Source: a virus
DNA: 38,992 nt
Strand: one strand, 5' to 3'
Virus record (IMG/VR): IMGVR_UViG_3300045988_152050
Shown one piece after another: positions 1-38,992 of the stretch. The notes beneath the pieces are model-generated. The model was not told the origin of the DNA. It did not search any database and saw only the letters and a program-made list of their open reading frames with translations. A program made the translations under genes and the position numbers. Positions within the stretch are counted from its first letter, which is position 1, and each line of letters starts with the position of its first letter.

Positions 1-161
1 AAATAGGCTCATCAGGGGACTCCGCTCAAATAGGCTCATCAGGGGACTACGCTAAAATAGGCTCATCAGGGGACTACGCTAAAATAGGCTCATCAGGGTA
101 CTCTGCTCAAATAGGCTCATCAGGGGACTACGCTCAAATAGATAGTACAGGAGAAAAGGCA
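1..161 (+). repeat. 27-bp (9-codon) tandem repeat, left-edge copies: about 5 near-identical units plus 1 degenerate unit
   Basis: Unit aaataggctcatcaggggacTCcgct recurs with period 27. Variation is limited to a few positions (aaa/caa, gac/tac, tcc/tac/tct). The last unit (135..161) is degenerate. Confidence 0.95.
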
Positions 162-761
162 GTGGTTTCAGCAATAGGATTTAGAGCGGTCGCTAAGGCT
201 AAGGTTGGTTCGTGGATAACTCTTGCAGAGTATAAAATAGATGAAAACAAAAGGTGGGTTGTTGATTTTGTAAAAACTGAATATGTGGACGGTGAAAAAA
301 GAAAAGGAGATACTTTTTACTGCCTGTATAAACATGAATTTAGAAAATATGTAGATTATGATAAAATACCAGCAGCGGTATTGAATTATAGAAAAGGTGT
401 TTACAAAGTTGTAACATTTGATGATGTTGTAAGAGGAGAAATAACATATATTGTTGAAAAAGATGGTGTTTACTCGCATGGCAAAACCATTAAAGAGGCA
501 AGAGAAAGTTTTATTTATAAAATAAGCAATCGTGATACATCGGCTTTTGGAAATATGACACTTGATACAGTTGTTAGTTTTGAAGAAGCGGTAAAAATGT
601 ATAGGGTTATTACTGGAGCTTGTGAATTTGGAACAAAGAGTTTTGTAAACAGGCTAGAAAAGGTAAAAAAAGAATATACTGTTGCTGAAATAATTAAACT
701 AACAACAGGACAATATGGAGCTGATACTTTCAAAAACTTTTTCAAGGAAAAAAACCAATGA
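3..761 (+). CDS. C-terminal part of a junction-spanning nonapeptide-repeat protein (N-terminal part is 38714..38992)
   Basis: The frame starting at nt 3 is open from the window edge. It reads IGSSGDSA QIGSSGDYA KIGSSGDYA KIGSSGYSA QIGSSGDYA QIDSTGEKA and continues into track ORF 162..761. It has the same repeat and phase as the ORF that runs off the right edge. Confidence 0.8.
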   Translation: MGSSGDSAQIGSSGDYAKIGSSGDYAKIGSSGYSAQIGSSGDYAQIDSTGEKAVVSAIGFRAVAKAKVGSWITLAEYKIDENKRWVVDFVKTEYVDGEKRKGDTFYCLYKHEFRKYVDYDKIPAAVLNYRKGVYKVVTFDDVVRGEITYIVEKDGVYSHGKTIKEARESFIYKISNRDTSAFGNMTLDTVVSFEEAVKMYRVITGACEFGTKSFVNRLEKVKKEYTVAEIIKLTTGQYGADTFKNFFKEKNQ

Positions 762-917
762 GCAATAACGCACCTGATTATGAAGATGATTTAGTCTTTC
801 CTCCACATAACCGACCTTGCACAACTAACATCAGTATTATCTAACTTGGATGATCTGATCATCGAAGAAAAATATAAAGAAGAACAACAGAAAAAAGAAA
901 AGTAATACAACATTACC

Positions 918-939
918 CCGGGGCGGCTACCCGCCCCGG
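918..939 (+). terminator. GC-rich perfect hairpin (9-bp stem ccggggcgg/ccgccccgg, loop ctac) with no downstream T-run; possible terminator or RNA-processing site
   Basis: Perfect inverted repeat read directly from the sequence in the intergenic gap between the repeat gene and ORF 960. No U-tract follows on the + strand. Confidence 0.3.
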
Positions 940-959
940 CAGATAAAGGAAACAAACAA

Positions 960-1259
960 ATGACAAACATAATCACCGGCTACGTTGTTTGCCCCCTATT
1001 ACCACTCACCCGAAACGCTTTCATTGTCTATCCGACAGAAGAGGAAGCACAGATGTGGGGGGTACCGCAAAAAGTCTGCGTCGCTATGGCAAAAGAATTG
1101 TCTCCCCATTTCCGTCTTGTTGGATTTTGGAAAACTGACAAAAGAAACGGCGTTATTGTCGAAACCGACGACGGAGAACAACGGCTGTTATCTCACGAAC
1201 AATATAACGATTTGATGAAAGCCAGAAAATCGAAAGGAAAGAAAAATGAAACCGCTTAA
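960..1259 (+). CDS. hypothetical early protein (99 aa)
   Basis: Track ORF with AAGGA RBS 8 nt upstream. No family recognised. Confidence 0.65.
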   Translation: MTNIITGYVVCPLLPLTRNAFIVYPTEEEAQMWGVPQKVCVAMAKELSPHFRLVGFWKTDKRNGVIVETDDGEQRLLSHEQYNDLMKARKSKGKKNETA

Positions 1260-1527
1260 ACTTGTCTTGACCGACCATTGGTTTGAAGAAATTAAATCCG
1301 GGCGGAAAACTCACGAATACAGAAATTTCACCCCTTATTGGGAAAACAGATTGCAGAAATTTGAGTTTTCACAAGGGTGCTTTGTCTAGTTTCAAAAAGC
1401 ATATCGGAAAAACCCTGAACGTATGGCTTTTAAAATCGACAATATTCGCCTTGTAGGCGGTAAAAACACCGACTTGCATATTGACGGCCTTGTTTTTGAT
1501 ATTGAACTTGGGGAGCGCATTAGATGA
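1246..1527 (+). pseudogene. ASCH/PUA-like domain gene interrupted by an in-frame TAG (1387..1389)
   Basis: My translation from ATG 1246 is MKPLKLVLTDHWFEEIKSGRKTHEYRNFTPYWENRLQKFEFSQGCFV[TAG]FQKAYRKNPERMAFKIDNIRLVGGKNTDLHIDGLVFDIELGERIR. It ends in TGA, overlapping the next start as ATGA at 1524. The WF..I.SG.KT.EYR signature is typical of ASCH-like proteins. Neither half is in the ORF track because of the stop. Confidence 0.55.
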
Positions 1528-1730
1528 CTAAAACCGACCGAGAGATTGAACTTGAGAAAAAGCTTTCGATTGCTGTTAAGGCTTTGAGATATTATGCAAA
1601 TTCTAATTGTTGGGATGATTGTTTCTATAACGGCCGCATAAAAGTTAGCGCTTATTTGCAAACCGCCGGCTATAAAACCGCTCAGCAAGCATTAAAGGAG
1701 ATTGAGAAATGCGTAAAAAATATGGATTAA
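1524..1730 (+). CDS. hypothetical protein (68 aa)
   Basis: Track ORF with ATGA start/stop coupling to the upstream reading frame. Confidence 0.6.
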   Translation: MTKTDREIELEKKLSIAVKALRYYANSNCWDDCFYNGRIKVSAYLQTAGYKTAQQALKEIEKCVKNMD

Positions 1731-1957
1731 CACAGCACGAGCAAAAATTATTAAGTAAAGCTCAATACTACCAAAACAAAGCCGCTGAAATGCACAGAAA
1801 ATTTGCCGATAGTCTACAAAATAGGTTTTACAATTCAACCACAATCAGCGAGTTTGAAGAGTGGGATTTATGGACGTTGAACGAAAGCGGGGATTGTTCA
1901 GGAACTGAACAGGAAGCACTGTTTTGGCGAAAAGTAAAAGAGGAGGAGGAAGACTAA
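1709..1957 (+). CDS. hypothetical protein (82 aa)
   Basis: Track ORF with AAGGAG RBS upstream of ATG 1709. Confidence 0.6.
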   Translation: MRKKYGLTQHEQKLLSKAQYYQNKAAEMHRKFADSLQNRFYNSTTISEFEEWDLWTLNESGDCSGTEQEALFWRKVKEEEED

Positions 1958-2355
1958 TGGCATATTTAGAAGAACTGCTGCCCGAGTTCAGAAAAGGGGC
2001 CAAGATTAGAAAGAAAAGCTGGGATAAAAGAGATTATTCTTATTATAAGGATGGACGTATTTACGACCAGAACAATCAAGCTATGTATAGTTTTTCTGCT
2101 AAAGCTCTTTCGTATGACGGTTGGGAATTTTATAAAGAACCCGAACCGAACTGGCAATACATCATCGAGAACAAATGCCTTTGCTGGTTTTGGGATAATT
2201 GCGATAAAGAGGACCGGCAACGTGCAAGGTGCTTAAGTGATTTTATTCCAAATAAAACAACTCCATTCTTAGATGAAGCAGGTTATTTTTGGCCTTATTG
2301 CCGTCCTGTCCGCAAAGATGAAGTAACTTTTTATGAGGAGAGAAAAGATGAGTAG
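1957..2355 (+). CDS. DUF2829 (Tad2-like) N-terminal domain protein, Cys/Trp-rich C-terminal half
   Basis: Internal ATG at 1957 follows AGGAGGAGGA. The N-terminus MAYLEELLPEFRKGAKIRKKSW ... LSYDGWEFY resembles the DUF2829 pattern (GkkvrR.gW ... DWe). This assignment is from memory of the family. Confidence 0.45.
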   Translation: MAYLEELLPEFRKGAKIRKKSWDKRDYSYYKDGRIYDQNNQAMYSFSAKALSYDGWEFYKEPEPNWQYIIENKCLCWFWDNCDKEDRQRARCLSDFIPNKTTPFLDEAGYFWPYCRPVRKDEVTFYEERKDE

Positions 2356-2524
2356 ACTAATTGCATTATGGTTAATAGATACAGCAGTTATGATTAACCT
2401 TGGTTTTATTGGATTTATTTTGTGTGTATTTGGTTTTGTTTTATATCCGATTAAACCTGCTAGGCAATTTTGCGGAAACAACGATAAAACACCACCACAA
2501 ACCCACAAAAACACCCCTTGTTGA
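2348..2524 (+). CDS. small membrane protein (58 aa)
   Basis: GAGGAG RBS 7 nt before ATG 2348. Hydrophobic stretch LIALWLIDTAVMINLGFIGFILCVFGFVLY. Confidence 0.5.
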   Translation: MSRLIALWLIDTAVMINLGFIGFILCVFGFVLYPIKPARQFCGNNDKTPPQTHKNTPC

Positions 2525-2545
2525 CAATTGTCGGCTTGGGGTGTT
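2510..2545. promoter_or_regulatory. 36-bp imperfect palindrome (AACACCCCTTGTTGACAA|TTGTCGGCTTGGGGTGTT) at the early/structural boundary
   Basis: The arms pair at 14 of 18 positions by Watson-Crick pairing, plus 2 G-T wobbles and 2 mismatches. The centre is GACAATTGTC. It embeds a TTGACA hexamer and the stop codon of the upstream gene. Confidence 0.5.
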
Positions 2546-2550
2546 AATCT
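2521..2550 (+). promoter_or_regulatory. candidate sigma70-type promoter for the head module (TTGACA, 18 nt, TAATCT)
   Basis: TTGACA at 2521..2526 and TAATCT at 2545..2550, about 30 nt upstream of the protease/scaffold start. Confidence 0.35.
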
Positions 2551-2579
2551 ATCCGCAGAAACAAAAAAGGATTAAACAA

Positions 2580-3770
2580 ATGCTACAAGTTTCAAACAAA
2601 ATAAGAATGTCTATTGGCAACAAGTGGCGAATTGATGATGACGGAATTATGACCGTTAGAGCCAGGGTGTTAAAAGAGGGAGTATATCCCTATTATGCCA
2701 GTGAGTTGCAAGGCCTGAATATTCCGGGCGACAAGGTGGATGTTCTTATTCCGGCAAGCGAATTCACCCCCGAAGCGTTAAAAACTGGCGAGGGTAAGCC
2801 CGTAGTCATTGATGAACACGAATGGCGAACTGTAGAAAATGCCTTGACAGACGGCTATACCAAAGGCTCTGTTGCCGGAGAAATGACAGTAGAAGACAAA
2901 GGCATAATGTGCGACCTCACAATTTTGGATGCACAGACCATTGAAGAAATCAAGAGCGGCATCTTGGTGGAAATTTCTGCCGGATATCGAGCTGATTTTG
3001 AGAAAGAAGACGGCGAGCTAAACGGCCAGCCATATTCTTATGTTCAAAAAAACATTGTGTTCAACCACATTTTGCTTTGTCGCAAAGGCGAGGGCAGATG
3101 CGGAGCCGATGTTAAAGTTATCAACAAAAAAACAGGAGAAACAAAAATGTCTTATACAATTCGCATGAAAATTGGCAATAAAGACAAAGAGATGGAGTTT
3201 TCTTCCAAAGAAGATGCCGACAAGGCTCAAGAAATGGCAAACGAAGCCAGCGAGGCAAAACAAGCTGACATTGACAAAGCCGTTGAGGAAGTAACTTCAT
3301 TGAAAGAACAGGTTGCCGCTTTGAACGCTGACTTGGAAGAAAAGAAATCTTCCATTGAGGAATACAAAGAAAAACTTGAAAATGCTTTGTCTGAAGAAGC
3401 TCAGGAAGAAATTGCCGAAGACCTCATCGCTCAGAAAGAAGCTGAGGAAGCTGTTGTCGATGAAGAAGTTGACGACAAAGACAAAGAGGAAGTTAAAAAT
3501 TCTTTGAAGAATATGAAACGCTCTGAGCGTGCCATGTTCTTGGCCGCCCACGTTATGAACAAGCGTGGCTTGGACATCAAAGAATGGGATGACAATTCTA
3601 AAATTGCATCTTTCATGACCATTGCCGCTGAAGCAAAACAGAAAGTGCAAAACAAAAAAGAATTGAGCAACAACCTCGGCAACGTTAATGGTGCCAAAGT
3701 TGTGAACTCAAAAACCGGAAACAACGGGATGTCTGCAAAAGACCGTATGTTTTCTTGGAAACACAAATAA
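2580..3770 (+). CDS. DUF2213-like prohead protease/scaffolding protein with acidic coiled-coil C-terminal half
   Basis: ATG 2580 lies inside track ORF 2400..3770. The N-terminus RIDDDGIMTVRARVLKEGVYPYYASEL resembles DUF2213. The C-terminus is E/K-rich coiled coil. It lies immediately upstream of the capsid gene. Confidence 0.7.
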   Translation: MLQVSNKIRMSIGNKWRIDDDGIMTVRARVLKEGVYPYYASELQGLNIPGDKVDVLIPASEFTPEALKTGEGKPVVIDEHEWRTVENALTDGYTKGSVAGEMTVEDKGIMCDLTILDAQTIEEIKSGILVEISAGYRADFEKEDGELNGQPYSYVQKNIVFNHILLCRKGEGRCGADVKVINKKTGETKMSYTIRMKIGNKDKEMEFSSKEDADKAQEMANEASEAKQADIDKAVEEVTSLKEQVAALNADLEEKKSSIEEYKEKLENALSEEAQEEIAEDLIAQKEAEEAVVDEEVDDKDKEEVKNSLKNMKRSERAMFLAAHVMNKRGLDIKEWDDNSKIASFMTIAAEAKQKVQNKKELSNNLGNVNGAKVVNSKTGNNGMSAKDRMFSWKHK

Positions 3771-3788
3771 CAAGTAGGAGAAACAAAC

Positions 3789-4346
3789 ATGTCTAGAGGT
3801 GTTTATATGGGTACCGCTTTTGGAGCAATCCAGAACGCAGTATTCGACCAACCGGCAGCAGGTGTCCATGGCGGACTTTATGCAGCCAGCGACATTAATC
3901 TTTGCGATGCCATCTCCGTTGGCGAAGCAAACGGCATTGATGTTGGCTCGGGTGTTGTCGCAAGTGCTATCGCATCTGCCAAAATTTCCGGTATTAACGA
4001 TTTGGAAGCCAAATTGCCAGCCGCTGATGCCGTTGCAATCTATGGCTTTGTAATCAGAACACAGGCAGGATGCACCGATGCATCTGGCAAAAACTATGTT
4101 CCGGAAAAACGTCAGGCCACTGTCTTGAGATATGACAGAGTTGGCGGCCGTTTCTGGTACAAAATGCCGGCCGCATTTACCCCGACTTCAACGGTTTACA
4201 TCGCTTATACCGATGATGCCGCTGCCGGTGGTAAAGGTCATTTGACTGTAACGGCCGAAACAAGCAAAAACTTTGCATTAACCAAGCTGAAAATTCGCAA
4301 CTCAGGTGCTGCCGGAGATTTGGCTTTAATTGAAATCGTAGCGTAG
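3789..4346 (+). CDS. head-associated structural protein (possible decoration protein)
   Basis: Track ORF with GTAGGAG RBS. It lies between the scaffold and the major capsid gene. Function is inferred from position only. Confidence 0.6.
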   Translation: MSRGVYMGTAFGAIQNAVFDQPAAGVHGGLYAASDINLCDAISVGEANGIDVGSGVVASAIASAKISGINDLEAKLPAADAVAIYGFVIRTQAGCTDASGKNYVPEKRQATVLRYDRVGGRFWYKMPAAFTPTSTVYIAYTDDAAAGGKGHLTVTAETSKNFALTKLKIRNSGAAGDLALIEIVA

Positions 4347-4359
4347 GGGAGAATAAAAC

Positions 4360-5343
4360 ATGTCTAAAGGTTCTTTCACATACGGCGGACAAGCAAACGT
4401 AAATATGCAGGAAATCGCATTCAGCATCTATACCGCTGTTGATTCTGCGTTTTATGATGTCGAATATCCGGAGCATGACTGGTATAAAGTCGTAAAAGAA
4501 GATCAGGTGCTTTCTGATATTAACGCCGGTGCAACTCAGTATGCATTCATCAGCCGTGACCGCCAGGGTGCCGCCGCATTCAGAGGCCAGGCTGAAAACA
4601 ACAACATCCCGATGGTAAGCCAGACGGCCGGTTCGTCCACTGTTCCGTTGTGTGCTTCTAATGTCGGGGCAAAAATCGACAACGAAGACGCTCGCCAGTA
4701 TCAGATGGGCTTTAACGGAAACTTGGCTCAGGATTTGGGCGAATGTATGCGTTTTGCTTGCGATAACTTGGTTGAACGCACCGTATTCTTCGGTGACGAT
4801 GCCGTTGGTTTCAAAGGCTTTATGAACTTCCCAGGTGTAACCACATCAACCGCCGCAAGCGGTGCCGCCGGTGGTGCCGAATGGAGTAAGAAGACCGCTG
4901 CCGAAATGGTAAAAGATATCACCGATGGCTTAGCGACTGTATGGACCAACTCAAGAGGCGTGTTCCTGCCGAACACCGTGTTCCTGCCTTTGGAACAGTT
5001 TAACCTGTTGGCTGTAACTCCATATACTTTGGGAGCATCTGCCGCTGTGTTCCAGTCTGCTTTGGATTATGTGAAGAAATATAACATCTACACAAACCAG
5101 AGAGGCAAAGAACTCGAAATCATCCCTATCCGTTATCTGAAAAACGCAAACAACGCAGGTACCGCAGGACGTATGATTTTGCAGGACAGAAGCAAACGCA
5201 ATCAGGCTTTGCCGTTCCCGATGGGCTACACCTTGCAGGCACCAGTTCCGGTTCCGCTGGGCGCAGAGTTCTATTCGGAACAGAAGCATGGTTCTTATGT
5301 AATCCGTCAGCCGTTGTCTACATTATATGTAGATGGCATCTAA
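4360..5343 (+). CDS. major capsid protein (DUF2184/encapsulin-like HK97 fold)
   Basis: 327 aa. Position after the protease/scaffold and family resemblance (from memory) to DUF2184 capsid proteins of the DUF2213-DUF2184-DUF4054-DUF3383 myovirus gene order. Confidence 0.75.
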   Translation: MSKGSFTYGGQANVNMQEIAFSIYTAVDSAFYDVEYPEHDWYKVVKEDQVLSDINAGATQYAFISRDRQGAAAFRGQAENNNIPMVSQTAGSSTVPLCASNVGAKIDNEDARQYQMGFNGNLAQDLGECMRFACDNLVERTVFFGDDAVGFKGFMNFPGVTTSTAASGAAGGAEWSKKTAAEMVKDITDGLATVWTNSRGVFLPNTVFLPLEQFNLLAVTPYTLGASAAVFQSALDYVKKYNIYTNQRGKELEIIPIRYLKNANNAGTAGRMILQDRSKRNQALPFPMGYTLQAPVPVPLGAEFYSEQKHGSYVIRQPLSTLYVDGI

Positions 5344-5371
5344 ATAAATAATTCAATGGGGAGATACCAAT

Positions 5372-5797
5372 ATGGCTTTTCAGAAAAAACAAAATAACGG
5401 AGCCGCCGCACAAAAAGCGGCTCCAACAAACCAGACAGCTAAAAACCTTTCGGCGGCAAGCGGAACGGTGGTTTTAACAAATATGACCACAAACCCGATT
5501 TTGCTAAACGAGGGCGGTCATAAAATCATGATTTATCCTAAGGAATTAAAATCTGTGGATAAAGGCGTTTTTCAGGAGCTGAAAAACAATGATATGATTA
5601 AAATCTGGCTTGATAAAGGTTTAATCAGATGCAATTACCAAGCGGACGCACAGGAAGCAGAGCGCAAAGACATCTCTGTAACTCCTGATGATGCGCCGGC
5701 CGAACTGACAAATCCGGTCGAGAAACACGAAGACGGTCGCACCGTGTCCGCAGAAGTAAAGAAGAAAGAAGCCGCTGGTTCAATTACATTGGATTAA
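5372..5797 (+). CDS. hypothetical head-module protein (141 aa)
   Basis: Track ORF with GGGGAG RBS. Confidence 0.65.
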   Translation: MAFQKKQNNGAAAQKAAPTNQTAKNLSAASGTVVLTNMTTNPILLNEGGHKIMIYPKELKSVDKGVFQELKNNDMIKIWLDKGLIRCNYQADAQEAERKDISVTPDDAPAELTNPVEKHEDGRTVSAEVKKKEAAGSITLD

Positions 5798-5822
5798 GTA
5801 GCCAAAAGTAGGAAGCAAGAAC

Positions 5823-6248
5823 ATGAGTTTTGATTATGCACAATTTATTGCCGTGTATCCCGAATTTTCCGACATTCCACAAGCAACTGTTGAATTTAAG
5901 GGAAATCTGGGCGACAAAATCCTGAGCGATACATCTTGGGGCGATGTGCGCAATGAAGCTCTGTTCTTGTGGACTGCTCACCGCCTTGCTTTGGAATATA
6001 ACATTGCCAAGGCACTAAAAACCAACAAAAAGAATTCTATCAATCCGGGCTTGGTTAGCTCGCAAAGCGCAAGTAACGCCAGCCTGTCAAATTCATATAG
6101 CCACAGCGCGATGGTTTCATCAGAAAACCCGATGGAAGCCGACTACGCACGCACGAGCTACGGCTTGGAGTTTTTATCATTAATGAACATGGTAATGCCG
6201 GCCGGCTATGTGGTTTTAAGTGGCGAAAATTACTGTTGCAGAGGATAA
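5823..6248 (+). CDS. DUF4054-like head-tail connector protein
   Basis: The N-terminus F..VYPEF ... WG ... TAHRLAL matches my recollection of DUF4054. Position is consistent. Confidence 0.65.
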   Translation: MSFDYAQFIAVYPEFSDIPQATVEFKGNLGDKILSDTSWGDVRNEALFLWTAHRLALEYNIAKALKTNKKNSINPGLVSSQSASNASLSNSYSHSAMVSSENPMEADYARTSYGLEFLSLMNMVMPAGYVVLSGENYCCRG

Positions 6249-6249
6249 A

Positions 6250-6795
6250 ATGGCAGATGTTTCTATGTCGGCAAAAATAAACAAAGAAAACAATCCCGAT
6301 TGGCTTGATAAGGTCATGGCCAAAGCGGTAAAACTTACCGAGATAGAAGCAGCCGCCGGATTTCCGTCCGGACAAAAAGAACTCAACACACCACACTATG
6401 ACAACGGAGCAAGCATCATAGACGTGGCAATCTGGAATAATTATGGAACATACAATTCTCCTGCCCGTGATTTCATGACACCATCAGGAAAAAAAGCCAA
6501 GGAGCGATGGAATAAAATCGCTCCTGACCTTTATAATGAGGTTGTAAACGGAAAATTGGACGCTGTGGAAGCGTTAGAGAATGCCGGACAGATTGGAGCA
6601 ACCGAGATTAAAAAAGCGATTGTTGACCTAAAAACACCGGCAAACGCACCCATAACCGTCAAAGGTGGATGGATGCACAACAAAAAAAGCGGTAAATTGT
6701 TCAAGGTTGAGGGCAAAAAGAGCAATAATCCGCTTGTAGATACCGGAGCAATGGCCAACGCAGCAACCTACGTTGTCCGCAAAAAGAAAAAATAG
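6250..6795 (+). CDS. HK97 gp10-like head-tail joining protein
   Basis: ATG 6250 follows AGAGGA; the track start at 6220 is a GTG overlapping the upstream gene. The C-terminal NPLVDTGAMANAATYVV resembles the gp10-family DTG motif. Confidence 0.6.
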   Translation: MADVSMSAKINKENNPDWLDKVMAKAVKLTEIEAAAGFPSGQKELNTPHYDNGASIIDVAIWNNYGTYNSPARDFMTPSGKKAKERWNKIAPDLYNEVVNGKLDAVEALENAGQIGATEIKKAIVDLKTPANAPITVKGGWMHNKKSGKLFKVEGKKSNNPLVDTGAMANAATYVVRKKKK

Positions 6796-6800
6796 TCCTT

Positions 6801-6829
6801 TTGACTTTGTATTTTTTGTGGGGTAAACT
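6801..6829 (+). promoter_or_regulatory. candidate internal promoter (TTGACT, 17 nt, TAAACT)
   Basis: Hexamers read at 6801..6806 and 6824..6829, in the only sizeable gap of the head operon. Confidence 0.3.
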
Positions 6830-6856
6830 TGAGAAAAACAATGATAGGAGATGAAT

Positions 6857-7099
6857 ATGCGTGATTTCTCAAAAACAATTCGGGTTAAAAACTCCATGAA
6901 AGGCATAGACGGCGTGCATTTGGATGTGCCGTTGTTCATTCGTCTTTTAGAGTTTGCCAGAGAAGAAGCCAAGGATGATGTTGATTTGCACGTCATCACC
7001 GAAAATATCAATAGGGTATGGCAAGGCTATGAGGAAAGCGAGCCACGCTCATTTTTGACCATGCAAGATTATGATGCCATCATTGAGGGGATGAAATAA
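6857..7099 (+). CDS. small acidic hypothetical protein (80 aa), moron-like position
   Basis: Track ORF 6851..7099. The second ATG (6857) has better spacing from the TAGGAG RBS. Confidence 0.55.
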   Translation: MRDFSKTIRVKNSMKGIDGVHLDVPLFIRLLEFAREEAKDDVDLHVITENINRVWQGYEESEPRSFLTMQDYDAIIEGMK

Positions 7100-7101
7100 C
7101 C

Positions 7102-7506
7102 ATGTCGATACTTCCTTTTGATTTTAGCCAAACGTTAGCAGAATTTGCTTGCCCGGAGAGTTTCACCGCCTATGAAATGGTCGGCCAATACATCCGGGGC
7201 GAATGGGTTATGACAAAGGAAAACGAACGCACCATTGATGAAGCCATTTTGCTCGATGTGGAAGAAGAAATCCTTGAAATCTTAACCGAGGGAAACTTGG
7301 TAGATGAAGCATACAGCATTATGTTTGCCAAAGACTATGATGAATTTTTTATTATGGATCAAAACAACGCAAACGTGCAAAACAAGCAAACATACGTTGT
7401 TATTGACGGCAAAGAGTTTATTGTAAAGAGAAATCCCAAAACCGCCAAAAATTCAAACTTCCGCAGTTATTATGCAATCAAATATAAGGACATTGCCAAT
7501 GGTTAA
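7102..7506 (+). CDS. hypothetical neck/connector protein (134 aa)
   Basis: Track ORF, tightly packed in the structural operon. Confidence 0.65.
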   Translation: MSILPFDFSQTLAEFACPESFTAYEMVGQYIRGEWVMTKENERTIDEAILLDVEEEILEILTEGNLVDEAYSIMFAKDYDEFFIMDQNNANVQNKQTYVVIDGKEFIVKRNPKTAKNSNFRSYYAIKYKDIANG

Positions 7507-8080
7507 AACAGTAACGACAGAGGAAGCAAAAGAGCTTATTCGGGCGGCGGTTAAACTTGCCACCGGATGGGAAACAATCCTATGGCCGTCACAAGGTCCG
7601 CAAGCCGCAAACCAATATTGCACCGTTCGCTTAAAAGACGACCAGCCATATCAATACGACATCAGCGAAGAAAGCGTAGATGACGATGGCAATATGATAT
7701 ATGACGAAATCCAAGAAACAATCATGGAGTTTGAAATTCAGGCCTACGGAAAAGGAGCCATGGACAAACTCAAATCTTTCATTGCCAAGCTCAAACATGA
7801 TGAACGCTTCTATGGAGCAATTGACGACCCGGACATGGAGCAAAAATTCAAAAATGCTCCGTTGTGGGAATATATGGGCTTAGGCGGACATGACAGCGTG
7901 CAAGACATATCTATGCCGTTTATGGGAGCCGCACAGCCGAGGGCAATCGTCACAATTTACATGAATGCCCTATGGCAAGACAAGCAGCCGAAATCAGAAG
8001 TTGACAGTTTTGATAAGGTTGACATAACTGTGGAAAGCATAAATAATGATAACAAATTTGTGCTTGAAATTAACAAATAA
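7499..8080 (+). CDS. hypothetical neck/tail-terminator-position protein
   Basis: ATG 7499 overlaps the upstream stop. It lies immediately upstream of the sheath gene. Confidence 0.6.
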   Translation: MVKTVTTEEAKELIRAAVKLATGWETILWPSQGPQAANQYCTVRLKDDQPYQYDISEESVDDDGNMIYDEIQETIMEFEIQAYGKGAMDKLKSFIAKLKHDERFYGAIDDPDMEQKFKNAPLWEYMGLGGHDSVQDISMPFMGAAQPRAIVTIYMNALWQDKQPKSEVDSFDKVDITVESINNDNKFVLEINK

Positions 8081-8099
8081 CAAGAAGTAGGAGAATAAG

Positions 8100-9569
8100 A
8101 TGTCTCAATTACCAATTTCTTATGACATTCAATTCAGCCTTTCCAAAGCGAGCGGAGCGGCTGCAAGAGATATGACATTGCTGAGTTTGTTCTCAAACAA
8201 AACAAACTTTTTGCATGGCGAAAGAGTAAAGCTGGCATCCACATGGGATGGATATCAAAAATATTGCACAGTTGGCGACACTGTATATTGGGCCGGCAAT
8301 GCTTTCTTTTCAAAAACAAACAGACCAAAGAGAATGGCAATCTCGGCAATTTATGATGCCGACCAAGCCGCATATGCTTTGTCTCCGGCGGTTAAATTGG
8401 ATGCATTAAAAGCCGTTTCTGATGGTGCTTTCAAAATTACTGTTGACGGAGCATTAAAAGAAATTTCAGGTCTTAACTTTAACGCCGCTACATCGGTTGA
8501 AAAAGTAGCCGAAGTTTTGAACGGAGTCGCAAGCGGCGCATTCGTTGCCAGCGACTACAATGGCCAGTTGCTTGTAAAATCTGCCACACAAGGCGCATCA
8601 TCTACCATCAGCTATGCTATGGCACCGGATACCGGAACAGACGTATCCGACATGCTTGGCTTGTCTGAAAAAGCCGGTGCAACTGTTGTGGACGGCTACA
8701 AACACGGAACATTCTTGGAAGAAGTAAACCAATGTATTGATTTTGCCAACAAAATGGGCGTTAATGTGTTTGGCTTTGCTTTAGACAGCGGATACCGAGA
8801 TACACAAGACCAAAAAGACTTTGCTGATTGGGTAAATGCACGCTCATATCGCTCTGCTTGTGCCTTGGTTTCAAACAACCCAACCGCATATTCTGCAAGC
8901 GACACCACAAATATTGTGGATTACTGCAATAAAAAAGGCATGAGCAACGTTGCCACATTCTACCACAACAACGCACAGGTATATCCCGATGTTGCATATT
9001 TGGCTGAATTTTTGGCCGTTAATTATAGCTTGGACGACCAAGTTATTGATGGCAAGTTCAAAGACATTGGCATTGAAGCCGTAACCTTGCCGGATGTGGA
9101 AGCAAACTGGACTGTTCTTGAAAGCAAGAGAGCAAACACCATTTTATACGTTGGCGACACCGGCAAAAAGATTGTCCGCAACGGCGACCAATCATCTATT
9201 GACTGGAGAACCGATAGCTGGATCAATATCTGCAACTTCATCTCAGAATTAGAGATTGAAACATTGAACGTATTCTTGCGTAATAAAAAGGTTGCTTATA
9301 CTCCGGCAGGTCAAAACTTGCTTATTTCTGCCGCATCTAAAATCGGCAAAAAATACACCAAAAACGGCTCTTTTGCCGACCGAGAAGAACAAAACGATGC
9401 TTCAGAAAACGGCTTGTCTTTGGTGCCTGCGGTTGAGATTATTCCGCAAGAAATCTCCGAAACCACATCGGCACAACGCAAAGCCGGTATTGGTACACCA
9501 ATCCAAGTCAATGTCAATGACAGCGGTTCAATGAGAACCATTGCTTTGAACATCACTGTTACTGAGTAG
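8100..9569 (+). CDS. tail sheath protein (DUF3383-like)
   Basis: 489 aa with GTAGGAG RBS, followed by a tube-sized gene, a chaperone and a tape measure. Family resemblance is from memory. Confidence 0.7.
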   Translation: MSQLPISYDIQFSLSKASGAAARDMTLLSLFSNKTNFLHGERVKLASTWDGYQKYCTVGDTVYWAGNAFFSKTNRPKRMAISAIYDADQAAYALSPAVKLDALKAVSDGAFKITVDGALKEISGLNFNAATSVEKVAEVLNGVASGAFVASDYNGQLLVKSATQGASSTISYAMAPDTGTDVSDMLGLSEKAGATVVDGYKHGTFLEEVNQCIDFANKMGVNVFGFALDSGYRDTQDQKDFADWVNARSYRSACALVSNNPTAYSASDTTNIVDYCNKKGMSNVATFYHNNAQVYPDVAYLAEFLAVNYSLDDQVIDGKFKDIGIEAVTLPDVEANWTVLESKRANTILYVGDTGKKIVRNGDQSSIDWRTDSWINICNFISELEIETLNVFLRNKKVAYTPAGQNLLISAASKIGKKYTKNGSFADREEQNDASENGLSLVPAVEIIPQEISETTSAQRKAGIGTPIQVNVNDSGSMRTIALNITVTE

Positions 9570-9581
9570 GGAGAATAAACC

Positions 9582-9989
9582 ATGACTATAAAAAAAGTTT
9601 ATAACCAAAGGAACTGTTCCGCATCTTTCAATGGTATTGATTTGAAAGGCTTGATGGACGGAACCTCTATCGTGCTTGAGCGTGTGGGCGGAGAAGTTGA
9701 CATCACCGAGGGAACAGACGGCGGCGGATTAAACCAAGCCACCGACCAAGGTGTAAGAGTGTCAATCACATTCCGAGAAACATCTCAATCAATTTCTATG
9801 CTTGAAACCGCAAAGACATTGCAACAAAGAACCGGTGTAACATCCGTGTTTGTTTTGCGTACCGGGGCCGATATGTTGGTAACAATTACCAATGCCATGG
9901 TAAGCAATCCGTCAAGCCTTAGCACCGGCGACAAGAAACAAGGCGGTATCACATACACCTTTGTCGGAACAGATTATTTAATGAACTAA
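9582..9989 (+). CDS. tail tube protein (DUF3277-like)
   Basis: 135 aa, directly after the sheath gene. Confidence 0.65.
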   Translation: MTIKKVYNQRNCSASFNGIDLKGLMDGTSIVLERVGGEVDITEGTDGGGLNQATDQGVRVSITFRETSQSISMLETAKTLQQRTGVTSVFVLRTGADMLVTITNAMVSNPSSLSTGDKKQGGITYTFVGTDYLMN

Positions 9990-10011
9990 TGAAAAATCAT
10001 AGGAGAAAAAA

Positions 10012-10503
10012 ATGGGGGATTTTTCAAAAATAACAATTAACAACCACGTTTATAAGGTTGAGAGCTATTCGGTTATGGATGCCGTCATGTATCACTTGGA
10101 ATTTGTGAGCAAGTTTGGCGGCCTCCTTGCCGGATTGACCAAGATTGTAACCGAGAAGAACAAAAAAGTTGAAGACACCGACTTTATTGCTCTTTTTTCT
10201 TCCATAAAGCCGGAAGAAACAAAACAAATTATTAATCAGGTTTTGCAAAGAGTAATCACACCGGAGAATGTCCGCTTGGATAACGAGCTTGTCATTCAAG
10301 ATTGGTTTTCACAGCCGGAAAACAGCCATGAGCTTTGGTTGGTTGTTGTTGCCGCAATGGTAGAACTGCTGGGGGAACAATTGCCTGCTACGCTGAGTTC
10401 AGCAGTAGTAGGCTTGAAATCAATGGTGGCAAACTTATCGACATCCCAGATGGATACCGAGCCATCAGCTTCATCTCAGGGCCGATCCGAAAAGGCATTA
10501 TAA
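10012..10503 (+). CDS. tail assembly chaperone
   Basis: 163 aa, located between the tube and tape measure genes, with an overlapping -1 frame ORF at its 3' end. Confidence 0.6.
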   Translation: MGDFSKITINNHVYKVESYSVMDAVMYHLEFVSKFGGLLAGLTKIVTEKNKKVEDTDFIALFSSIKPEETKQIINQVLQRVITPENVRLDNELVIQDWFSQPENSHELWLVVVAAMVELLGEQLPATLSSAVVGLKSMVANLSTSQMDTEPSASSQGRSEKAL

Positions 10504-10607
10504 ACCTTGATTATTTGACCAAGACCGGCGATGTGAAAACATTTTACATTGCCAAGAAAATAGATAATTGGCTTGACTACATGGAGAGCCAAGCAAGAGG
10601 AGAATAA
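10284..10607 (+). other. -1 frame open region overlapping the chaperone 3' end; possible G/GT-type frameshift extension
   Basis: The -1 frame is open from 10284 (after TAA 10281..10283) to 10607, four nt before the tape-measure ATG. No canonical XXXYYYZ heptamer was found; the best candidate is GAA AAG at about 10488. Confidence 0.3.
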
Positions 10608-10610
10608 CAA

Positions 10611-11975
10611 ATGGCAGTAGCAAACGAACTTGTCCAGCTTTTGAGTTTCAAAATGAGCGACCAATCCAAAGCCGCCTTTGAAACATTCAAAAAAGGTTTG
10701 TCTGATTTGCGTGAGGGTATGCAGACAGTCGCTACCGCAGCAACCGCCACCGGAACCGCTATTGCCTACACCATCAAATCGGTATCAGACGGAGCGGTAG
10801 AATTAACCAACCTCAGTAAGACCACCGGCATTGCCACAAAAACTCTGCAAGAATATAAATACGCTGCCGAGAGTGTCGGTGTGTCTTCTGATGCCGTAAC
10901 CTCAGACTTGCAAATGCTCATAGAAACCATGTCATCGCCAATTCCCGGAGAGTTTAACGAAGCATTGTTCATGATGGGCATTGGCATTCGAGATGCATCC
11001 GGCAAAATGAAATCTGCCGATGCTTTGCTTGGCGATATTGCCGATAAATTAAACGGCATGAACGAGCAAAAAGCCCTACAATGGGCAAACCGCCTCGGCT
11101 TGAGCAATGACACGCTTGTTTTAATCAAACAAGGCCGCTTGAGCCTTGAGCAACTTCGCAAAGAAGCAAATGCCCTTGGGGCGGTTATCCCTGAAGAAAC
11201 ACTCAAACGAGGGGAAGAATTTAAAAAGTCGCTGAATGCATTGGAGTTTGCATTTGAGGGTATTGGCCGAACGGTTGCGTTGTCGGTTGCTCCCGGTTTA
11301 ACTGATGTTGTTACGTCCATGAAAGATTGGATTGTGGCAAACTCTCGCATTTTGAAGCAAGGCATAGAAAAGACCGTCAAAGGCTTGGGCGATGGCTTAA
11401 CCGGAACAACGGACATTCTCGGTCGGTTTATCAAAAACATAAAAGGGTTTTTGCCAGACTTAGGGGAATTTAATGATAAAATTGATTTGGCATCACTCAT
11501 CAGCGGCACATTGCGAGGTGCTTTGCTTGGCTTGCTGGTTATATTTACACCAATGATTGCCAAACTGGCATTGATTGGAACAGCGTTCACAGTTGCTGCT
11601 TTGGCCATAGAAGATTTTGTCATCTGGTGCATGAACGGAGAATCCGCTCTTGGAAAGCTCATTGACAAATGGGATAACTGGGCAGAGCGTTGGAAAAAAG
11701 AAAGCTGGTGGAAAGCAGCCATTGCCGGAATAGCAACAATTCCGCAACAGATGGGAGAAGCATTTGCCACGGGTGCATCATGGTTTGATAATTACGAGGG
11801 CAAGGGATCATATCAAGCAATGTTGCAAGGACAAGGAAGCACGACAATTAATAACTCTCCGCAAATAACCATCATGACCGGAGCCAATGCACAAGAGGTT
11901 ATGAACGTGATGACACCATACATCAGCACGGCTCAAACCAACACCCCCGGACAATTCACACCATTTGTGAGGTAA
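10611..11975 (+). CDS. tape measure protein
   Basis: 454 aa, Ala/Gly/Leu-rich with a hydrophobic central segment, in the canonical position after the chaperone. Confidence 0.75.
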   Translation: MAVANELVQLLSFKMSDQSKAAFETFKKGLSDLREGMQTVATAATATGTAIAYTIKSVSDGAVELTNLSKTTGIATKTLQEYKYAAESVGVSSDAVTSDLQMLIETMSSPIPGEFNEALFMMGIGIRDASGKMKSADALLGDIADKLNGMNEQKALQWANRLGLSNDTLVLIKQGRLSLEQLRKEANALGAVIPEETLKRGEEFKKSLNALEFAFEGIGRTVALSVAPGLTDVVTSMKDWIVANSRILKQGIEKTVKGLGDGLTGTTDILGRFIKNIKGFLPDLGEFNDKIDLASLISGTLRGALLGLLVIFTPMIAKLALIGTAFTVAALAIEDFVIWCMNGESALGKLIDKWDNWAERWKKESWWKAAIAGIATIPQQMGEAFATGASWFDNYEGKGSYQAMLQGQGSTTINNSPQITIMTGANAQEVMNVMTPYISTAQTNTPGQFTPFVR

Positions 11976-11978
11976 TAT

Positions 11979-12551
11979 ATGGTAGCTTTATCCTTAAATA
12001 CAATTACAAATTTTTTATTTGGGCAAGCTCTTATAAGCTCTCCGACATACGGCGAAATTATGGCCGATGTAAAAATGTCGGAAGACCACACACGCAAAAA
12101 CGAGGTAACGCAAAACACACTTGAGAGCGGAGCCGTTATTGCCGACCATGTCATCATTCATCCGAGGGTTTTGTCCATCAATTTTGGGGTAACCAATACC
12201 GGATGGACAAGTTTGCTTGAAAGCCGGAGCCAAGAGATATTTGACAAGCTGGACAACATCAGCCGCACGCAAGAGCTTATAACTGTTACAACCGAGCATT
12301 ATTCCTACACAAATATGATGATTTCAAACGTCCGCATGCTTCACTCCGCACCATACAAGGGATCCTTGCAAATTGCTTGCGATTTTGAGGAGCTTAACTT
12401 CTCTGATTTGCAAGTGATAAAAAATGCCAATGTTGTGTCGCAAGAGGGCGGTATAGGAAAGTCTTTAACAAATACAGTAAATGCCGGAAAGCAGCAAGTG
12501 CAAAAGATGACCGGAAACCTAAAAAGCACGTTATCCGGCTTTGTTTCATAG
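11979..12551 (+). CDS. tail/baseplate assembly protein (190 aa)
   Basis: Track ORF. Function is inferred from position only. Confidence 0.6.
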   Translation: MVALSLNTITNFLFGQALISSPTYGEIMADVKMSEDHTRKNEVTQNTLESGAVIADHVIIHPRVLSINFGVTNTGWTSLLESRSQEIFDKLDNISRTQELITVTTEHYSYTNMMISNVRMLHSAPYKGSLQIACDFEELNFSDLQVIKNANVVSQEGGIGKSLTNTVNAGKQQVQKMTGNLKSTLSGFVS

Positions 12552-12563
12552 GGAGATTTGCAG

Positions 12564-12911
12564 ATGCCTTTTATTGTTCCACTTACCAATGACGGCTCAC
12601 GCAGAGCAACATATAACCTCGGCGGCAAGGATTATATCATAGAAACATATTATTTGCCAAAAACCCAAACATGGCTGATGGATATTTATGACATCAACGA
12701 AACCCCGATTTTGACCGGCATAAGTCTTCTCCCCGGAGTGGATAACTTGGTTAAAGGATTGTGCATTGAGTTTGATGAGCAAGCATTCCAAGTTCAGACC
12801 ACAGACGGCGGAAACAACGACACACCAGACAGCCTTGGAACAACCGCATTTTTGATTTATTATGCCAAGGGCGAAGAAGTGCCGGTAGCTTTTGAGGATA
12901 AAATGCTATGA
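12564..12911 (+). CDS. tail/baseplate protein (115 aa)
   Basis: ATG 12564 lies 7 nt after GGGAGA. The track start at 12558 is a TTG. Confidence 0.6.
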   Translation: MPFIVPLTNDGSRRATYNLGGKDYIIETYYLPKTQTWLMDIYDINETPILTGISLLPGVDNLVKGLCIEFDEQAFQVQTTDGGNNDTPDSLGTTAFLIYYAKGEEVPVAFEDKML

Positions 12912-13786
12912 CCGATTTTTGCCGAGAAATTGAGGTTATTTTTGGCCCGCTCAAAGATTGGGAGAAAAACGAGGGTAAAAATCCGCTTGTTCGGGTTTTA
13001 TCTGACGGCACACCAAACACATTGCGAGTTCGGGCAAACGTATCAAAAACCATGCTCGGCGTGCCAAACTCAAGCTCGGTTTCCATTTGGAACCTGAGCC
13101 GAGAAACAAGAAACTCCATTTGCCAGAGCCAACTCAGCATGAAAGTCTATGCCGGATACAAAGGCCAGAAAAAAGAGCTTTTGTTCTCCGGTGGTGTTTT
13201 GTCGGTGGTGGTGGAAAAATCGGGAGCCGACATCATCACGCACCTAAACGGACTTGATGGCCAAAGCAATTTGTTGCGTTCGGTTGTTTCTCAATCTTTT
13301 GAGCAACAGGTAGAGCTTAAAGAAGTGATAAAAAAGATTGCCGCATCAATCGAGGGGGTTGGGGTTAACCCCGATGACATCAACGTAGATGGCAAAACCG
13401 GATATTCCGGCATTGTGGCAAGCGGCAACGCAAGAGCCGTGTTGGACAAGCTCGGCCAGCAATATGGTTTTAATTGGTTTATAGAAAATGGTAGCTTTAA
13501 GGCTGTGGGCGATAAAAAAGTCTTCAGCAATACAGTTGTGCTTGACGGCGCATCAAGGTTAAAGAAAGTTGCCCCATTGCTTTCTGGGCCGGCACAAGCA
13601 CAAATAGGGGTGGACATTCAGGCAATGTATGTGCCGGGTGTCTCCCCCGCCAATACAATAAAGGTAAAAAGCAGCGTTAATCCGCTGATGGACGGAACAT
13701 ACAAGATACACAATGCCGACTTTGACCTAGACACAAGGTCAAATAGTTGGGATATGAGTTTGCAATGCTTCACGGTGGGGTTATAA
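12908..13786 (+). CDS. baseplate hub protein (gpD / Mu gp44-like position)
   Basis: 292 aa with an ATGA overlap to the upstream gene. It precedes the spike gene. Confidence 0.55.
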   Translation: MTDFCREIEVIFGPLKDWEKNEGKNPLVRVLSDGTPNTLRVRANVSKTMLGVPNSSSVSIWNLSRETRNSICQSQLSMKVYAGYKGQKKELLFSGGVLSVVVEKSGADIITHLNGLDGQSNLLRSVVSQSFEQQVELKEVIKKIAASIEGVGVNPDDINVDGKTGYSGIVASGNARAVLDKLGQQYGFNWFIENGSFKAVGDKKVFSNTVVLDGASRLKKVAPLLSGPAQAQIGVDIQAMYVPGVSPANTIKVKSSVNPLMDGTYKIHNADFDLDTRSNSWDMSLQCFTVGL

Positions 13787-13789
13787 AAA

Positions 13790-14551
13790 ATGGACTATAG
13801 CGGAAACAAAAATGCCGGAATAGACTTTAATATGCAGTTTGACCGCAAAGCGGCAGACATACACACATCAATACCGGCCATCATCCAAAGTGTGGACTAT
13901 GCCAATCAGGTGGTGGCTGCCATTCCGGCAATTCAAATAAAAATTGTTGATCCAAACACCAAGCTGGTCAGATACATCAACCGACCGATAATCACCAACA
14001 TCCCCATGGCTTTGTCGTGGAGCGAGGGCTTGGGCCTGGGAACAACAATGCCGTATAAGGCAGGCGACAAATGCACGTTGTTTTTTGCCGAGCGAGCCTT
14101 GGACAACTTTTTAATCACGGGGCAAATATCTCCACCGGCAGACGGACCAACACCGGAAACTTGCACCATTCGTTGTTTTGATGAAACCGATGCCATGTGC
14201 TTCCCCGGAATTATCACAAAGGCAAAAATTCCAAATTATAGCCCCGATGCGGTAGAGATACGCAACGCAGACAAAAGCTCATTGTTTAGCCTGTCAAACA
14301 CCGGTTTGACATTAAAACAAGGAGAAGTTAGTATAGTATTGTCGGGTGGCAAAATAAAAATAACCGGAGATGTTGAACATACCGGAAATGAAACAATAAC
14401 CGGAAACATCAGCCACACCGGCGACCAAACAACCACCGGAACAATTACCGGACAAACGGATGTTGTGGCTGCCGGCATAAGCGGAAAAGGACACACGCAT
14501 AAATATAACCCCGGACCGGGAAGTCCAACACCATCTCAACCGCCTGAATAG
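13790..14551 (+). CDS. baseplate central spike (gpV / Mu gp45-like)
   Basis: C-terminal repeat ITGDVEHTGNETITGNISHTGDQTTTGTITG followed by GISGKGHTH is typical of gpV-type spikes. Confidence 0.7.
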   Translation: MDYSGNKNAGIDFNMQFDRKAADIHTSIPAIIQSVDYANQVVAAIPAIQIKIVDPNTKLVRYINRPIITNIPMALSWSEGLGLGTTMPYKAGDKCTLFFAERALDNFLITGQISPPADGPTPETCTIRCFDETDAMCFPGIITKAKIPNYSPDAVEIRNADKSSLFSLSNTGLTLKQGEVSIVLSGGKIKITGDVEHTGNETITGNISHTGDQTTTGTITGQTDVVAAGISGKGHTHKYNPGPGSPTPSQPPE

Positions 14552-14560
14552 GAGTAAATA

Positions 14561-14917
14561 ATGAGCATTGACATGGCAATAAATGACAAAACAGGCGACA
14601 TTGCCACCAAAGACGGCAAGATGTATTATGTGACCGGCGGCAATGAGGTTGCCCAAAGAGTAATCACACGCATCCGCCGCATTAAGGGCGAGTGGATAAA
14701 CTACACTCCGGCCGGCATACCTTATTATACCGAAATTTTAGGCACTAAAGACGTGCAAAGGTTTAATTTGTTGTTGCGTAAAGAGATTTTTAACACCGAG
14801 GGAGTGGAAGAAATCCGCAAATTGAATTTGCTTTTTGACAACAAAACCAACAAATGCTCAGTCTATGCCGAAATCAAGGTCAAAGGCGAGTTTTTCACAA
14901 TCAGCGAGGATTTATAA
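14561..14917 (+). CDS. baseplate wedge protein (gp25/W-like, DUF2634-like)
   Basis: 118 aa, located between the spike and the J-like protein. Confidence 0.6.
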   Translation: MSIDMAINDKTGDIATKDGKMYYVTGGNEVAQRVITRIRRIKGEWINYTPAGIPYYTEILGTKDVQRFNLLLRKEIFNTEGVEEIRKLNLLFDNKTNKCSVYAEIKVKGEFFTISEDL

Positions 14918-14919
14918 CA

Positions 14920-16131
14920 ATGGCACAATTTGGAATGACAGACACCGGCTTCAAGCCAAAAAGAATTGCAGATGTATATGACAGCATCAAAGCCAGAATA
15001 ACCGAAATCACCGATGACAAAACCGGCGAAAAGGTTTTTCAAAACGAGAGTGACGATAGCTTGTTTATGCAAGTGAGCTTTATTGTGGCGGAAGCCATTG
15101 CCGAGTGCTGGGAGCATGCCTATCAAGCATCAACGGTTAGAGATCCAAACAAGGCAAGCGGAGCGATATTAAAAGGTTTAATTCAGCTTAATGGCTTGGT
15201 GGCGAAATTTGGCAGCCAAACACAAATTAACGTTAAATTTACCGGGTTAAAAGATGCGACAATCCCTCAAGGGTCTCTTATTTCCGATGTGGAAAACTCT
15301 GTTAATTATTCTGTGGATAAGTCTGTAACAATTGGAGCGGACGGAACCGCAACCGGCACGGCAACCGCATTGACCAAAGGGCCAATCAACCCGCAAAACA
15401 ATACGGTAATTGTAATTAAAACTCCGACATACGGATGGACAAACGTTACAAACACCGGTGTTGTGGTTGTTGGAGCCGAACCTCAAACAGATGAGGAACT
15501 CCACCTCGAACAACAAAGAGCCACATCAAACACAGCGTATCGACAAATTGATGCCATATATGCCGGACTTTTGAATGTTTCTGGTGTGGAATTTGCTCGC
15601 GTTTATCAAAACACAGGTTTGACCACTGACAGTAGAGGAATTGATGCTAAAAGCGTGGCCGCTGTTGTTGTTGGCGGAACAAATGAGGATATCGCCAATT
15701 CTATTGCCAAAAAGAGTGCAAATATAAATAGCTTCTTTGGATCAACAGAGGTGGATATAACTGATAACCAAGGCCAAGTGAACAAAATTAAATTTAGCCG
15801 CCCTGAAGAAGTTGAGATTGATGTTGAAGTTAATATAACCATAACAGATTCATCTCAGTTTCCGGCATCTACCGAAGATGCAAAAAAACAAATAAAGCAA
15901 AATATTGTAAGTTATGCACAGTATAATTTGCAGGCAACCGAGGGATTTGCTCCGGGCGTGGATGTTATTCGCACAAGGCTATATACTCCGGTTAACGAAG
16001 TTCCCGGATTTAAAATTAACAGCTTAAAAATTGGCAAACATAGCCAAGGATTAAGCGAGGCTGATATTGATATTGCGTGGAATGAAGTGGCAATATTTAA
16101 GGAAAGCAATATAACTGTTGATATTGCCTAA
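14920..16131 (+). CDS. baseplate J-like protein
   Basis: ATG 14920 inside track ORF 14854..16131. About 400 aa, in the canonical W-J-I order. Confidence 0.7.
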   Translation: MAQFGMTDTGFKPKRIADVYDSIKARITEITDDKTGEKVFQNESDDSLFMQVSFIVAEAIAECWEHAYQASTVRDPNKASGAILKGLIQLNGLVAKFGSQTQINVKFTGLKDATIPQGSLISDVENSVNYSVDKSVTIGADGTATGTATALTKGPINPQNNTVIVIKTPTYGWTNVTNTGVVVVGAEPQTDEELHLEQQRATSNTAYRQIDAIYAGLLNVSGVEFARVYQNTGLTTDSRGIDAKSVAAVVVGGTNEDIANSIAKKSANINSFFGSTEVDITDNQGQVNKIKFSRPEEVEIDVEVNITITDSSQFPASTEDAKKQIKQNIVSYAQYNLQATEGFAPGVDVIRTRLYTPVNEVPGFKINSLKIGKHSQGLSEADIDIAWNEVAIFKESNITVDIA

Positions 16132-16142
16132 AAGGGGGAATT

Positions 16143-16790
16143 ATGACTGTTGAAAATTTGGAACTCGACTTTTCAGCGTATGAAAACAAAAGCCTTTATG
16201 AGCAAGCAAAAAAAAGGGCTTTGTTTCAATATGCGTCATCTCCGATATATATGCAGATAATAAAAGCCTATATGGATGAAATTCAAGAGCTGTATAATGC
16301 GCTTATTGAGCTGGAAAAAAGAAGTTTTATTTTTTATGGACAAGGCGAAGACTTGGATTTAATTGGCTTGATTTTGGGGCAAAAGAGAGCATATTTTAAC
16401 TATGACACAGACTTTTGGTTTGCTCCTGACAATGATGGAACATCTCCGGATAAAGGATCTGCTTGGGTAAAAAATGCAGAACAGGCAGTTATTGAAAATA
16501 TGACGGATGATACATACCGCCGATATTTATGGGGAAAAGCTCTTAAGAACCATGTAAAATTTGCATCAAGAGAGGAACTACAACAAATTATTTTTGAAAT
16601 AATGGAAATATATGTGTCTTTCTCCGATGCAGACAATTGCGATGTTGACTTGATTATTCCGGCATCTATTAGTAAGACAGACCGAAACTATCTCACATAT
16701 TTTGCCGACAACAACCAAGTTGACCAAACGGCAAATATTCCGTATCCTGCAACTATGAACATAAGAAATGTTATTGAAAGAAAGGGCTAA
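16143..16790 (+). CDS. baseplate protein (DUF2612 / gpI-like)
   Basis: 215 aa, located after the J-like gene. Confidence 0.6.
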   Translation: MTVENLELDFSAYENKSLYEQAKKRALFQYASSPIYMQIIKAYMDEIQELYNALIELEKRSFIFYGQGEDLDLIGLILGQKRAYFNYDTDFWFAPDNDGTSPDKGSAWVKNAEQAVIENMTDDTYRRYLWGKALKNHVKFASREELQQIIFEIMEIYVSFSDADNCDVDLIIPASISKTDRNYLTYFADNNQVDQTANIPYPATMNIRNVIERKG

Positions 16791-16793
16791 AAA

Positions 16794-17570
16794 ATGGCTA
16801 TACAAAACAGAAACACAACGCTTCCGGGGATTTGGGCAGAAAATGCACAGACCACCATTCCCACACCGCCGGTTGCCGGAGTAACATACAGAGATACTAC
16901 GCTGAACTCCACAGCCATTGACAAAGCATGGCCATTCAAAACAATTGTGGATAGCTCAGACTTTAACCAACACGCATTTTTGCAAGACACCCTCATCAAA
17001 GAAGCCGAGCAATATGGTGTCATGCGTTGGAATAATACCACCACCTACAAAGAGGGCGGTTATTGCTTAGGCCAAGACAAAAAGCTATATCAAGCCTTAA
17101 GAGATAACCAAGGCAAAGAACCAACTGCAAGCACAGATGATTGGGCCATTGTTCCTACAGATTTATCTCCATATCAGCTTATATCCAACCTATCCCAAAC
17201 CATTGATGGCTCTACGTCAAAATATCCAAGCAATAATGCCGTTAATACAGCTCTTAATGGGAAAGCAAACACTAGTTTAAGTAACCTCACCGCTACAGGT
17301 AAGGCTGCTATCCGAGCTAGAATAGCTGTAAACTATGCCGCAGGTGTTACCATAACCTCAGGGGCAAAAGCTTCAAAAAGCGGTCTGTTAGTTGTAGTTA
17401 GTAATGCAGGTAGTGGATTCCAACAAGGTCGTCTCACCATTAATGGCACTAACGTTATTAGTTGGACAACTTTGGATGGTACTAAAAATTGCTTTAGTCT
17501 TCTGGTGAAAGCTGGTGATGTGATAACATTCGCATCGACCTCTAGTGTTAAAATATACCCCTTCGCATAA
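16794..17570 (+). CDS. tail fibre protein
   Basis: 258 aa, located after the baseplate genes and followed by a DUF4376-like assembly protein. Confidence 0.6.
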   Translation: MAIQNRNTTLPGIWAENAQTTIPTPPVAGVTYRDTTLNSTAIDKAWPFKTIVDSSDFNQHAFLQDTLIKEAEQYGVMRWNNTTTYKEGGYCLGQDKKLYQALRDNQGKEPTASTDDWAIVPTDLSPYQLISNLSQTIDGSTSKYPSNNAVNTALNGKANTSLSNLTATGKAAIRARIAVNYAAGVTITSGAKASKSGLLVVVSNAGSGFQQGRLTINGTNVISWTTLDGTKNCFSLLVKAGDVITFASTSSVKIYPFA

Positions 17571-17584
17571 TATGAGGTGATAAG

Positions 17585-18106
17585 ATGTCTACAAATAAAC
17601 ATTTCTATCTATTAGATGAGAATAATAACATATCAAGTTTTGCTGACTATAAATTCGATAAGAATGCTCTTGAAGCTCAGGATGAAATTATCCAAGGTTA
17701 TGATGGCAGATATTATTTTGCCAGTCAATGTCCGCAGCAACCTCTTGAGGAGTTAAAACTCATAAAGCGTGAAGAAATAAATCAAGCTCGTGATGCCGCC
17801 GAGCAAGGTGGTTTTGAATATCTTGGCAAAACCTTTGACAGCGACCAAATTTCCGCTCAAAGAATTTCAATGGCTGCGCAGGCTATGGCTCTTGCTGATG
17901 ATACAGCAAAAATTACTTGGACTTGTCAAGACAACACCACAATTGACCTGAACAAAACACAGCTTGTTGGTATGGTTGCGGCTCTTGCGGAATGGTCTAA
18001 CACTTGCCACCAAAAAGCAACGGCTCTCAAGGCTAAAATTGACGCCGCAGAAACAGCCGAAGAATTGGAGAATATAACATGGGAAGACAATCCGGCTACA
18101 CTCTAA
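17585..18106 (+). CDS. DUF4376-like tail fibre assembly/accessory protein
   Basis: The segment REEINQARDAAEQGGFEYLGKTFDSDQISAQRI matches my recollection of DUF4376. Confidence 0.55.
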   Translation: MSTNKHFYLLDENNNISSFADYKFDKNALEAQDEIIQGYDGRYYFASQCPQQPLEELKLIKREEINQARDAAEQGGFEYLGKTFDSDQISAQRISMAAQAMALADDTAKITWTCQDNTTIDLNKTQLVGMVAALAEWSNTCHQKATALKAKIDAAETAEELENITWEDNPATL

Positions 18107-18444
18107 TAAACACGCTTGATTTTGCTGTTTATGGCATTAATTACGTTACATTGCGAGATTTAGAGCATGACAGCGTTATTGTGCCAAAAGGTTACGTTTT
18201 CGACGGGGTTACTGTAAAAGCCCCGTTTACGTTTATCTTTTCAAATAAAGATTTGCGGAAAGGTATAAGGGCAAGCTGCTTCCATGATTGGCTTTGTGAA
18301 CACCGTTCACAATACACAAGGGAATATGCAACCAAGGTATTGGTTGACATTTGGAAGCAAGACGGCTTAAATGGATATAAAGCATTTATAGCAAAAATAA
18401 GCGTGAACGTTTATCAATTCTTTAGAGGGGGATGGAAAGAATGA
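18079..18444 (+). CDS. DUF1353-like protein
   Basis: VPKGYVFDGVTVK ... CFHDWLC resembles the DUF1353 signature. Confidence 0.55.
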   Translation: MGRQSGYTLINTLDFAVYGINYVTLRDLEHDSVIVPKGYVFDGVTVKAPFTFIFSNKDLRKGIRASCFHDWLCEHRSQYTREYATKVLVDIWKQDGLNGYKAFIAKISVNVYQFFRGGWKE

Positions 18445-18626
18445 ACGAGCTTGAAAAACTTATCGCATTATCCAAAGTTGTAGCCAAGCCATGGGTTATT
18501 GCCACATGGGTCTTGGCTATTTTGTTAGGATTGTCCGTTGCCGGAAATGTTTATTTGATGTTAAACGCCCCAGAAGTTACCATGACGGCAAATGACAACT
18601 CAGAAAGCACAATTACGTCATCATAA
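18441..18626 (+). CDS. small membrane protein (61 aa)
   Basis: ATGA coupling at 18441. One TM helix (WVIATWVLAILLGLSVAGNVYLML). Confidence 0.55.
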   Translation: MNELEKLIALSKVVAKPWVIATWVLAILLGLSVAGNVYLMLNAPEVTMTANDNSESTITSS

Positions 18627-18641
18627 AATAGGAGAAATTAA

Positions 18642-19235
18642 ATGGTAAAAAATATTTATACAGATTATGAATTTAATGGCGGAAAAATCTCCGGCATTGC
18701 CGATGGTGTAAATGCATCTGATGCCGTAAATAAAAGCCAGCTCGATGCACAAGACACCGCCTTGCGTGCCTATATTGATGCCGAGATTTTAGGCTTGGGT
18801 GCATTTGTTGACGAGTTAGACCCCTCTCTTGGTTTGCCAACGGCAGGCTCAGGTGCGGCAGGTGCAATTGACGGCGGCGACTGGTGGTATATTTCTGCAG
18901 AGGGAACATTGCTTGGTATCCCTGTTCACAAAGGCGACCGCTTGCAGGCAATGGTTGACAACCCGGACACGGCAGACAACACCGCAGCCAATACCGATTG
19001 GAAAGTTTTGCACAGCTATCACGAAGCAGACAGCCGCTTTGCAATTGACAACTTGGCATTGGTAGCCGACACACCGGCCACTGTAAACCACGGACTTGGA
19101 TATAAGTTTGTTCACGTTTCTGTGGCAGATGCAACAGGCGATGCCGTTGATGTTCAAGTCAACTACGTTGACGAAAACAATCTCACTTTGACAGCAAACA
19201 CATCCGTTACTGTGAGCGGTGTTGTTTCTATCTAA
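18642..19235 (+). CDS. second tail fibre / receptor-binding-like protein
   Basis: The N-terminal motif ISGIADGVNASDAVNKSQLD is common at the N-termini of phage fibre and spike proteins. Confidence 0.55.
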   Translation: MVKNIYTDYEFNGGKISGIADGVNASDAVNKSQLDAQDTALRAYIDAEILGLGAFVDELDPSLGLPTAGSGAAGAIDGGDWWYISAEGTLLGIPVHKGDRLQAMVDNPDTADNTAANTDWKVLHSYHEADSRFAIDNLALVADTPATVNHGLGYKFVHVSVADATGDAVDVQVNYVDENNLTLTANTSVTVSGVVSI

Positions 19236-19396
19236 GGAGAAAAGCAATGGGAGCAAAAAGGTATTCGTTGTTGGGTTTAACTCCCCCGCAAATAAACCCA
19301 GCAATCTCTCCGGTAATGCCTTGTAGCTCTCAGCATAGGGCGGAGGTGGTTTTCTACCCCGTCCTAATTTTATTTTAACTTGTTTTATGCGTCCGG

Positions 19397-19426
19397 TTGA
19401 CAAAGGCTCTCTTGTCGGTTTATCTT
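19397..19426 (+). promoter_or_regulatory. candidate promoter ahead of the lysis cassette (TTGACA, 18 nt, TATCTT)
   Basis: Hexamers read at 19397..19402 and 19421..19426. The spacer carries a GACAA/TTGTC inverted repeat. Confidence 0.3.
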
Positions 19427-19461
19427 CAAATTAAGGGGAGAACAATAACCGGAGAGAAAAA

Positions 19462-19719
19462 TTGGAAGATTTAATCCACACAGCTGTTGAATATACGGTG
19501 ATGGCCATAGTTGGTATCATAGGATGGATTGGAAAGACACTCCACGGAAAAGCAAACAAATCCGAGGTTGAAAAACTTGAGGAAGAACTCCAACGACTGC
19601 GTGAAAAAGTATTCTCTCTTCTTGAAACCCTAGCTACAAAAGAAGATTTTAATAAGCTTGAAAGAAAGCTTGATAAATTGATTGAGCGTGAAATTGATAG
19701 GGGGAGAAGCAGAAGATGA
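19462..19719 (+). CDS. membrane/coiled-coil protein, holin-region candidate (TTG start)
   Basis: Track ORF. N-terminal TM helix (VMAIVGIIGWIG) followed by a coiled coil. GGAGAG RBS. Confidence 0.5.
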   Translation: MEDLIHTAVEYTVMAIVGIIGWIGKTLHGKANKSEVEKLEEELQRLREKVFSLLETLATKEDFNKLERKLDKLIEREIDRGRSRR

Positions 19720-19859
19720 GTTGCGAAGAAAAATACAAATTTTGGAAATGGTTAATTGAGAAAGCTATAAGCAACAAAAGGGTTTATCGGTTGCTTTGGG
19801 GCTTTCTTTTTGTTTTAGCCATTTGTGCGTTTAAGTTTGGATTGTTAGGATTATTCTGA
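19716..19859 (+). CDS. small membrane protein (47 aa), holin/antiholin candidate
   Basis: My translation is MSCEEKYKFWKWLIEKAISNKRVYRLLWGFLFVLAICAFKFGLLGLF. It has ATGA coupling at both ends. It is below the track size cutoff. Confidence 0.45.
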   Translation: MSCEEKYKFWKWLIEKAISNKRVYRLLWGFLFVLAICAFKFGLLGLF

Positions 19860-20323
19860 TGAATTTGCTTGAGATTAAAAAACGTTTAGAATTTCATGAG
19901 GGTTTTAGAGCAAAGCCTTATTATTGCTCTGCCGGAAAAAGAACCATCGGCATCGGCCGCAATTTGGAAGCAAAGCCATTCACCGAAGCCGAACGTCTGG
20001 TAATTAAAAACCCGGAAAACATCACACGTCAGGAAGCATATTTTTTGCTTGAAAATGACATCAACGAAACAATTAGACTTTTAGATAACATGGTCCGGTG
20101 CTTTGCCAAATTGGACGATGAACGCAAATATGCTTTGATAGACATGGGCTTTCAGCTTGGAATAAGCGGCTTGTGCAAGTTTAAGAATATGCTTGCCGCC
20201 ATGGCTTCCGGAGATTTTGAAAAAGCAAGCAAAGAGTGCTTAAATTCTGCCTATGCCAAACAAACACCGGCAAGAGCCGAAAGAATTGCACGTTTAATAA
20301 AAACCGGAGAGTGGAAGATTTAA
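19859..20323 (+). CDS. endolysin, T4-type lysozyme (GH24)
   Basis: EGFRAKPYYCSAGKRTIGIGRN matches the catalytic-region pattern E-G-x-x-x-x-x-Y-x-x-x-x-G-x-x-T-I-G-x-G of GH24. Confidence 0.85.
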   Translation: MNLLEIKKRLEFHEGFRAKPYYCSAGKRTIGIGRNLEAKPFTEAERLVIKNPENITRQEAYFLLENDINETIRLLDNMVRCFAKLDDERKYALIDMGFQLGISGLCKFKNMLAAMASGDFEKASKECLNSAYAKQTPARAERIARLIKTGEWKI

Positions 20324-20353
20324 TGTTGAATAAATAACGGAGGCTTTAATTAG

Positions 20354-20953
20354 ATGTATATAGTTTATTTTATTCTAGGTGCGTTTGCTAGACGTTGGTT
20401 TGGAGGTATGTTTCCCGACGAGAAATACAAGATTTTGGGAAACAGAGGTTTGCAAACTGTGTTTGTGATTGCTTTGTTTATGAGTATTTATGTTACTAAT
20501 CCGGACGCTTGGCAGAATTGGCTTGTGGCAGCGGTGGTTAGCTGTTGGCTTCAGTTTCAGTTCTGGAGTAGAGGACATGGGTGTTGTTTTGACATCGGGA
20601 GAGGTGATTCACCTAATATTTCAAGATATAATGAACGTTGGTATCATTACCCTTGTGATTGGATATTTAGCAAGCTTGGTGTTTCTGATTATCGTTACGG
20701 ATTTTTATATGACTTTATATATATGAGCTTGCGTTATGCTTGTCCGATGATTCCTATGATGATTTTTGATTGGCGATATATTTTAATTGGTTTATCCATT
20801 GCGCCTGTTTATGCTTTTTGCTGGACACTATATGAAAAAGAGCCGTGGTTTAGATTTAAGCAAAAGTGGCTTGATTTACCGACAAAGTGGGCTGAAATAA
20901 TCGTTGGTGGAATTGTATTCTCTGGATGCTATCTGCTGAGGTGGGGGCTATGA
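20354..20953 (+). CDS. polytopic membrane protein of unknown function inside the lysis cassette
   Basis: 199 aa with several hydrophobic segments, Trp/Cys-rich, GGAGG RBS. Confidence 0.65.
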   Translation: MYIVYFILGAFARRWFGGMFPDEKYKILGNRGLQTVFVIALFMSIYVTNPDAWQNWLVAAVVSCWLQFQFWSRGHGCCFDIGRGDSPNISRYNERWYHYPCDWIFSKLGVSDYRYGFLYDFIYMSLRYACPMIPMMIFDWRYILIGLSIAPVYAFCWTLYEKEPWFRFKQKWLDLPTKWAEIIVGGIVFSGCYLLRWGL

Positions 20954-21153
20954 AAAATGCGGTGGTTTTTATTCTTTTTATTTCTGCTTTGCTTGGAGCT
21001 TATTTGCTTGGGCGTTCTCATAGCGAGCTAAAAATCGTCAAGGAACAAGTTGAGGTAATAAAATATGTTAATAAAGAAAAAGCAGAGATATATTCTAAGC
21101 CTAATGCTTCTCGCTCTGAGTTGCTTAAGCTCATGCGCATCGGTAAATTATAG
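20950..21153 (+). CDS. i-spanin (Rz-like)
   Basis: MKNAVVFILFISALLGAYLLG is an N-terminal TM helix followed by a charged helix. ATGA coupling. The o-spanin ORF overlaps it out of frame. Confidence 0.6.
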   Translation: MKNAVVFILFISALLGAYLLGRSHSELKIVKEQVEVIKYVNKEKAEIYSKPNASRSELLKLMRIGKL

Positions 21154-21301
21154 CTATAATTGCCCAGTCTATCCCATTGCTGGAGAGAAAGTCGCAAAAG
21201 AACTTGAACAAGCGGGAGATTTGCCTAATACTTGGGAATGGATAGGCAGAATAAATAAATTAAGACAGGAGTTAGAAGTTTGCCAAAAGAGTTTAATGTA
21301 G
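21065..21301 (+). CDS. o-spanin (Rz1-like lipoprotein)
   Basis: Signal peptide with lipobox LSLMLLALSCLSS|C. It starts inside the i-spanin gene in another frame and extends beyond it (overlapped architecture). Confidence 0.65.
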   Translation: MLIKKKQRYILSLMLLALSCLSSCASVNYSYNCPVYPIAGEKVAKELEQAGDLPNTWEWIGRINKLRQELEVCQKSLM

Positions 21302-21504
21302 TTGAAATTGGCAATTATGTATGCGCCATAAAACTTGGCCGGTGTCCGATTTTTGCCGTTGAAAACAAAAGCAAAAAAGATGATATGATCGAGGGGTTAA
21401 AAATAGACTTCCCGGATCATATTTTTGTTAACGGCGGAAAGAAAGAGCGAGCCGAAGCCGCCAAAAGAATAATTATGCAAAAAAATATGAATGCCGGTAG
21501 ATAA
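21280..21504 (+). CDS. hypothetical protein (74 aa, TTG start in the track)
   Basis: Track ORF only; the start is uncertain. Confidence 0.4.
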   Translation: MPKEFNVVEIGNYVCAIKLGRCPIFAVENKSKKDDMIEGLKIDFPDHIFVNGGKKERAEAAKRIIMQKNMNAGR

Positions 21505-21520
21505 CTCTGCCGGTTTTTTT
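21494..21520 (+). terminator. Rho-independent terminator ending the late operon
   Basis: Stem ccggtaga/tctgccgg (8 bp including 1 G-U), loop taac, then T7. Confidence 0.75.
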
Positions 21521-21532
21521 GTGGGGGATAAT

Positions 21533-21982
21533 ATGGAAATATGGACGGATGCGAGCTTTGACCAAAAGAGAAAAGTTGCCGGATGGGGAGTTGTTATCAA
21601 AGAAGGCATGAAAGAACGGACTTATTCCAACTGGTTGCCGACAGATAACGTTAACCTTGCAGAAATATTTGCCATCCATACCGCTTGCGTTTTGGCGGGG
21701 GGAAAGCAATGCTCTATATACAGCGATTCAATGACGGCAATTTCATACATTAATGGAACGATTAGAGAAGACAAGCCCAGGACAAGGGAGCAGTGGATTA
21801 ACCACAAAAAGATGAAATTTTGGGCATACAAGATAAGGAAGTTTAACGCAAATATAGAGTGGACGAAAGGACACAAGCGCACTTTTCAAATAGATGCAAT
21901 CGGAAACAGCATGGCGGATTTGAAAGCGCGGTCTGGATTATCAAAATTTTATTTGACATTGGACAGAAAAAGAGTAAGATAA
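21533..21982 (+). CDS. RNase H (RNase HI-like)
   Basis: MEIWTDASF ... GWGVVI ... NLAEIFAIHTA ... IYSDSM ... WTKGH ... NSMADLKA follows the D-E-D-H-D layout of RNase HI. Confidence 0.7.
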   Translation: MEIWTDASFDQKRKVAGWGVVIKEGMKERTYSNWLPTDNVNLAEIFAIHTACVLAGGKQCSIYSDSMTAISYINGTIREDKPRTREQWINHKKMKFWAYKIRKFNANIEWTKGHKRTFQIDAIGNSMADLKARSGLSKFYLTLDRKRVR

Positions 21983-22025
21983 TATATGAAAAAATAAAAT
22001 TGCCGTTATATTTTTTTCATCTTCG

Positions 22026-22059
22026 CACCCGATGCACTTTTGCAAAGGGTGTTTTTTTT
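22026..22059 (+). terminator. Rho-independent terminator
   Basis: Interrupted stem cacccgatgca/tgcaaagggtg, loop cttt, then T8. Confidence 0.6.
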
Positions 22060-22060
22060 A

Positions 22061-22089
22061 TTGACAATTATAATATTTTATTGTAATTT
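22061..22089 (+). promoter_or_regulatory. early promoter, TTGACAATTA family (TTGACA, 17 nt, TAATTT)
   Basis: Hexamers at 22061..22066 and 22084..22089. It shares the TTGACAATTA core with four other sites. Confidence 0.6.
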
Positions 22090-22119
22090 TAGGTTGTTTT
22101 AATTGTAAAGGAGATGAAG

Positions 22120-23001
22120 ATGACCATACAACAAATTAACAACATGAACAACGATGATGAATACTTTGCATTGCCGGCCCTTTCTGCCAGCCAGATTAAA
22201 CAATTTAACGAGGGCGGATGCGGAGCTTATAGATTTTGGCAATCATCACCACTCAACCCAAACAAAAAGACCAATGCAGATAAAGATGCAAGCGATGCGC
22301 TGGTTTTTGGCAAGCTGGCTCACTGCATGTTGCTTGAGCCGGAAGAATTAGAGAAAAGATTTGTTGTTTTTGACTGGGGAACAAAAAGCCGAGATACGGC
22401 AGCATATAAAAAATTTATAAAAGACTTCCCAGATGACCGCATTGTTGTGTCATCCGAAGAATGGGAGAGAGCCGGAAAGATGATTGCAAACTTAAGAGGG
22501 CATAAGTTGGCCGCAAGTATCATTGCCGGAGCAAAAACAGAAATGCCGATTGTTTGGAAAGATGACCAAACCGGATTATTGATGAAATGCAAGGTAGATG
22601 CCATAAAACGCACAAAGAACGGCATTGTGGTTATTGACTATAAAACATCCGGTGATATGGAGAGCTTCATCAAGTGGCCACACAAAAACAGCTATTATTT
22701 GCAAGATGCGGTCTATCGTCAGGCTATTTTTGAAAAATACGGAGAATATCCGAGCGAGTTTGTTTTTATTATGCAATCCAAAAAACCGGACGAAGAAGAA
22801 ATGATTGCCATTTTGCGATACTCGTTTGAAGACGTGGAATACGCAAAAGACCGAGCCAGATATCTTACAGACACCATTGCCGAAAAATATAAACAATGGC
22901 TTGAAACCAAAGACGATAGCATCTGGCAGCCATACCCAAACATCATTGAGCTGCACTTGAGCCAATGGGTAACAAACAAGCAGGCGGAAGAAGAAATATA
23001 A
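22120..23001 (+). CDS. PD-(D/E)XK recombination exonuclease (RecE/YqaJ-functional analogue)
   Basis: CKVDAIKRTKNGIVVIDYKTS and YYLQDAVY fit the D...(D/E)xK...Q..Y nuclease core. It lies directly upstream of recT. ATG 22120 has better RBS spacing than 22114. Confidence 0.65.
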   Translation: MTIQQINNMNNDDEYFALPALSASQIKQFNEGGCGAYRFWQSSPLNPNKKTNADKDASDALVFGKLAHCMLLEPEELEKRFVVFDWGTKSRDTAAYKKFIKDFPDDRIVVSSEEWERAGKMIANLRGHKLAASIIAGAKTEMPIVWKDDQTGLLMKCKVDAIKRTKNGIVVIDYKTSGDMESFIKWPHKNSYYLQDAVYRQAIFEKYGEYPSEFVFIMQSKKPDEEEMIAILRYSFEDVEYAKDRARYLTDTIAEKYKQWLETKDDSIWQPYPNIIELHLSQWVTNKQAEEEI

Positions 23002-23012
23002 GCCTAACAAAT

Positions 23013-23040
23013 CCCCGGAGAAAAATCTGGGGTTTTTTTT
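23013..23040 (+). terminator. Rho-independent terminator
   Basis: Stem ccccgg/ctgggg, loop agaaaaat, then T8. Confidence 0.7.
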
Positions 23041-23050
23041 GTTTTTTGTG

Positions 23051-23079
23051 TTGACAATTACAAGAAAACATTATAATTT
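23051..23079 (+). promoter_or_regulatory. early promoter, TTGACAATTAC family
   Basis: TTGACA at 23051..23056 and TAATTT at 23074..23079. A TATAAT is offset by 2 nt. Confidence 0.6.
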
Positions 23080-23113
23080 TATAGTGTTTTAATTTTAATG
23101 AGAGGAAAAAACA

Positions 23114-23974
23114 ATGACGGAAAATGTTCCAGTAGTTCAAGAAACCAAAAAGGTTGACGTTGTTCAAAAATATGTGGATGAATTATCGGCCGGTTGGGTT
23201 CGAGTTTTGCCAAAGATTTGCACCCCGGAAAGATTTGCCAGAGTGGCAGTAACCTGCATTAAAAAGAACAGCAAATTGATTTTGGCATTGCAAACAAAAG
23301 AGGGAAAAAAAAGCCTTGCCGAAGCATTTATGAAATGTGCCGAGCTTGGCATTGAGCCAGACGGCCGCAGAGCTTATTTAATCCCCTACAAAAACGATAT
23401 TCAGCTGATTATTGACTACAAAGGCATCGCCGAGCTTGCTATGCGTAGCGGTATGATCAGCAACATCCATGCCGACAAAGTATGCGAGAATGACGAATTT
23501 GAATACAATATCGGCGAAATCACCAAACACCGCATTGACTTCCGCAAGCCCAGAGGGGAAGCCTATGCCTATTATGCAATCGTAACCTTTAAGGATGGCA
23601 CTAAGAAATGCGAGGTTATGAGCAAAGATGAGGTTGATGCCATCCGCAAGCGTTCAAAATCTCCGAACAATGGCCCATGGGTAACCGATTATGATGAAAT
23701 GGCGAAAAAAACAGTGTTCAAAAGATTGTCCAAATGGCTGCCATTAAGCCCCGAACTGCAAAAAGGCATTGACATTGACAATGAAGAATATGAGATGCCA
23801 AAGCAACCGCAACAGGGATATGTTGAAGCCGACTATGAAGCTTTGCCGCTGGATGATGAAATCCCCACCTTTGACGAGAAAACCGGCGAGATTATCGAAG
23901 AACCGGAGCCGGAAGAACCAAAGGCACCGGAAGCATCGGCAGAGCAACCGCAACAACAAACAATAGAATTTTAA
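23114..23974 (+). CDS. recT: RecT-family single-strand annealing protein
   Basis: GIEPDGRRAYLIPYKNDIQLIIDYKGIAELAMRSG is a typical RecT core. Acidic C-terminal tail. Confidence 0.85.
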   Translation: MTENVPVVQETKKVDVVQKYVDELSAGWVRVLPKICTPERFARVAVTCIKKNSKLILALQTKEGKKSLAEAFMKCAELGIEPDGRRAYLIPYKNDIQLIIDYKGIAELAMRSGMISNIHADKVCENDEFEYNIGEITKHRIDFRKPRGEAYAYYAIVTFKDGTKKCEVMSKDEVDAIRKRSKSPNNGPWVTDYDEMAKKTVFKRLSKWLPLSPELQKGIDIDNEEYEMPKQPQQGYVEADYEALPLDDEIPTFDEKTGEIIEEPEPEEPKAPEASAEQPQQQTIEF

Positions 23975-23981
23975 TAAATCC

Positions 23982-24009
23982 GGGGAGCTTCACCGGCTCC
24001 CCACTTTTT
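23982..24009 (+). terminator. Rho-independent terminator
   Basis: Stem ggggagc/gctcccc, loop ttcaccg, followed by acTTTTT. Confidence 0.65.
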
Positions 24010-24022
24010 AAGGAATAAAAAT

Positions 24023-24985
24023 ATGACGGAAAACACATTAATCGTTTTGAAAGACGAAACAGTAGCTAAATTTGAGTTTAACTTTGAAGAACTCAAAAAA
24101 TGGGCCTTGGAAAAGGTAGAAAAATATAAAAATTTGATGTTTACCGAAGACCAAGTCATTGACATCAAAAAAGAGATGGCCGACATCAACAAATATGCCA
24201 AAGAGATTGATGCCAAGAGAAAAGAATTTGAGAAACAATATAAAGCTCGCATTGATCCGGTTCTTGCCCAGATTTTGGAAATCAAAGGCATTTTTGACAG
24301 TGCATACAACGGTCTTAAAACTCAAGTGGATAGCTTTGAAGCGGTCGAGCGTGAAAAAAGACGTATCTCCGTTCAAGATTTGATTGATGAAACAATCCGC
24401 ACCGAGGGTTTGCAAGAATATGCAAATCGCTTTGCCATGCAAGAAAAATGGTTGAATAAGTCCACCAGCAAGAAATCAATCAAAGATGATATCCAAACCA
24501 TTGCCAACGACATCAAAGGCTTGATTGAAGCACAAGAGCAAGCCAGAAAACAGCATGAAGAAAAGCTTGAGCTTGTAAAGACACTTTACAAAGCAAAGGT
24601 TGAAGCCTACGGCTTTGACATCAACAAAGAAGCCTTTTTCTTATCTCAATGCCAATACACCACCGGTACGGCACTCACAACCATGATTGAAAACTCTTTT
24701 GAAGCCGAGAAGAAATTCCTCATCCGTCAGGAAGAAATCAAAAAAGAGCAGGAAGCCAAAGCCGCTGCCGAAGCAGAAGCCAAGGCAAAAGAAGAAGCAG
24801 CCAAACCGGCACCGATGGAAGCACCGGCCCCATTGGTAGAAAAGGAACAACCAAAACCGGAGCCGAAAAAAGAAGAAATCCTTGGCGGCCGTGTAAGATT
24901 TACATTCAAGGAAAGCAATCTTGAACAAATCAGAAACCTCATGAACCAAATCAAAGCCTTGTGCGAAACTTGGGAAAACGAATAA
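24023..24985 (+). CDS. DUF1351-like recombination-associated coiled-coil protein
   Basis: 320 aa, K/E-rich, adjacent to recT as in other phages. Family resemblance is from memory. Confidence 0.5.
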   Translation: MTENTLIVLKDETVAKFEFNFEELKKWALEKVEKYKNLMFTEDQVIDIKKEMADINKYAKEIDAKRKEFEKQYKARIDPVLAQILEIKGIFDSAYNGLKTQVDSFEAVEREKRRISVQDLIDETIRTEGLQEYANRFAMQEKWLNKSTSKKSIKDDIQTIANDIKGLIEAQEQARKQHEEKLELVKTLYKAKVEAYGFDINKEAFFLSQCQYTTGTALTTMIENSFEAEKKFLIRQEEIKKEQEAKAAAEAEAKAKEEAAKPAPMEAPAPLVEKEQPKPEPKKEEILGGRVRFTFKESNLEQIRNLMNQIKALCETWENE

Positions 24986-24989
24986 AAAT

Positions 24990-25013
24990 AGCCGGAGAAA
25001 TCCGGCTTTTTTA
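24990..25013 (+). terminator. Rho-independent terminator
   Basis: Stem agccgga/tccggct, loop gaaa, then T6. Confidence 0.8.
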
Positions 25014-25038
25014 TTTTTAAAAAATATTCATTTTCTTG

Positions 25039-25067
25039 TTGACAATTACCGTTTAACGGTATAACAT
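25039..25067 (+). promoter_or_regulatory. early promoter, TTGACAATTAC family
   Basis: TTGACA at 25039..25044 and TAACAT at 25062..25067. Confidence 0.6.
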
Positions 25068-25112
25068 GAAGACATAAACAACAAACAAACTTTTAATTTA
25101 AGGAGAAAGAAA

Positions 25113-25376
25113 ATGAAGAAATTTTATATTGCAGACATGGGCGAGTATGGACAAGGTGATGCAGTTTCCCTCTACATCTCAAAACGAGGAAATGTTTTGG
25201 CTGAGTATACCCAAGAGCCTCATTATTTTGATACCGAGGAACAGGCCCAAGAAATGTTGGACGATGTCCAAAATCGTGCGTGGGATTATAGCTTTTCCGT
25301 AACTAAGTATATTCGCGAGCGGGAAATAAAACCTGAAAATCTCGAAATTGTTGAGGTTGATTTTGATGAAGAATAA
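25113..25376 (+). CDS. hypothetical acidic protein (87 aa)
   Basis: Track ORF with AAGGAG RBS. Confidence 0.65.
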   Translation: MKKFYIADMGEYGQGDAVSLYISKRGNVLAEYTQEPHYFDTEEQAQEMLDDVQNRAWDYSFSVTKYIREREIKPENLEIVEVDFDEE

Positions 25377-25524
25377 TAAAACCAAGCTAAAATGCGATCG
25401 AGCATACGAAAAACGGCAAAAGGAAAAAGGCATCAGGGTGAGGGGGTTCCGCCTCACCGATGCCGAATGGGAAAAAGTCAAAGAATTTATACGAAAAATA
25501 AGGGAGAAAGACCATGAACAATAA
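25366..25524 (+). CDS. small basic protein (52 aa), possible ribbon-helix-helix
   Basis: My translation is MKNNKTKLKCDRAYEKRQKEKGIRVRGFRLTDAEWEKVKEFIRKIREKDHEQ. The VRGFRLTDAEWEKV segment looks like a beta-strand plus helix. It is below the track cutoff. Confidence 0.4.
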   Translation: MKNNKTKLKCDRAYEKRQKEKGIRVRGFRLTDAEWEKVKEFIRKIREKDHEQ

Positions 25525-25633
25525 AAGCACGCTTTTGGAATTATGCGAATACTTTGGGGAGCATCCGGACGACCTCGCAATACTCATAACATTTTTAATT
25601 TTTGCTTTTATTTTTGGAAGAAAGAAGAAATGA
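25514..25633 (+). CDS. small membrane peptide (39 aa)
   Basis: My translation is MNNKSTLLELCEYFGEHPDDLAILITFLIFAFIFGRKKK. ATGA coupling to the VRR-NUC gene. Confidence 0.35.
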   Translation: MNNKSTLLELCEYFGEHPDDLAILITFLIFAFIFGRKKK

Positions 25634-26070
25634 GCTTGTTTAACATCCCAGAGCTGGGCATGAAGCCAAAAAAGAAGCAGACACACCCGGAACAACCCGT
25701 TCAAAAAAGCATCGTTCAATATTTGGAGCTCAGGGGCTTTGTTTTTACGGCCCCTGACGCGGGTATTAATGTTAAGAGTAGGGTAACTAGGGGAATATTA
25801 AAATCAATGGGCAGGCGGTCAGGAATTGCCGATTTAATCGTATGGATTCCCGCAGGCACTGTCTGCATAGAATGTAAGAAGCCAGCAACGTATCGTTGGA
25901 GCGATAGATACAAACGCATGGTGATTGATGAGCGAGCCGGAACGCAGAGCGATGAGCAAAAAGCATTTCAAGCCATTATTGAAAAGCTGCCCGGACACCA
26001 TTATATCGTGGCAAAAAGCGTGTCCGATGTGGTGGATTATTTCCACAAAAACAATGTTCAACCAAAATAA
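25630..26070 (+). CDS. VRR-NUC domain nuclease
   Basis: QKSIVQYLELRG ... GIADLIVWIPAGTVCIECKK ... SDEQKAF fits the VRR-NUC (PD-(D/E)XK) pattern. Confidence 0.7.
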   Translation: MSLFNIPELGMKPKKKQTHPEQPVQKSIVQYLELRGFVFTAPDAGINVKSRVTRGILKSMGRRSGIADLIVWIPAGTVCIECKKPATYRWSDRYKRMVIDERAGTQSDEQKAFQAIIEKLPGHHYIVAKSVSDVVDYFHKNNVQPK

Positions 26071-26073
26071 TGC

Positions 26074-26102
26074 TTGCAAATTAAAAAAGTTGTGCATAAC
26101 AT
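26074..26102 (+). promoter_or_regulatory. early promoter (TTGCAAATTA, 17 nt, TAACAT)
   Basis: Hexamers at 26074..26079 and 26097..26102. The layout matches the TTGACAATTA family. Confidence 0.5.
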
Positions 26103-26138
26103 CATTTTGTATTTAGAAAGTCGATAGAGAGGGAAAAA

Positions 26139-26333
26139 ATGAAACAAACAATTCAAAAAAACATATCAAGGCACTATAAGCGATTGGAGCAAAGATTGAA
26201 AGAAATCTCTGCTCCAATTGTCGTTTTAGAAACGATTTCAAAAGAGTTCCGTTTTTTGGAAAGAGATTTATTGAGTGAGTTAGAAAGTCAGGAGAATAGA
26301 GCATGTCAACCGGAAAACAAAGAACAGCAGTAA
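26139..26333 (+). CDS. hypothetical protein (64 aa)
   Basis: Track ORF with a GAGAGGGA RBS. Confidence 0.55.
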   Translation: MKQTIQKNISRHYKRLEQRLKEISAPIVVLETISKEFRFLERDLLSELESQENRACQPENKEQQ

Positions 26334-26968
26334 TTTATAGCGATTGGAAAGACCTCATTGAAGAAATATCGAATGAGGATGCCGGAATAATCTTCAAAAA
26401 TCTTTTACGCATGCTTGACAACGAGATGATGCTTGATGAGCCATCCGAAAAGGGTGTATGGCGGTTTATTGCCAAAAAATTTGGCGAGGGAATCAAAAAA
26501 TGGAGTGAAAAATCCAGAGCAAATTCACGCATAGCCAAGGAAAGATGGGAAAAATCTCGTCAACAAAAAGATGATGCGAACGTATGCGAACGCATGCAAA
26601 CGCATACGAACGTATGCGAACCTAAAAACACGCAATGCGAAACGATGCCTACTGTTACTGTTACTGTTAATAATAATAGTTTAAAAGAAAAAGAAATATA
26701 TAAAGAAAAAGAAAACCATTTTTTGGATTATCCAGATGATTTTGAATTTTTAAGCAACAGTAAATTTTTAATTAATAAAAGTTTTAGTTTTAAGTTGGAC
26801 AATCGAAACATCAAGCCTTATGTCGATAGCTACGGGCCGCAGATAATAAACGCCGTCCAAAGTTGGCTTATAAAGAGCAAAGACGGAAAAGAGGTTGATT
26901 GGTGCTTCATTACCAAGCAGTTTGAAAACTTCCGCAAGAGAAGCGGACGACCGTTGATGATGAGATAA
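26303..26968 (+). CDS. putative replication initiator/organiser carrying an internal origin
   Basis: 221 aa. The coding sequence contains a phased iteron array followed by an AT-rich tract, as in lambda O/ori. Function is inferred from this layout. Confidence 0.5.
   Translation: MSTGKQRTAVIYSDWKDLIEEISNEDAGIIFKNLLRMLDNEMMLDEPSEKGVWRFIAKKFGEGIKKWSEKSRANSRIAKERWEKSRQQKDDANVCERMQTHTNVCEPKNTQCETMPTVTVTVNNNSLKEKEIYKEKENHFLDYPDDFEFLSNSKFLINKSFSFKLDNRNIKPYVDSYGPQIINAVQSWLIKSKDGKEVDWCFITKQFENFRKRSGRPLMMR
26574..26642 (+). repeat. iteron array: five tandem 10-bp-phased copies of ATGCGAAC (1-nt variants) plus a sixth copy 13 nt downstream
   Basis: ATGCGAACgtATGCGAACgcATGCAAACgcATACGAACgtATGCGAACct......ATGCGAAA read directly at 26574, 26584, 26594, 26604, 26614 and 26635. 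An AT-rich stretch follows at about 26660..26800. Confidence 0.85.
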
Positions 26969-26982
26969 AGGGAGATTAGGAG

Positions 26983-29139
26983 ATGAAAATCAGATTGTTA
27001 GAACTTTGTTCCGGATATGGAAGCCAAGCATTGGCTTTGAAAAATTTGGGCATAGACGTTTATTCAGAGATTGCCGAGTTTGATAAATACGCAAGTCAAG
27101 CATATATGCAGTTACACGGCGAAACCAAAAACTATGGCGATATTTACACCATAGATGAAACAAAACTCCCATATTTTGATATGATAACATATTCGACTCC
27201 TTGTTTTACAGAGGATTCTCTTGTTTTAACTGAAAAAAGGGGTTTCCAAAAAATAATTGATATTCAAATAGGTGAAAAAGTTATCACTCACGATGGTAAT
27301 TATAAAACCGTTGAAAATGTTATAAATAACGGTAAGAAAAAAACTGTTAAAATTTATGGTATGGGAATAGATGAAATTCACACAACACCTAATCATCTAT
27401 TTTATGTTAGAGAAAAATCTCACGTTTGGAATAATAAAACTCGTTCTTATACGAGAGTATTTTCCGAACCTGTATGGAAACAAGCCGATTCGTTAAAAAG
27501 AACCGATTATATGGGTATCCCTATTAACAAAAGATCAGAAATACCAGAATGGAATGGTATAACTTTTGTATGGTCTGATGGAAGAAAAGATAGATATAAA
27601 AATCAATTATCACAATATATGAACAACAAAGATTTTTGGTGGTTGATAGGTAGATACATAGCTGACGGATGGTTTAGAAATAACGGTGGAATTATAATTG
27701 GATGTGGCAAAAAGAAATTTGTCGAAATGAAAGAAAAATGTGATTCTATTGGTTTAAATTATAACATATTAGAAGAAAGAACTGTTATTAAATTTTATTA
27801 TCAGTTAAAAGAATTAGAATTGTTTGTACAATCTTTCGGTAAATATGCTTACGGTAAAAAAATACCTTCGTTTGTTATGGATTTACCTGTTGATTTACTA
27901 AATTCTTTTCTCAATGGTTATATGTCTGGAGATGGTTGTTTTACAAACGGAAGATTTAAAGCAACATCTGTAAGTCGTGAGTTAATTTATGGACTAGCAC
28001 AATGTATAGCTAAAGTTTACAAACAACCTTATTCTATTTATAAAACTGAAAGACCTAAAACAACTGTTATTGAGGGGAGAACTGTAAATCAAAAAGATAC
28101 TTATGAATTGTGCTTCAAGAAAGAAAAAAGACCACAAGACAAAGCATTTTATGAAGATGGTTTTATTTGGTTTCCAGTAACTAAAGTTGAAGAAGATGAA
28201 ATTGAAACAGTTTATGATTTAACTGTTGAGGAAAATCATTCATTCACAGTACAAGGAGTTATAGTTCATAATTGCCAAGACTTCTCAGTTGCCGGAAAAG
28301 GAAAAGGCGGCGACAAGGGAAGCGGTACACGTTCAAGCCTTTTGTGGGAATGCGAGCGGATTATTAAAGCGGTTAAGCCAAAATATCTTTTAATGGAAAA
28401 CGTAAAGAACCTTTTGAGCGAAAAACACCGACATAACTTCAATGAATGGTTTAAGGTGCTTGAGGGTATGGGATATACAAACTATTACAAAGTCCTTAAT
28501 GCCAAAGACTACGGCATACCGCAGAACCGGGAGCGTATATTTTGCGTGTCAATCCTTGGCGGTGGCCAATATCTATTCCCAAACCCGAAACCCCTTGAGA
28601 AACGCTTAAAAGATATGTTGGAGGATAATGTCGATGAAAAATATTATTTATCCGACATAAGTGTTAATCGACTTCTTAAACGGAGAGATGGTTCAGGATA
28701 TAAGCCCTGTATAAATGGAGAGGTAGCTGTAACATTAACAACAAAACCTGGACAAAGAAACTCTGATAATTACATACAGGAACCTTTTGTTGTCGCAAGT
28801 CGTGGACGAAACATCGAAAATCCAAGCGACAGAACTATAGGAAGTCCGACCGAGCAAAGACTTGAGATAAACTATACCGGTTGTACAAACACTCTTATAA
28901 GCGTTCAAAAGGATAATTATGTTGTTGAAAACTATCGCATCCGCAAACTTACAGCAAGGGAATGTTTTAGATTGATGGGCGTGAAAGATGAACAGTTTGA
29001 CCGATTGAACGGGATTTCAAATTCGCAACTGTATAAACTTGCCGGAAATAGTATCGTGGTTGACGTTTTGGAAGCAATATTCAAAAATTTACTTATGCCG
29101 GAAACAACCGAAACCAAAGGGCAATTAAGTTTGTTTTGA
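26983..29139 (+). CDS. DNA (cytosine-5)-methyltransferase precursor containing an intein
   Basis: Motif I LCSGYGS, motif IV TP|C-QDFS split by the insert, motif VI ENVKNL, motif VIII QNRERIF and motif X GNSIVV. 718 aa, or 361 aa after removal of the 357-aa insert. Confidence 0.9.
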   Translation: MKIRLLELCSGYGSQALALKNLGIDVYSEIAEFDKYASQAYMQLHGETKNYGDIYTIDETKLPYFDMITYSTPCFTEDSLVLTEKRGFQKIIDIQIGEKVITHDGNYKTVENVINNGKKKTVKIYGMGIDEIHTTPNHLFYVREKSHVWNNKTRSYTRVFSEPVWKQADSLKRTDYMGIPINKRSEIPEWNGITFVWSDGRKDRYKNQLSQYMNNKDFWWLIGRYIADGWFRNNGGIIIGCGKKKFVEMKEKCDSIGLNYNILEERTVIKFYYQLKELELFVQSFGKYAYGKKIPSFVMDLPVDLLNSFLNGYMSGDGCFTNGRFKATSVSRELIYGLAQCIAKVYKQPYSIYKTERPKTTVIEGRTVNQKDTYELCFKKEKRPQDKAFYEDGFIWFPVTKVEEDEIETVYDLTVEENHSFTVQGVIVHNCQDFSVAGKGKGGDKGSGTRSSLLWECERIIKAVKPKYLLMENVKNLLSEKHRHNFNEWFKVLEGMGYTNYYKVLNAKDYGIPQNRERIFCVSILGGGQYLFPNPKPLEKRLKDMLEDNVDEKYYLSDISVNRLLKRRDGSGYKPCINGEVAVTLTTKPGQRNSDNYIQEPFVVASRGRNIENPSDRTIGSPTEQRLEINYTGCTNTLISVQKDNYVVENYRIRKLTARECFRLMGVKDEQFDRLNGISNSQLYKLAGNSIVVDVLEAIFKNLLMPETTETKGQLSLF
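27202..28272 (+). mobile_element. intein with in-frame LAGLIDADG homing endonuclease, inserted at the catalytic Cys of the PCQ motif
   Basis: It starts CFTEDSLVLTEK, has block B TTPNH, and ends VIVHN followed by Cys+1 (tgc 28273). The two LAGLIDADG motifs are WWLIGRYIADGWF and LNSFLNGYMSGDGCF. Confidence 0.85.
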
Positions 29140-29160
29140 AACAACAGGGGGAGCAAAGAA

Positions 29161-29703
29161 ATGATGGGCAGAGGAAAACAGCCAACGCAATTTGAAGAAT
29201 TTGACCGCAAAACGCAAGAGCTTATAAGGATAGTTGGCGAAATTATGGAATTTCCATATTACAAGAATATTTTTTCAAGCTATGAAAAAAAATATGTCCT
29301 GCCTAAATTTGTTTGTTATTATGTGCTTTTTGATCGAGGAATAAGTTATCCACAGATAGGGCGTAAGTTCAAGAGAAACCATACCACCATCATGAGTGCC
29401 ATTGCCAAAGCAAAAAAGCTACCGGAGTGTATGGTCATTGCAAACATTGTCAACGAAAAACTAAAAAGCATAGAGGAGAAAGATGCCGTCTTAAGAAAAT
29501 ACCGCATAGGAGAGCAAAAAAACAAGCTCTATGACCAAATAAAAAAATTAATCAATTCCGGCATGAGCGATGAAGAAATATGCCAAAAGGTAGATATACC
29601 GACCGAAAGCACCAAGGAAATCATCAATTTAATTAAAGGCAGATGCAAAACAAAAAAAATCCCAGATTACAAAAATAATGTCATAAAACAAATTTATGTT
29701 TGA
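29161..29703 (+). CDS. DnaA domain IV-like HTH DNA-binding protein
   Basis: LPKFVCYYVLFDRGISYPQIGRKFKRNHTTIMSAIAKAKKL resembles the DnaA C-terminal DNA-binding domain. Confidence 0.55.
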   Translation: MMGRGKQPTQFEEFDRKTQELIRIVGEIMEFPYYKNIFSSYEKKYVLPKFVCYYVLFDRGISYPQIGRKFKRNHTTIMSAIAKAKKLPECMVIANIVNEKLKSIEEKDAVLRKYRIGEQKNKLYDQIKKLINSGMSDEEICQKVDIPTESTKEIINLIKGRCKTKKIPDYKNNVIKQIYV

Positions 29704-29728
29704 CAATTACAATAAAGGGTTATAATAT
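29700..29728 (+). promoter_or_regulatory. early promoter, TTGACAATTAC family
   Basis: TTGACA at 29700..29705 (overlaps the upstream stop) and TAATAT at 29723..29728. Confidence 0.6.
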
Positions 29729-29778
29729 TTTTATGTTTTTATAGTAATTTTTTTAAGAAACACCAAAAAGGAGAAAAA

Positions 29779-29976
29779 ATGAACGGTAAAAAAGCAAAGC
29801 AGCTCCGCAAAAAAGCCAGAGAATATTCTATTGGCATGCCGGAAGTCGAATATGATCTTACTCAAAAACACATGATTAACCGTCCTGAATTTGATAGACC
29901 GATAATGTGCGGAACGGTTGTCATGAAAGACACATGCACCAGAGCTTTGTATAAACAACTCAAAAGGAGAGTTTAA
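29779..29976 (+). CDS. hypothetical basic protein (65 aa)
   Basis: Track ORF with AAAGGAG RBS. Confidence 0.6.
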   Translation: MNGKKAKQLRKKAREYSIGMPEVEYDLTQKHMINRPEFDRPIMCGTVVMKDTCTRALYKQLKRRV

Positions 29977-29977
29977 C

Positions 29978-30271
29978 ATGTCAAAACCAGAACAAACCAC
30001 TATGATCACCAAAGAAGACGATGAAAAAAACAACATCATCGGCGGCATTGCCGTTGACCGCTTGCGTTCTTTGATTGAACGAATTGAACGGTTGGAAGAA
30101 GAAAAAGCCGGTATTGCATCAGACATCCGAGATGTTTATGCCGAAGCCAAAGGAGCCGGATTTGATGCAAAAGCTATGCGTGCATGCCTTAAGCTTCGCA
30201 AAATGAACGCCGCCGACCGTGACGAGCAGGAGATTTTGCTCGAAACTTATCGCAAAGCACTGGACATCTAA
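29978..30271 (+). CDS. GapR-like (DUF2312/UPF0335) DNA-binding protein
   Basis: LRSLIERIERLEEEKAGIASDIRDVYAEAKGAGFDAKAMRACLKLRKM matches the highly conserved DUF2312 core. Confidence 0.75.
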   Translation: MSKPEQTTMITKEDDEKNNIIGGIAVDRLRSLIERIERLEEEKAGIASDIRDVYAEAKGAGFDAKAMRACLKLRKMNAADRDEQEILLETYRKALDI

Positions 30272-30293
30272 TACCTGTGGCTAATTCCAAAAG

Positions 30294-30323
30294 TTGGATG
30301 GCGGCAACCTATAACGGTATAAT
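30294..30323 (+). promoter_or_regulatory. candidate promoter (TTGGAT, 18 nt, TATAAT)
   Basis: Hexamers at 30294..30299 and 30318..30323. It shares AACGGTATAA with the 25039 promoter. Confidence 0.4.
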
Positions 30324-30412
30324 CGGAAACGCAAACGCTGGGCCACAAAAGTATCATATACAGCTAAATTATACCAACCGCCATAATTTTTTTAATTTAG
30401 GAAAGAGATAAA

Positions 30413-30616
30413 ATGACACGAGGAGAAGAAATATTCAACATCCGGAAGACAATGCAGATGGGTCGCAAAGCCTTTGCTGCGGTTTGTCTTAGACGGAGCG
30501 AGCCGTCTGTCATCAAATATGAGGAAGGCAAGGTCAATCCGCCGGATAAGGTTATGGAAAGAGCCAGAAAGTGGCTTGAACTTTATAACGAAATTCACGA
30601 AGTAAGAAGAAGATAA
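30413..30616 (+). CDS. small XRE/Cro-like HTH protein
   Basis: 67 aa. IRKTMQMGRKAFAAVCLRRSEPSVIKYEEGKVNP looks like an HTH_3-type motif. Confidence 0.5.
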   Translation: MTRGEEIFNIRKTMQMGRKAFAAVCLRRSEPSVIKYEEGKVNPPDKVMERARKWLELYNEIHEVRRR

Positions 30617-30981
30617 TGCAACTGATAAACGACCACATGCAGAACCGGAAGCAATATAACATTCTAAAGGCTCAACTGGTTATTGCCGATATTCCATACA
30701 ACATTGGCAAAAACGCATACGGAAGCAACCCGAAATGGTATATTGACGGCGACAGCTCAAAAGGCGAAAGCAAACTTGCCGGAAAAGAATTTTTTGACAC
30801 AGATAAAGACTTCCGCATCCCTGAGTTCTTTCATTTTTGTTCAAAGATGGTAAAGCCGGAGCCAAAGGAAACCAACAAAGCCGGATGCATGATTGTCTTT
30901 TGTGCTTTACGAAGAACAAGGGGATATGACCACCGGGTCGGCTTCCCTTGTTTGCGTTGGAATATCCAAAGAACGATTTGA
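30616..30981 (+). pseudogene. truncated N6-adenine/N4-cytosine DNA methyltransferase remnant (DPPY-type motif only)
   Basis: VIADIPYNIG is a motif IV (D-P-P-Y type) and GCMIVFC follows it. No FxGxG SAM-binding motif is present before the stop. The following frame reads LYEEQGDMTTGSASLVCVGISKERFDEIF, which looks like a collapsed C-terminus. Confidence 0.5.
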
Positions 30982-31007
30982 TGAAATCTTCAACAAGGGG
31001 GAAAAAG

Positions 31008-31490
31008 ATGCTTGAGCGAGAAGAAGACGTTAACCCGGACAAATACGCACTTGAAGAACCTTTGATATTTAAGGCTTCAATCTTTAACAACCTTAAAGAT
31101 AAAAATATGCTGATGCAGATAAATCAGCTCAAAGCGGAATATCTTGAGGAAATATCCAAAATATGCAACATGCCAAAAGAAGACTTTGCAGACGAAACGC
31201 AAATCTATGTTGTAGCCCAAGATATTAACAACCGCGTCATCGGTTTCATATCGGTGGGGTTTGGCCACCCAACAAAAGAAGTATGGGCTTGCCACGTTTA
31301 CACGGTGCCGGAGCACCGGAAAAAAGGTGTGTATAAGGAAATGATTGAGCGTTTGAAGCTATTCACCCAGCAAATCGGATACAAGCGCATTGTTGCCGGT
31401 GTGTTCAAGGCCAACAAAGCCAGCAAAAGGGCTCATCAAAAAATCGGTTTTGAAGCCGTTTCTGACATTATGTACCTGAACATTTTGTAA
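31008..31490 (+). CDS. GNAT-family N-acetyltransferase
   Basis: VIGFISVGF ... VYTVPEHRKKGVYKEMIERL ... KANKASKRAHQKIGFE fits GNAT motifs A and B. ATG 31008 follows GGGGGAA. Confidence 0.7.
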   Translation: MLEREEDVNPDKYALEEPLIFKASIFNNLKDKNMLMQINQLKAEYLEEISKICNMPKEDFADETQIYVVAQDINNRVIGFISVGFGHPTKEVWACHVYTVPEHRKKGVYKEMIERLKLFTQQIGYKRIVAGVFKANKASKRAHQKIGFEAVSDIMYLNIL

Positions 31491-31528
31491 AATCTTATTG
31501 GGTTTATATAGTAATATTGGAGAAAATT

Positions 31529-32005
31529 ATGGCAAGAGGGCATAAACAAACACTAAAAGTCTACACCTCAGAAGAAGCTCGATTTTATGGTGCTATGGGC
31601 GGCAAAGCATCAGCCGATGCCAGAAGACGAAAGAAAAGCCTGAAAGAACTGACACAAGCCTTGCTTGAAATGAAGCCGCATGAAAAGATAGCCGCAAGGT
31701 CAAAAATGCTTTTTCCGGACGTTGATCCTGAAGATTTGACCAATGGCATGGTGTTGGCAATGGCGATGTTTGACAAGGCGATAAAAGAACAAGATGTAAA
31801 AGCGGCTCAGTTTGTGAGAGATACGGCCGGAGAGATGCCGGAGCAGGTCATAAGCGGCAACCTTGGGCAATCAACTGTCTTTGTTACCGAGCAAGACCAA
31901 AACAATATCATCAAGCATATTCAAGAAGTATTAAATGATGGCCAGTCAAAAACAGAAAAAACAACCAAAAAAGCAAGCAAGCCCAAAAAAGGAACAAAAA
32001 AATAA
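31529..32005 (+). CDS. putative terminase small subunit
   Basis: Basic N-terminus with GGKASADARRRKK, then AIKEQDVKAAQFVRDTAGE. It lies directly upstream of, and overlaps, terL. The assignment is partly positional. Confidence 0.5.
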   Translation: MARGHKQTLKVYTSEEARFYGAMGGKASADARRRKKSLKELTQALLEMKPHEKIAARSKMLFPDVDPEDLTNGMVLAMAMFDKAIKEQDVKAAQFVRDTAGEMPEQVISGNLGQSTVFVTEQDQNNIIKHIQEVLNDGQSKTEKTTKKASKPKKGTKK

Positions 32006-35000
32006 CACCTCTTTATCGGGCGAAATAAACCGAGAATACCTTGGCAAGACTTTGCTTGATGCCGGATTTGAGGTTTGGTTTCGTTATATGTTCCGAGTTC
32101 TTGAGGGCAAGCCTTTTATTATAGACCGTATCCACAAGGATATGTTCCATGTTTTTGATGACCTATATAACCTGCGAATAACTCGCGAATGTATGAACAT
32201 TCCGCCCCGCGCCGGAAAAACAACCCTTTGCAAATATTGGCTCATTTACTGCCTAACCAAAGATCCGCGGTGTAATTTTATTTATACTTCATTCTCGCAA
32301 ATGCTCTTGTCCGACATTGCCCGAGAGGTGGCTCAGATTTTAGAGCATCCGATTTATAAGGAACTATACGGTAACGGCTTGTATGGCGTGGAAGAAAAGG
32401 AAGAAAACCCGATTGATGACTTCTGGCGTGAATATCTGCTGAAAGAAACAGGGAGGGCCGTGTATGCCAGCAAACGCATCATCACCGCAAAAGGCGGACA
32501 AATTCTGTTTGCGTCCATCGGGTCGACAATCACCGGTTTTGGTGCCGGCATAAGAGGAGCAAAAGGCTTCTCCGGGGCGTTAATCTGTTTTCCGTACGAC
32601 GAATTAGTTTTAACGGAAAAAGGATATAGAAAGATTGGCGAAATTGTTGAAAATAAAGAGGATATAAAAGTTTGGAGTTATAATTTTGAGAAAGAAAGAC
32701 CAGAGCTTAAACGCATAGAAAGACATATTAAAAACATAACCCCTACTAAACAATGCTTTGTTGAAGTCAAATTAAGTAATGGAAAGAGCTTTATTTGCAC
32801 AGATAATCACAAAGTATGGACAAAGAATAGGGGCTATGTTGAAGCAAAGGATTTAACAAGTATAGATTGTGTTGTTACCTTTTCTAATCCTTTTTATTTG
32901 GTTAATACTAAGGTTAAAAATTTTTGCAACTTCTTGTCTGGGAATGTTCTTATCTCTGATTTTTTCCAAAGCATCAGAAGAAAGTTCAATCTTTTTTCTG
33001 GGCGTATAGTTAATTTCTTTAACAAAATTTTTGAAACTTTTTCTTGTTTTGATTGCTTGAACAGTTCCGGGATGACAATTAAAAGCAAGAGCAATCTCTT
33101 TCAAACTTCCTTTTGCTTTAGCAATTTCTTCAACATCTTTTCGAGAAAGTTTGGAACGAGAAAAAACCAAAGTACCAAGTTCAACAGCATCTTGCATATT
33201 TTCCGATTTAGTGCCATATCGCAAATTTTCAAGACGATCGTCAGATGGATTGCTATTAAGGTGTCTAACTTCTATTCCTTTTTGTTGCACGCCAACGAAA
33301 GCCCACAAAACAAGTTGATGAACACCAATGGTAAGGGTTTTATTATCTTTTCGAAGATTAACAACCTTGTAACCTTTTCTATTAGAGGGATTAAGTCGTT
33401 TTTCTTTGAGCTTAATAATTCTTCTTTTATCTCCGCTTCCCGTAAATACATCTCTAGAGCAGCTTATAACATCTCCAAAATTGGAAACTCTATAAAGTCC
33501 ATCATATCCGGGGATGTCTTTGTAAATAATATTAGCGTTGTTTGTCATAATCACACCTCTTATTGTCTTACTGTGTATGAAAATCATAATCTGTATGTTG
33601 GTAAATGTCGAGTATTAGTTTCTAATTGCGATGATGCCAACAAGCCGGCCGATATTCAATCTGAGGTTATGCGCGAAAAAGTCCGCAAATATTACGATGA
33701 AACCTTGCTCTCACGATTGAACGACAGTAACGTGCCGATATTTAACATTCAGCAAAGGCTCCACCTTGGCGATTTGTCCGGATATTTGCTTGAACAATAC
33801 AAATTTGACAGCATCATAAAGCCGTTGCTTGAACCGGACGGCACATGCAACATCGCAAGCCAATACACCCCAGAGCGTATCAAAGAAATCTCATTCAATG
33901 ATACCATGTTCCAAGCACAATATCAGCAATCACCGGTAGCCGAAAAAGGCAACATCATCCAACGTGATTGGTGGGGAATGTATGATGCCGACCACACCCC
34001 GATTGATGGCAAGCTGATAATAACGGCCGATACGGCATACAAAAAGACCAAGACCGCCGACTATTCATGTTTCCAAGTTTGGGAGCTTTTACGCAAAGAG
34101 ATGCGTTTGCGTGATATGATTGTCGGTAAATGGGAATTCCCCGAACTTTTGGAAAAAGCCACCCAGATATGGCGGAAGTGGACAGACGACAGCTTAATCA
34201 ATCCGGCCGCATTTATGTACATTGAAGACAAAGCATCCGGCATCAGCTTGGAGCAAACGCTCATCCAATCCGGCATCAATGCCATTTGTTGGAAGCCAAA
34301 GGAATATGACTACCCAGAGGACAAGGTCGGCAGAACAAGAGAGCTTTCATGGGATGTGTACCGTGGTCTTGTAAAATTGAAAAAAGATGATAAAATGAGC
34401 CAGTATCTCGTCAACGAAGCAGCATTGTTTGCCGAAGACATGTCGCACTCTCATGATGACAGCTGTTTTGTCGCGGGAACAAAAGTAGCCACTATTTGGG
34501 GAAATAAAAACATAGAGGACTTAAAGGTTGGCGATTTAGTCATAACCCCTTGGGGGCTTTCTCCGATAACACGAACAACGAGCAGGATGAAAAAGGTCAT
34601 TAATAATATTGGATTAACCGGAACTAAAGACCACAAAATATACACAACACACGATTATTCTTTTGACAGCCTTGAAAATGTTGATTATTCTATGGTTAGT
34701 AAATTAACCATAGAGGAATTAATCTCATGGCAAATAAAATCTTTATACTGTTCAATGGCAAAAAATACTATCGTAACCCAAAGACAGGATATTATGAAAA
34801 TAAAATCTTTGCTTACGGAAAAAGAAAAACATTCCGGCTTCATCGGGTTGTGTATGAATTTTATTCGGGAAAAGAAATTCCTAAAGGCTATCACATTCAT
34901 CACAAAGACGAAAATAAAGATAATAACGATTTTAGCAATTTGGTTCTTTTATCAAGCAGTGAACACGCTAAACTTCATGGCAAAAAAACCGCTGAAATTT

Positions 35001-35372
35001 GGAAAAGACCTGAAATGCAAGAAGCAAATAAAAGAGGTAGAGAAATGTGCAAAGAGTGGCATCGCTCAAAAGAGGGGAGAGATTGGCACTCAAAACATCA
35101 AAAAGAATACATTGCCAAACTTCATATTACTAAAATATGTCCCGATTGCGGAAGAAGATTTAATACCCCAAACGACCACAGAGAGCAGACAATATGTCGA
35201 TGGTGTCGAGATAAGTACCTTAAAAGAGAACTACGCAGGAAAGCCAAAGAAAAGGGTTTATAATATAACAGTTCGAGCTGGTTGCTATTATGCAAATAAT
35301 ATTTTAGTATCAAATTGTGATGCAGCATCAATGGCCCATTCTATTTGGAGATACGCCGGGGGCGGACAATAA
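31935..35372 (+). CDS. terL: terminase large subunit precursor carrying two inteins (1145 aa; about 514 aa after splicing)
   Basis: Walker A PPRAGKTT. Removing the inserts restores GALI-CDDANKP (Walker B-like) and SHSHDDS-CDAASMAH (nuclease acidic motif). It is a single uninterrupted track ORF. Confidence 0.85.
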   Translation: MMASQKQKKQPKKQASPKKEQKNNTSLSGEINREYLGKTLLDAGFEVWFRYMFRVLEGKPFIIDRIHKDMFHVFDDLYNLRITRECMNIPPRAGKTTLCKYWLIYCLTKDPRCNFIYTSFSQMLLSDIAREVAQILEHPIYKELYGNGLYGVEEKEENPIDDFWREYLLKETGRAVYASKRIITAKGGQILFASIGSTITGFGAGIRGAKGFSGALICFPYDELVLTEKGYRKIGEIVENKEDIKVWSYNFEKERPELKRIERHIKNITPTKQCFVEVKLSNGKSFICTDNHKVWTKNRGYVEAKDLTSIDCVVTFSNPFYLVNTKVKNFCNFLSGNVLISDFFQSIRRKFNLFSGRIVNFFNKIFETFSCFDCLNSSGMTIKSKSNLFQTSFCFSNFFNIFSRKFGTRKNQSTKFNSILHIFRFSAISQIFKTIVRWIAIKVSNFYSFLLHANESPQNKLMNTNGKGFIIFSKINNLVTFSIRGIKSFFFELNNSSFISASRKYISRAAYNISKIGNSIKSIISGDVFVNNISVVCHNHTSYCLTVYENHNLYVGKCRVLVSNCDDANKPADIQSEVMREKVRKYYDETLLSRLNDSNVPIFNIQQRLHLGDLSGYLLEQYKFDSIIKPLLEPDGTCNIASQYTPERIKEISFNDTMFQAQYQQSPVAEKGNIIQRDWWGMYDADHTPIDGKLIITADTAYKKTKTADYSCFQVWELLRKEMRLRDMIVGKWEFPELLEKATQIWRKWTDDSLINPAAFMYIEDKASGISLEQTLIQSGINAICWKPKEYDYPEDKVGRTRELSWDVYRGLVKLKKDDKMSQYLVNEAALFAEDMSHSHDDSCFVAGTKVATIWGNKNIEDLKVGDLVITPWGLSPITRTTSRMKKVINNIGLTGTKDHKIYTTHDYSFDSLENVDYSMVSKLTIEELISWQIKSLYCSMAKNTIVTQRQDIMKIKSLLTEKEKHSGFIGLCMNFIREKKFLKAITFITKTKIKIITILAIWFFYQAVNTLNFMAKKPLKFGKDLKCKKQIKEVEKCAKSGIAQKRGEIGTQNIKKNTLPNFILLKYVPIAEEDLIPQTTTESRQYVDGVEISTLKENYAGKPKKRVYNITVRAGCYYANNILVSNCDAASMAHSIWRYAGGGQ
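32853..33548 (-). CDS. free-standing HNH homing endonuclease (NUMOD4 + HNH_3 + C-terminal HTH) encoded antisense inside TerL intein 1
   Basis: IPGYDGLYRVSNFGDV matches NUMOD4 and VHQLVLWAFVG...EVRHLNSNPSDDRLENLRYGTKSENMQD matches HNH_3. AAGAGGTG RBS lies 5 nt before ATG 33548. Its codons are exactly aligned with the forward TerL codons. Confidence 0.85.
   Translation of the reverse strand: MTNNANIIYKDIPGYDGLYRVSNFGDVISCSRDVFTGSGDKRRIIKLKEKRLNPSNRKGYKVVNLRKDNKTLTIGVHQLVLWAFVGVQQKGIEVRHLNSNPSDDRLENLRYGTKSENMQDAVELGTLVFSRSKLSRKDVEEIAKAKGSLKEIALAFNCHPGTVQAIKTRKSFKNFVKEINYTPRKKIELSSDALEKIRDKNIPRQEVAKIFNLSINQIKRIRKGNNTIYTC
33583..33611 (-). promoter_or_regulatory. candidate minus-strand promoter for the antisense HNH gene (TCGACA, 17 nt, TATGAT)
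   Basis: The reverse complement of 33606..33611 is TCGACA and that of 33583..33588 is TATGAT. It lies about 35 nt upstream of the HNH start codon. Confidence 0.3.
34464..35315 (+). mobile_element. TerL intein 2 (284 aa): Hint splicing blocks flanking an out-of-frame HNH gene
   Basis: It starts CFVAGTKVATIWG, has block B GTKDHKIYT, and has the C-terminal block VYNITVRAGCYYANNILVSN followed by Cys+1 (tgt 35316). Confidence 0.8.
34727..35263 (+). CDS. free-standing HNH endonuclease with C-terminal zinc ribbon, overprinted in a second forward frame inside TerL intein 2
   Basis: LHRVVYEFYSGKEIPKGYHIHHKDENKDNNDFSNLVLLSSSEHAKLH is an HNH motif, and CPDC...CRWC is a zinc ribbon. AGAGGA RBS lies 9 nt before ATG 34727. 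The frame is offset by 2 nt from terL. Confidence 0.85.
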   Translation: MANKIFILFNGKKYYRNPKTGYYENKIFAYGKRKTFRLHRVVYEFYSGKEIPKGYHIHHKDENKDNNDFSNLVLLSSSEHAKLHGKKTAEIWKRPEMQEANKRGREMCKEWHRSKEGRDWHSKHQKEYIAKLHITKICPDCGRRFNTPNDHREQTICRWCRDKYLKRELRRKAKEKGL

Positions 35373-35383
35373 AGGAAACACCA

Positions 35384-36847
35384 ATGACACGAAGAAACAA
35401 AAACAAATCGCAAAAAGTTGCTAACACCATTTTAACCGGAGCCGGAGCAAACACCACGCAAGACCGTGGAAGCCAGCAAACGGCGGCCATATATTCACGC
35501 AACCCATATTTTAGAAACGACTTTTACAGCCGTTGGCAAGAGTGGGTGCGTTGGTACAATACCAGTTGGGAAGCCGGAAAAATTGTGGATATTCCTGTGC
35601 AAGATGCATTCCGCATTCCGGTAAAGATTACCGGACTTGAACAACCGGACATTGAAGCCATCGAGAAGTACATGAAATATCTTGATGTCAACAACAACTT
35701 CAAGCGAGCCGCCACCATTGAGCGATTGCTTGGCGGTTGTGTCATTATTGTTGGTGTGAAAGATGAAAACGACAACCCGGAATCAGTTCTTGACCTAAAA
35801 AGACTAAAACAAGGCGGCATTACGTTCTTAAATGTCATCACAACCGAAAAAATCACGAAATGCGAATATGAAACAGACGTATTCAGCCCGGAATATGACA
35901 AGCCGAAATATTACATGATAAACGGCATAAAGACCCACGTCAGCCGATTGATTGTCTTTGATGGCGACCCATTGTTTAATCATACATCCATGAACCTTTT
36001 GCAAAACTTCCGCTACAATCCGGCAGGCTTTGGCGAGAGCGTATTATCCAGATTATATGATAGCCTTGTCCGTGCCACCGGAACGCAAGAGGGAGCATAT
36101 CACCTTGTGAACCTTGCCAGTGTTCTCTTGGTCAAATGCGAACGCTTTATTGACCTGCAAGCCACCAGACAAGGCAATGCCGCATTGAATATGCTTGATA
36201 AGATTGCCGAGCAACTGAGCATATATCGTGGAGCGGTTATTGATGGCAAAGGAACAGAGATAGCTCAACACTCCGCAACATTTGGCAGCGTGCCGGAGCT
36301 TTTGAACACATACCTACAAATTCTTGCGGCCGGCTCCGATATTCCGGCAACTCGTTTCTTGGGCGATAGTCCGTCAGGCTTAAACTCCACCGGAGAGAGC
36401 GACCTTGAAAACTACTACAACAATGTTGACAGCTACCAAACCACACGCTTGGAGCCAAAATATCGCAAAATGCTTGATATTATCGGCTCTTGCATTTGGG
36501 GCTTTAATGTCTGGAAAGAAAAATCGCAAAACCTAGAACTTGAGTTTGAGCCGCTTTGGAACATCAACAAAATGGATCAGGCAACTGTTGACAAGACCAG
36601 AGCAGACATTCTCCGTCAGTTCAAAGAAGACGGCATCATCAGCGACAAGCAATACGCCGAAGAAATCAATAGCAAGAAAATTCTTGATATTGAGCTGGAC
36701 GTTGAAGAATATGACGAAGACCGAGAAGAATTGATTGACGGCTCAGACATCCCCAGCTTGCGAGATGAAACCGACCGAGTAATTGATACCATAGGAGCTA
36801 AGCCGAATGTCGATAGCGGTGTTAAACAAGAAACCGGACAAGGTTAA
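35384..36847 (+). CDS. portal protein (DUF1073-like)
   Basis: About 487 aa, located directly after terL and before the Mu F-like gene. ATG 35384 follows AAAGGA. Confidence 0.75.
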   Translation: MTRRNKNKSQKVANTILTGAGANTTQDRGSQQTAAIYSRNPYFRNDFYSRWQEWVRWYNTSWEAGKIVDIPVQDAFRIPVKITGLEQPDIEAIEKYMKYLDVNNNFKRAATIERLLGGCVIIVGVKDENDNPESVLDLKRLKQGGITFLNVITTEKITKCEYETDVFSPEYDKPKYYMINGIKTHVSRLIVFDGDPLFNHTSMNLLQNFRYNPAGFGESVLSRLYDSLVRATGTQEGAYHLVNLASVLLVKCERFIDLQATRQGNAALNMLDKIAEQLSIYRGAVIDGKGTEIAQHSATFGSVPELLNTYLQILAAGSDIPATRFLGDSPSGLNSTGESDLENYYNNVDSYQTTRLEPKYRKMLDIIGSCIWGFNVWKEKSQNLELEFEPLWNINKMDQATVDKTRADILRQFKEDGIISDKQYAEEINSKKILDIELDVEEYDEDREELIDGSDIPSLRDETDRVIDTIGAKPNVDSGVKQETGQG

Positions 36848-37703
36848 AAAGAGCCAAAAGGCTAATCCGATAAAAACCCCGAAGACTTTGGAAGATGACG
36901 CTCGGATAAGCATTAACAAGATTGTGCGTGAGGTAAACGCCGAACTCCGCGCCATTTCGGATAATGCGAAGACGAACACGCCGGAGCAGACCGCCGCGCT
37001 CTTAAACGACTTCAAGCGCAGATGGCGGGTTATTATTGAGCCAATAGCCGATAAAATCAGCAAAGAGTGGGTAAAAGCCATTGATGAAAACAACTATGAA
37101 AAAACAATGGCTATGCTTCGTAAAGCCTTTGGCGTAGATATTGTCACTATATTGGAAGACAAAGACATCGCCGACACGCTTGAAGCCATGCGCCTCAACA
37201 TGGTAAACCTGATTGTAACCATACCGGAAGAAGCATTAAAAAGGGTTTCTCTGCGTATTTATGAAAACTACCAAGGGATACCTATGCCGGAAAACCGCAC
37301 GCTCCAGCAACAAATAAGCCAAGAGTTCAAAACAACATACAGGCAAGCCAAAGTCATCGCGCGCGACCAAACCGCCAAAGTCAATGCGTCATTAAATAAA
37401 ATCCGGCAGCAAAAGCTCGGCGTTGATATTTACATCTGGCAGACAATGAGAGATAGCCGGGTTGTCGGAAAGCCGGGCGGATTATACCCTAAAGGCAATG
37501 ACGCGCACGGCAACCACTACATTATGCAGGGTTTATACTGCAAATACAGCGACCAGACAGTATTTTCTACCGACGGCAAGACATGGCGGAAAAGGACGGC
37601 GACAATGCCAAAGGGCGAGCCGGGGACAGATATTCAATGCCGATGCTTTGCCGAACCGGTTTTATATTGGGAAGCCGTCAAAAAAAATCTTGTCGTGGCC
37701 TAA
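36807..37703 (+). CDS. Mu F / SPP1 gp7-like head morphogenesis protein
   Basis: C-terminal IWQTMRDSRVVGKPG...HGNHY...GEPGTDIQCRC matches the Phage_Mu_F signature. Confidence 0.75.
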   Translation: MSIAVLNKKPDKVKKSQKANPIKTPKTLEDDARISINKIVREVNAELRAISDNAKTNTPEQTAALLNDFKRRWRVIIEPIADKISKEWVKAIDENNYEKTMAMLRKAFGVDIVTILEDKDIADTLEAMRLNMVNLIVTIPEEALKRVSLRIYENYQGIPMPENRTLQQQISQEFKTTYRQAKVIARDQTAKVNASLNKIRQQKLGVDIYIWQTMRDSRVVGKPGGLYPKGNDAHGNHYIMQGLYCKYSDQTVFSTDGKTWRKRTATMPKGEPGTDIQCRCFAEPVLYWEAVKKNLVVA

Positions 37704-37712
37704 GAAAATCAA

Positions 37713-37740
37713 GCACTCTGTAAAAAGAGTGCATTTTTTT
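37713..37740 (+). terminator. Rho-independent terminator after the packaging genes
   Basis: Stem gcactct/agagtgc, loop gtaaaa, then aT7. Confidence 0.75.
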
Positions 37741-37761
37741 GCATAAATTATAAAAAAGTGC

Positions 37762-37790
37762 TTGCATATTACAATTATTTGTTATAACGT
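37762..37790 (+). promoter_or_regulatory. promoter of the TTGACAATTAC family (TTGCATATTAC, 17 nt, TAACGT)
   Basis: Hexamers at 37762..37767 and 37785..37790. Confidence 0.5.
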
Positions 37791-37821
37791 AAAGGACATA
37801 AAGACAATGAAAGGCTAAGAA

Positions 37822-38070
37822 ATGAGCAAAGAAAACTACAACAAACTTTTTTCTTGGTTCGAGGAAAACAAGTTTGAAAACGAGGGAGATTATCCCAGAG
37901 ATACGAACCTTGTATTCAGCTTTATGGATTATCTCGATAAAGCCGAGAACGAAGAAGAAATCGCCGATAAACTTGGCTTGGAATACAACGAAGAAACCGA
38001 AAGCTATGTCGGACTTGAGCAAGCCAAAGAAGAAATAACGAAAGGATGTACCACATGGCTGAACAGTTAG
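37822..38070 (+). CDS. small acidic hypothetical protein (82 aa)
   Basis: Track ORF with a GAAAGG RBS. Confidence 0.6.
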   Translation: MSKENYNKLFSWFEENKFENEGDYPRDTNLVFSFMDYLDKAENEEEIADKLGLEYNEETESYVGLEQAKEEITKGCTTWLNS

Positions 38071-38363
38071 ATAAATATGAGCTTGAGAGAAAAATCGAAA
38101 AGCTCGAGTTCCAAATTGAGACTTTGACCAAGCAAGCGGAACAAGATAACAAGATGATCGACAGGCAAGCCGATTTGAACTGTCGGTTGGAAGAAAAACT
38201 GAATAAAGCCATGGAAGCATTGGAAACGATTAAAACAGCAGCTACGTTTGGCAGAATAAAGGGATTGAACGTTGGTACACCTGACGGAATGAAATTGAAG
38301 TCAATAGCAAACTTGGCAGAAAAAGCAATTAAACAGATTAAAGGAGAAGATGACAATGATTAA
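38055..38363 (+). CDS. coiled-coil hypothetical protein
   Basis: Track ORF 38046..38363. ATG 38055 is better spaced from AAAGGA. Confidence 0.6.
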   Translation: MAEQLDKYELERKIEKLEFQIETLTKQAEQDNKMIDRQADLNCRLEEKLNKAMEALETIKTAATFGRIKGLNVGTPDGMKLKSIANLAEKAIKQIKGEDDND

Positions 38364-38502
38364 ACAGACTTACGAAGAAATGCACCGCCACTTTGATACC
38401 CACTACCAAGAGCCTGAAAAGAAGCTCAGCGGCGAAGATATGGTAATGGCTTTTTGTGTAGCTCTGGCTTTGGCTTTTATCTTTTGCGGAGTATGGATGT
38501 GA
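38356..38502 (+). CDS. small membrane protein (48 aa)
   Basis: My translation is MIKQTYEEMHRHFDTHYQEPEKKLSGEDMVMAFCVALALAFIFCGVWM. AAGGAG RBS. It is below the track cutoff. Confidence 0.45.
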   Translation: MIKQTYEEMHRHFDTHYQEPEKKLSGEDMVMAFCVALALAFIFCGVWM

Positions 38503-38620
38503 AACCGGAAACAAAGCAATACCTTGCCGACAAACTGCGGAAGAAAGCACGAGAGCGGCAGATAAGAGATAAGTTCAAGAAAAAGAACGACTGGAAAGAG
38601 TTTAGAACAAATATTAACAA

Positions 38621-38694
38621 TACCTGTTCTTCTAATGGTAGGAAAGCGGAATTTGACTCCGTTAATGGTGGTTCGAATCCATCACAGGTAGCCA
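38621..38694 (+). tRNA. tRNA-Gln (anticodon UUG), CCA encoded
   Basis: Hand-folded cloverleaf: acceptor TACCTGT/ACAGGTA, D arm TTCT-AATGGTA-GGAA, anticodon arm GCGGA-ATTTGAC-TCCGT, variable loop TAAT, T arm GGTGG-TTCGAAT-CCATC, discriminator G, then CCA. The U1-A72 pair and G73 fit bacterial Gln identity. Confidence 0.8.
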
Positions 38695-38713
38695 AGTTTA
38701 AAAGGAAAATAAA

Positions 38714-38992
38714 ATGAATACTATAGAAACATTAACAGAAGTATTTGCATTAGCAAGCGGTGCCGTAGATTTAGCTGATAAATTGATTGAAGTTACCAAA
38801 GGAAAGGGTAGAAAAGTTGATGGGTACTACGCTAAAATAGGCTCATCAGGGGACTCCGCTAAAATAGGCTCATCAGGGGACTCCGCTCAAATAGGCTCAT
38901 CAGGGGACTACGCTAAAATAGGCTCATCAGGGGACTCCGCTAAAATAGGCTCATCAGGGTACTCTGCTCAAATAGGCTCATCAGGGGACTCC
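38714..38992 (+). CDS. N-terminal part of the junction-spanning nonapeptide-repeat protein (continues at nt 3)
   Basis: AAGGA RBS. MNTIETLTEVFALASGAVDLADKLIEVTKGKGRKVDGYYA is followed by KIGSSGDSA-type repeats, with no stop before the window end. Confidence 0.8.
   Translation, partial: MNTIETLTEVFALASGAVDLADKLIEVTKGKGRKVDGYYAKIGSSGDSAKIGSSGDSAQIGSSGDYAKIGSSGDSAKIGSSGYSAQIGSSGDS
38834..38992 (+). repeat. 27-bp tandem repeat, right-edge copies (about 5.9 units)
   Basis: Same unit as at 1..161. The last 23 nt equal the first 23 nt of the window. Confidence 0.95.

Follow-up and report, generated by a model that had tools for sequence, protein, structure and literature searches.

Homing endonucleases that are encoded out of frame with the intein that carries them have been described in several systems. 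Antisense LAGLIDADG genes in the DnaX intein of Synechocystis and in the SpoVR-like intein of Chloroflexus are credited to Gorbalenya 1998 and Gogarten 2002 in the account given by bioRxiv 10.1101/2025.01.02.630785. For actinophage inteins, including those of the terminase large subunit (TerL), the same preprint (Gosselin, Arsenault, Gogarten) reports LAGLIDADG and VSR-like endonucleases in antisense and EndoVII-like ones out of frame, the EndoVII-like gene being located in 'frame 3' (Gosselin et al. 2025). HNH enzymes appear in its lists as in-frame domains only, and the term 'codon usage' is absent from its text. In a cyanobacterial dnaX intein, a LAGLIDADG gene occupies a +2 ORF and shows a frame-dependent dN/dS (Phillips et al., bioRxiv 10.64898/2026.09.14.751524). 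Two related arrangements are known in phages. The DNA methylase of phage ShiLan harbors an HNH insertion that is out of frame and has been proposed to be retained in the protein (Arsenault et al. 2025, PMC11855218), and in fractured genes the two halves of a split intein are separated by an endonuclease gene of the free-standing type, a terminase being one example (Dassa et al. 2009, PMC2677866).

We analyzed a terL gene of a human-gut phage lineage that very probably carries non-canonical inteins, in which the nested endonuclease is a separate gene and not an in-frame domain. The gene is part of the window, i.e., the 38,992-nucleotide stretch of IMG/VR virus record IMGVR_UViG_3300045988_152050. 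Its first intein shares with the antisense-endonuclease inteins an opposite-strand ORF in the endonuclease slot, an open intein/extein frame, a phage TerL as host protein, free-standing endonuclease relatives and signs of continuing horizontal transfer. It differs from them in that the endonuclease belongs to the NUMOD4+HNH_3 family instead of being LAGLIDADG or VSR-like, in that the TerLs concerned are of gut, freshwater-type, coliphage and Clostridium-phage origin instead of being from actinophages, and in that full avoidance of the codons TTA, CTA and TCA is documented with a free-standing control. The second intein resembles the EndoVII-like and dnaX +2-ORF cases in its same-strand geometry with a 2-nt offset, its frame-dependent selection and the ribosome binding site (RBS) upstream of the nested ORF, but its nuclease is an HNH_3 enzyme and its insertion site is the C-terminal nuclease motif of TerL.

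The likeness to ShiLan (PMC11855218) consists in a hidden out-of-frame HNH, an open host frame and apparent active homing. However, no splicing domain is detectable in ShiLan, whereas the HNH is flanked by Hint blocks here, and the Walker B site would not tolerate a retained insert. As in fractured genes (PMC2677866), an endonuclease gene of the free-standing type takes up the space that separates blocks B and F of an intein in a phage gene; those systems, however, comprise two ORFs, trans-splicing and GIY-YIG or Vsr-like enzymes, in contrast to the continuous frame, predicted cis-splicing and HNH enzymes at this locus. The sequence-only reading was aware of no description of an intein translated through the antisense of its own endonuclease gene; in view of the above preprints, such inteins are described, and what appears to be unreported is HNH as the off-frame endonuclease of an intein.

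The terminase gene and its two inteins

The TerL precursor is encoded by one continuous ORF (31935..35372, plus strand, stop included; 1145 aa), and the window has no further TerL ORF. Based on the splice junctions, the predicted spliced TerL has 514 aa. It matched PHROG 38 (terminase large subunit) with an E value of 4e-77 and annotated TerL genes with identities of up to 31% and E values down to 2e-43. A megablast search of terL against 50,697 phage records produced no match, a scan of GTDB genomes revealed neither prophage copies nor a host, and no intron or other RNA model of Rfam matched the region 31900..35500. The genome, called AT-rich by the sequence-only reading, is only moderately so (41% GC); the GC content of the insert is 30-36%.

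Intein 1 (32586..33626, plus strand; 347 aa, class-1 type) is located inside the Walker B motif (GALI|I/C-DDANKP). It extends from CFPYDEL to RVLVSN, followed by the +1 Cys, and features Cys1, the block B motif TDNH and the C-terminal Asn; Cys1, T72 and H75 are invariant in alignment A3. The Pfam family Intein_splicing (PF14890; cut-off 35.8 bits) was matched by the precursor (6e-15, aa 225-554, 55.8 bits) as well as by the isolated intein (2.4e-13, 50.6 bits). The empty allele at this site reads GALI|IDDANKP (DNA: …GGAGCCTTAATC|ATAGACGATGCGAAC…), so that the +1 Cys replaces an Ile. This Cys is restricted to intein-bearing alleles, the corresponding residue of empty alleles being Ile for intein 1, Val for intein 2 and Ala for a third site at residue 203. 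Since a search of PDB sequences with the spliced TerL returned nothing even at E <= 1, no solved structure was available on which to place Walker B, which is assigned from its motif and from the empty allele.

The translation of the intein 1 middle in the TerL frame is a linker rich in F, S, N, K and I, for which no match to endonuclease families was found in Pfam or PHROG. The AlphaFold2 (AF2) model of the forward-frame intein, based on a shallow alignment of 11 sequences, had a pLDDT of 34.8, speaking neither for nor against a Hint fold or a disordered linker, and contained long linker helices of very low confidence. The sequence data agree with the sequence-only reading on the exact position of a 347-aa Hint insert at Walker B, a forward middle without an endonuclease motif, and a single continuous TerL ORF that is neither a split intein nor a fractured gene. 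The insertion into Walker B, the presence of a single terL and the same architecture in the isolates BUCT618 and phiCDHM19 lead us to infer autocatalytic protein splicing.

Intein 2 (34464..35315, plus strand; 284 aa) is inserted in the nuclease domain at HDDS|V/C-D(S/A)ASMA, and the empty allele reads HDDS|VDSASMA. It starts with CFVAGTKV, contains TKDH as block B and ends with NNILVSN, followed by the +1 Cys. The Pfam family Hint_2 (PF13403) was matched in the N-terminal part only and with 22-26 bits, below the cut-off of 28.4, whereas the match to PHROG 30251, a TerL family that contains intein 2, had an E value of 6.5e-26. A homologue of intein 2 is present in the TerL of Clostridium phage phiCDHM19. 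The penultimate His of block G ('HN') is common but not universal in inteins. It is absent from inteins 1 and 2, both of which end with SN, and present in the paralogous site-203 intein of relatives, which ends with HN. The TerL of another IMG/VR contig, 3300045988_128984, harbors intein 1 only.

Two nested HNH genes

The antisense gene inside intein 1, HNH1 (32853..33548, minus strand; 231 aa), encodes an I-HmuI-like homing endonuclease. Its NUMOD4 and HNH_3 domains scored 1.9e-11 and 9.6e-11 in Pfam, both above the cut-offs. For the C-terminal HTH that the earlier reading also named, several families scored between 1e-4 and 1e-2, all below the curated cut-offs, and residues 136-222 were modeled by AF2 as helical bundles with a pLDDT of 81-95. 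HNH1 also matched the HNH endonuclease families of PHROG (4e-41). The sole significant solved-structure match of both HNH1 and the nested gene of intein 2, HNH2, was I-HmuI (1U3E), an HNH nicking enzyme of Bacillus phage SPO1. For HNH1, this match was obtained by sequence (3.6e-9) and by a Foldseek comparison of the AF2 model (pLDDT 88.8; 2.2e-7). The two enzymes have in common an N-terminal beta DNA-binding part and an H-N-N catalytic motif, and differ before the catalytic His, where HNH1 has RH and I-HmuI has DH. I-HmuI resides in a group I intron, in contrast to the inteins observed here, where no intron was detected. Residues H96, N108 and N117 of HNH1 were invariant across 44 homologues.

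A Shine-Dalgarno sequence (AAGAGGTG, 33554..33561, minus strand) is located 5 nt before the ATG of HNH1 at 33548, which bears out the earlier statement that the gene has its own RBS and start codon; this sequence falls within the codons of intein block F (NHTSY). Just upstream, a sigma-70-like promoter candidate (TCGACA-17-TATGAT, 33583..33611, minus strand) has 10/12 matches. Taken together, domain matches, model and selection pattern support HNH1 as a real, selected gene. The site at which HNH1 would be expressed in antisense lies within a late, heavily transcribed gene, an observation that counts against the explanation preferred below.

HNH2 (34727..35263, plus strand; 178 aa) is read in a frame shifted by 2 nt relative to that of TerL. 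This HNH_3 gene matched Pfam HNH_3 with 1.5e-15, I-HmuI with 3.1e-8 and a PHROG HNH family with 7e-28. It is preceded by an RBS (GAGGA, 34713..34717, plus strand) and by a sigma-70-like promoter candidate with 10/12 matches (TTGACA-17-TATTCT, 34663..34691, plus strand). Two of the three best sites of the promoter scan were directly upstream of HNH1 and HNH2; the total of promoter-like sites in the region equaled the shuffled expectation, with no excess, and both candidates are suggestive only. Intein 2 with its out-of-frame HNH2 had been missed by the sequence-only reading.

Open frames, codon avoidance and selection

The frames of TerL and HNH1 are codon-aligned, as had been read from the codon at 32853-55 (TTA forward, TAA in reverse). 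Because of this phase, only three codons, TTA, CTA and TCA, need to be avoided in HNH1, and synonymous choice keeps the TerL frame open at no amino-acid cost. The count of 18 Leu (CTT 12, TTG 5, CTC 1) and 16 Ser codons in HNH1 was reproduced, and none of them is TTA, CTA or TCA. Window-wide, TTA and CTA make up 24% of the Leu codons and TCA 18% of the Ser codons. When codons were resampled for the same protein, 7.4 stops were expected in the TerL frame, which remained open in just 0.03% of the trials (P ~3e-4), and the stop-free run of 231 codons at HNH1 compares with a longest run of 162 in 38 other gene segments of the window. For HNH2, the probability of an open TerL frame given the protein was 0.05-0.08. 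There are no TerL-frame stops across either insert.

The same avoidance was observed among relatives. In nine diverged lineages of nested homologues (32-87% identical), 0/253 Leu and Ser codons were TTA, CTA or TCA, compared with 39/126 in five free-standing relatives (Fisher p = 2e-21, a value that overstates independence because the nested lineages share ancestry). We also collected 15 loci via the HNH protein alone, a sample that is blind to the TerL frame. At 14 of them, an antisense codon-aligned HNH gene was located in a TerL intein with an open TerL frame, and these loci include very different TerLs (L020, L022, L024, L030, L031). A 10-nt deletion in the relative L018 breaks both frames; the allele is dead, or else the assembly is wrong there. 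The checks suggested by the earlier reading, codon resampling and a search for homologous alleles, were thus in line with its proposal, and the data support an open TerL frame that is kept by selection and not by chance.

To determine which frame is selected as a protein, we compared intein 1 with that of the relative L010. In the N-terminal splicing region (blocks A and B, 32586..32852, plus strand), the differences at TerL codon positions 1/2/3 were 6/5/24, and in the C-terminal splicing region (blocks F and G, ending with VLVSN; 33549..33626, plus strand) they were 2/3/9. In the HNH1 region, the distribution was 54/17/23, the 54 corresponding to HNH position 3. Here, the HNH frame is 87.5% identical at the amino-acid level, as opposed to 75% for the TerL-frame translation, and the nucleotide divergence of 13.5% is concentrated at third positions of the HNH frame. 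Third-position changes thus follow HNH in the overlap and TerL outside of it; HNH is therefore the selected product in the overlap, whereas TerL is the selected frame in the N-terminal splicing region. Judged by these substitution patterns, the HNH frame is under purifying selection, and the TerL frame across it is free of stops but not conserved as a protein. HNH2 displayed a similar bias: its variable sites were distributed 4/2/13 over HNH2 codon positions 1/2/3, and the counts against L025 were 14/9/23, the amino-acid identity being 90% in the HNH2 frame but 81% in that of TerL.

Homing, HNH loss and alternative explanations

Considering the open frames, the selection on HNH and the intein-less alleles, we propose with high confidence the following explanation. 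The ribosome would read terL straight through, producing a probably unstructured linker of ~230 aa between the Hint halves; the intein would then splice in cis, leave a Cys scar and restore TerL. The HNH protein would depend for its production on an RBS, and perhaps a promoter, of its own and would nick or cut an intein-less terL during co-infection, whereupon repair would copy the intein together with the HNH gene (homing). In this mechanism, the codons would be avoided because stop mutations in the TerL frame would kill the phage. After fixation of the allele, HNH would decay by in-frame deletions to give mini-inteins.

Several stages of such a cycle can be recognized among relatives. Intein-less alleles were found (L004-L006). 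Genomes with exteins of only 88-95% identity share an intein 1 that is 99.9-100% identical in nucleotide sequence. Three deletions (462, 495 and 336 nt, each length divisible by 3) have removed the HNH core, one of them located between 13-15-nt repeats; as these three alleles were found via long TerL proteins, their in-frame status is partly a sampling effect. Empty alleles, HNH-removing in-frame deletions and identical inteins in diverged exteins point to an active homing cycle, and identical inteins and empty alleles lead us to propose that HNH1 may cleave or nick the empty allele site-specifically and so promote homing. No clear gradient was seen for co-conversion tracts. A third intein, located at TerL residue 203 of relatives, likewise contains an antisense codon-aligned I-HmuI-like NUMOD4-HNH gene. 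Of these site-203 inteins, 59/68 are minis of 137 aa, and the three deletion derivatives are those of site 217. The 137-aa mini-intein retains, in antisense, the first 15 and the last 8 codons of the HNH gene. Because both gene ends remain, mini-inteins derive from HNH loss, and the earlier suggestion that the locus is a possible intermediate of an HNH gene invading a mini-intein is not supported: the minis are products, not precursors. An ancient invasion of a mini-intein by an HNH gene may have occurred, since free-standing relatives exist at 50% identity.

The abundance of these HNH-less alleles, along with the weak promoter evidence, would also fit relics, i.e., inteins that still splice while their nested HNHs no longer home and persist only because they lie within an essential gene, the element being inherited vertically. 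We consider this improbable, given that the HNH frame has remained under purifying selection over the divergence from L010, that the catalytic H, N and N are invariant, that constraint on the TerL frame alone cannot preserve an antisense ORF, and that fully (100%) identical copies of intein 1 in diverged exteins occur in the same population as empty alleles. More unlikely still is a truly dual-coding overlap in which the forward linker is a functional, folded or regulatory domain, for example in splicing timing. Maintenance of the frame across long evolutionary distances, the low-confidence AF2 helices and the HNH gene ends, which truly overlap functional intein block codons, agree with this idea; yet forward identity is lower than HNH identity in the overlap, forward positions 1 and 3 are freely substituted, in-frame losses of 112-165 aa and, at site 203, of 191 aa are tolerated, and the linker has no family match.

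We regard it as very improbable that no protein splicing occurs, with the insert retained as a tolerated loop or with a defective terL and the use of another terminase. The lack of the penultimate His and the ShiLan precedent of a retained insertion (PMC11855218) are compatible with it, but all Hint blocks are present, the +1 Cys is found solely alongside the intein, the window and the complete genome of BUCT618 each contain a single TerL ORF, and no intron model matches the region. Retention of a 347-aa loop is very unlikely because the insert splits Walker B itself (GALI|IDD). Finally, an accidentally open TerL frame, or a minus-strand ORF that is a spurious shadow of the forward domain, is refuted within the limits of sequence evidence and has a negligible probability. 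In its favor, no alternative frame is in general as open as the codon-aligned antisense phase, and antisense stop-free runs of up to 162 codons occur in other genes of the window. The resampling result for HNH1 alone, the contrast between nested and free-standing genes, the conservation of the arrangement in unrelated TerLs whose HNHs are as little as 32% identical, the strong NUMOD4, HNH_3 and I-HmuI matches with a confident fold, and a substitution pattern that marks the HNH frame as selected all speak against it.

In a wider context, we tentatively suggest that codon-aligned antisense nesting is the standard and ancient lifestyle of an I-HmuI-like HNH clade in terminase inteins. The clade as proposed may span phages of the human gut and of other metagenomes as well as coliphage BUCT618, with a same-strand version in C. 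difficile phages. The antisense codon-aligned phase may be favored as the sole alternative phase in which synonymous changes alone remove stops, and, with the antisense orientation, expression of HNH might become independent of the late transcription of terL or be timed against it. The arrangement described here adds HNH to the off-frame intein endonucleases, of which LAGLIDADG, VSR-like and EndoVII-like are known, and extends this class past actinophages and cyanobacteria to abundant human-gut phages. A gene family without three otherwise common codons, each of which would be a stop in an essential gene on the opposite strand, provides a clean signature of dual-coding constraint, with free-standing relatives as a natural control. 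Furthermore, a single terL family offers at its three sites the whole proposed homing cycle within one population: empty and invaded alleles, diverged exteins with identical inteins, alleles with HNH deleted, and mini-inteins.

Some apparent cases were discarded. Gene calls had suggested fractured terL genes in L030 and L031, but translation revealed one continuous TerL frame. The phage phiCD119 had the appearance of a natural split intein; its breaks are more likely sequencing errors because they consist of six alternating single-base indels relative to phiCDHM19 in otherwise ~100% identical DNA. An HNH match under 'thymidylate synthase' in Acinetobacter phages had seemed to be nested; it proved to be a free-standing gene located downstream of thyA and served as a control.

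Standard gene callers and GenBank records miss the nested nucleases, and surveys of intein endonuclease content are therefore biased; gene callers suppress ORFs that lie antisense within a longer one. Should the proposed clade exist, cryptic genes for off-frame homing endonucleases would be present in many large inteins for which 'no endonuclease' or an 'unknown linker' is on record. Both arrangements are present in isolated phages, which speaks for their viability: in the complete genome of coliphage BUCT618, the only TerL gene shows the antisense arrangement of intein 1, and C. difficile phage phiCDHM19 has that of intein 2, its intein 2 and HNH2 homologues being unannotated. As BUCT618 infects E. 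coli, it would represent a tractable system for splicing through an antisense-encoded linker, HNH expression and homing. The respective genes of both phages are annotated merely as 'terminase large subunit'.

The terL gene and its inserts

The terL precursor (31935..35372, plus strand) is a single ORF of 1,145 aa, and the window contains no other TerL ORF. Without its two inserts the protein would be 514 aa long, and residues 27-509 of it match PHROG 38, terminase large subunit (4e-77). The spliced sequence is up to 31% identical to annotated TerL genes of cultured phages, and no close relative of terL was found among 50,697 phage records. The GC content of both inserts is 30-36%, compared to 42-47% in the flanks. 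An Rfam scan of the terL region matched no intron and no other family. The inserts carry the residues typical of inteins.

Intein 1, the insert in the Walker B motif (32586..33626, plus strand), comprises 347 aa, from CFPYDEL... to ...RVLVSN, followed by Cys. The Pfam Intein_splicing match (6e-15) covers the entire insert with a large internal gap, and the opposite strand of this gap encodes HNH1 (32853..33548, minus strand; 231 aa), which matches the Pfam families NUMOD4 (1.9e-11) and HNH_3 (9.6e-11). These profile matches and the exact interval confirm an insert with an antisense HNH gene, as proposed in the sequence-only reading. HNH1 also matches PHROG HNH families (4e-41) and, by sequence, the endonuclease I-HmuI (PDB 1U3E; 3.6e-9), which was also the sole significant PDB neighbor (2.2e-7) of the AF2 model (44 homologues; pLDDT 88.8). 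Residues H96, N108, and N117 do not vary across the 44 homologues, and AAGAGGTG precedes the ATG by 5 nt. For the forward-frame intein 1, AF2 yielded an uninformative model with a pLDDT of 34.8. Besides HNH1, the sole long minus-strand ORFs in the window are 29731..30126 and 37678..38220, all other genes being on the plus strand; these two may not be genes, since neither had a match in the PHROG search.

Intein 2, located in the nuclease domain (34464..35315, plus strand; 284 aa), starts with CFVAGTKV..., contains TKDH as block B, and ends with ...NNILVSN, followed by Cys. Nested in it is HNH2 (34727..35263, plus strand), an HNH_3 ORF (Pfam, 1.5e-15) that is shifted by 2 nt with respect to the TerL frame and similar to I-HmuI (3.1e-8). 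The TerL frame across HNH2 is likewise open, and its translation in this overlap is matched by both PHROG 30251 (TerL) and PHROG 35162 (unknown function). Neither intein 2 nor HNH2 had been mentioned in the sequence-only reading. The third intein of the genome is of the canonical type and can serve as a useful comparison, within one genome, with the terL inteins and their off-frame HNH genes. It is located in a C-5 cytosine DNA methyltransferase gene (26983..29139, plus strand), at the catalytic PC motif (STP/CFTEDS...IVHN/CQDFS, slashes denoting junctions), and matches Intein_splicing (Pfam, 6e-12) and an in-frame LAGLIDADG_3 domain (8e-6).

Codon avoidance and selection by reading frame

The codon-aligned antisense phase is special in that stops can arise in it solely opposite TTA, CTA, and TCA, each of which can be avoided synonymously. 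A codon count verified the earlier observation that none of these forbidden codons occurs among the 18 Leu and 16 Ser codons of HNH1; in the window's other genes, TTA and CTA account for 24% of the Leu codons and TCA for 18% of the Ser codons. When codons were redrawn for the identical protein from the window's usage, the TerL frame was open in 0.03% of the trials for HNH1, with 7.4 stops expected, and in 5-8% for HNH2. The longest antisense-open run in the window's other gene segments was 162 codons. The numbers of forbidden codons in free-standing relatives were 11 in L029 (50% identity to HNH1), 6 in L029b, 9 in L036, 10 in L002, and 3 in L003. In the pooled Leu and Ser codons, forbidden codons amounted to 0 of 253 in nested genes versus 39 of 126 in free-standing genes (Fisher p = 2e-21, a value that overstates independence because the nested genes share ancestry). 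The resampling and the pooled counts show that the claim of selection keeping the TerL frame open was right.

So as not to favor open TerL frames, a second sampling was based on a search by HNH protein. Every nested homologue thus retrieved, with identities of 32-100%, was antisense, codon-aligned, and within a TerL intein, and these homologues cover three very different TerL lineages (L020; L022, L024, and L031; L030). The TerL frame was open in 14 of the 15 loci. The exception, L018 (OOCS01002008.1), has a 10-nt deletion in the HNH1 overlap, at window positions 33023..33032, that frameshifts both HNH and terL and could stem from misassembly or mark a defective allele. Gene callers were inconsistent on terL genes with a nested antisense HNH, as seen in L030 and L031: some calls kept terL at full length, so that the nested HNH went unseen, and in others the HNH was called and terL fell into fragments resembling a fractured gene. 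The split terL of L030 and L031 in these calls was rejected as a gene-caller artifact.

Selection was analyzed in the L010 copy of intein 1, in which both frames are intact at 13.6% nucleotide divergence, by tallying the differences by TerL codon position, where TerL position 1 corresponds to HNH position 3. The counts at TerL positions 1, 2, and 3 were 6, 5, and 24 in the N-terminal splicing region, 54, 17, and 23 in the HNH overlap, and 2, 3, and 9 in the C-terminal splicing region. The amino acid identity in the overlap was 87.5% for HNH and 75% for the TerL-frame translation. For intein 2, 13 of the 19 variable sites were at the HNH2 third position, as were 23 of the 46 differences from the L025 copy, and the amino acid identity was higher for HNH2 (90%) than for the TerL frame (81%); the frame-wise selection pattern of intein 2 is that of intein 1. 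These patterns show that the same DNA is used in two frames and that selection targets the HNH protein, with the TerL frame held merely stop-free.

Insertion sites and signs of homing and decay

A protein search with the TerL precursor retrieved 176 relatives, and the best 120 of these (647-1278 aa) were all continuous ORFs; a split-gene alternative has been described by Dassa et al. (PMC2677866). Alignment of the relatives to the spliced TerL revealed three insertion sites. Inserts at residue 203 are 137 or 328 aa long; at residue 217, where intein 1 lies, the length is 347 aa, with further forms of 193, 182, and 235 aa; and at residue 496, where intein 2 lies, it is 284 aa, with one 265-aa form. 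The search for homologous terL alleles suggested in the sequence-only reading yielded, apart from the HNH-found loci, the intein-free alleles L004-L006, in which the sites read TGFG/AGIRG, GALI/IDDANKP, and HDDS/VDSASMA; the +1 residue is Cys solely in intein-bearing alleles. The residue-203 intein of the relatives L011, L013, L009, and L023 is inserted 14 aa upstream of intein 1, of which it is a paralogue; in L011 it spans 2098..3081, with the HNH at 2359..3003 on the minus strand. Its 328-aa form contains its own antisense, codon-aligned HNH of 214 aa, with 37% identity to HNH1; its 13 Leu codons (CTT in 12 cases) and 13 Ser codons include none of the forbidden ones.

The nucleotide identity of intein 1 is 99.9-100% between genomes with N- and C-exteins that are just 88-95% identical, a textbook sign of recent homing. 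In three alleles, the HNH core has suffered deletions of 462, 495, and 336 nt, respectively, each a multiple of 3, and the 495-nt deletion is flanked by direct repeats of 13-15 nt. Read antisense, the common 137-aa residue-203 mini-intein contains MITVDNIDYFPIPEF joined to IRHYF.TH*, corresponding to the initial 15 and the final 8 codons of the HNH gene. The mini-intein retains both HNH ends and is therefore a deletion product and no precursor, which leaves unsupported the earlier idea of an intermediate in the invasion of a mini-intein. The pattern across the population is one of homing followed by decay.

The first 60 nt of the extein past intein 1 (33627..33686) form the most divergent extein stretch: its identity is 80-88% in comparisons of genomes that share 86-100% identity in the intein. 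This stretch may reflect a recombination boundary or target-site variation; a co-conversion tract downstream of intein 1 was not apparent.

In the proposed mechanism, the ribosome would read through terL, giving rise to a junk linker of roughly 230 aa, and the intein would be spliced in cis; the HNH would be expressed separately from terL and would cleave empty alleles. Promoter-like hexamers (10/12 matches) are found immediately upstream of HNH1 and HNH2, at a regional frequency no higher than in shuffled sequence.

Published precedents and isolated phages

The supposed novelty of an intein read through its antisense endonuclease gene was not borne out. Gosselin, Arsenault, and Gogarten describe inteins, some of them in TerL, whose endonucleases are encoded antisense (LAGLIDADG, VSR-like) or out of frame (EndoVII-like) (bioRxiv 10.1101/2025.01.02.630785); for the Synechocystis DnaX intein, with its antisense LAGLIDADG, the same preprint cites Gorbalenya 1998 and Gogarten 2002. 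Their lists contain HNH in-frame only, whereas the HNH of the terL inteins analyzed here is antisense or in the +2 frame. Phillips et al. report frame-dependent dN/dS for the +2-ORF LAGLIDADG of dnaX inteins (bioRxiv 10.64898/2026.09.14.751524), and Arsenault et al. an out-of-frame HNH within an insertion without a splicing domain (PMC11855218). Among the papers searched, none described an HNH gene placed antisense or out of frame within an intein, and none mentioned inteins in BUCT618, phiCD119, or phiCDHM19. The architecture is thus an already known, rare non-canonical intein; apparently new here are the HNH family, its antisense and +2-frame arrangements, and the presence of up to three per terL gene. 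The value of the case lies in the strong codon-avoidance signature, the apparently complete homing cycle in one population, and the hidden nucleases in isolated phages.

Escherichia phage BUCT618 (OM735461.1) is an isolated phage; its 38-kb genome is complete and contains one TerL gene (UOK17883.1; 20..2389, minus strand), which carries the intein GFGG/CFPAS...VVSN/CIIIDDP. Nested in this intein is an antisense, codon-aligned NUMOD4-HNH ORF of 223 codons (about 1001..1672, plus strand), whose 20 Leu and 13 Ser codons include none of the forbidden ones. The GenBank record states 'terminase large subunit' only, leaving both intein and HNH unannotated. As an E. coli phage, BUCT618 is a tractable experimental system for testing the model. 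Clostridium phage phiCDHM19 (LK985322.1) harbors a homologue of intein 2 in TerL gp2 (443..2842), with an out-of-frame HNH ORF (2056..2721) homologous to HNH2. The same region of phiCD119 (AY855346.1; 778..2595) is annotated as a truncated ter2 and a hypothetical ORF3. Six alternating single-base indels set this region apart from phiCDHM19, the DNA being otherwise ~100% identical, and these are probably sequencing errors in the 2005 record.

Follow-up and report, generated by a model that had tools for sequence, protein, structure and literature searches.

One question raised by this locus is how a phage terminase gene can contain a complete endonuclease gene in a different reading frame of the same strand, and what keeps both frames open. 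Is the second gene a partner of the intein that surrounds it, a relic, a packaging factor lodged in its neighbour, or the product of a sequencing error? In the window, which is the whole 38,992-nucleotide stretch of viral DNA analysed here (IMG/VR record IMGVR_UViG_3300045988_152050), the TerL precursor ORF (31935..35372, + strand) encodes 1145 aa with two inteins inside, and the ORF list predicts a spliced product of 514 aa. The arrangement in the second intein probably reflects the invasion of a mini-intein by a free-standing homing endonuclease gene, giving an element with two cooperating, separately translated parts.

The host gene and its second intein

The spliced TerL sequence matches the terminase large subunit family phrog_38 (E = 4e-77), with residues 349-504 corresponding to Terminase_6C, and TerL homologues without inteins are 513-516 aa long. 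Intein 2 (34464..35315, + strand) occupies 852 nt, or 284 codons in the TerL frame, as delimited by empty-site alleles and profile match, running from Cys1 (TGT, 34464) to Asn284 (AAT, 35313-35315). It is followed by a +1 extein Cys (TGT, 35316..35318, + strand) where, on comparison of the junctions, intein-free alleles carry Val (GTT or GTA). The insert interrupts the RNaseH-like nuclease motif of TerL at ..SHSHDDS|C(V)DAASMAH, and the empty site in close relatives reads ..HDDS|VD(S/A)ASMAH. These boundaries are proven by the empty-site alleles of near-identical phages (L107, L110, L111 and L112), whose alignments with the window stop at 34463 and restart at 35319-35325. The coordinates given in the preliminary description for intein 2 and the HNH ORF were all correct, and termination of TerL translation within the insert finds no footing in the sequence, there being no internal stop in the TerL frame.

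To judge from its sequence, intein 2 is a class-1 intein, a mini-intein of the Hint fold whose splicing parts are read in the TerL frame. The N-terminal splicing region (34464..34733, + strand) holds blocks A and B (CFVAGTKV...GTKDH(57)KIYT...ISW) and is matched by the N-part profile (hmmsearch E = 3e-30; 44 bits on leave-one-out) and by Pfam Hint_2 (5.9e-06). The C-terminal region with blocks F and G (35226..35315, + strand; ...KKRVYNITVRAGCYYANNILVSN) is matched by the C-part profile (hmmsearch E = 2e-16), and its positions 35226-35263 are dual-coding, also specifying the C-terminal tail and stop codon of the HNH protein. A six-member family profile covers the full length of the mini-intein gp41-1 (PDB 6QAZ) at E = 9e-18, and a leave-one-out profile gives 75 bits to the N and C parts of the window's intein. 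The flanks thus do match intein domains, and the earlier identification of the insert as an intein holds. The Pfam Hint score of the window's intein is itself borderline (27.2-28.8 bits against a cut-off of 28.4), and both the block-F His and the penultimate His are missing (..RAGCYYANNILVSN); the VSN ending is common to phiCDHM19 and TJE1, and the missing block-F His is confined to the window's clade. Between the splicing regions the TerL frame is free of motifs, as originally noted: a Pfam search of this middle part matched nothing and its AlphaFold2 (AF2) pLDDT is below 50. Even the Hint parts of the TerL-frame product are poorly modelled (pLDDT about 70), and the contrast with the HNH model partly reflects alignment depth, which was 5 sequences as against 29 for the HNH.

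The nested endonuclease gene

Across intein codons 88-267, in the -1 frame (offset 2) relative to TerL, lies a 178-aa HNH homing-endonuclease gene (34727..35263, + strand). Its product matches Pfam HNH_3 (1.5e-15), phrog_15471 (7e-28) and I-HmuI in the PDB (3e-8), and its AF2 model, with a pLDDT of 92.5, has I-HmuI (1U3E) as best Foldseek match. The catalytic core, H56-H84 (34892..34978, + strand), reads HIHHKDENKDNNDFSNLVLLSSSEHAKLH and aligns through residue 76 with the DHKDGNKDNN motif of I-HmuI; H58, H59, N67, N71, H80 and H84 are invariant across 29 homologues. A CxxC...CxxC zinc ribbon (35138..35206, + strand; C138, C141, C157 and C160) was read from the sequence, with C138 and C141 invariant across homologues and C160 nearly so, and the model places beta-strands at 133-137 and 144-148. 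The evidence supports a complete gene with its own start that occupies the usual place of in-frame endonuclease domains, as had been proposed.

About 70 related IMG/VR inteins contain this HNH too, with an identical frame offset and zero host-frame stops, and four deposited GenBank phage genomes (phiCDHM19, TJE1, Highwayman and LS06-2018-MD07) have the same layout; an in-frame HNH occurs in none of these. Two further members, L067 and L108, are mini-intein derivatives without the endonuclease gene. An out-of-frame nuclease is therefore the norm in a large intein family that has mostly gone unnoticed, rather than an accident of one phage, which bears out the suggestion of a repeatable architecture. 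Annotated TerL proteins with this architecture occur in Clostridium phage phiCDHM19, Tetrasphaera phage TJE1 and Acinetobacter phage Highwayman. We take phiCDHM19 and TJE1 to be propagated isolates; if all three are, a precursor with a nested HNH must give a functional terminase.

The first intein of the window's TerL (32586..33626, + strand; 347 codons; Pfam Intein_splicing 2.4e-13, TIGR01445 5.5e-13) is analogous, as the preliminary description had it. It contains an endonuclease ORF on the opposite strand (32853..33587, - strand; NUMOD4 2e-11, HNH_3 1e-10) that shares its codon register with TerL and in which TTA, CTA and TCA are absent among 35 Leu/Ser codons.

Selection on two frames

What, then, keeps the TerL frame open through the HNH gene? 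Synonymous-codon permutation of the window's HNH alone gives P = 0.075 for an open TerL frame, a conservative test because stop avoidance has already shaped HNH codon usage. In the nested family no TerL-frame stop was present in any of the 75 members examined (75/75; median permutation P = 0.03), as against 6-14 in the corresponding frame of each free-standing or split-gene HNH homologue (106 stops in 2395 codons), a rate at which the Poisson probability of none over 178 codons is about 4e-4. The earlier argument that two open frames are unlikely by chance is thus upheld by the family and homologue counts and is weaker at the single locus, and these counts show the open host frame to be under selection. 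The third frame of the homologues, at comparable GC, has 13-36 stops. The simplest account of the recurrent -1 offset, which needs no frameshifting, is accordingly that it is the only alternative frame requiring few changes to stay open.

The substitutions between relatives point to the frame that matters in each segment. For instance, the window and L002 differ within the HNH ORF by 19 synonymous and 13 nonsynonymous changes in the HNH frame, with dN/dS well below 1, and by 4 and 28 respectively in the TerL frame; the changes at 35207 and 35231 alter the amino acid in neither frame. In the flanks of the HNH the substitutions between this pair lie at TerL codon position 3, as do most of those in the N-terminal splicing region against both L001 and L002. 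Within the HNH ORF all three differences from L001 (3/3) are synonymous in the HNH frame, with exteins about 9% diverged. Across 42 family pairs, 1673 of 3650 changes in the HNH interior fall at HNH position 3, and host position 3 takes 940 of 1940 in the N splicing part and 138 of 187 in the C part. The pattern indicates that purifying selection changes frame exactly at the HNH ORF borders, and from it sequencing error, a pseudogene and a group I intron are excluded as explanations.

Mobility and decay

L107 is 99.9% identical to the window downstream (3 mismatches in 2676 nt) and lacks exactly the 852 nt, and L110-L112 have neither intein. Against L001, the tract 34603..35330 (no strand), which spans the HNH and C-intein segment, contains 4 mismatches in about 730 nt, whereas the flanking extein and N-intein show 4-17 differences per 100 nt. 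Such a distribution of differences is the mark left when the HNH and the C-intein part were recently transferred laterally or recombined.

It is very unlikely, against this background, that the HNH ORF is a decaying, functionless relic in an intein that is fixed in TerL and inherited vertically. Decay does occur in the family, in agreement with the known life cycle of homing endonucleases: the HNH of L041 is broken after 16 codons, that of L101 has 91 codons as against 184 in L102, and L067 and L108 have lost the gene. In the window's clade, however, the ORF is uninterrupted and has kept its catalytic residues, and the low dN/dS argues for continued function. Recent horizontal movement is moreover needed, because the L001 differences in the HNH are all synonymous despite the extein divergence and because the nearest relative, L107, is without the insert.

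Expression of the nested gene

Separate translation of the nuclease accords with the start region. A Shine-Dalgarno sequence, AGAGGA (34712..34717, + strand), was read 9 nt 5' of the ATG at 34727, and about half of family members have one at comparable spacing. The HNH frame is closed by a stop 24 nt before the ATG (family median about 36 nt upstream), and in almost every member an ATG or GTG lies no more than a few codons from where HNH homology begins. The 3' arm of an RNA hairpin with an 11-bp core stem (34680..34723, + strand) holds the Shine-Dalgarno; its MFE is -17.5 kcal/mol, with z = -2.8 over 91 nt and z = -4.8 over 56 nt, and the stem of L002 has one mismatch. Family-wide, there is more RNA structure 5' of the HNH start than in control regions (Wilcoxon p = 0.001 and 0.015), with a strong hairpin in only about a quarter of members, and the hairpin may be regulatory. 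Sigma-70-like promoters 5' of it are at chance level (3 sites against 3.1 expected).

The preliminary description had suggested a programmed frameshift, and an HNH made mainly as a fusion of N-extein, N-intein and HNH, by programmed -1 frameshifting or transcriptional slippage, would suit the -1 frame seen in every member, the many A-runs of the region and a candidate slippery heptamer, A_AAA_AAT (34760..34766, + strand), which lies 33 nt into the HNH ORF, is so phased that a -1 slip would lead from the TerL frame into the HNH frame, and is shared by L001 and L002. Only 16 of 75 members nevertheless have an in-phase heptamer, and not at a homologous position, the stop counts explain the offset more simply, and the retained start codons and closed upstream frame fit internal initiation. 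The suggestion finds no support at the level of the family, and such a fusion is very unlikely to be the main product.

Other readings of the insert

HNH proteins adjoining terminase genes can be packaging factors, as with HK97 gp74. The nested HNH might likewise be a terminase accessory nuclease, of the kind needed for cos cleavage in HK97-like phages, parked in terL and not a homing enzyme. Homologues stand beside terminase genes in many phages (CL2, PAE1, Shemara, BP10, L117 and L118), and the HNH-terminase linkage has been remarked upon before (PMC3592412). The HNH is dispensable, however, since it is absent from the 6.8-kb loci examined in the near-identical L107 and L110-L112. Among solved structures it is closest to I-HmuI, a homing nickase encoded in an intron, rather than to a gp74-type protein, and the distribution is sporadic and mosaic, like that of selfish elements, so that an accessory role is highly improbable.

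That indels have split an ordinary bifunctional intein with an in-frame HNH is scarcely credible: two compensating indels would be required, one per HNH end, and the reading is at odds with the stop before the ATG, the HNH's own stop codon and the codon-position switch at the ORF borders. No correcting indel emerged, the window, L001, L002, about 70 further IMG/VR contigs from independent assemblies and the four deposited genomes all agreeing on the frames. An indel does occur in L119/P0008, where a 1-nt deletion in the A7 run 34982-34988 puts the HNH's N-terminal half in frame with TerL, but this is an artefact of a poor assembly and looks different, with 1-nt homopolymer deletions contig-wide and a broken portal gene. 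Removal from the RNA, as a group I or group II intron, is extremely improbable, even though I-HmuI-like HNH genes are usually intron-encoded and AT-rich inserts of conserved phage genes are often introns. Rfam gives no family at E <= 1 in 31500-36000, the ends have the form of canonical intein blocks read with TerL, and an intron would have no need of the stop-free host frame that every member keeps.

A mechanism and its relation to known systems

In the favoured reading, an invaded mini-intein, the splicing part comprises about 88 N-terminal and about 30 C-terminal codons in the TerL frame and would excise the whole 284-residue insert from the precursor to restore the 514-aa TerL. The nuclease part, a free-standing-type, I-HmuI-like HNH_3 gene with a C-terminal zinc ribbon, sits in the loop between the splicing halves. 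In keeping with such an origin, the non-nested genes nearest to this HNH (53-54% identity) stand free between terL and the portal gene. Ribosomes translating TerL would cross it in the wrong frame, producing about 180 residues of linker that lack a conserved fold and would be thrown away with the excised intein, such that the sole constraint on the linker frame would be freedom from stop codons. The nuclease itself would be made by ribosomes that initiate internally, at its own ATG (34727). Its expression is probably low or gated, because the Shine-Dalgarno forms part of the 3' arm of a stable hairpin, which could be melted by ribosomes or bypassed by a transcript beginning inside it. The nuclease would most likely nick or cut the intein-less terL of co-infecting relatives near ..GATGACAGC|GTTGAT..., and repair would then copy intein and nuclease gene together (homing).

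The general idea of an out-of-frame intein nuclease is already known, and the architecture is not unprecedented: out-of-frame and antisense endonucleases were first described in actinophage inteins in a 2025 preprint (Gosselin, Arsenault & Gogarten, bioRxiv 10.1101/2025.01.02.630785). The out-of-frame nuclease of those actinophage inteins is different from the HNH found here.

Organisation of the second terminase intein

The precursor of the large terminase subunit (TerL) is encoded by an ORF of 1145 aa at 31935..35372 (+), which on removal of its two inserts leaves a protein of 514 aa that matches phrog_38 'terminase large subunit' (4e-77), with Terminase_6C, the RNaseH-like nuclease domain, at residues 349-504 of the spliced form. 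The second insert, intein 2, occupies 34464..35315 (+), a stretch of 852 nt or 284 codons that runs from TGT (Cys1) to AAT (Asn284) with a Cys at +1. The insertion site falls where the Terminase_6C nuclease domain ends (..MSHSHDDS↓C..N↓CDAASMAH.., with arrows at the junctions). Cys1, at 34464, is the N-terminal nucleophile of a class 1 intein, block B reads T54-K-D-H57, with H57 invariant across the family alignment, and the C-terminus is ..ILVSN284↓C (35313-35318), that is, Asn and then Cys at +1. The penultimate His and the block-F His are common assisting residues of inteins, though not universal. Both are absent from intein 2 of the window (S283; ..VRAGCYYANN without His); the VSN ending is shared with the phages phiCDHM19, TJE1 and LS06, and most other family members keep the block-F His. 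On re-reading of the sequence, the coordinates and motifs quoted for intein 2 and its HNH gene in the preliminary description were all correct.

Are the TerL-frame flanks truly those of an intein, as had been proposed? On the window alone the Pfam model Hint_2 gives a threshold-level match (27.2-28.8 bits against a cut-off of 28.4), and the NCBIfam intein N- and C-terminal models do not match intein 2, whereas TIGR01445 did match the first intein, at 32586..33626 (+). A Hint profile made from both splicing parts (N and C) of six members of the family and compared with solved structures matches the gp41-1 intein (6QAZ) at 9e-18 over its full length (positions 5-133 of 133), together with 43 other intein chains, and a profile built with the window left out scores the window's own N and C parts at 75 bits, which bears the assignment out. 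Between the splicing blocks the TerL frame is, as described earlier, devoid of any recognisable motif: intein residues ~89-260 gave no family match, and in an AF2 model of the 284-aa host-frame product, made from a shallow alignment for which the search gave 5 proteins only, pLDDT is mostly <50, rising to 58-69 in a helix at 137-173 and to ~70 in the terminal beta-strands. As modelled, this middle (residues ~89-260) is not a folded domain.

Protein splicing of intein 2 is predicted because TerL is essential and because phiCDHM19, TJE1 and Highwayman, the first two of which we take to be propagated isolates, have the same layout in their deposited genomes. The possibility that TerL translation ends inside the insert is contradicted by the absence of any host-frame stop across 34464..35315 in the window, which also sets the gene apart from a fractured one. 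A group I intron was dropped as a reading of the insert, since an Rfam search of 31500-36000 returned no intron or other RNA family at E <= 1. Compared by blastn with 50,697 phage records, the TerL region gave no match, and hence no close relative there.

The nested HNH nuclease

The nuclease gene nested within intein 2 extends over 34727..35263 (+) and encodes 178 aa in a frame offset by 2 nt (= -1) from that of TerL. It has the sequence AGAGGA 9 nt upstream of its ATG, a stop codon in its own frame 24 nt upstream of the ATG, and its own TAA, which overlaps the Val-Tyr-Asn codons of splicing block F. HMM searches agree with its earlier identification as an HNH nuclease, the off-frame ORF matching HNH_3 (Pfam PF13392) at 1.5e-15 and phrog_15471 'HNH endonuclease' at 7e-28. 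By sequence its best solved relative is I-HmuI (PDB 1U3E; 3e-8), and an AF2 model (mean pLDDT 92.5, 29 homologues) has 1U3E as its sole significant Foldseek match in the PDB (E = 5.6e-5, probability 1.0, 151 aligned columns). The global TM-score between the two is 0.31, a low value attributed to the elongated, multi-domain shape of both proteins. Residues H58, H59, N67, N71, H80 and H84 of the beta-beta-alpha-metal HNH core are invariant in the 29 homologues, and the two CxxC pairs are invariant or almost so.

Chance or selection in the doubly open frame

It had been argued that two same-strand frames both open over this length are unlikely to arise by chance. For the single locus the argument is weak: after synonymous-codon permutation of the window's HNH gene the TerL frame is stop-free in 7.5% of trials, with ~1.9 stops expected, and single-locus permutation P values lie at 0.075-0.18. 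The permutation was judged too conservative because the codon usage it retains is already shaped by stop avoidance, and it was replaced by an empirical null from non-nested homologues and by family-wide counts. The non-nested HNH homologues (35-46% GC), whether free-standing or from fractured genes, have that frame interrupted by 6-14 stops, and their stop rate (106/2395 codons) predicts ~7.9 per 178 codons, a Poisson P(0) of ~4e-4. Host-frame stops number 0 in 75/75 nested family members, with a median permutation P of 0.03 and a product of individual P values of ~1e-122, taken over members that are partly dependent and whose synonymous sites are saturated. The other forward frame contains 20 stops in the window, so that only one register is cheap to keep open, and the offset of the nuclease is therefore constant.

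The pattern of substitution differs along the intein. Between the window and L002 (L-numbers denote loci or contigs of related phages, mainly from IMG/VR) there are 32 differences in the HNH ORF; read in the HNH frame they divide into 19 synonymous and 13 nonsynonymous changes, and in the TerL frame into 4 and 28. In the N-intein, C-intein and extein it is the third positions of TerL codons that change. Across 42 family pairs, substitutions in the splicing parts peak at host position 3 (940/1940, 138/187), and those in the nuclease interior at host position 2, which is HNH position 3 (1673/3650). A decayed relic is a very unlikely reading of the nested ORF.

Layout across the intein family

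A tblastn search of GenBank phages with the HNH places it inside CDSs annotated as 'terminase large subunit' in Clostridium phage phiCDHM19, Tetrasphaera phage TJE1, Rhodobacteraceae phage LS06-2018-MD07 and Acinetobacter phage Highwayman. All four deposited genomes have the HNH at offset 2 from the CDS frame and an open TerL frame, and at the nuclease motif the match is flanked by canonical intein termini, ..HDD↓C.. or ..DH↓C.. on the N-terminal side and ..VSN↓C or ..VHN↓C on the C-terminal side. A search of IMG/VR with the splicing-domain profile alone, sorted by a six-frame HMM pipeline, produced 80 loci. Of these, about 65 carry the HNH at offset 2, lodged between the splicing blocks in a host frame free of stops, and ~10, at 124-175 aa, are mini-inteins that lack an intact HNH; most family loci share the same terminase nuclease motif as insertion site. 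The suggestion that the architecture is a repeatable one thus agrees with these loci and with the deposited phages. The comparison of homologous inteins that had been proposed as a check finds the out-of-frame state dominant (in phages of Clostridium, Acinetobacter, Tetrasphaera and Rhodobacteraceae and in many metagenomic phages), the nuclease absent from some members, and an in-frame HNH in none of the ~70 members.

Other states of the family are also present. For instance, identical extein contexts hold a mini-intein of 125 aa in L067 and a 299-aa intein with HNH in L101/L102, and the HNH ORF is truncated in L041 and L101. The gene is fractured in Vibrio phage 1.238.A (L026), as a TerL CDS, an HNH and a 'hint domain protein' CDS, and in L008-L011, with 11-12 host-frame stops. 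Of the non-nested HNH relatives, the closest (53-54% identity) are those of L117 and L118, which are free-standing and placed between terL and the portal gene, and a free-standing family HNH adjoins the terminase genes of PAE1, Shemara and BP10. Phage CL2 carries the same annotation, but Hint N and C remnants in different frames flank its HNH, and its terL may be fractured rather than intact. Between them, these states represent the classical life cycle of an endonuclease gene.

Both Hint parts, N and C, lie on either side of the same HNH in L008-L011, L003/L012, L006, L026 and L113 (Lactobacillus phage CL2), where the C part is in another frame or the host frame is broken by 11-16 stops; the HNH of L003/L012 is antisense. 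They are probably 'fractured' terminase genes with split inteins, some of which are annotated as TerL, HNH and 'hint domain protein'. In L117 (2016..4025) and L118 (295..858) the free-standing HNH lies a few dozen codons from the position of intein 2's site in the window, and TerL and HNH of L117 both end in ..RGLF and a stop, which hints at a 3' end duplicated by insertion of the endonuclease gene. A related 383-aa intein at another site (..MDNRT↓C..) in L074 and L076 has weak antisense HNH-profile matches within an open host frame and may be another antisense-nuclease intein.

A search of protein databases for an in-frame Hint-HNH fusion gave 28 ordinary matches (169-223 aa) carrying HNH_3 only. 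The sole apparent fusion, the database protein P0008, joins the N-terminal half of the HNH to a TerL-frame C-terminus and was rejected as a homopolymer-indel artefact: its source, L119 (a Logan contig, ERR4088665), has lost a single nucleotide at six places, five of them within homopolymer runs of A or T, and gained one nucleotide at another (the window has an A7 run at 34982..34988), and its portal gene is also broken. A sequencing indel that on correction would bring the window's HNH into frame is all but excluded, for close IMG/VR relatives have the same structure and L119, a true indel contig, looks unlike it.

Empty sites, mobility and recombination

An allelic series was recovered by searching with the middle extein, a segment with 96-99% protein identity between alleles. 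L110, L111 and L112 have no intein, and their TerL of 513-516 aa reads ..ALIIDDANK.. and ..HDDS↓VD(S/A)ASMAH. L107 has intein 1 only and lacks precisely the 852 nt of intein 2, with 99.9% identity to the window downstream of the site (3 mismatches in 2676 nt). In L107 or L110 sequence the intein-less site is ..GAAGACATGTCGCAC..GACAGC↓GTTGATAGTGCATCAATGGC... These empty-site alleles fix the boundaries of intein 2 to the nucleotide, and show that its exact excision restores a normal TerL save for Val -> Cys at +1.

The exteins of L001 are ~9% diverged from those of the window, yet the tract from 34603 to 35330 differs at 4 positions only, and the 3 differences inside the HNH ORF are all HNH-synonymous. 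Together with the empty-site alleles, this near-identity shows recent lateral movement or recombination of the element. The allelic pattern would be the population signature expected of homing. From the presence/absence polymorphism and the near-identical copy within diverged exteins, the nested HNH is predicted to have a specificity that lets it cleave the empty allele and to home into it.

The first 140 nt of intein 2 (34464..34602) are mosaic among the window, L001 and L002. In this part L001 agrees with L002, both differing from the window at the same 15-20 positions, and in the HNH and C-intein part it agrees with the window and differs from L002. The alignment implies a putative recombination breakpoint within intein 2, near 34603-34648.

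Synthesis of the nuclease

How is a nuclease made from within another protein's reading frame? Almost all members have a start codon, ATG or sometimes GTG, no more than a few codons from where HNH homology begins; the frame of the HNH is closed further upstream, at a median of ~36 nt across the family, and the ATG-G of the start often overlaps a host-frame Trp codon. Around half of the members have a recognisable Shine-Dalgarno. The alternative of a programmed -1 frameshift fusing the Hint domain to the HNH, raised in the preliminary description, was scanned for family-wide and is unsupported: in-phase slippery heptamers occur in 16/75 members at differing places (A_AAA_AAT at 34760-34766 in the window), and are so rare and scattered that frameshift fusion is no family feature.

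In the window a hairpin with an 11-bp core occupies 34680-34723 and holds the Shine-Dalgarno in its 3' arm (z = -2.8 over 91 nt and -4.8 over 56 nt). Over the family, the 56 nt that end at the HNH start have a mean z of -0.81, compared with +0.09 and -0.14 in controls (Wilcoxon p = 0.001, 0.015), and in about a quarter of members z falls below -2. Hairpins masking start sites are known for fractured-gene endonucleases and mobE (PMC2677866), and we infer such a role for this one. A sigma-70-like TTGACA-17-TATTCT ends at 34691; promoter-like matches were no commoner in the promoter scan than in shuffled sequence, and this site is only a lead towards a promoter. Transcription from it would begin within the hairpin and thereby free the Shine-Dalgarno.

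Other inteins of the window and its relatives

The window has a third intein at ~27202..28272, in a DNA cytosine-5 methyltransferase gene (26983..29139), where it is inserted in the catalytic Pro-Cys motif (TYSTP↓CFTEDSL...VIVHN↓CQDFS). Its LAGLIDADG motifs (WWLIGRYIADGW, LNGYMSGDGCF) are in frame, making it a canonical bifunctional intein and a useful internal contrast to both non-canonical TerL inteins.

The nuclease of intein 1, NUMOD4+HNH_3, is antisense at 32853..33587 (-) and in exact codon register with the TerL frame. Because of this register synonymous permutation is uninformative (P = 1), and a Leu/Ser codon-choice test was used in its place. The codons TTA, CTA and TCA, which are stops on the TerL strand, occur 0 times among 18 Leu and 17 Ser codons, a result with P ~3e-4 when judged by the codon usage of the phage itself. 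A close relative, L001 (a contig also numbered L109), combines intein 2 with a different first intein, 14 codons upstream of the intein 1 site (L001 2278..5646; ..GFG↓CFDYNTEV...ILVHN↓CGIRG..), within which a different NUMOD4-type HNH is encoded antisense at 3133..3780 (-) and the TerL frame is open throughout. L108 has this alternative intein in a mini form of ~134 aa, from which the endonuclease gene has been deleted.

Significance

The observation on intein 2 is confirmed and its interpretation supported. What might maintain such an arrangement? A tentative answer, to which we give slightly less than an even chance, is that the -1-frame nested HNH is a stable, selected state of a large and old gp41-1-related terminase intein family and not a rare transitional accident, that it is advantageous to uncouple synthesis of the nuclease from that of the abundant late TerL precursor by means of its own start and a hairpin-masked Shine-Dalgarno, and that the family keeps every stage of the pathway side by side. 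Such an advantage, if real, would explain why there is no in-frame fusion among ~70 diverged members. The pathway, long hypothesised, would lead from a free-standing gene beside terL to a gene out of frame in a mini-intein, and from there to either an endonuclease-less mini-intein or a split intein within a fractured gene.

The acquisition of endonucleases by inteins and the origin of split inteins have so far been argued mostly from models, such as the 'splicing first' idea and endonuclease-gene invasion (Dassa 2009, PMC2677866). Within a single essential gene, the family offers natural and closely related examples of all the proposed stages: the empty site, the mini-intein, the mini-intein with an out-of-frame nuclease, the fractured gene and the free-standing nuclease beside terL. 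The interest lies in the scale and strict conservation of the out-of-frame layout, in the lack of in-frame fusions, and in the natural allelic series and deposited genomes, which make old questions of intein-endonuclease evolution testable; splicing, internal initiation and homing could be tested with phiCDHM19, TJE1 and Highwayman if these phages are in culture. The locus also offers a clean example of overprinting over a long range on the same strand, where avoidance of stops is the only constraint on one frame, and as such can calibrate overlapping-gene detection. Gene callers go wrong here in one of two ways: they fuse the whole locus into a single oversized 'terminase', so that the nuclease is lost, or they recognise the nuclease and cut TerL short. 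Finally, a Hint scaffold that tolerates an unstructured insert of 180 residues is of interest for intein engineering.

Comparison with known systems

Canonical bifunctional inteins have their endonuclease at the same position of the Hint fold as intein 2 and follow the same selfish logic of splicing at the protein level and homing at the DNA level. Their endonuclease (LAGLIDADG or HNH) is, however, an in-frame domain, whereas that of intein 2 lies outside the intein polypeptide with its own start and stop. I-HmuI, an HNH homing nickase, comes from a group I intron of Bacillus phage SPO1 and the nested HNH from an intein; the two share an N-terminal beta-sheet followed by the HNH core. The C-terminal part of I-HmuI is DNA-binding. 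That of the nested HNH differs from it, being a helical region followed by a CxxC...CxxC zinc ribbon.

Out-of-frame nucleases are also found without an intein. The 'hidden HNH' of ShiLan lies out of frame in a mycobacteriophage DNA methylase that has no splicing domains (Arsenault et al. 2025, PMC11855218, from the authors of the actinophage survey discussed below); it resembles intein 2 in being an HNH within an essential or conserved phage gene with a stop-free host frame, and raises the same question of translation. The read-through peptide of ShiLan stays in the host protein, while that of intein 2 would be removed by the flanking Hint blocks. The same removal distinguishes the window from mobE, which is embedded in nrdA of phage Aeh1 and splits it into two polypeptides (PMC2677866).

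Dassa et al. 2009 reported fractured genes in which an endonuclease gene intervenes between the halves of a split intein, and treated in-frame capture as one alternative in their model (PMC2677866). As in intein 2, the N- and C-intein parts within an essential phage gene are separated by an endonuclease gene of free-standing type, terminase is one of the hosts, and hairpins lie just upstream of the endonuclease start; moreover gp41-1, the best solved match of the window's intein family (6QAZ, 9e-18), is a split intein of the fractured-gene group. Fractured genes differ in that the window's host frame is continuous, with 0 stops, which makes intein 2 a predicted cis-splicing intein in an unfractured gene, and in that the Dassa endonucleases are GIY-YIG or Vsr-like where the window's is HNH.

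The closest counterpart is the survey of 784 actinophage inteins by Gosselin, Arsenault and Gogarten, in which 63 of 784 were non-canonical and called rare (bioRxiv 10.1101/2025.01.02.630785). That preprint reports antisense LAGLIDADG and VSR-like endonucleases as well as a previously unreported endonuclease VII-like nuclease (IPR004211) 'in reading frame 3 relative to the intein', and proposes that free-standing endonuclease genes invaded inteins. In its inteins, as in intein 2, the endonuclease lies between the splicing blocks outside the intein/extein frame, the host-frame middle has no recognisable fold, and TerL is a host, being one of four host protein types with non-canonical inteins; the same-strand class has the same frame offset, and the antisense endonucleases are analogous to intein 1 of the window. 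An antisense HNH is not among the preprint's antisense nucleases, those of the preprint being LAGLIDADG or VSR-like and that of intein 1 NUMOD4+HNH_3. The same-strand nucleases also differ, endonuclease VII-like in the preprint and HNH_3/I-HmuI-like with a zinc ribbon in the window. Identity with the endonuclease VII-like family is ruled against by tblastn and by Pfam, which assigns HNH_3 and not Endonuclease_7 to the nested ORF: the HNH of TJE1, the family's actinophage member, found no SEA-PHAGES phage at E <= 1e-8 among 22 records, and none was among the organisms listed in the search with the window HNH. A literature search found no paper linking an intein with phiCDHM19, TJE1 or phiCD119. 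The out-of-frame layout, rare in the preprint, is the dominant state in the window's intein family. Intein 2 is thus classified not as categorically new but as a recently described kind of intein with a different family of nuclease.
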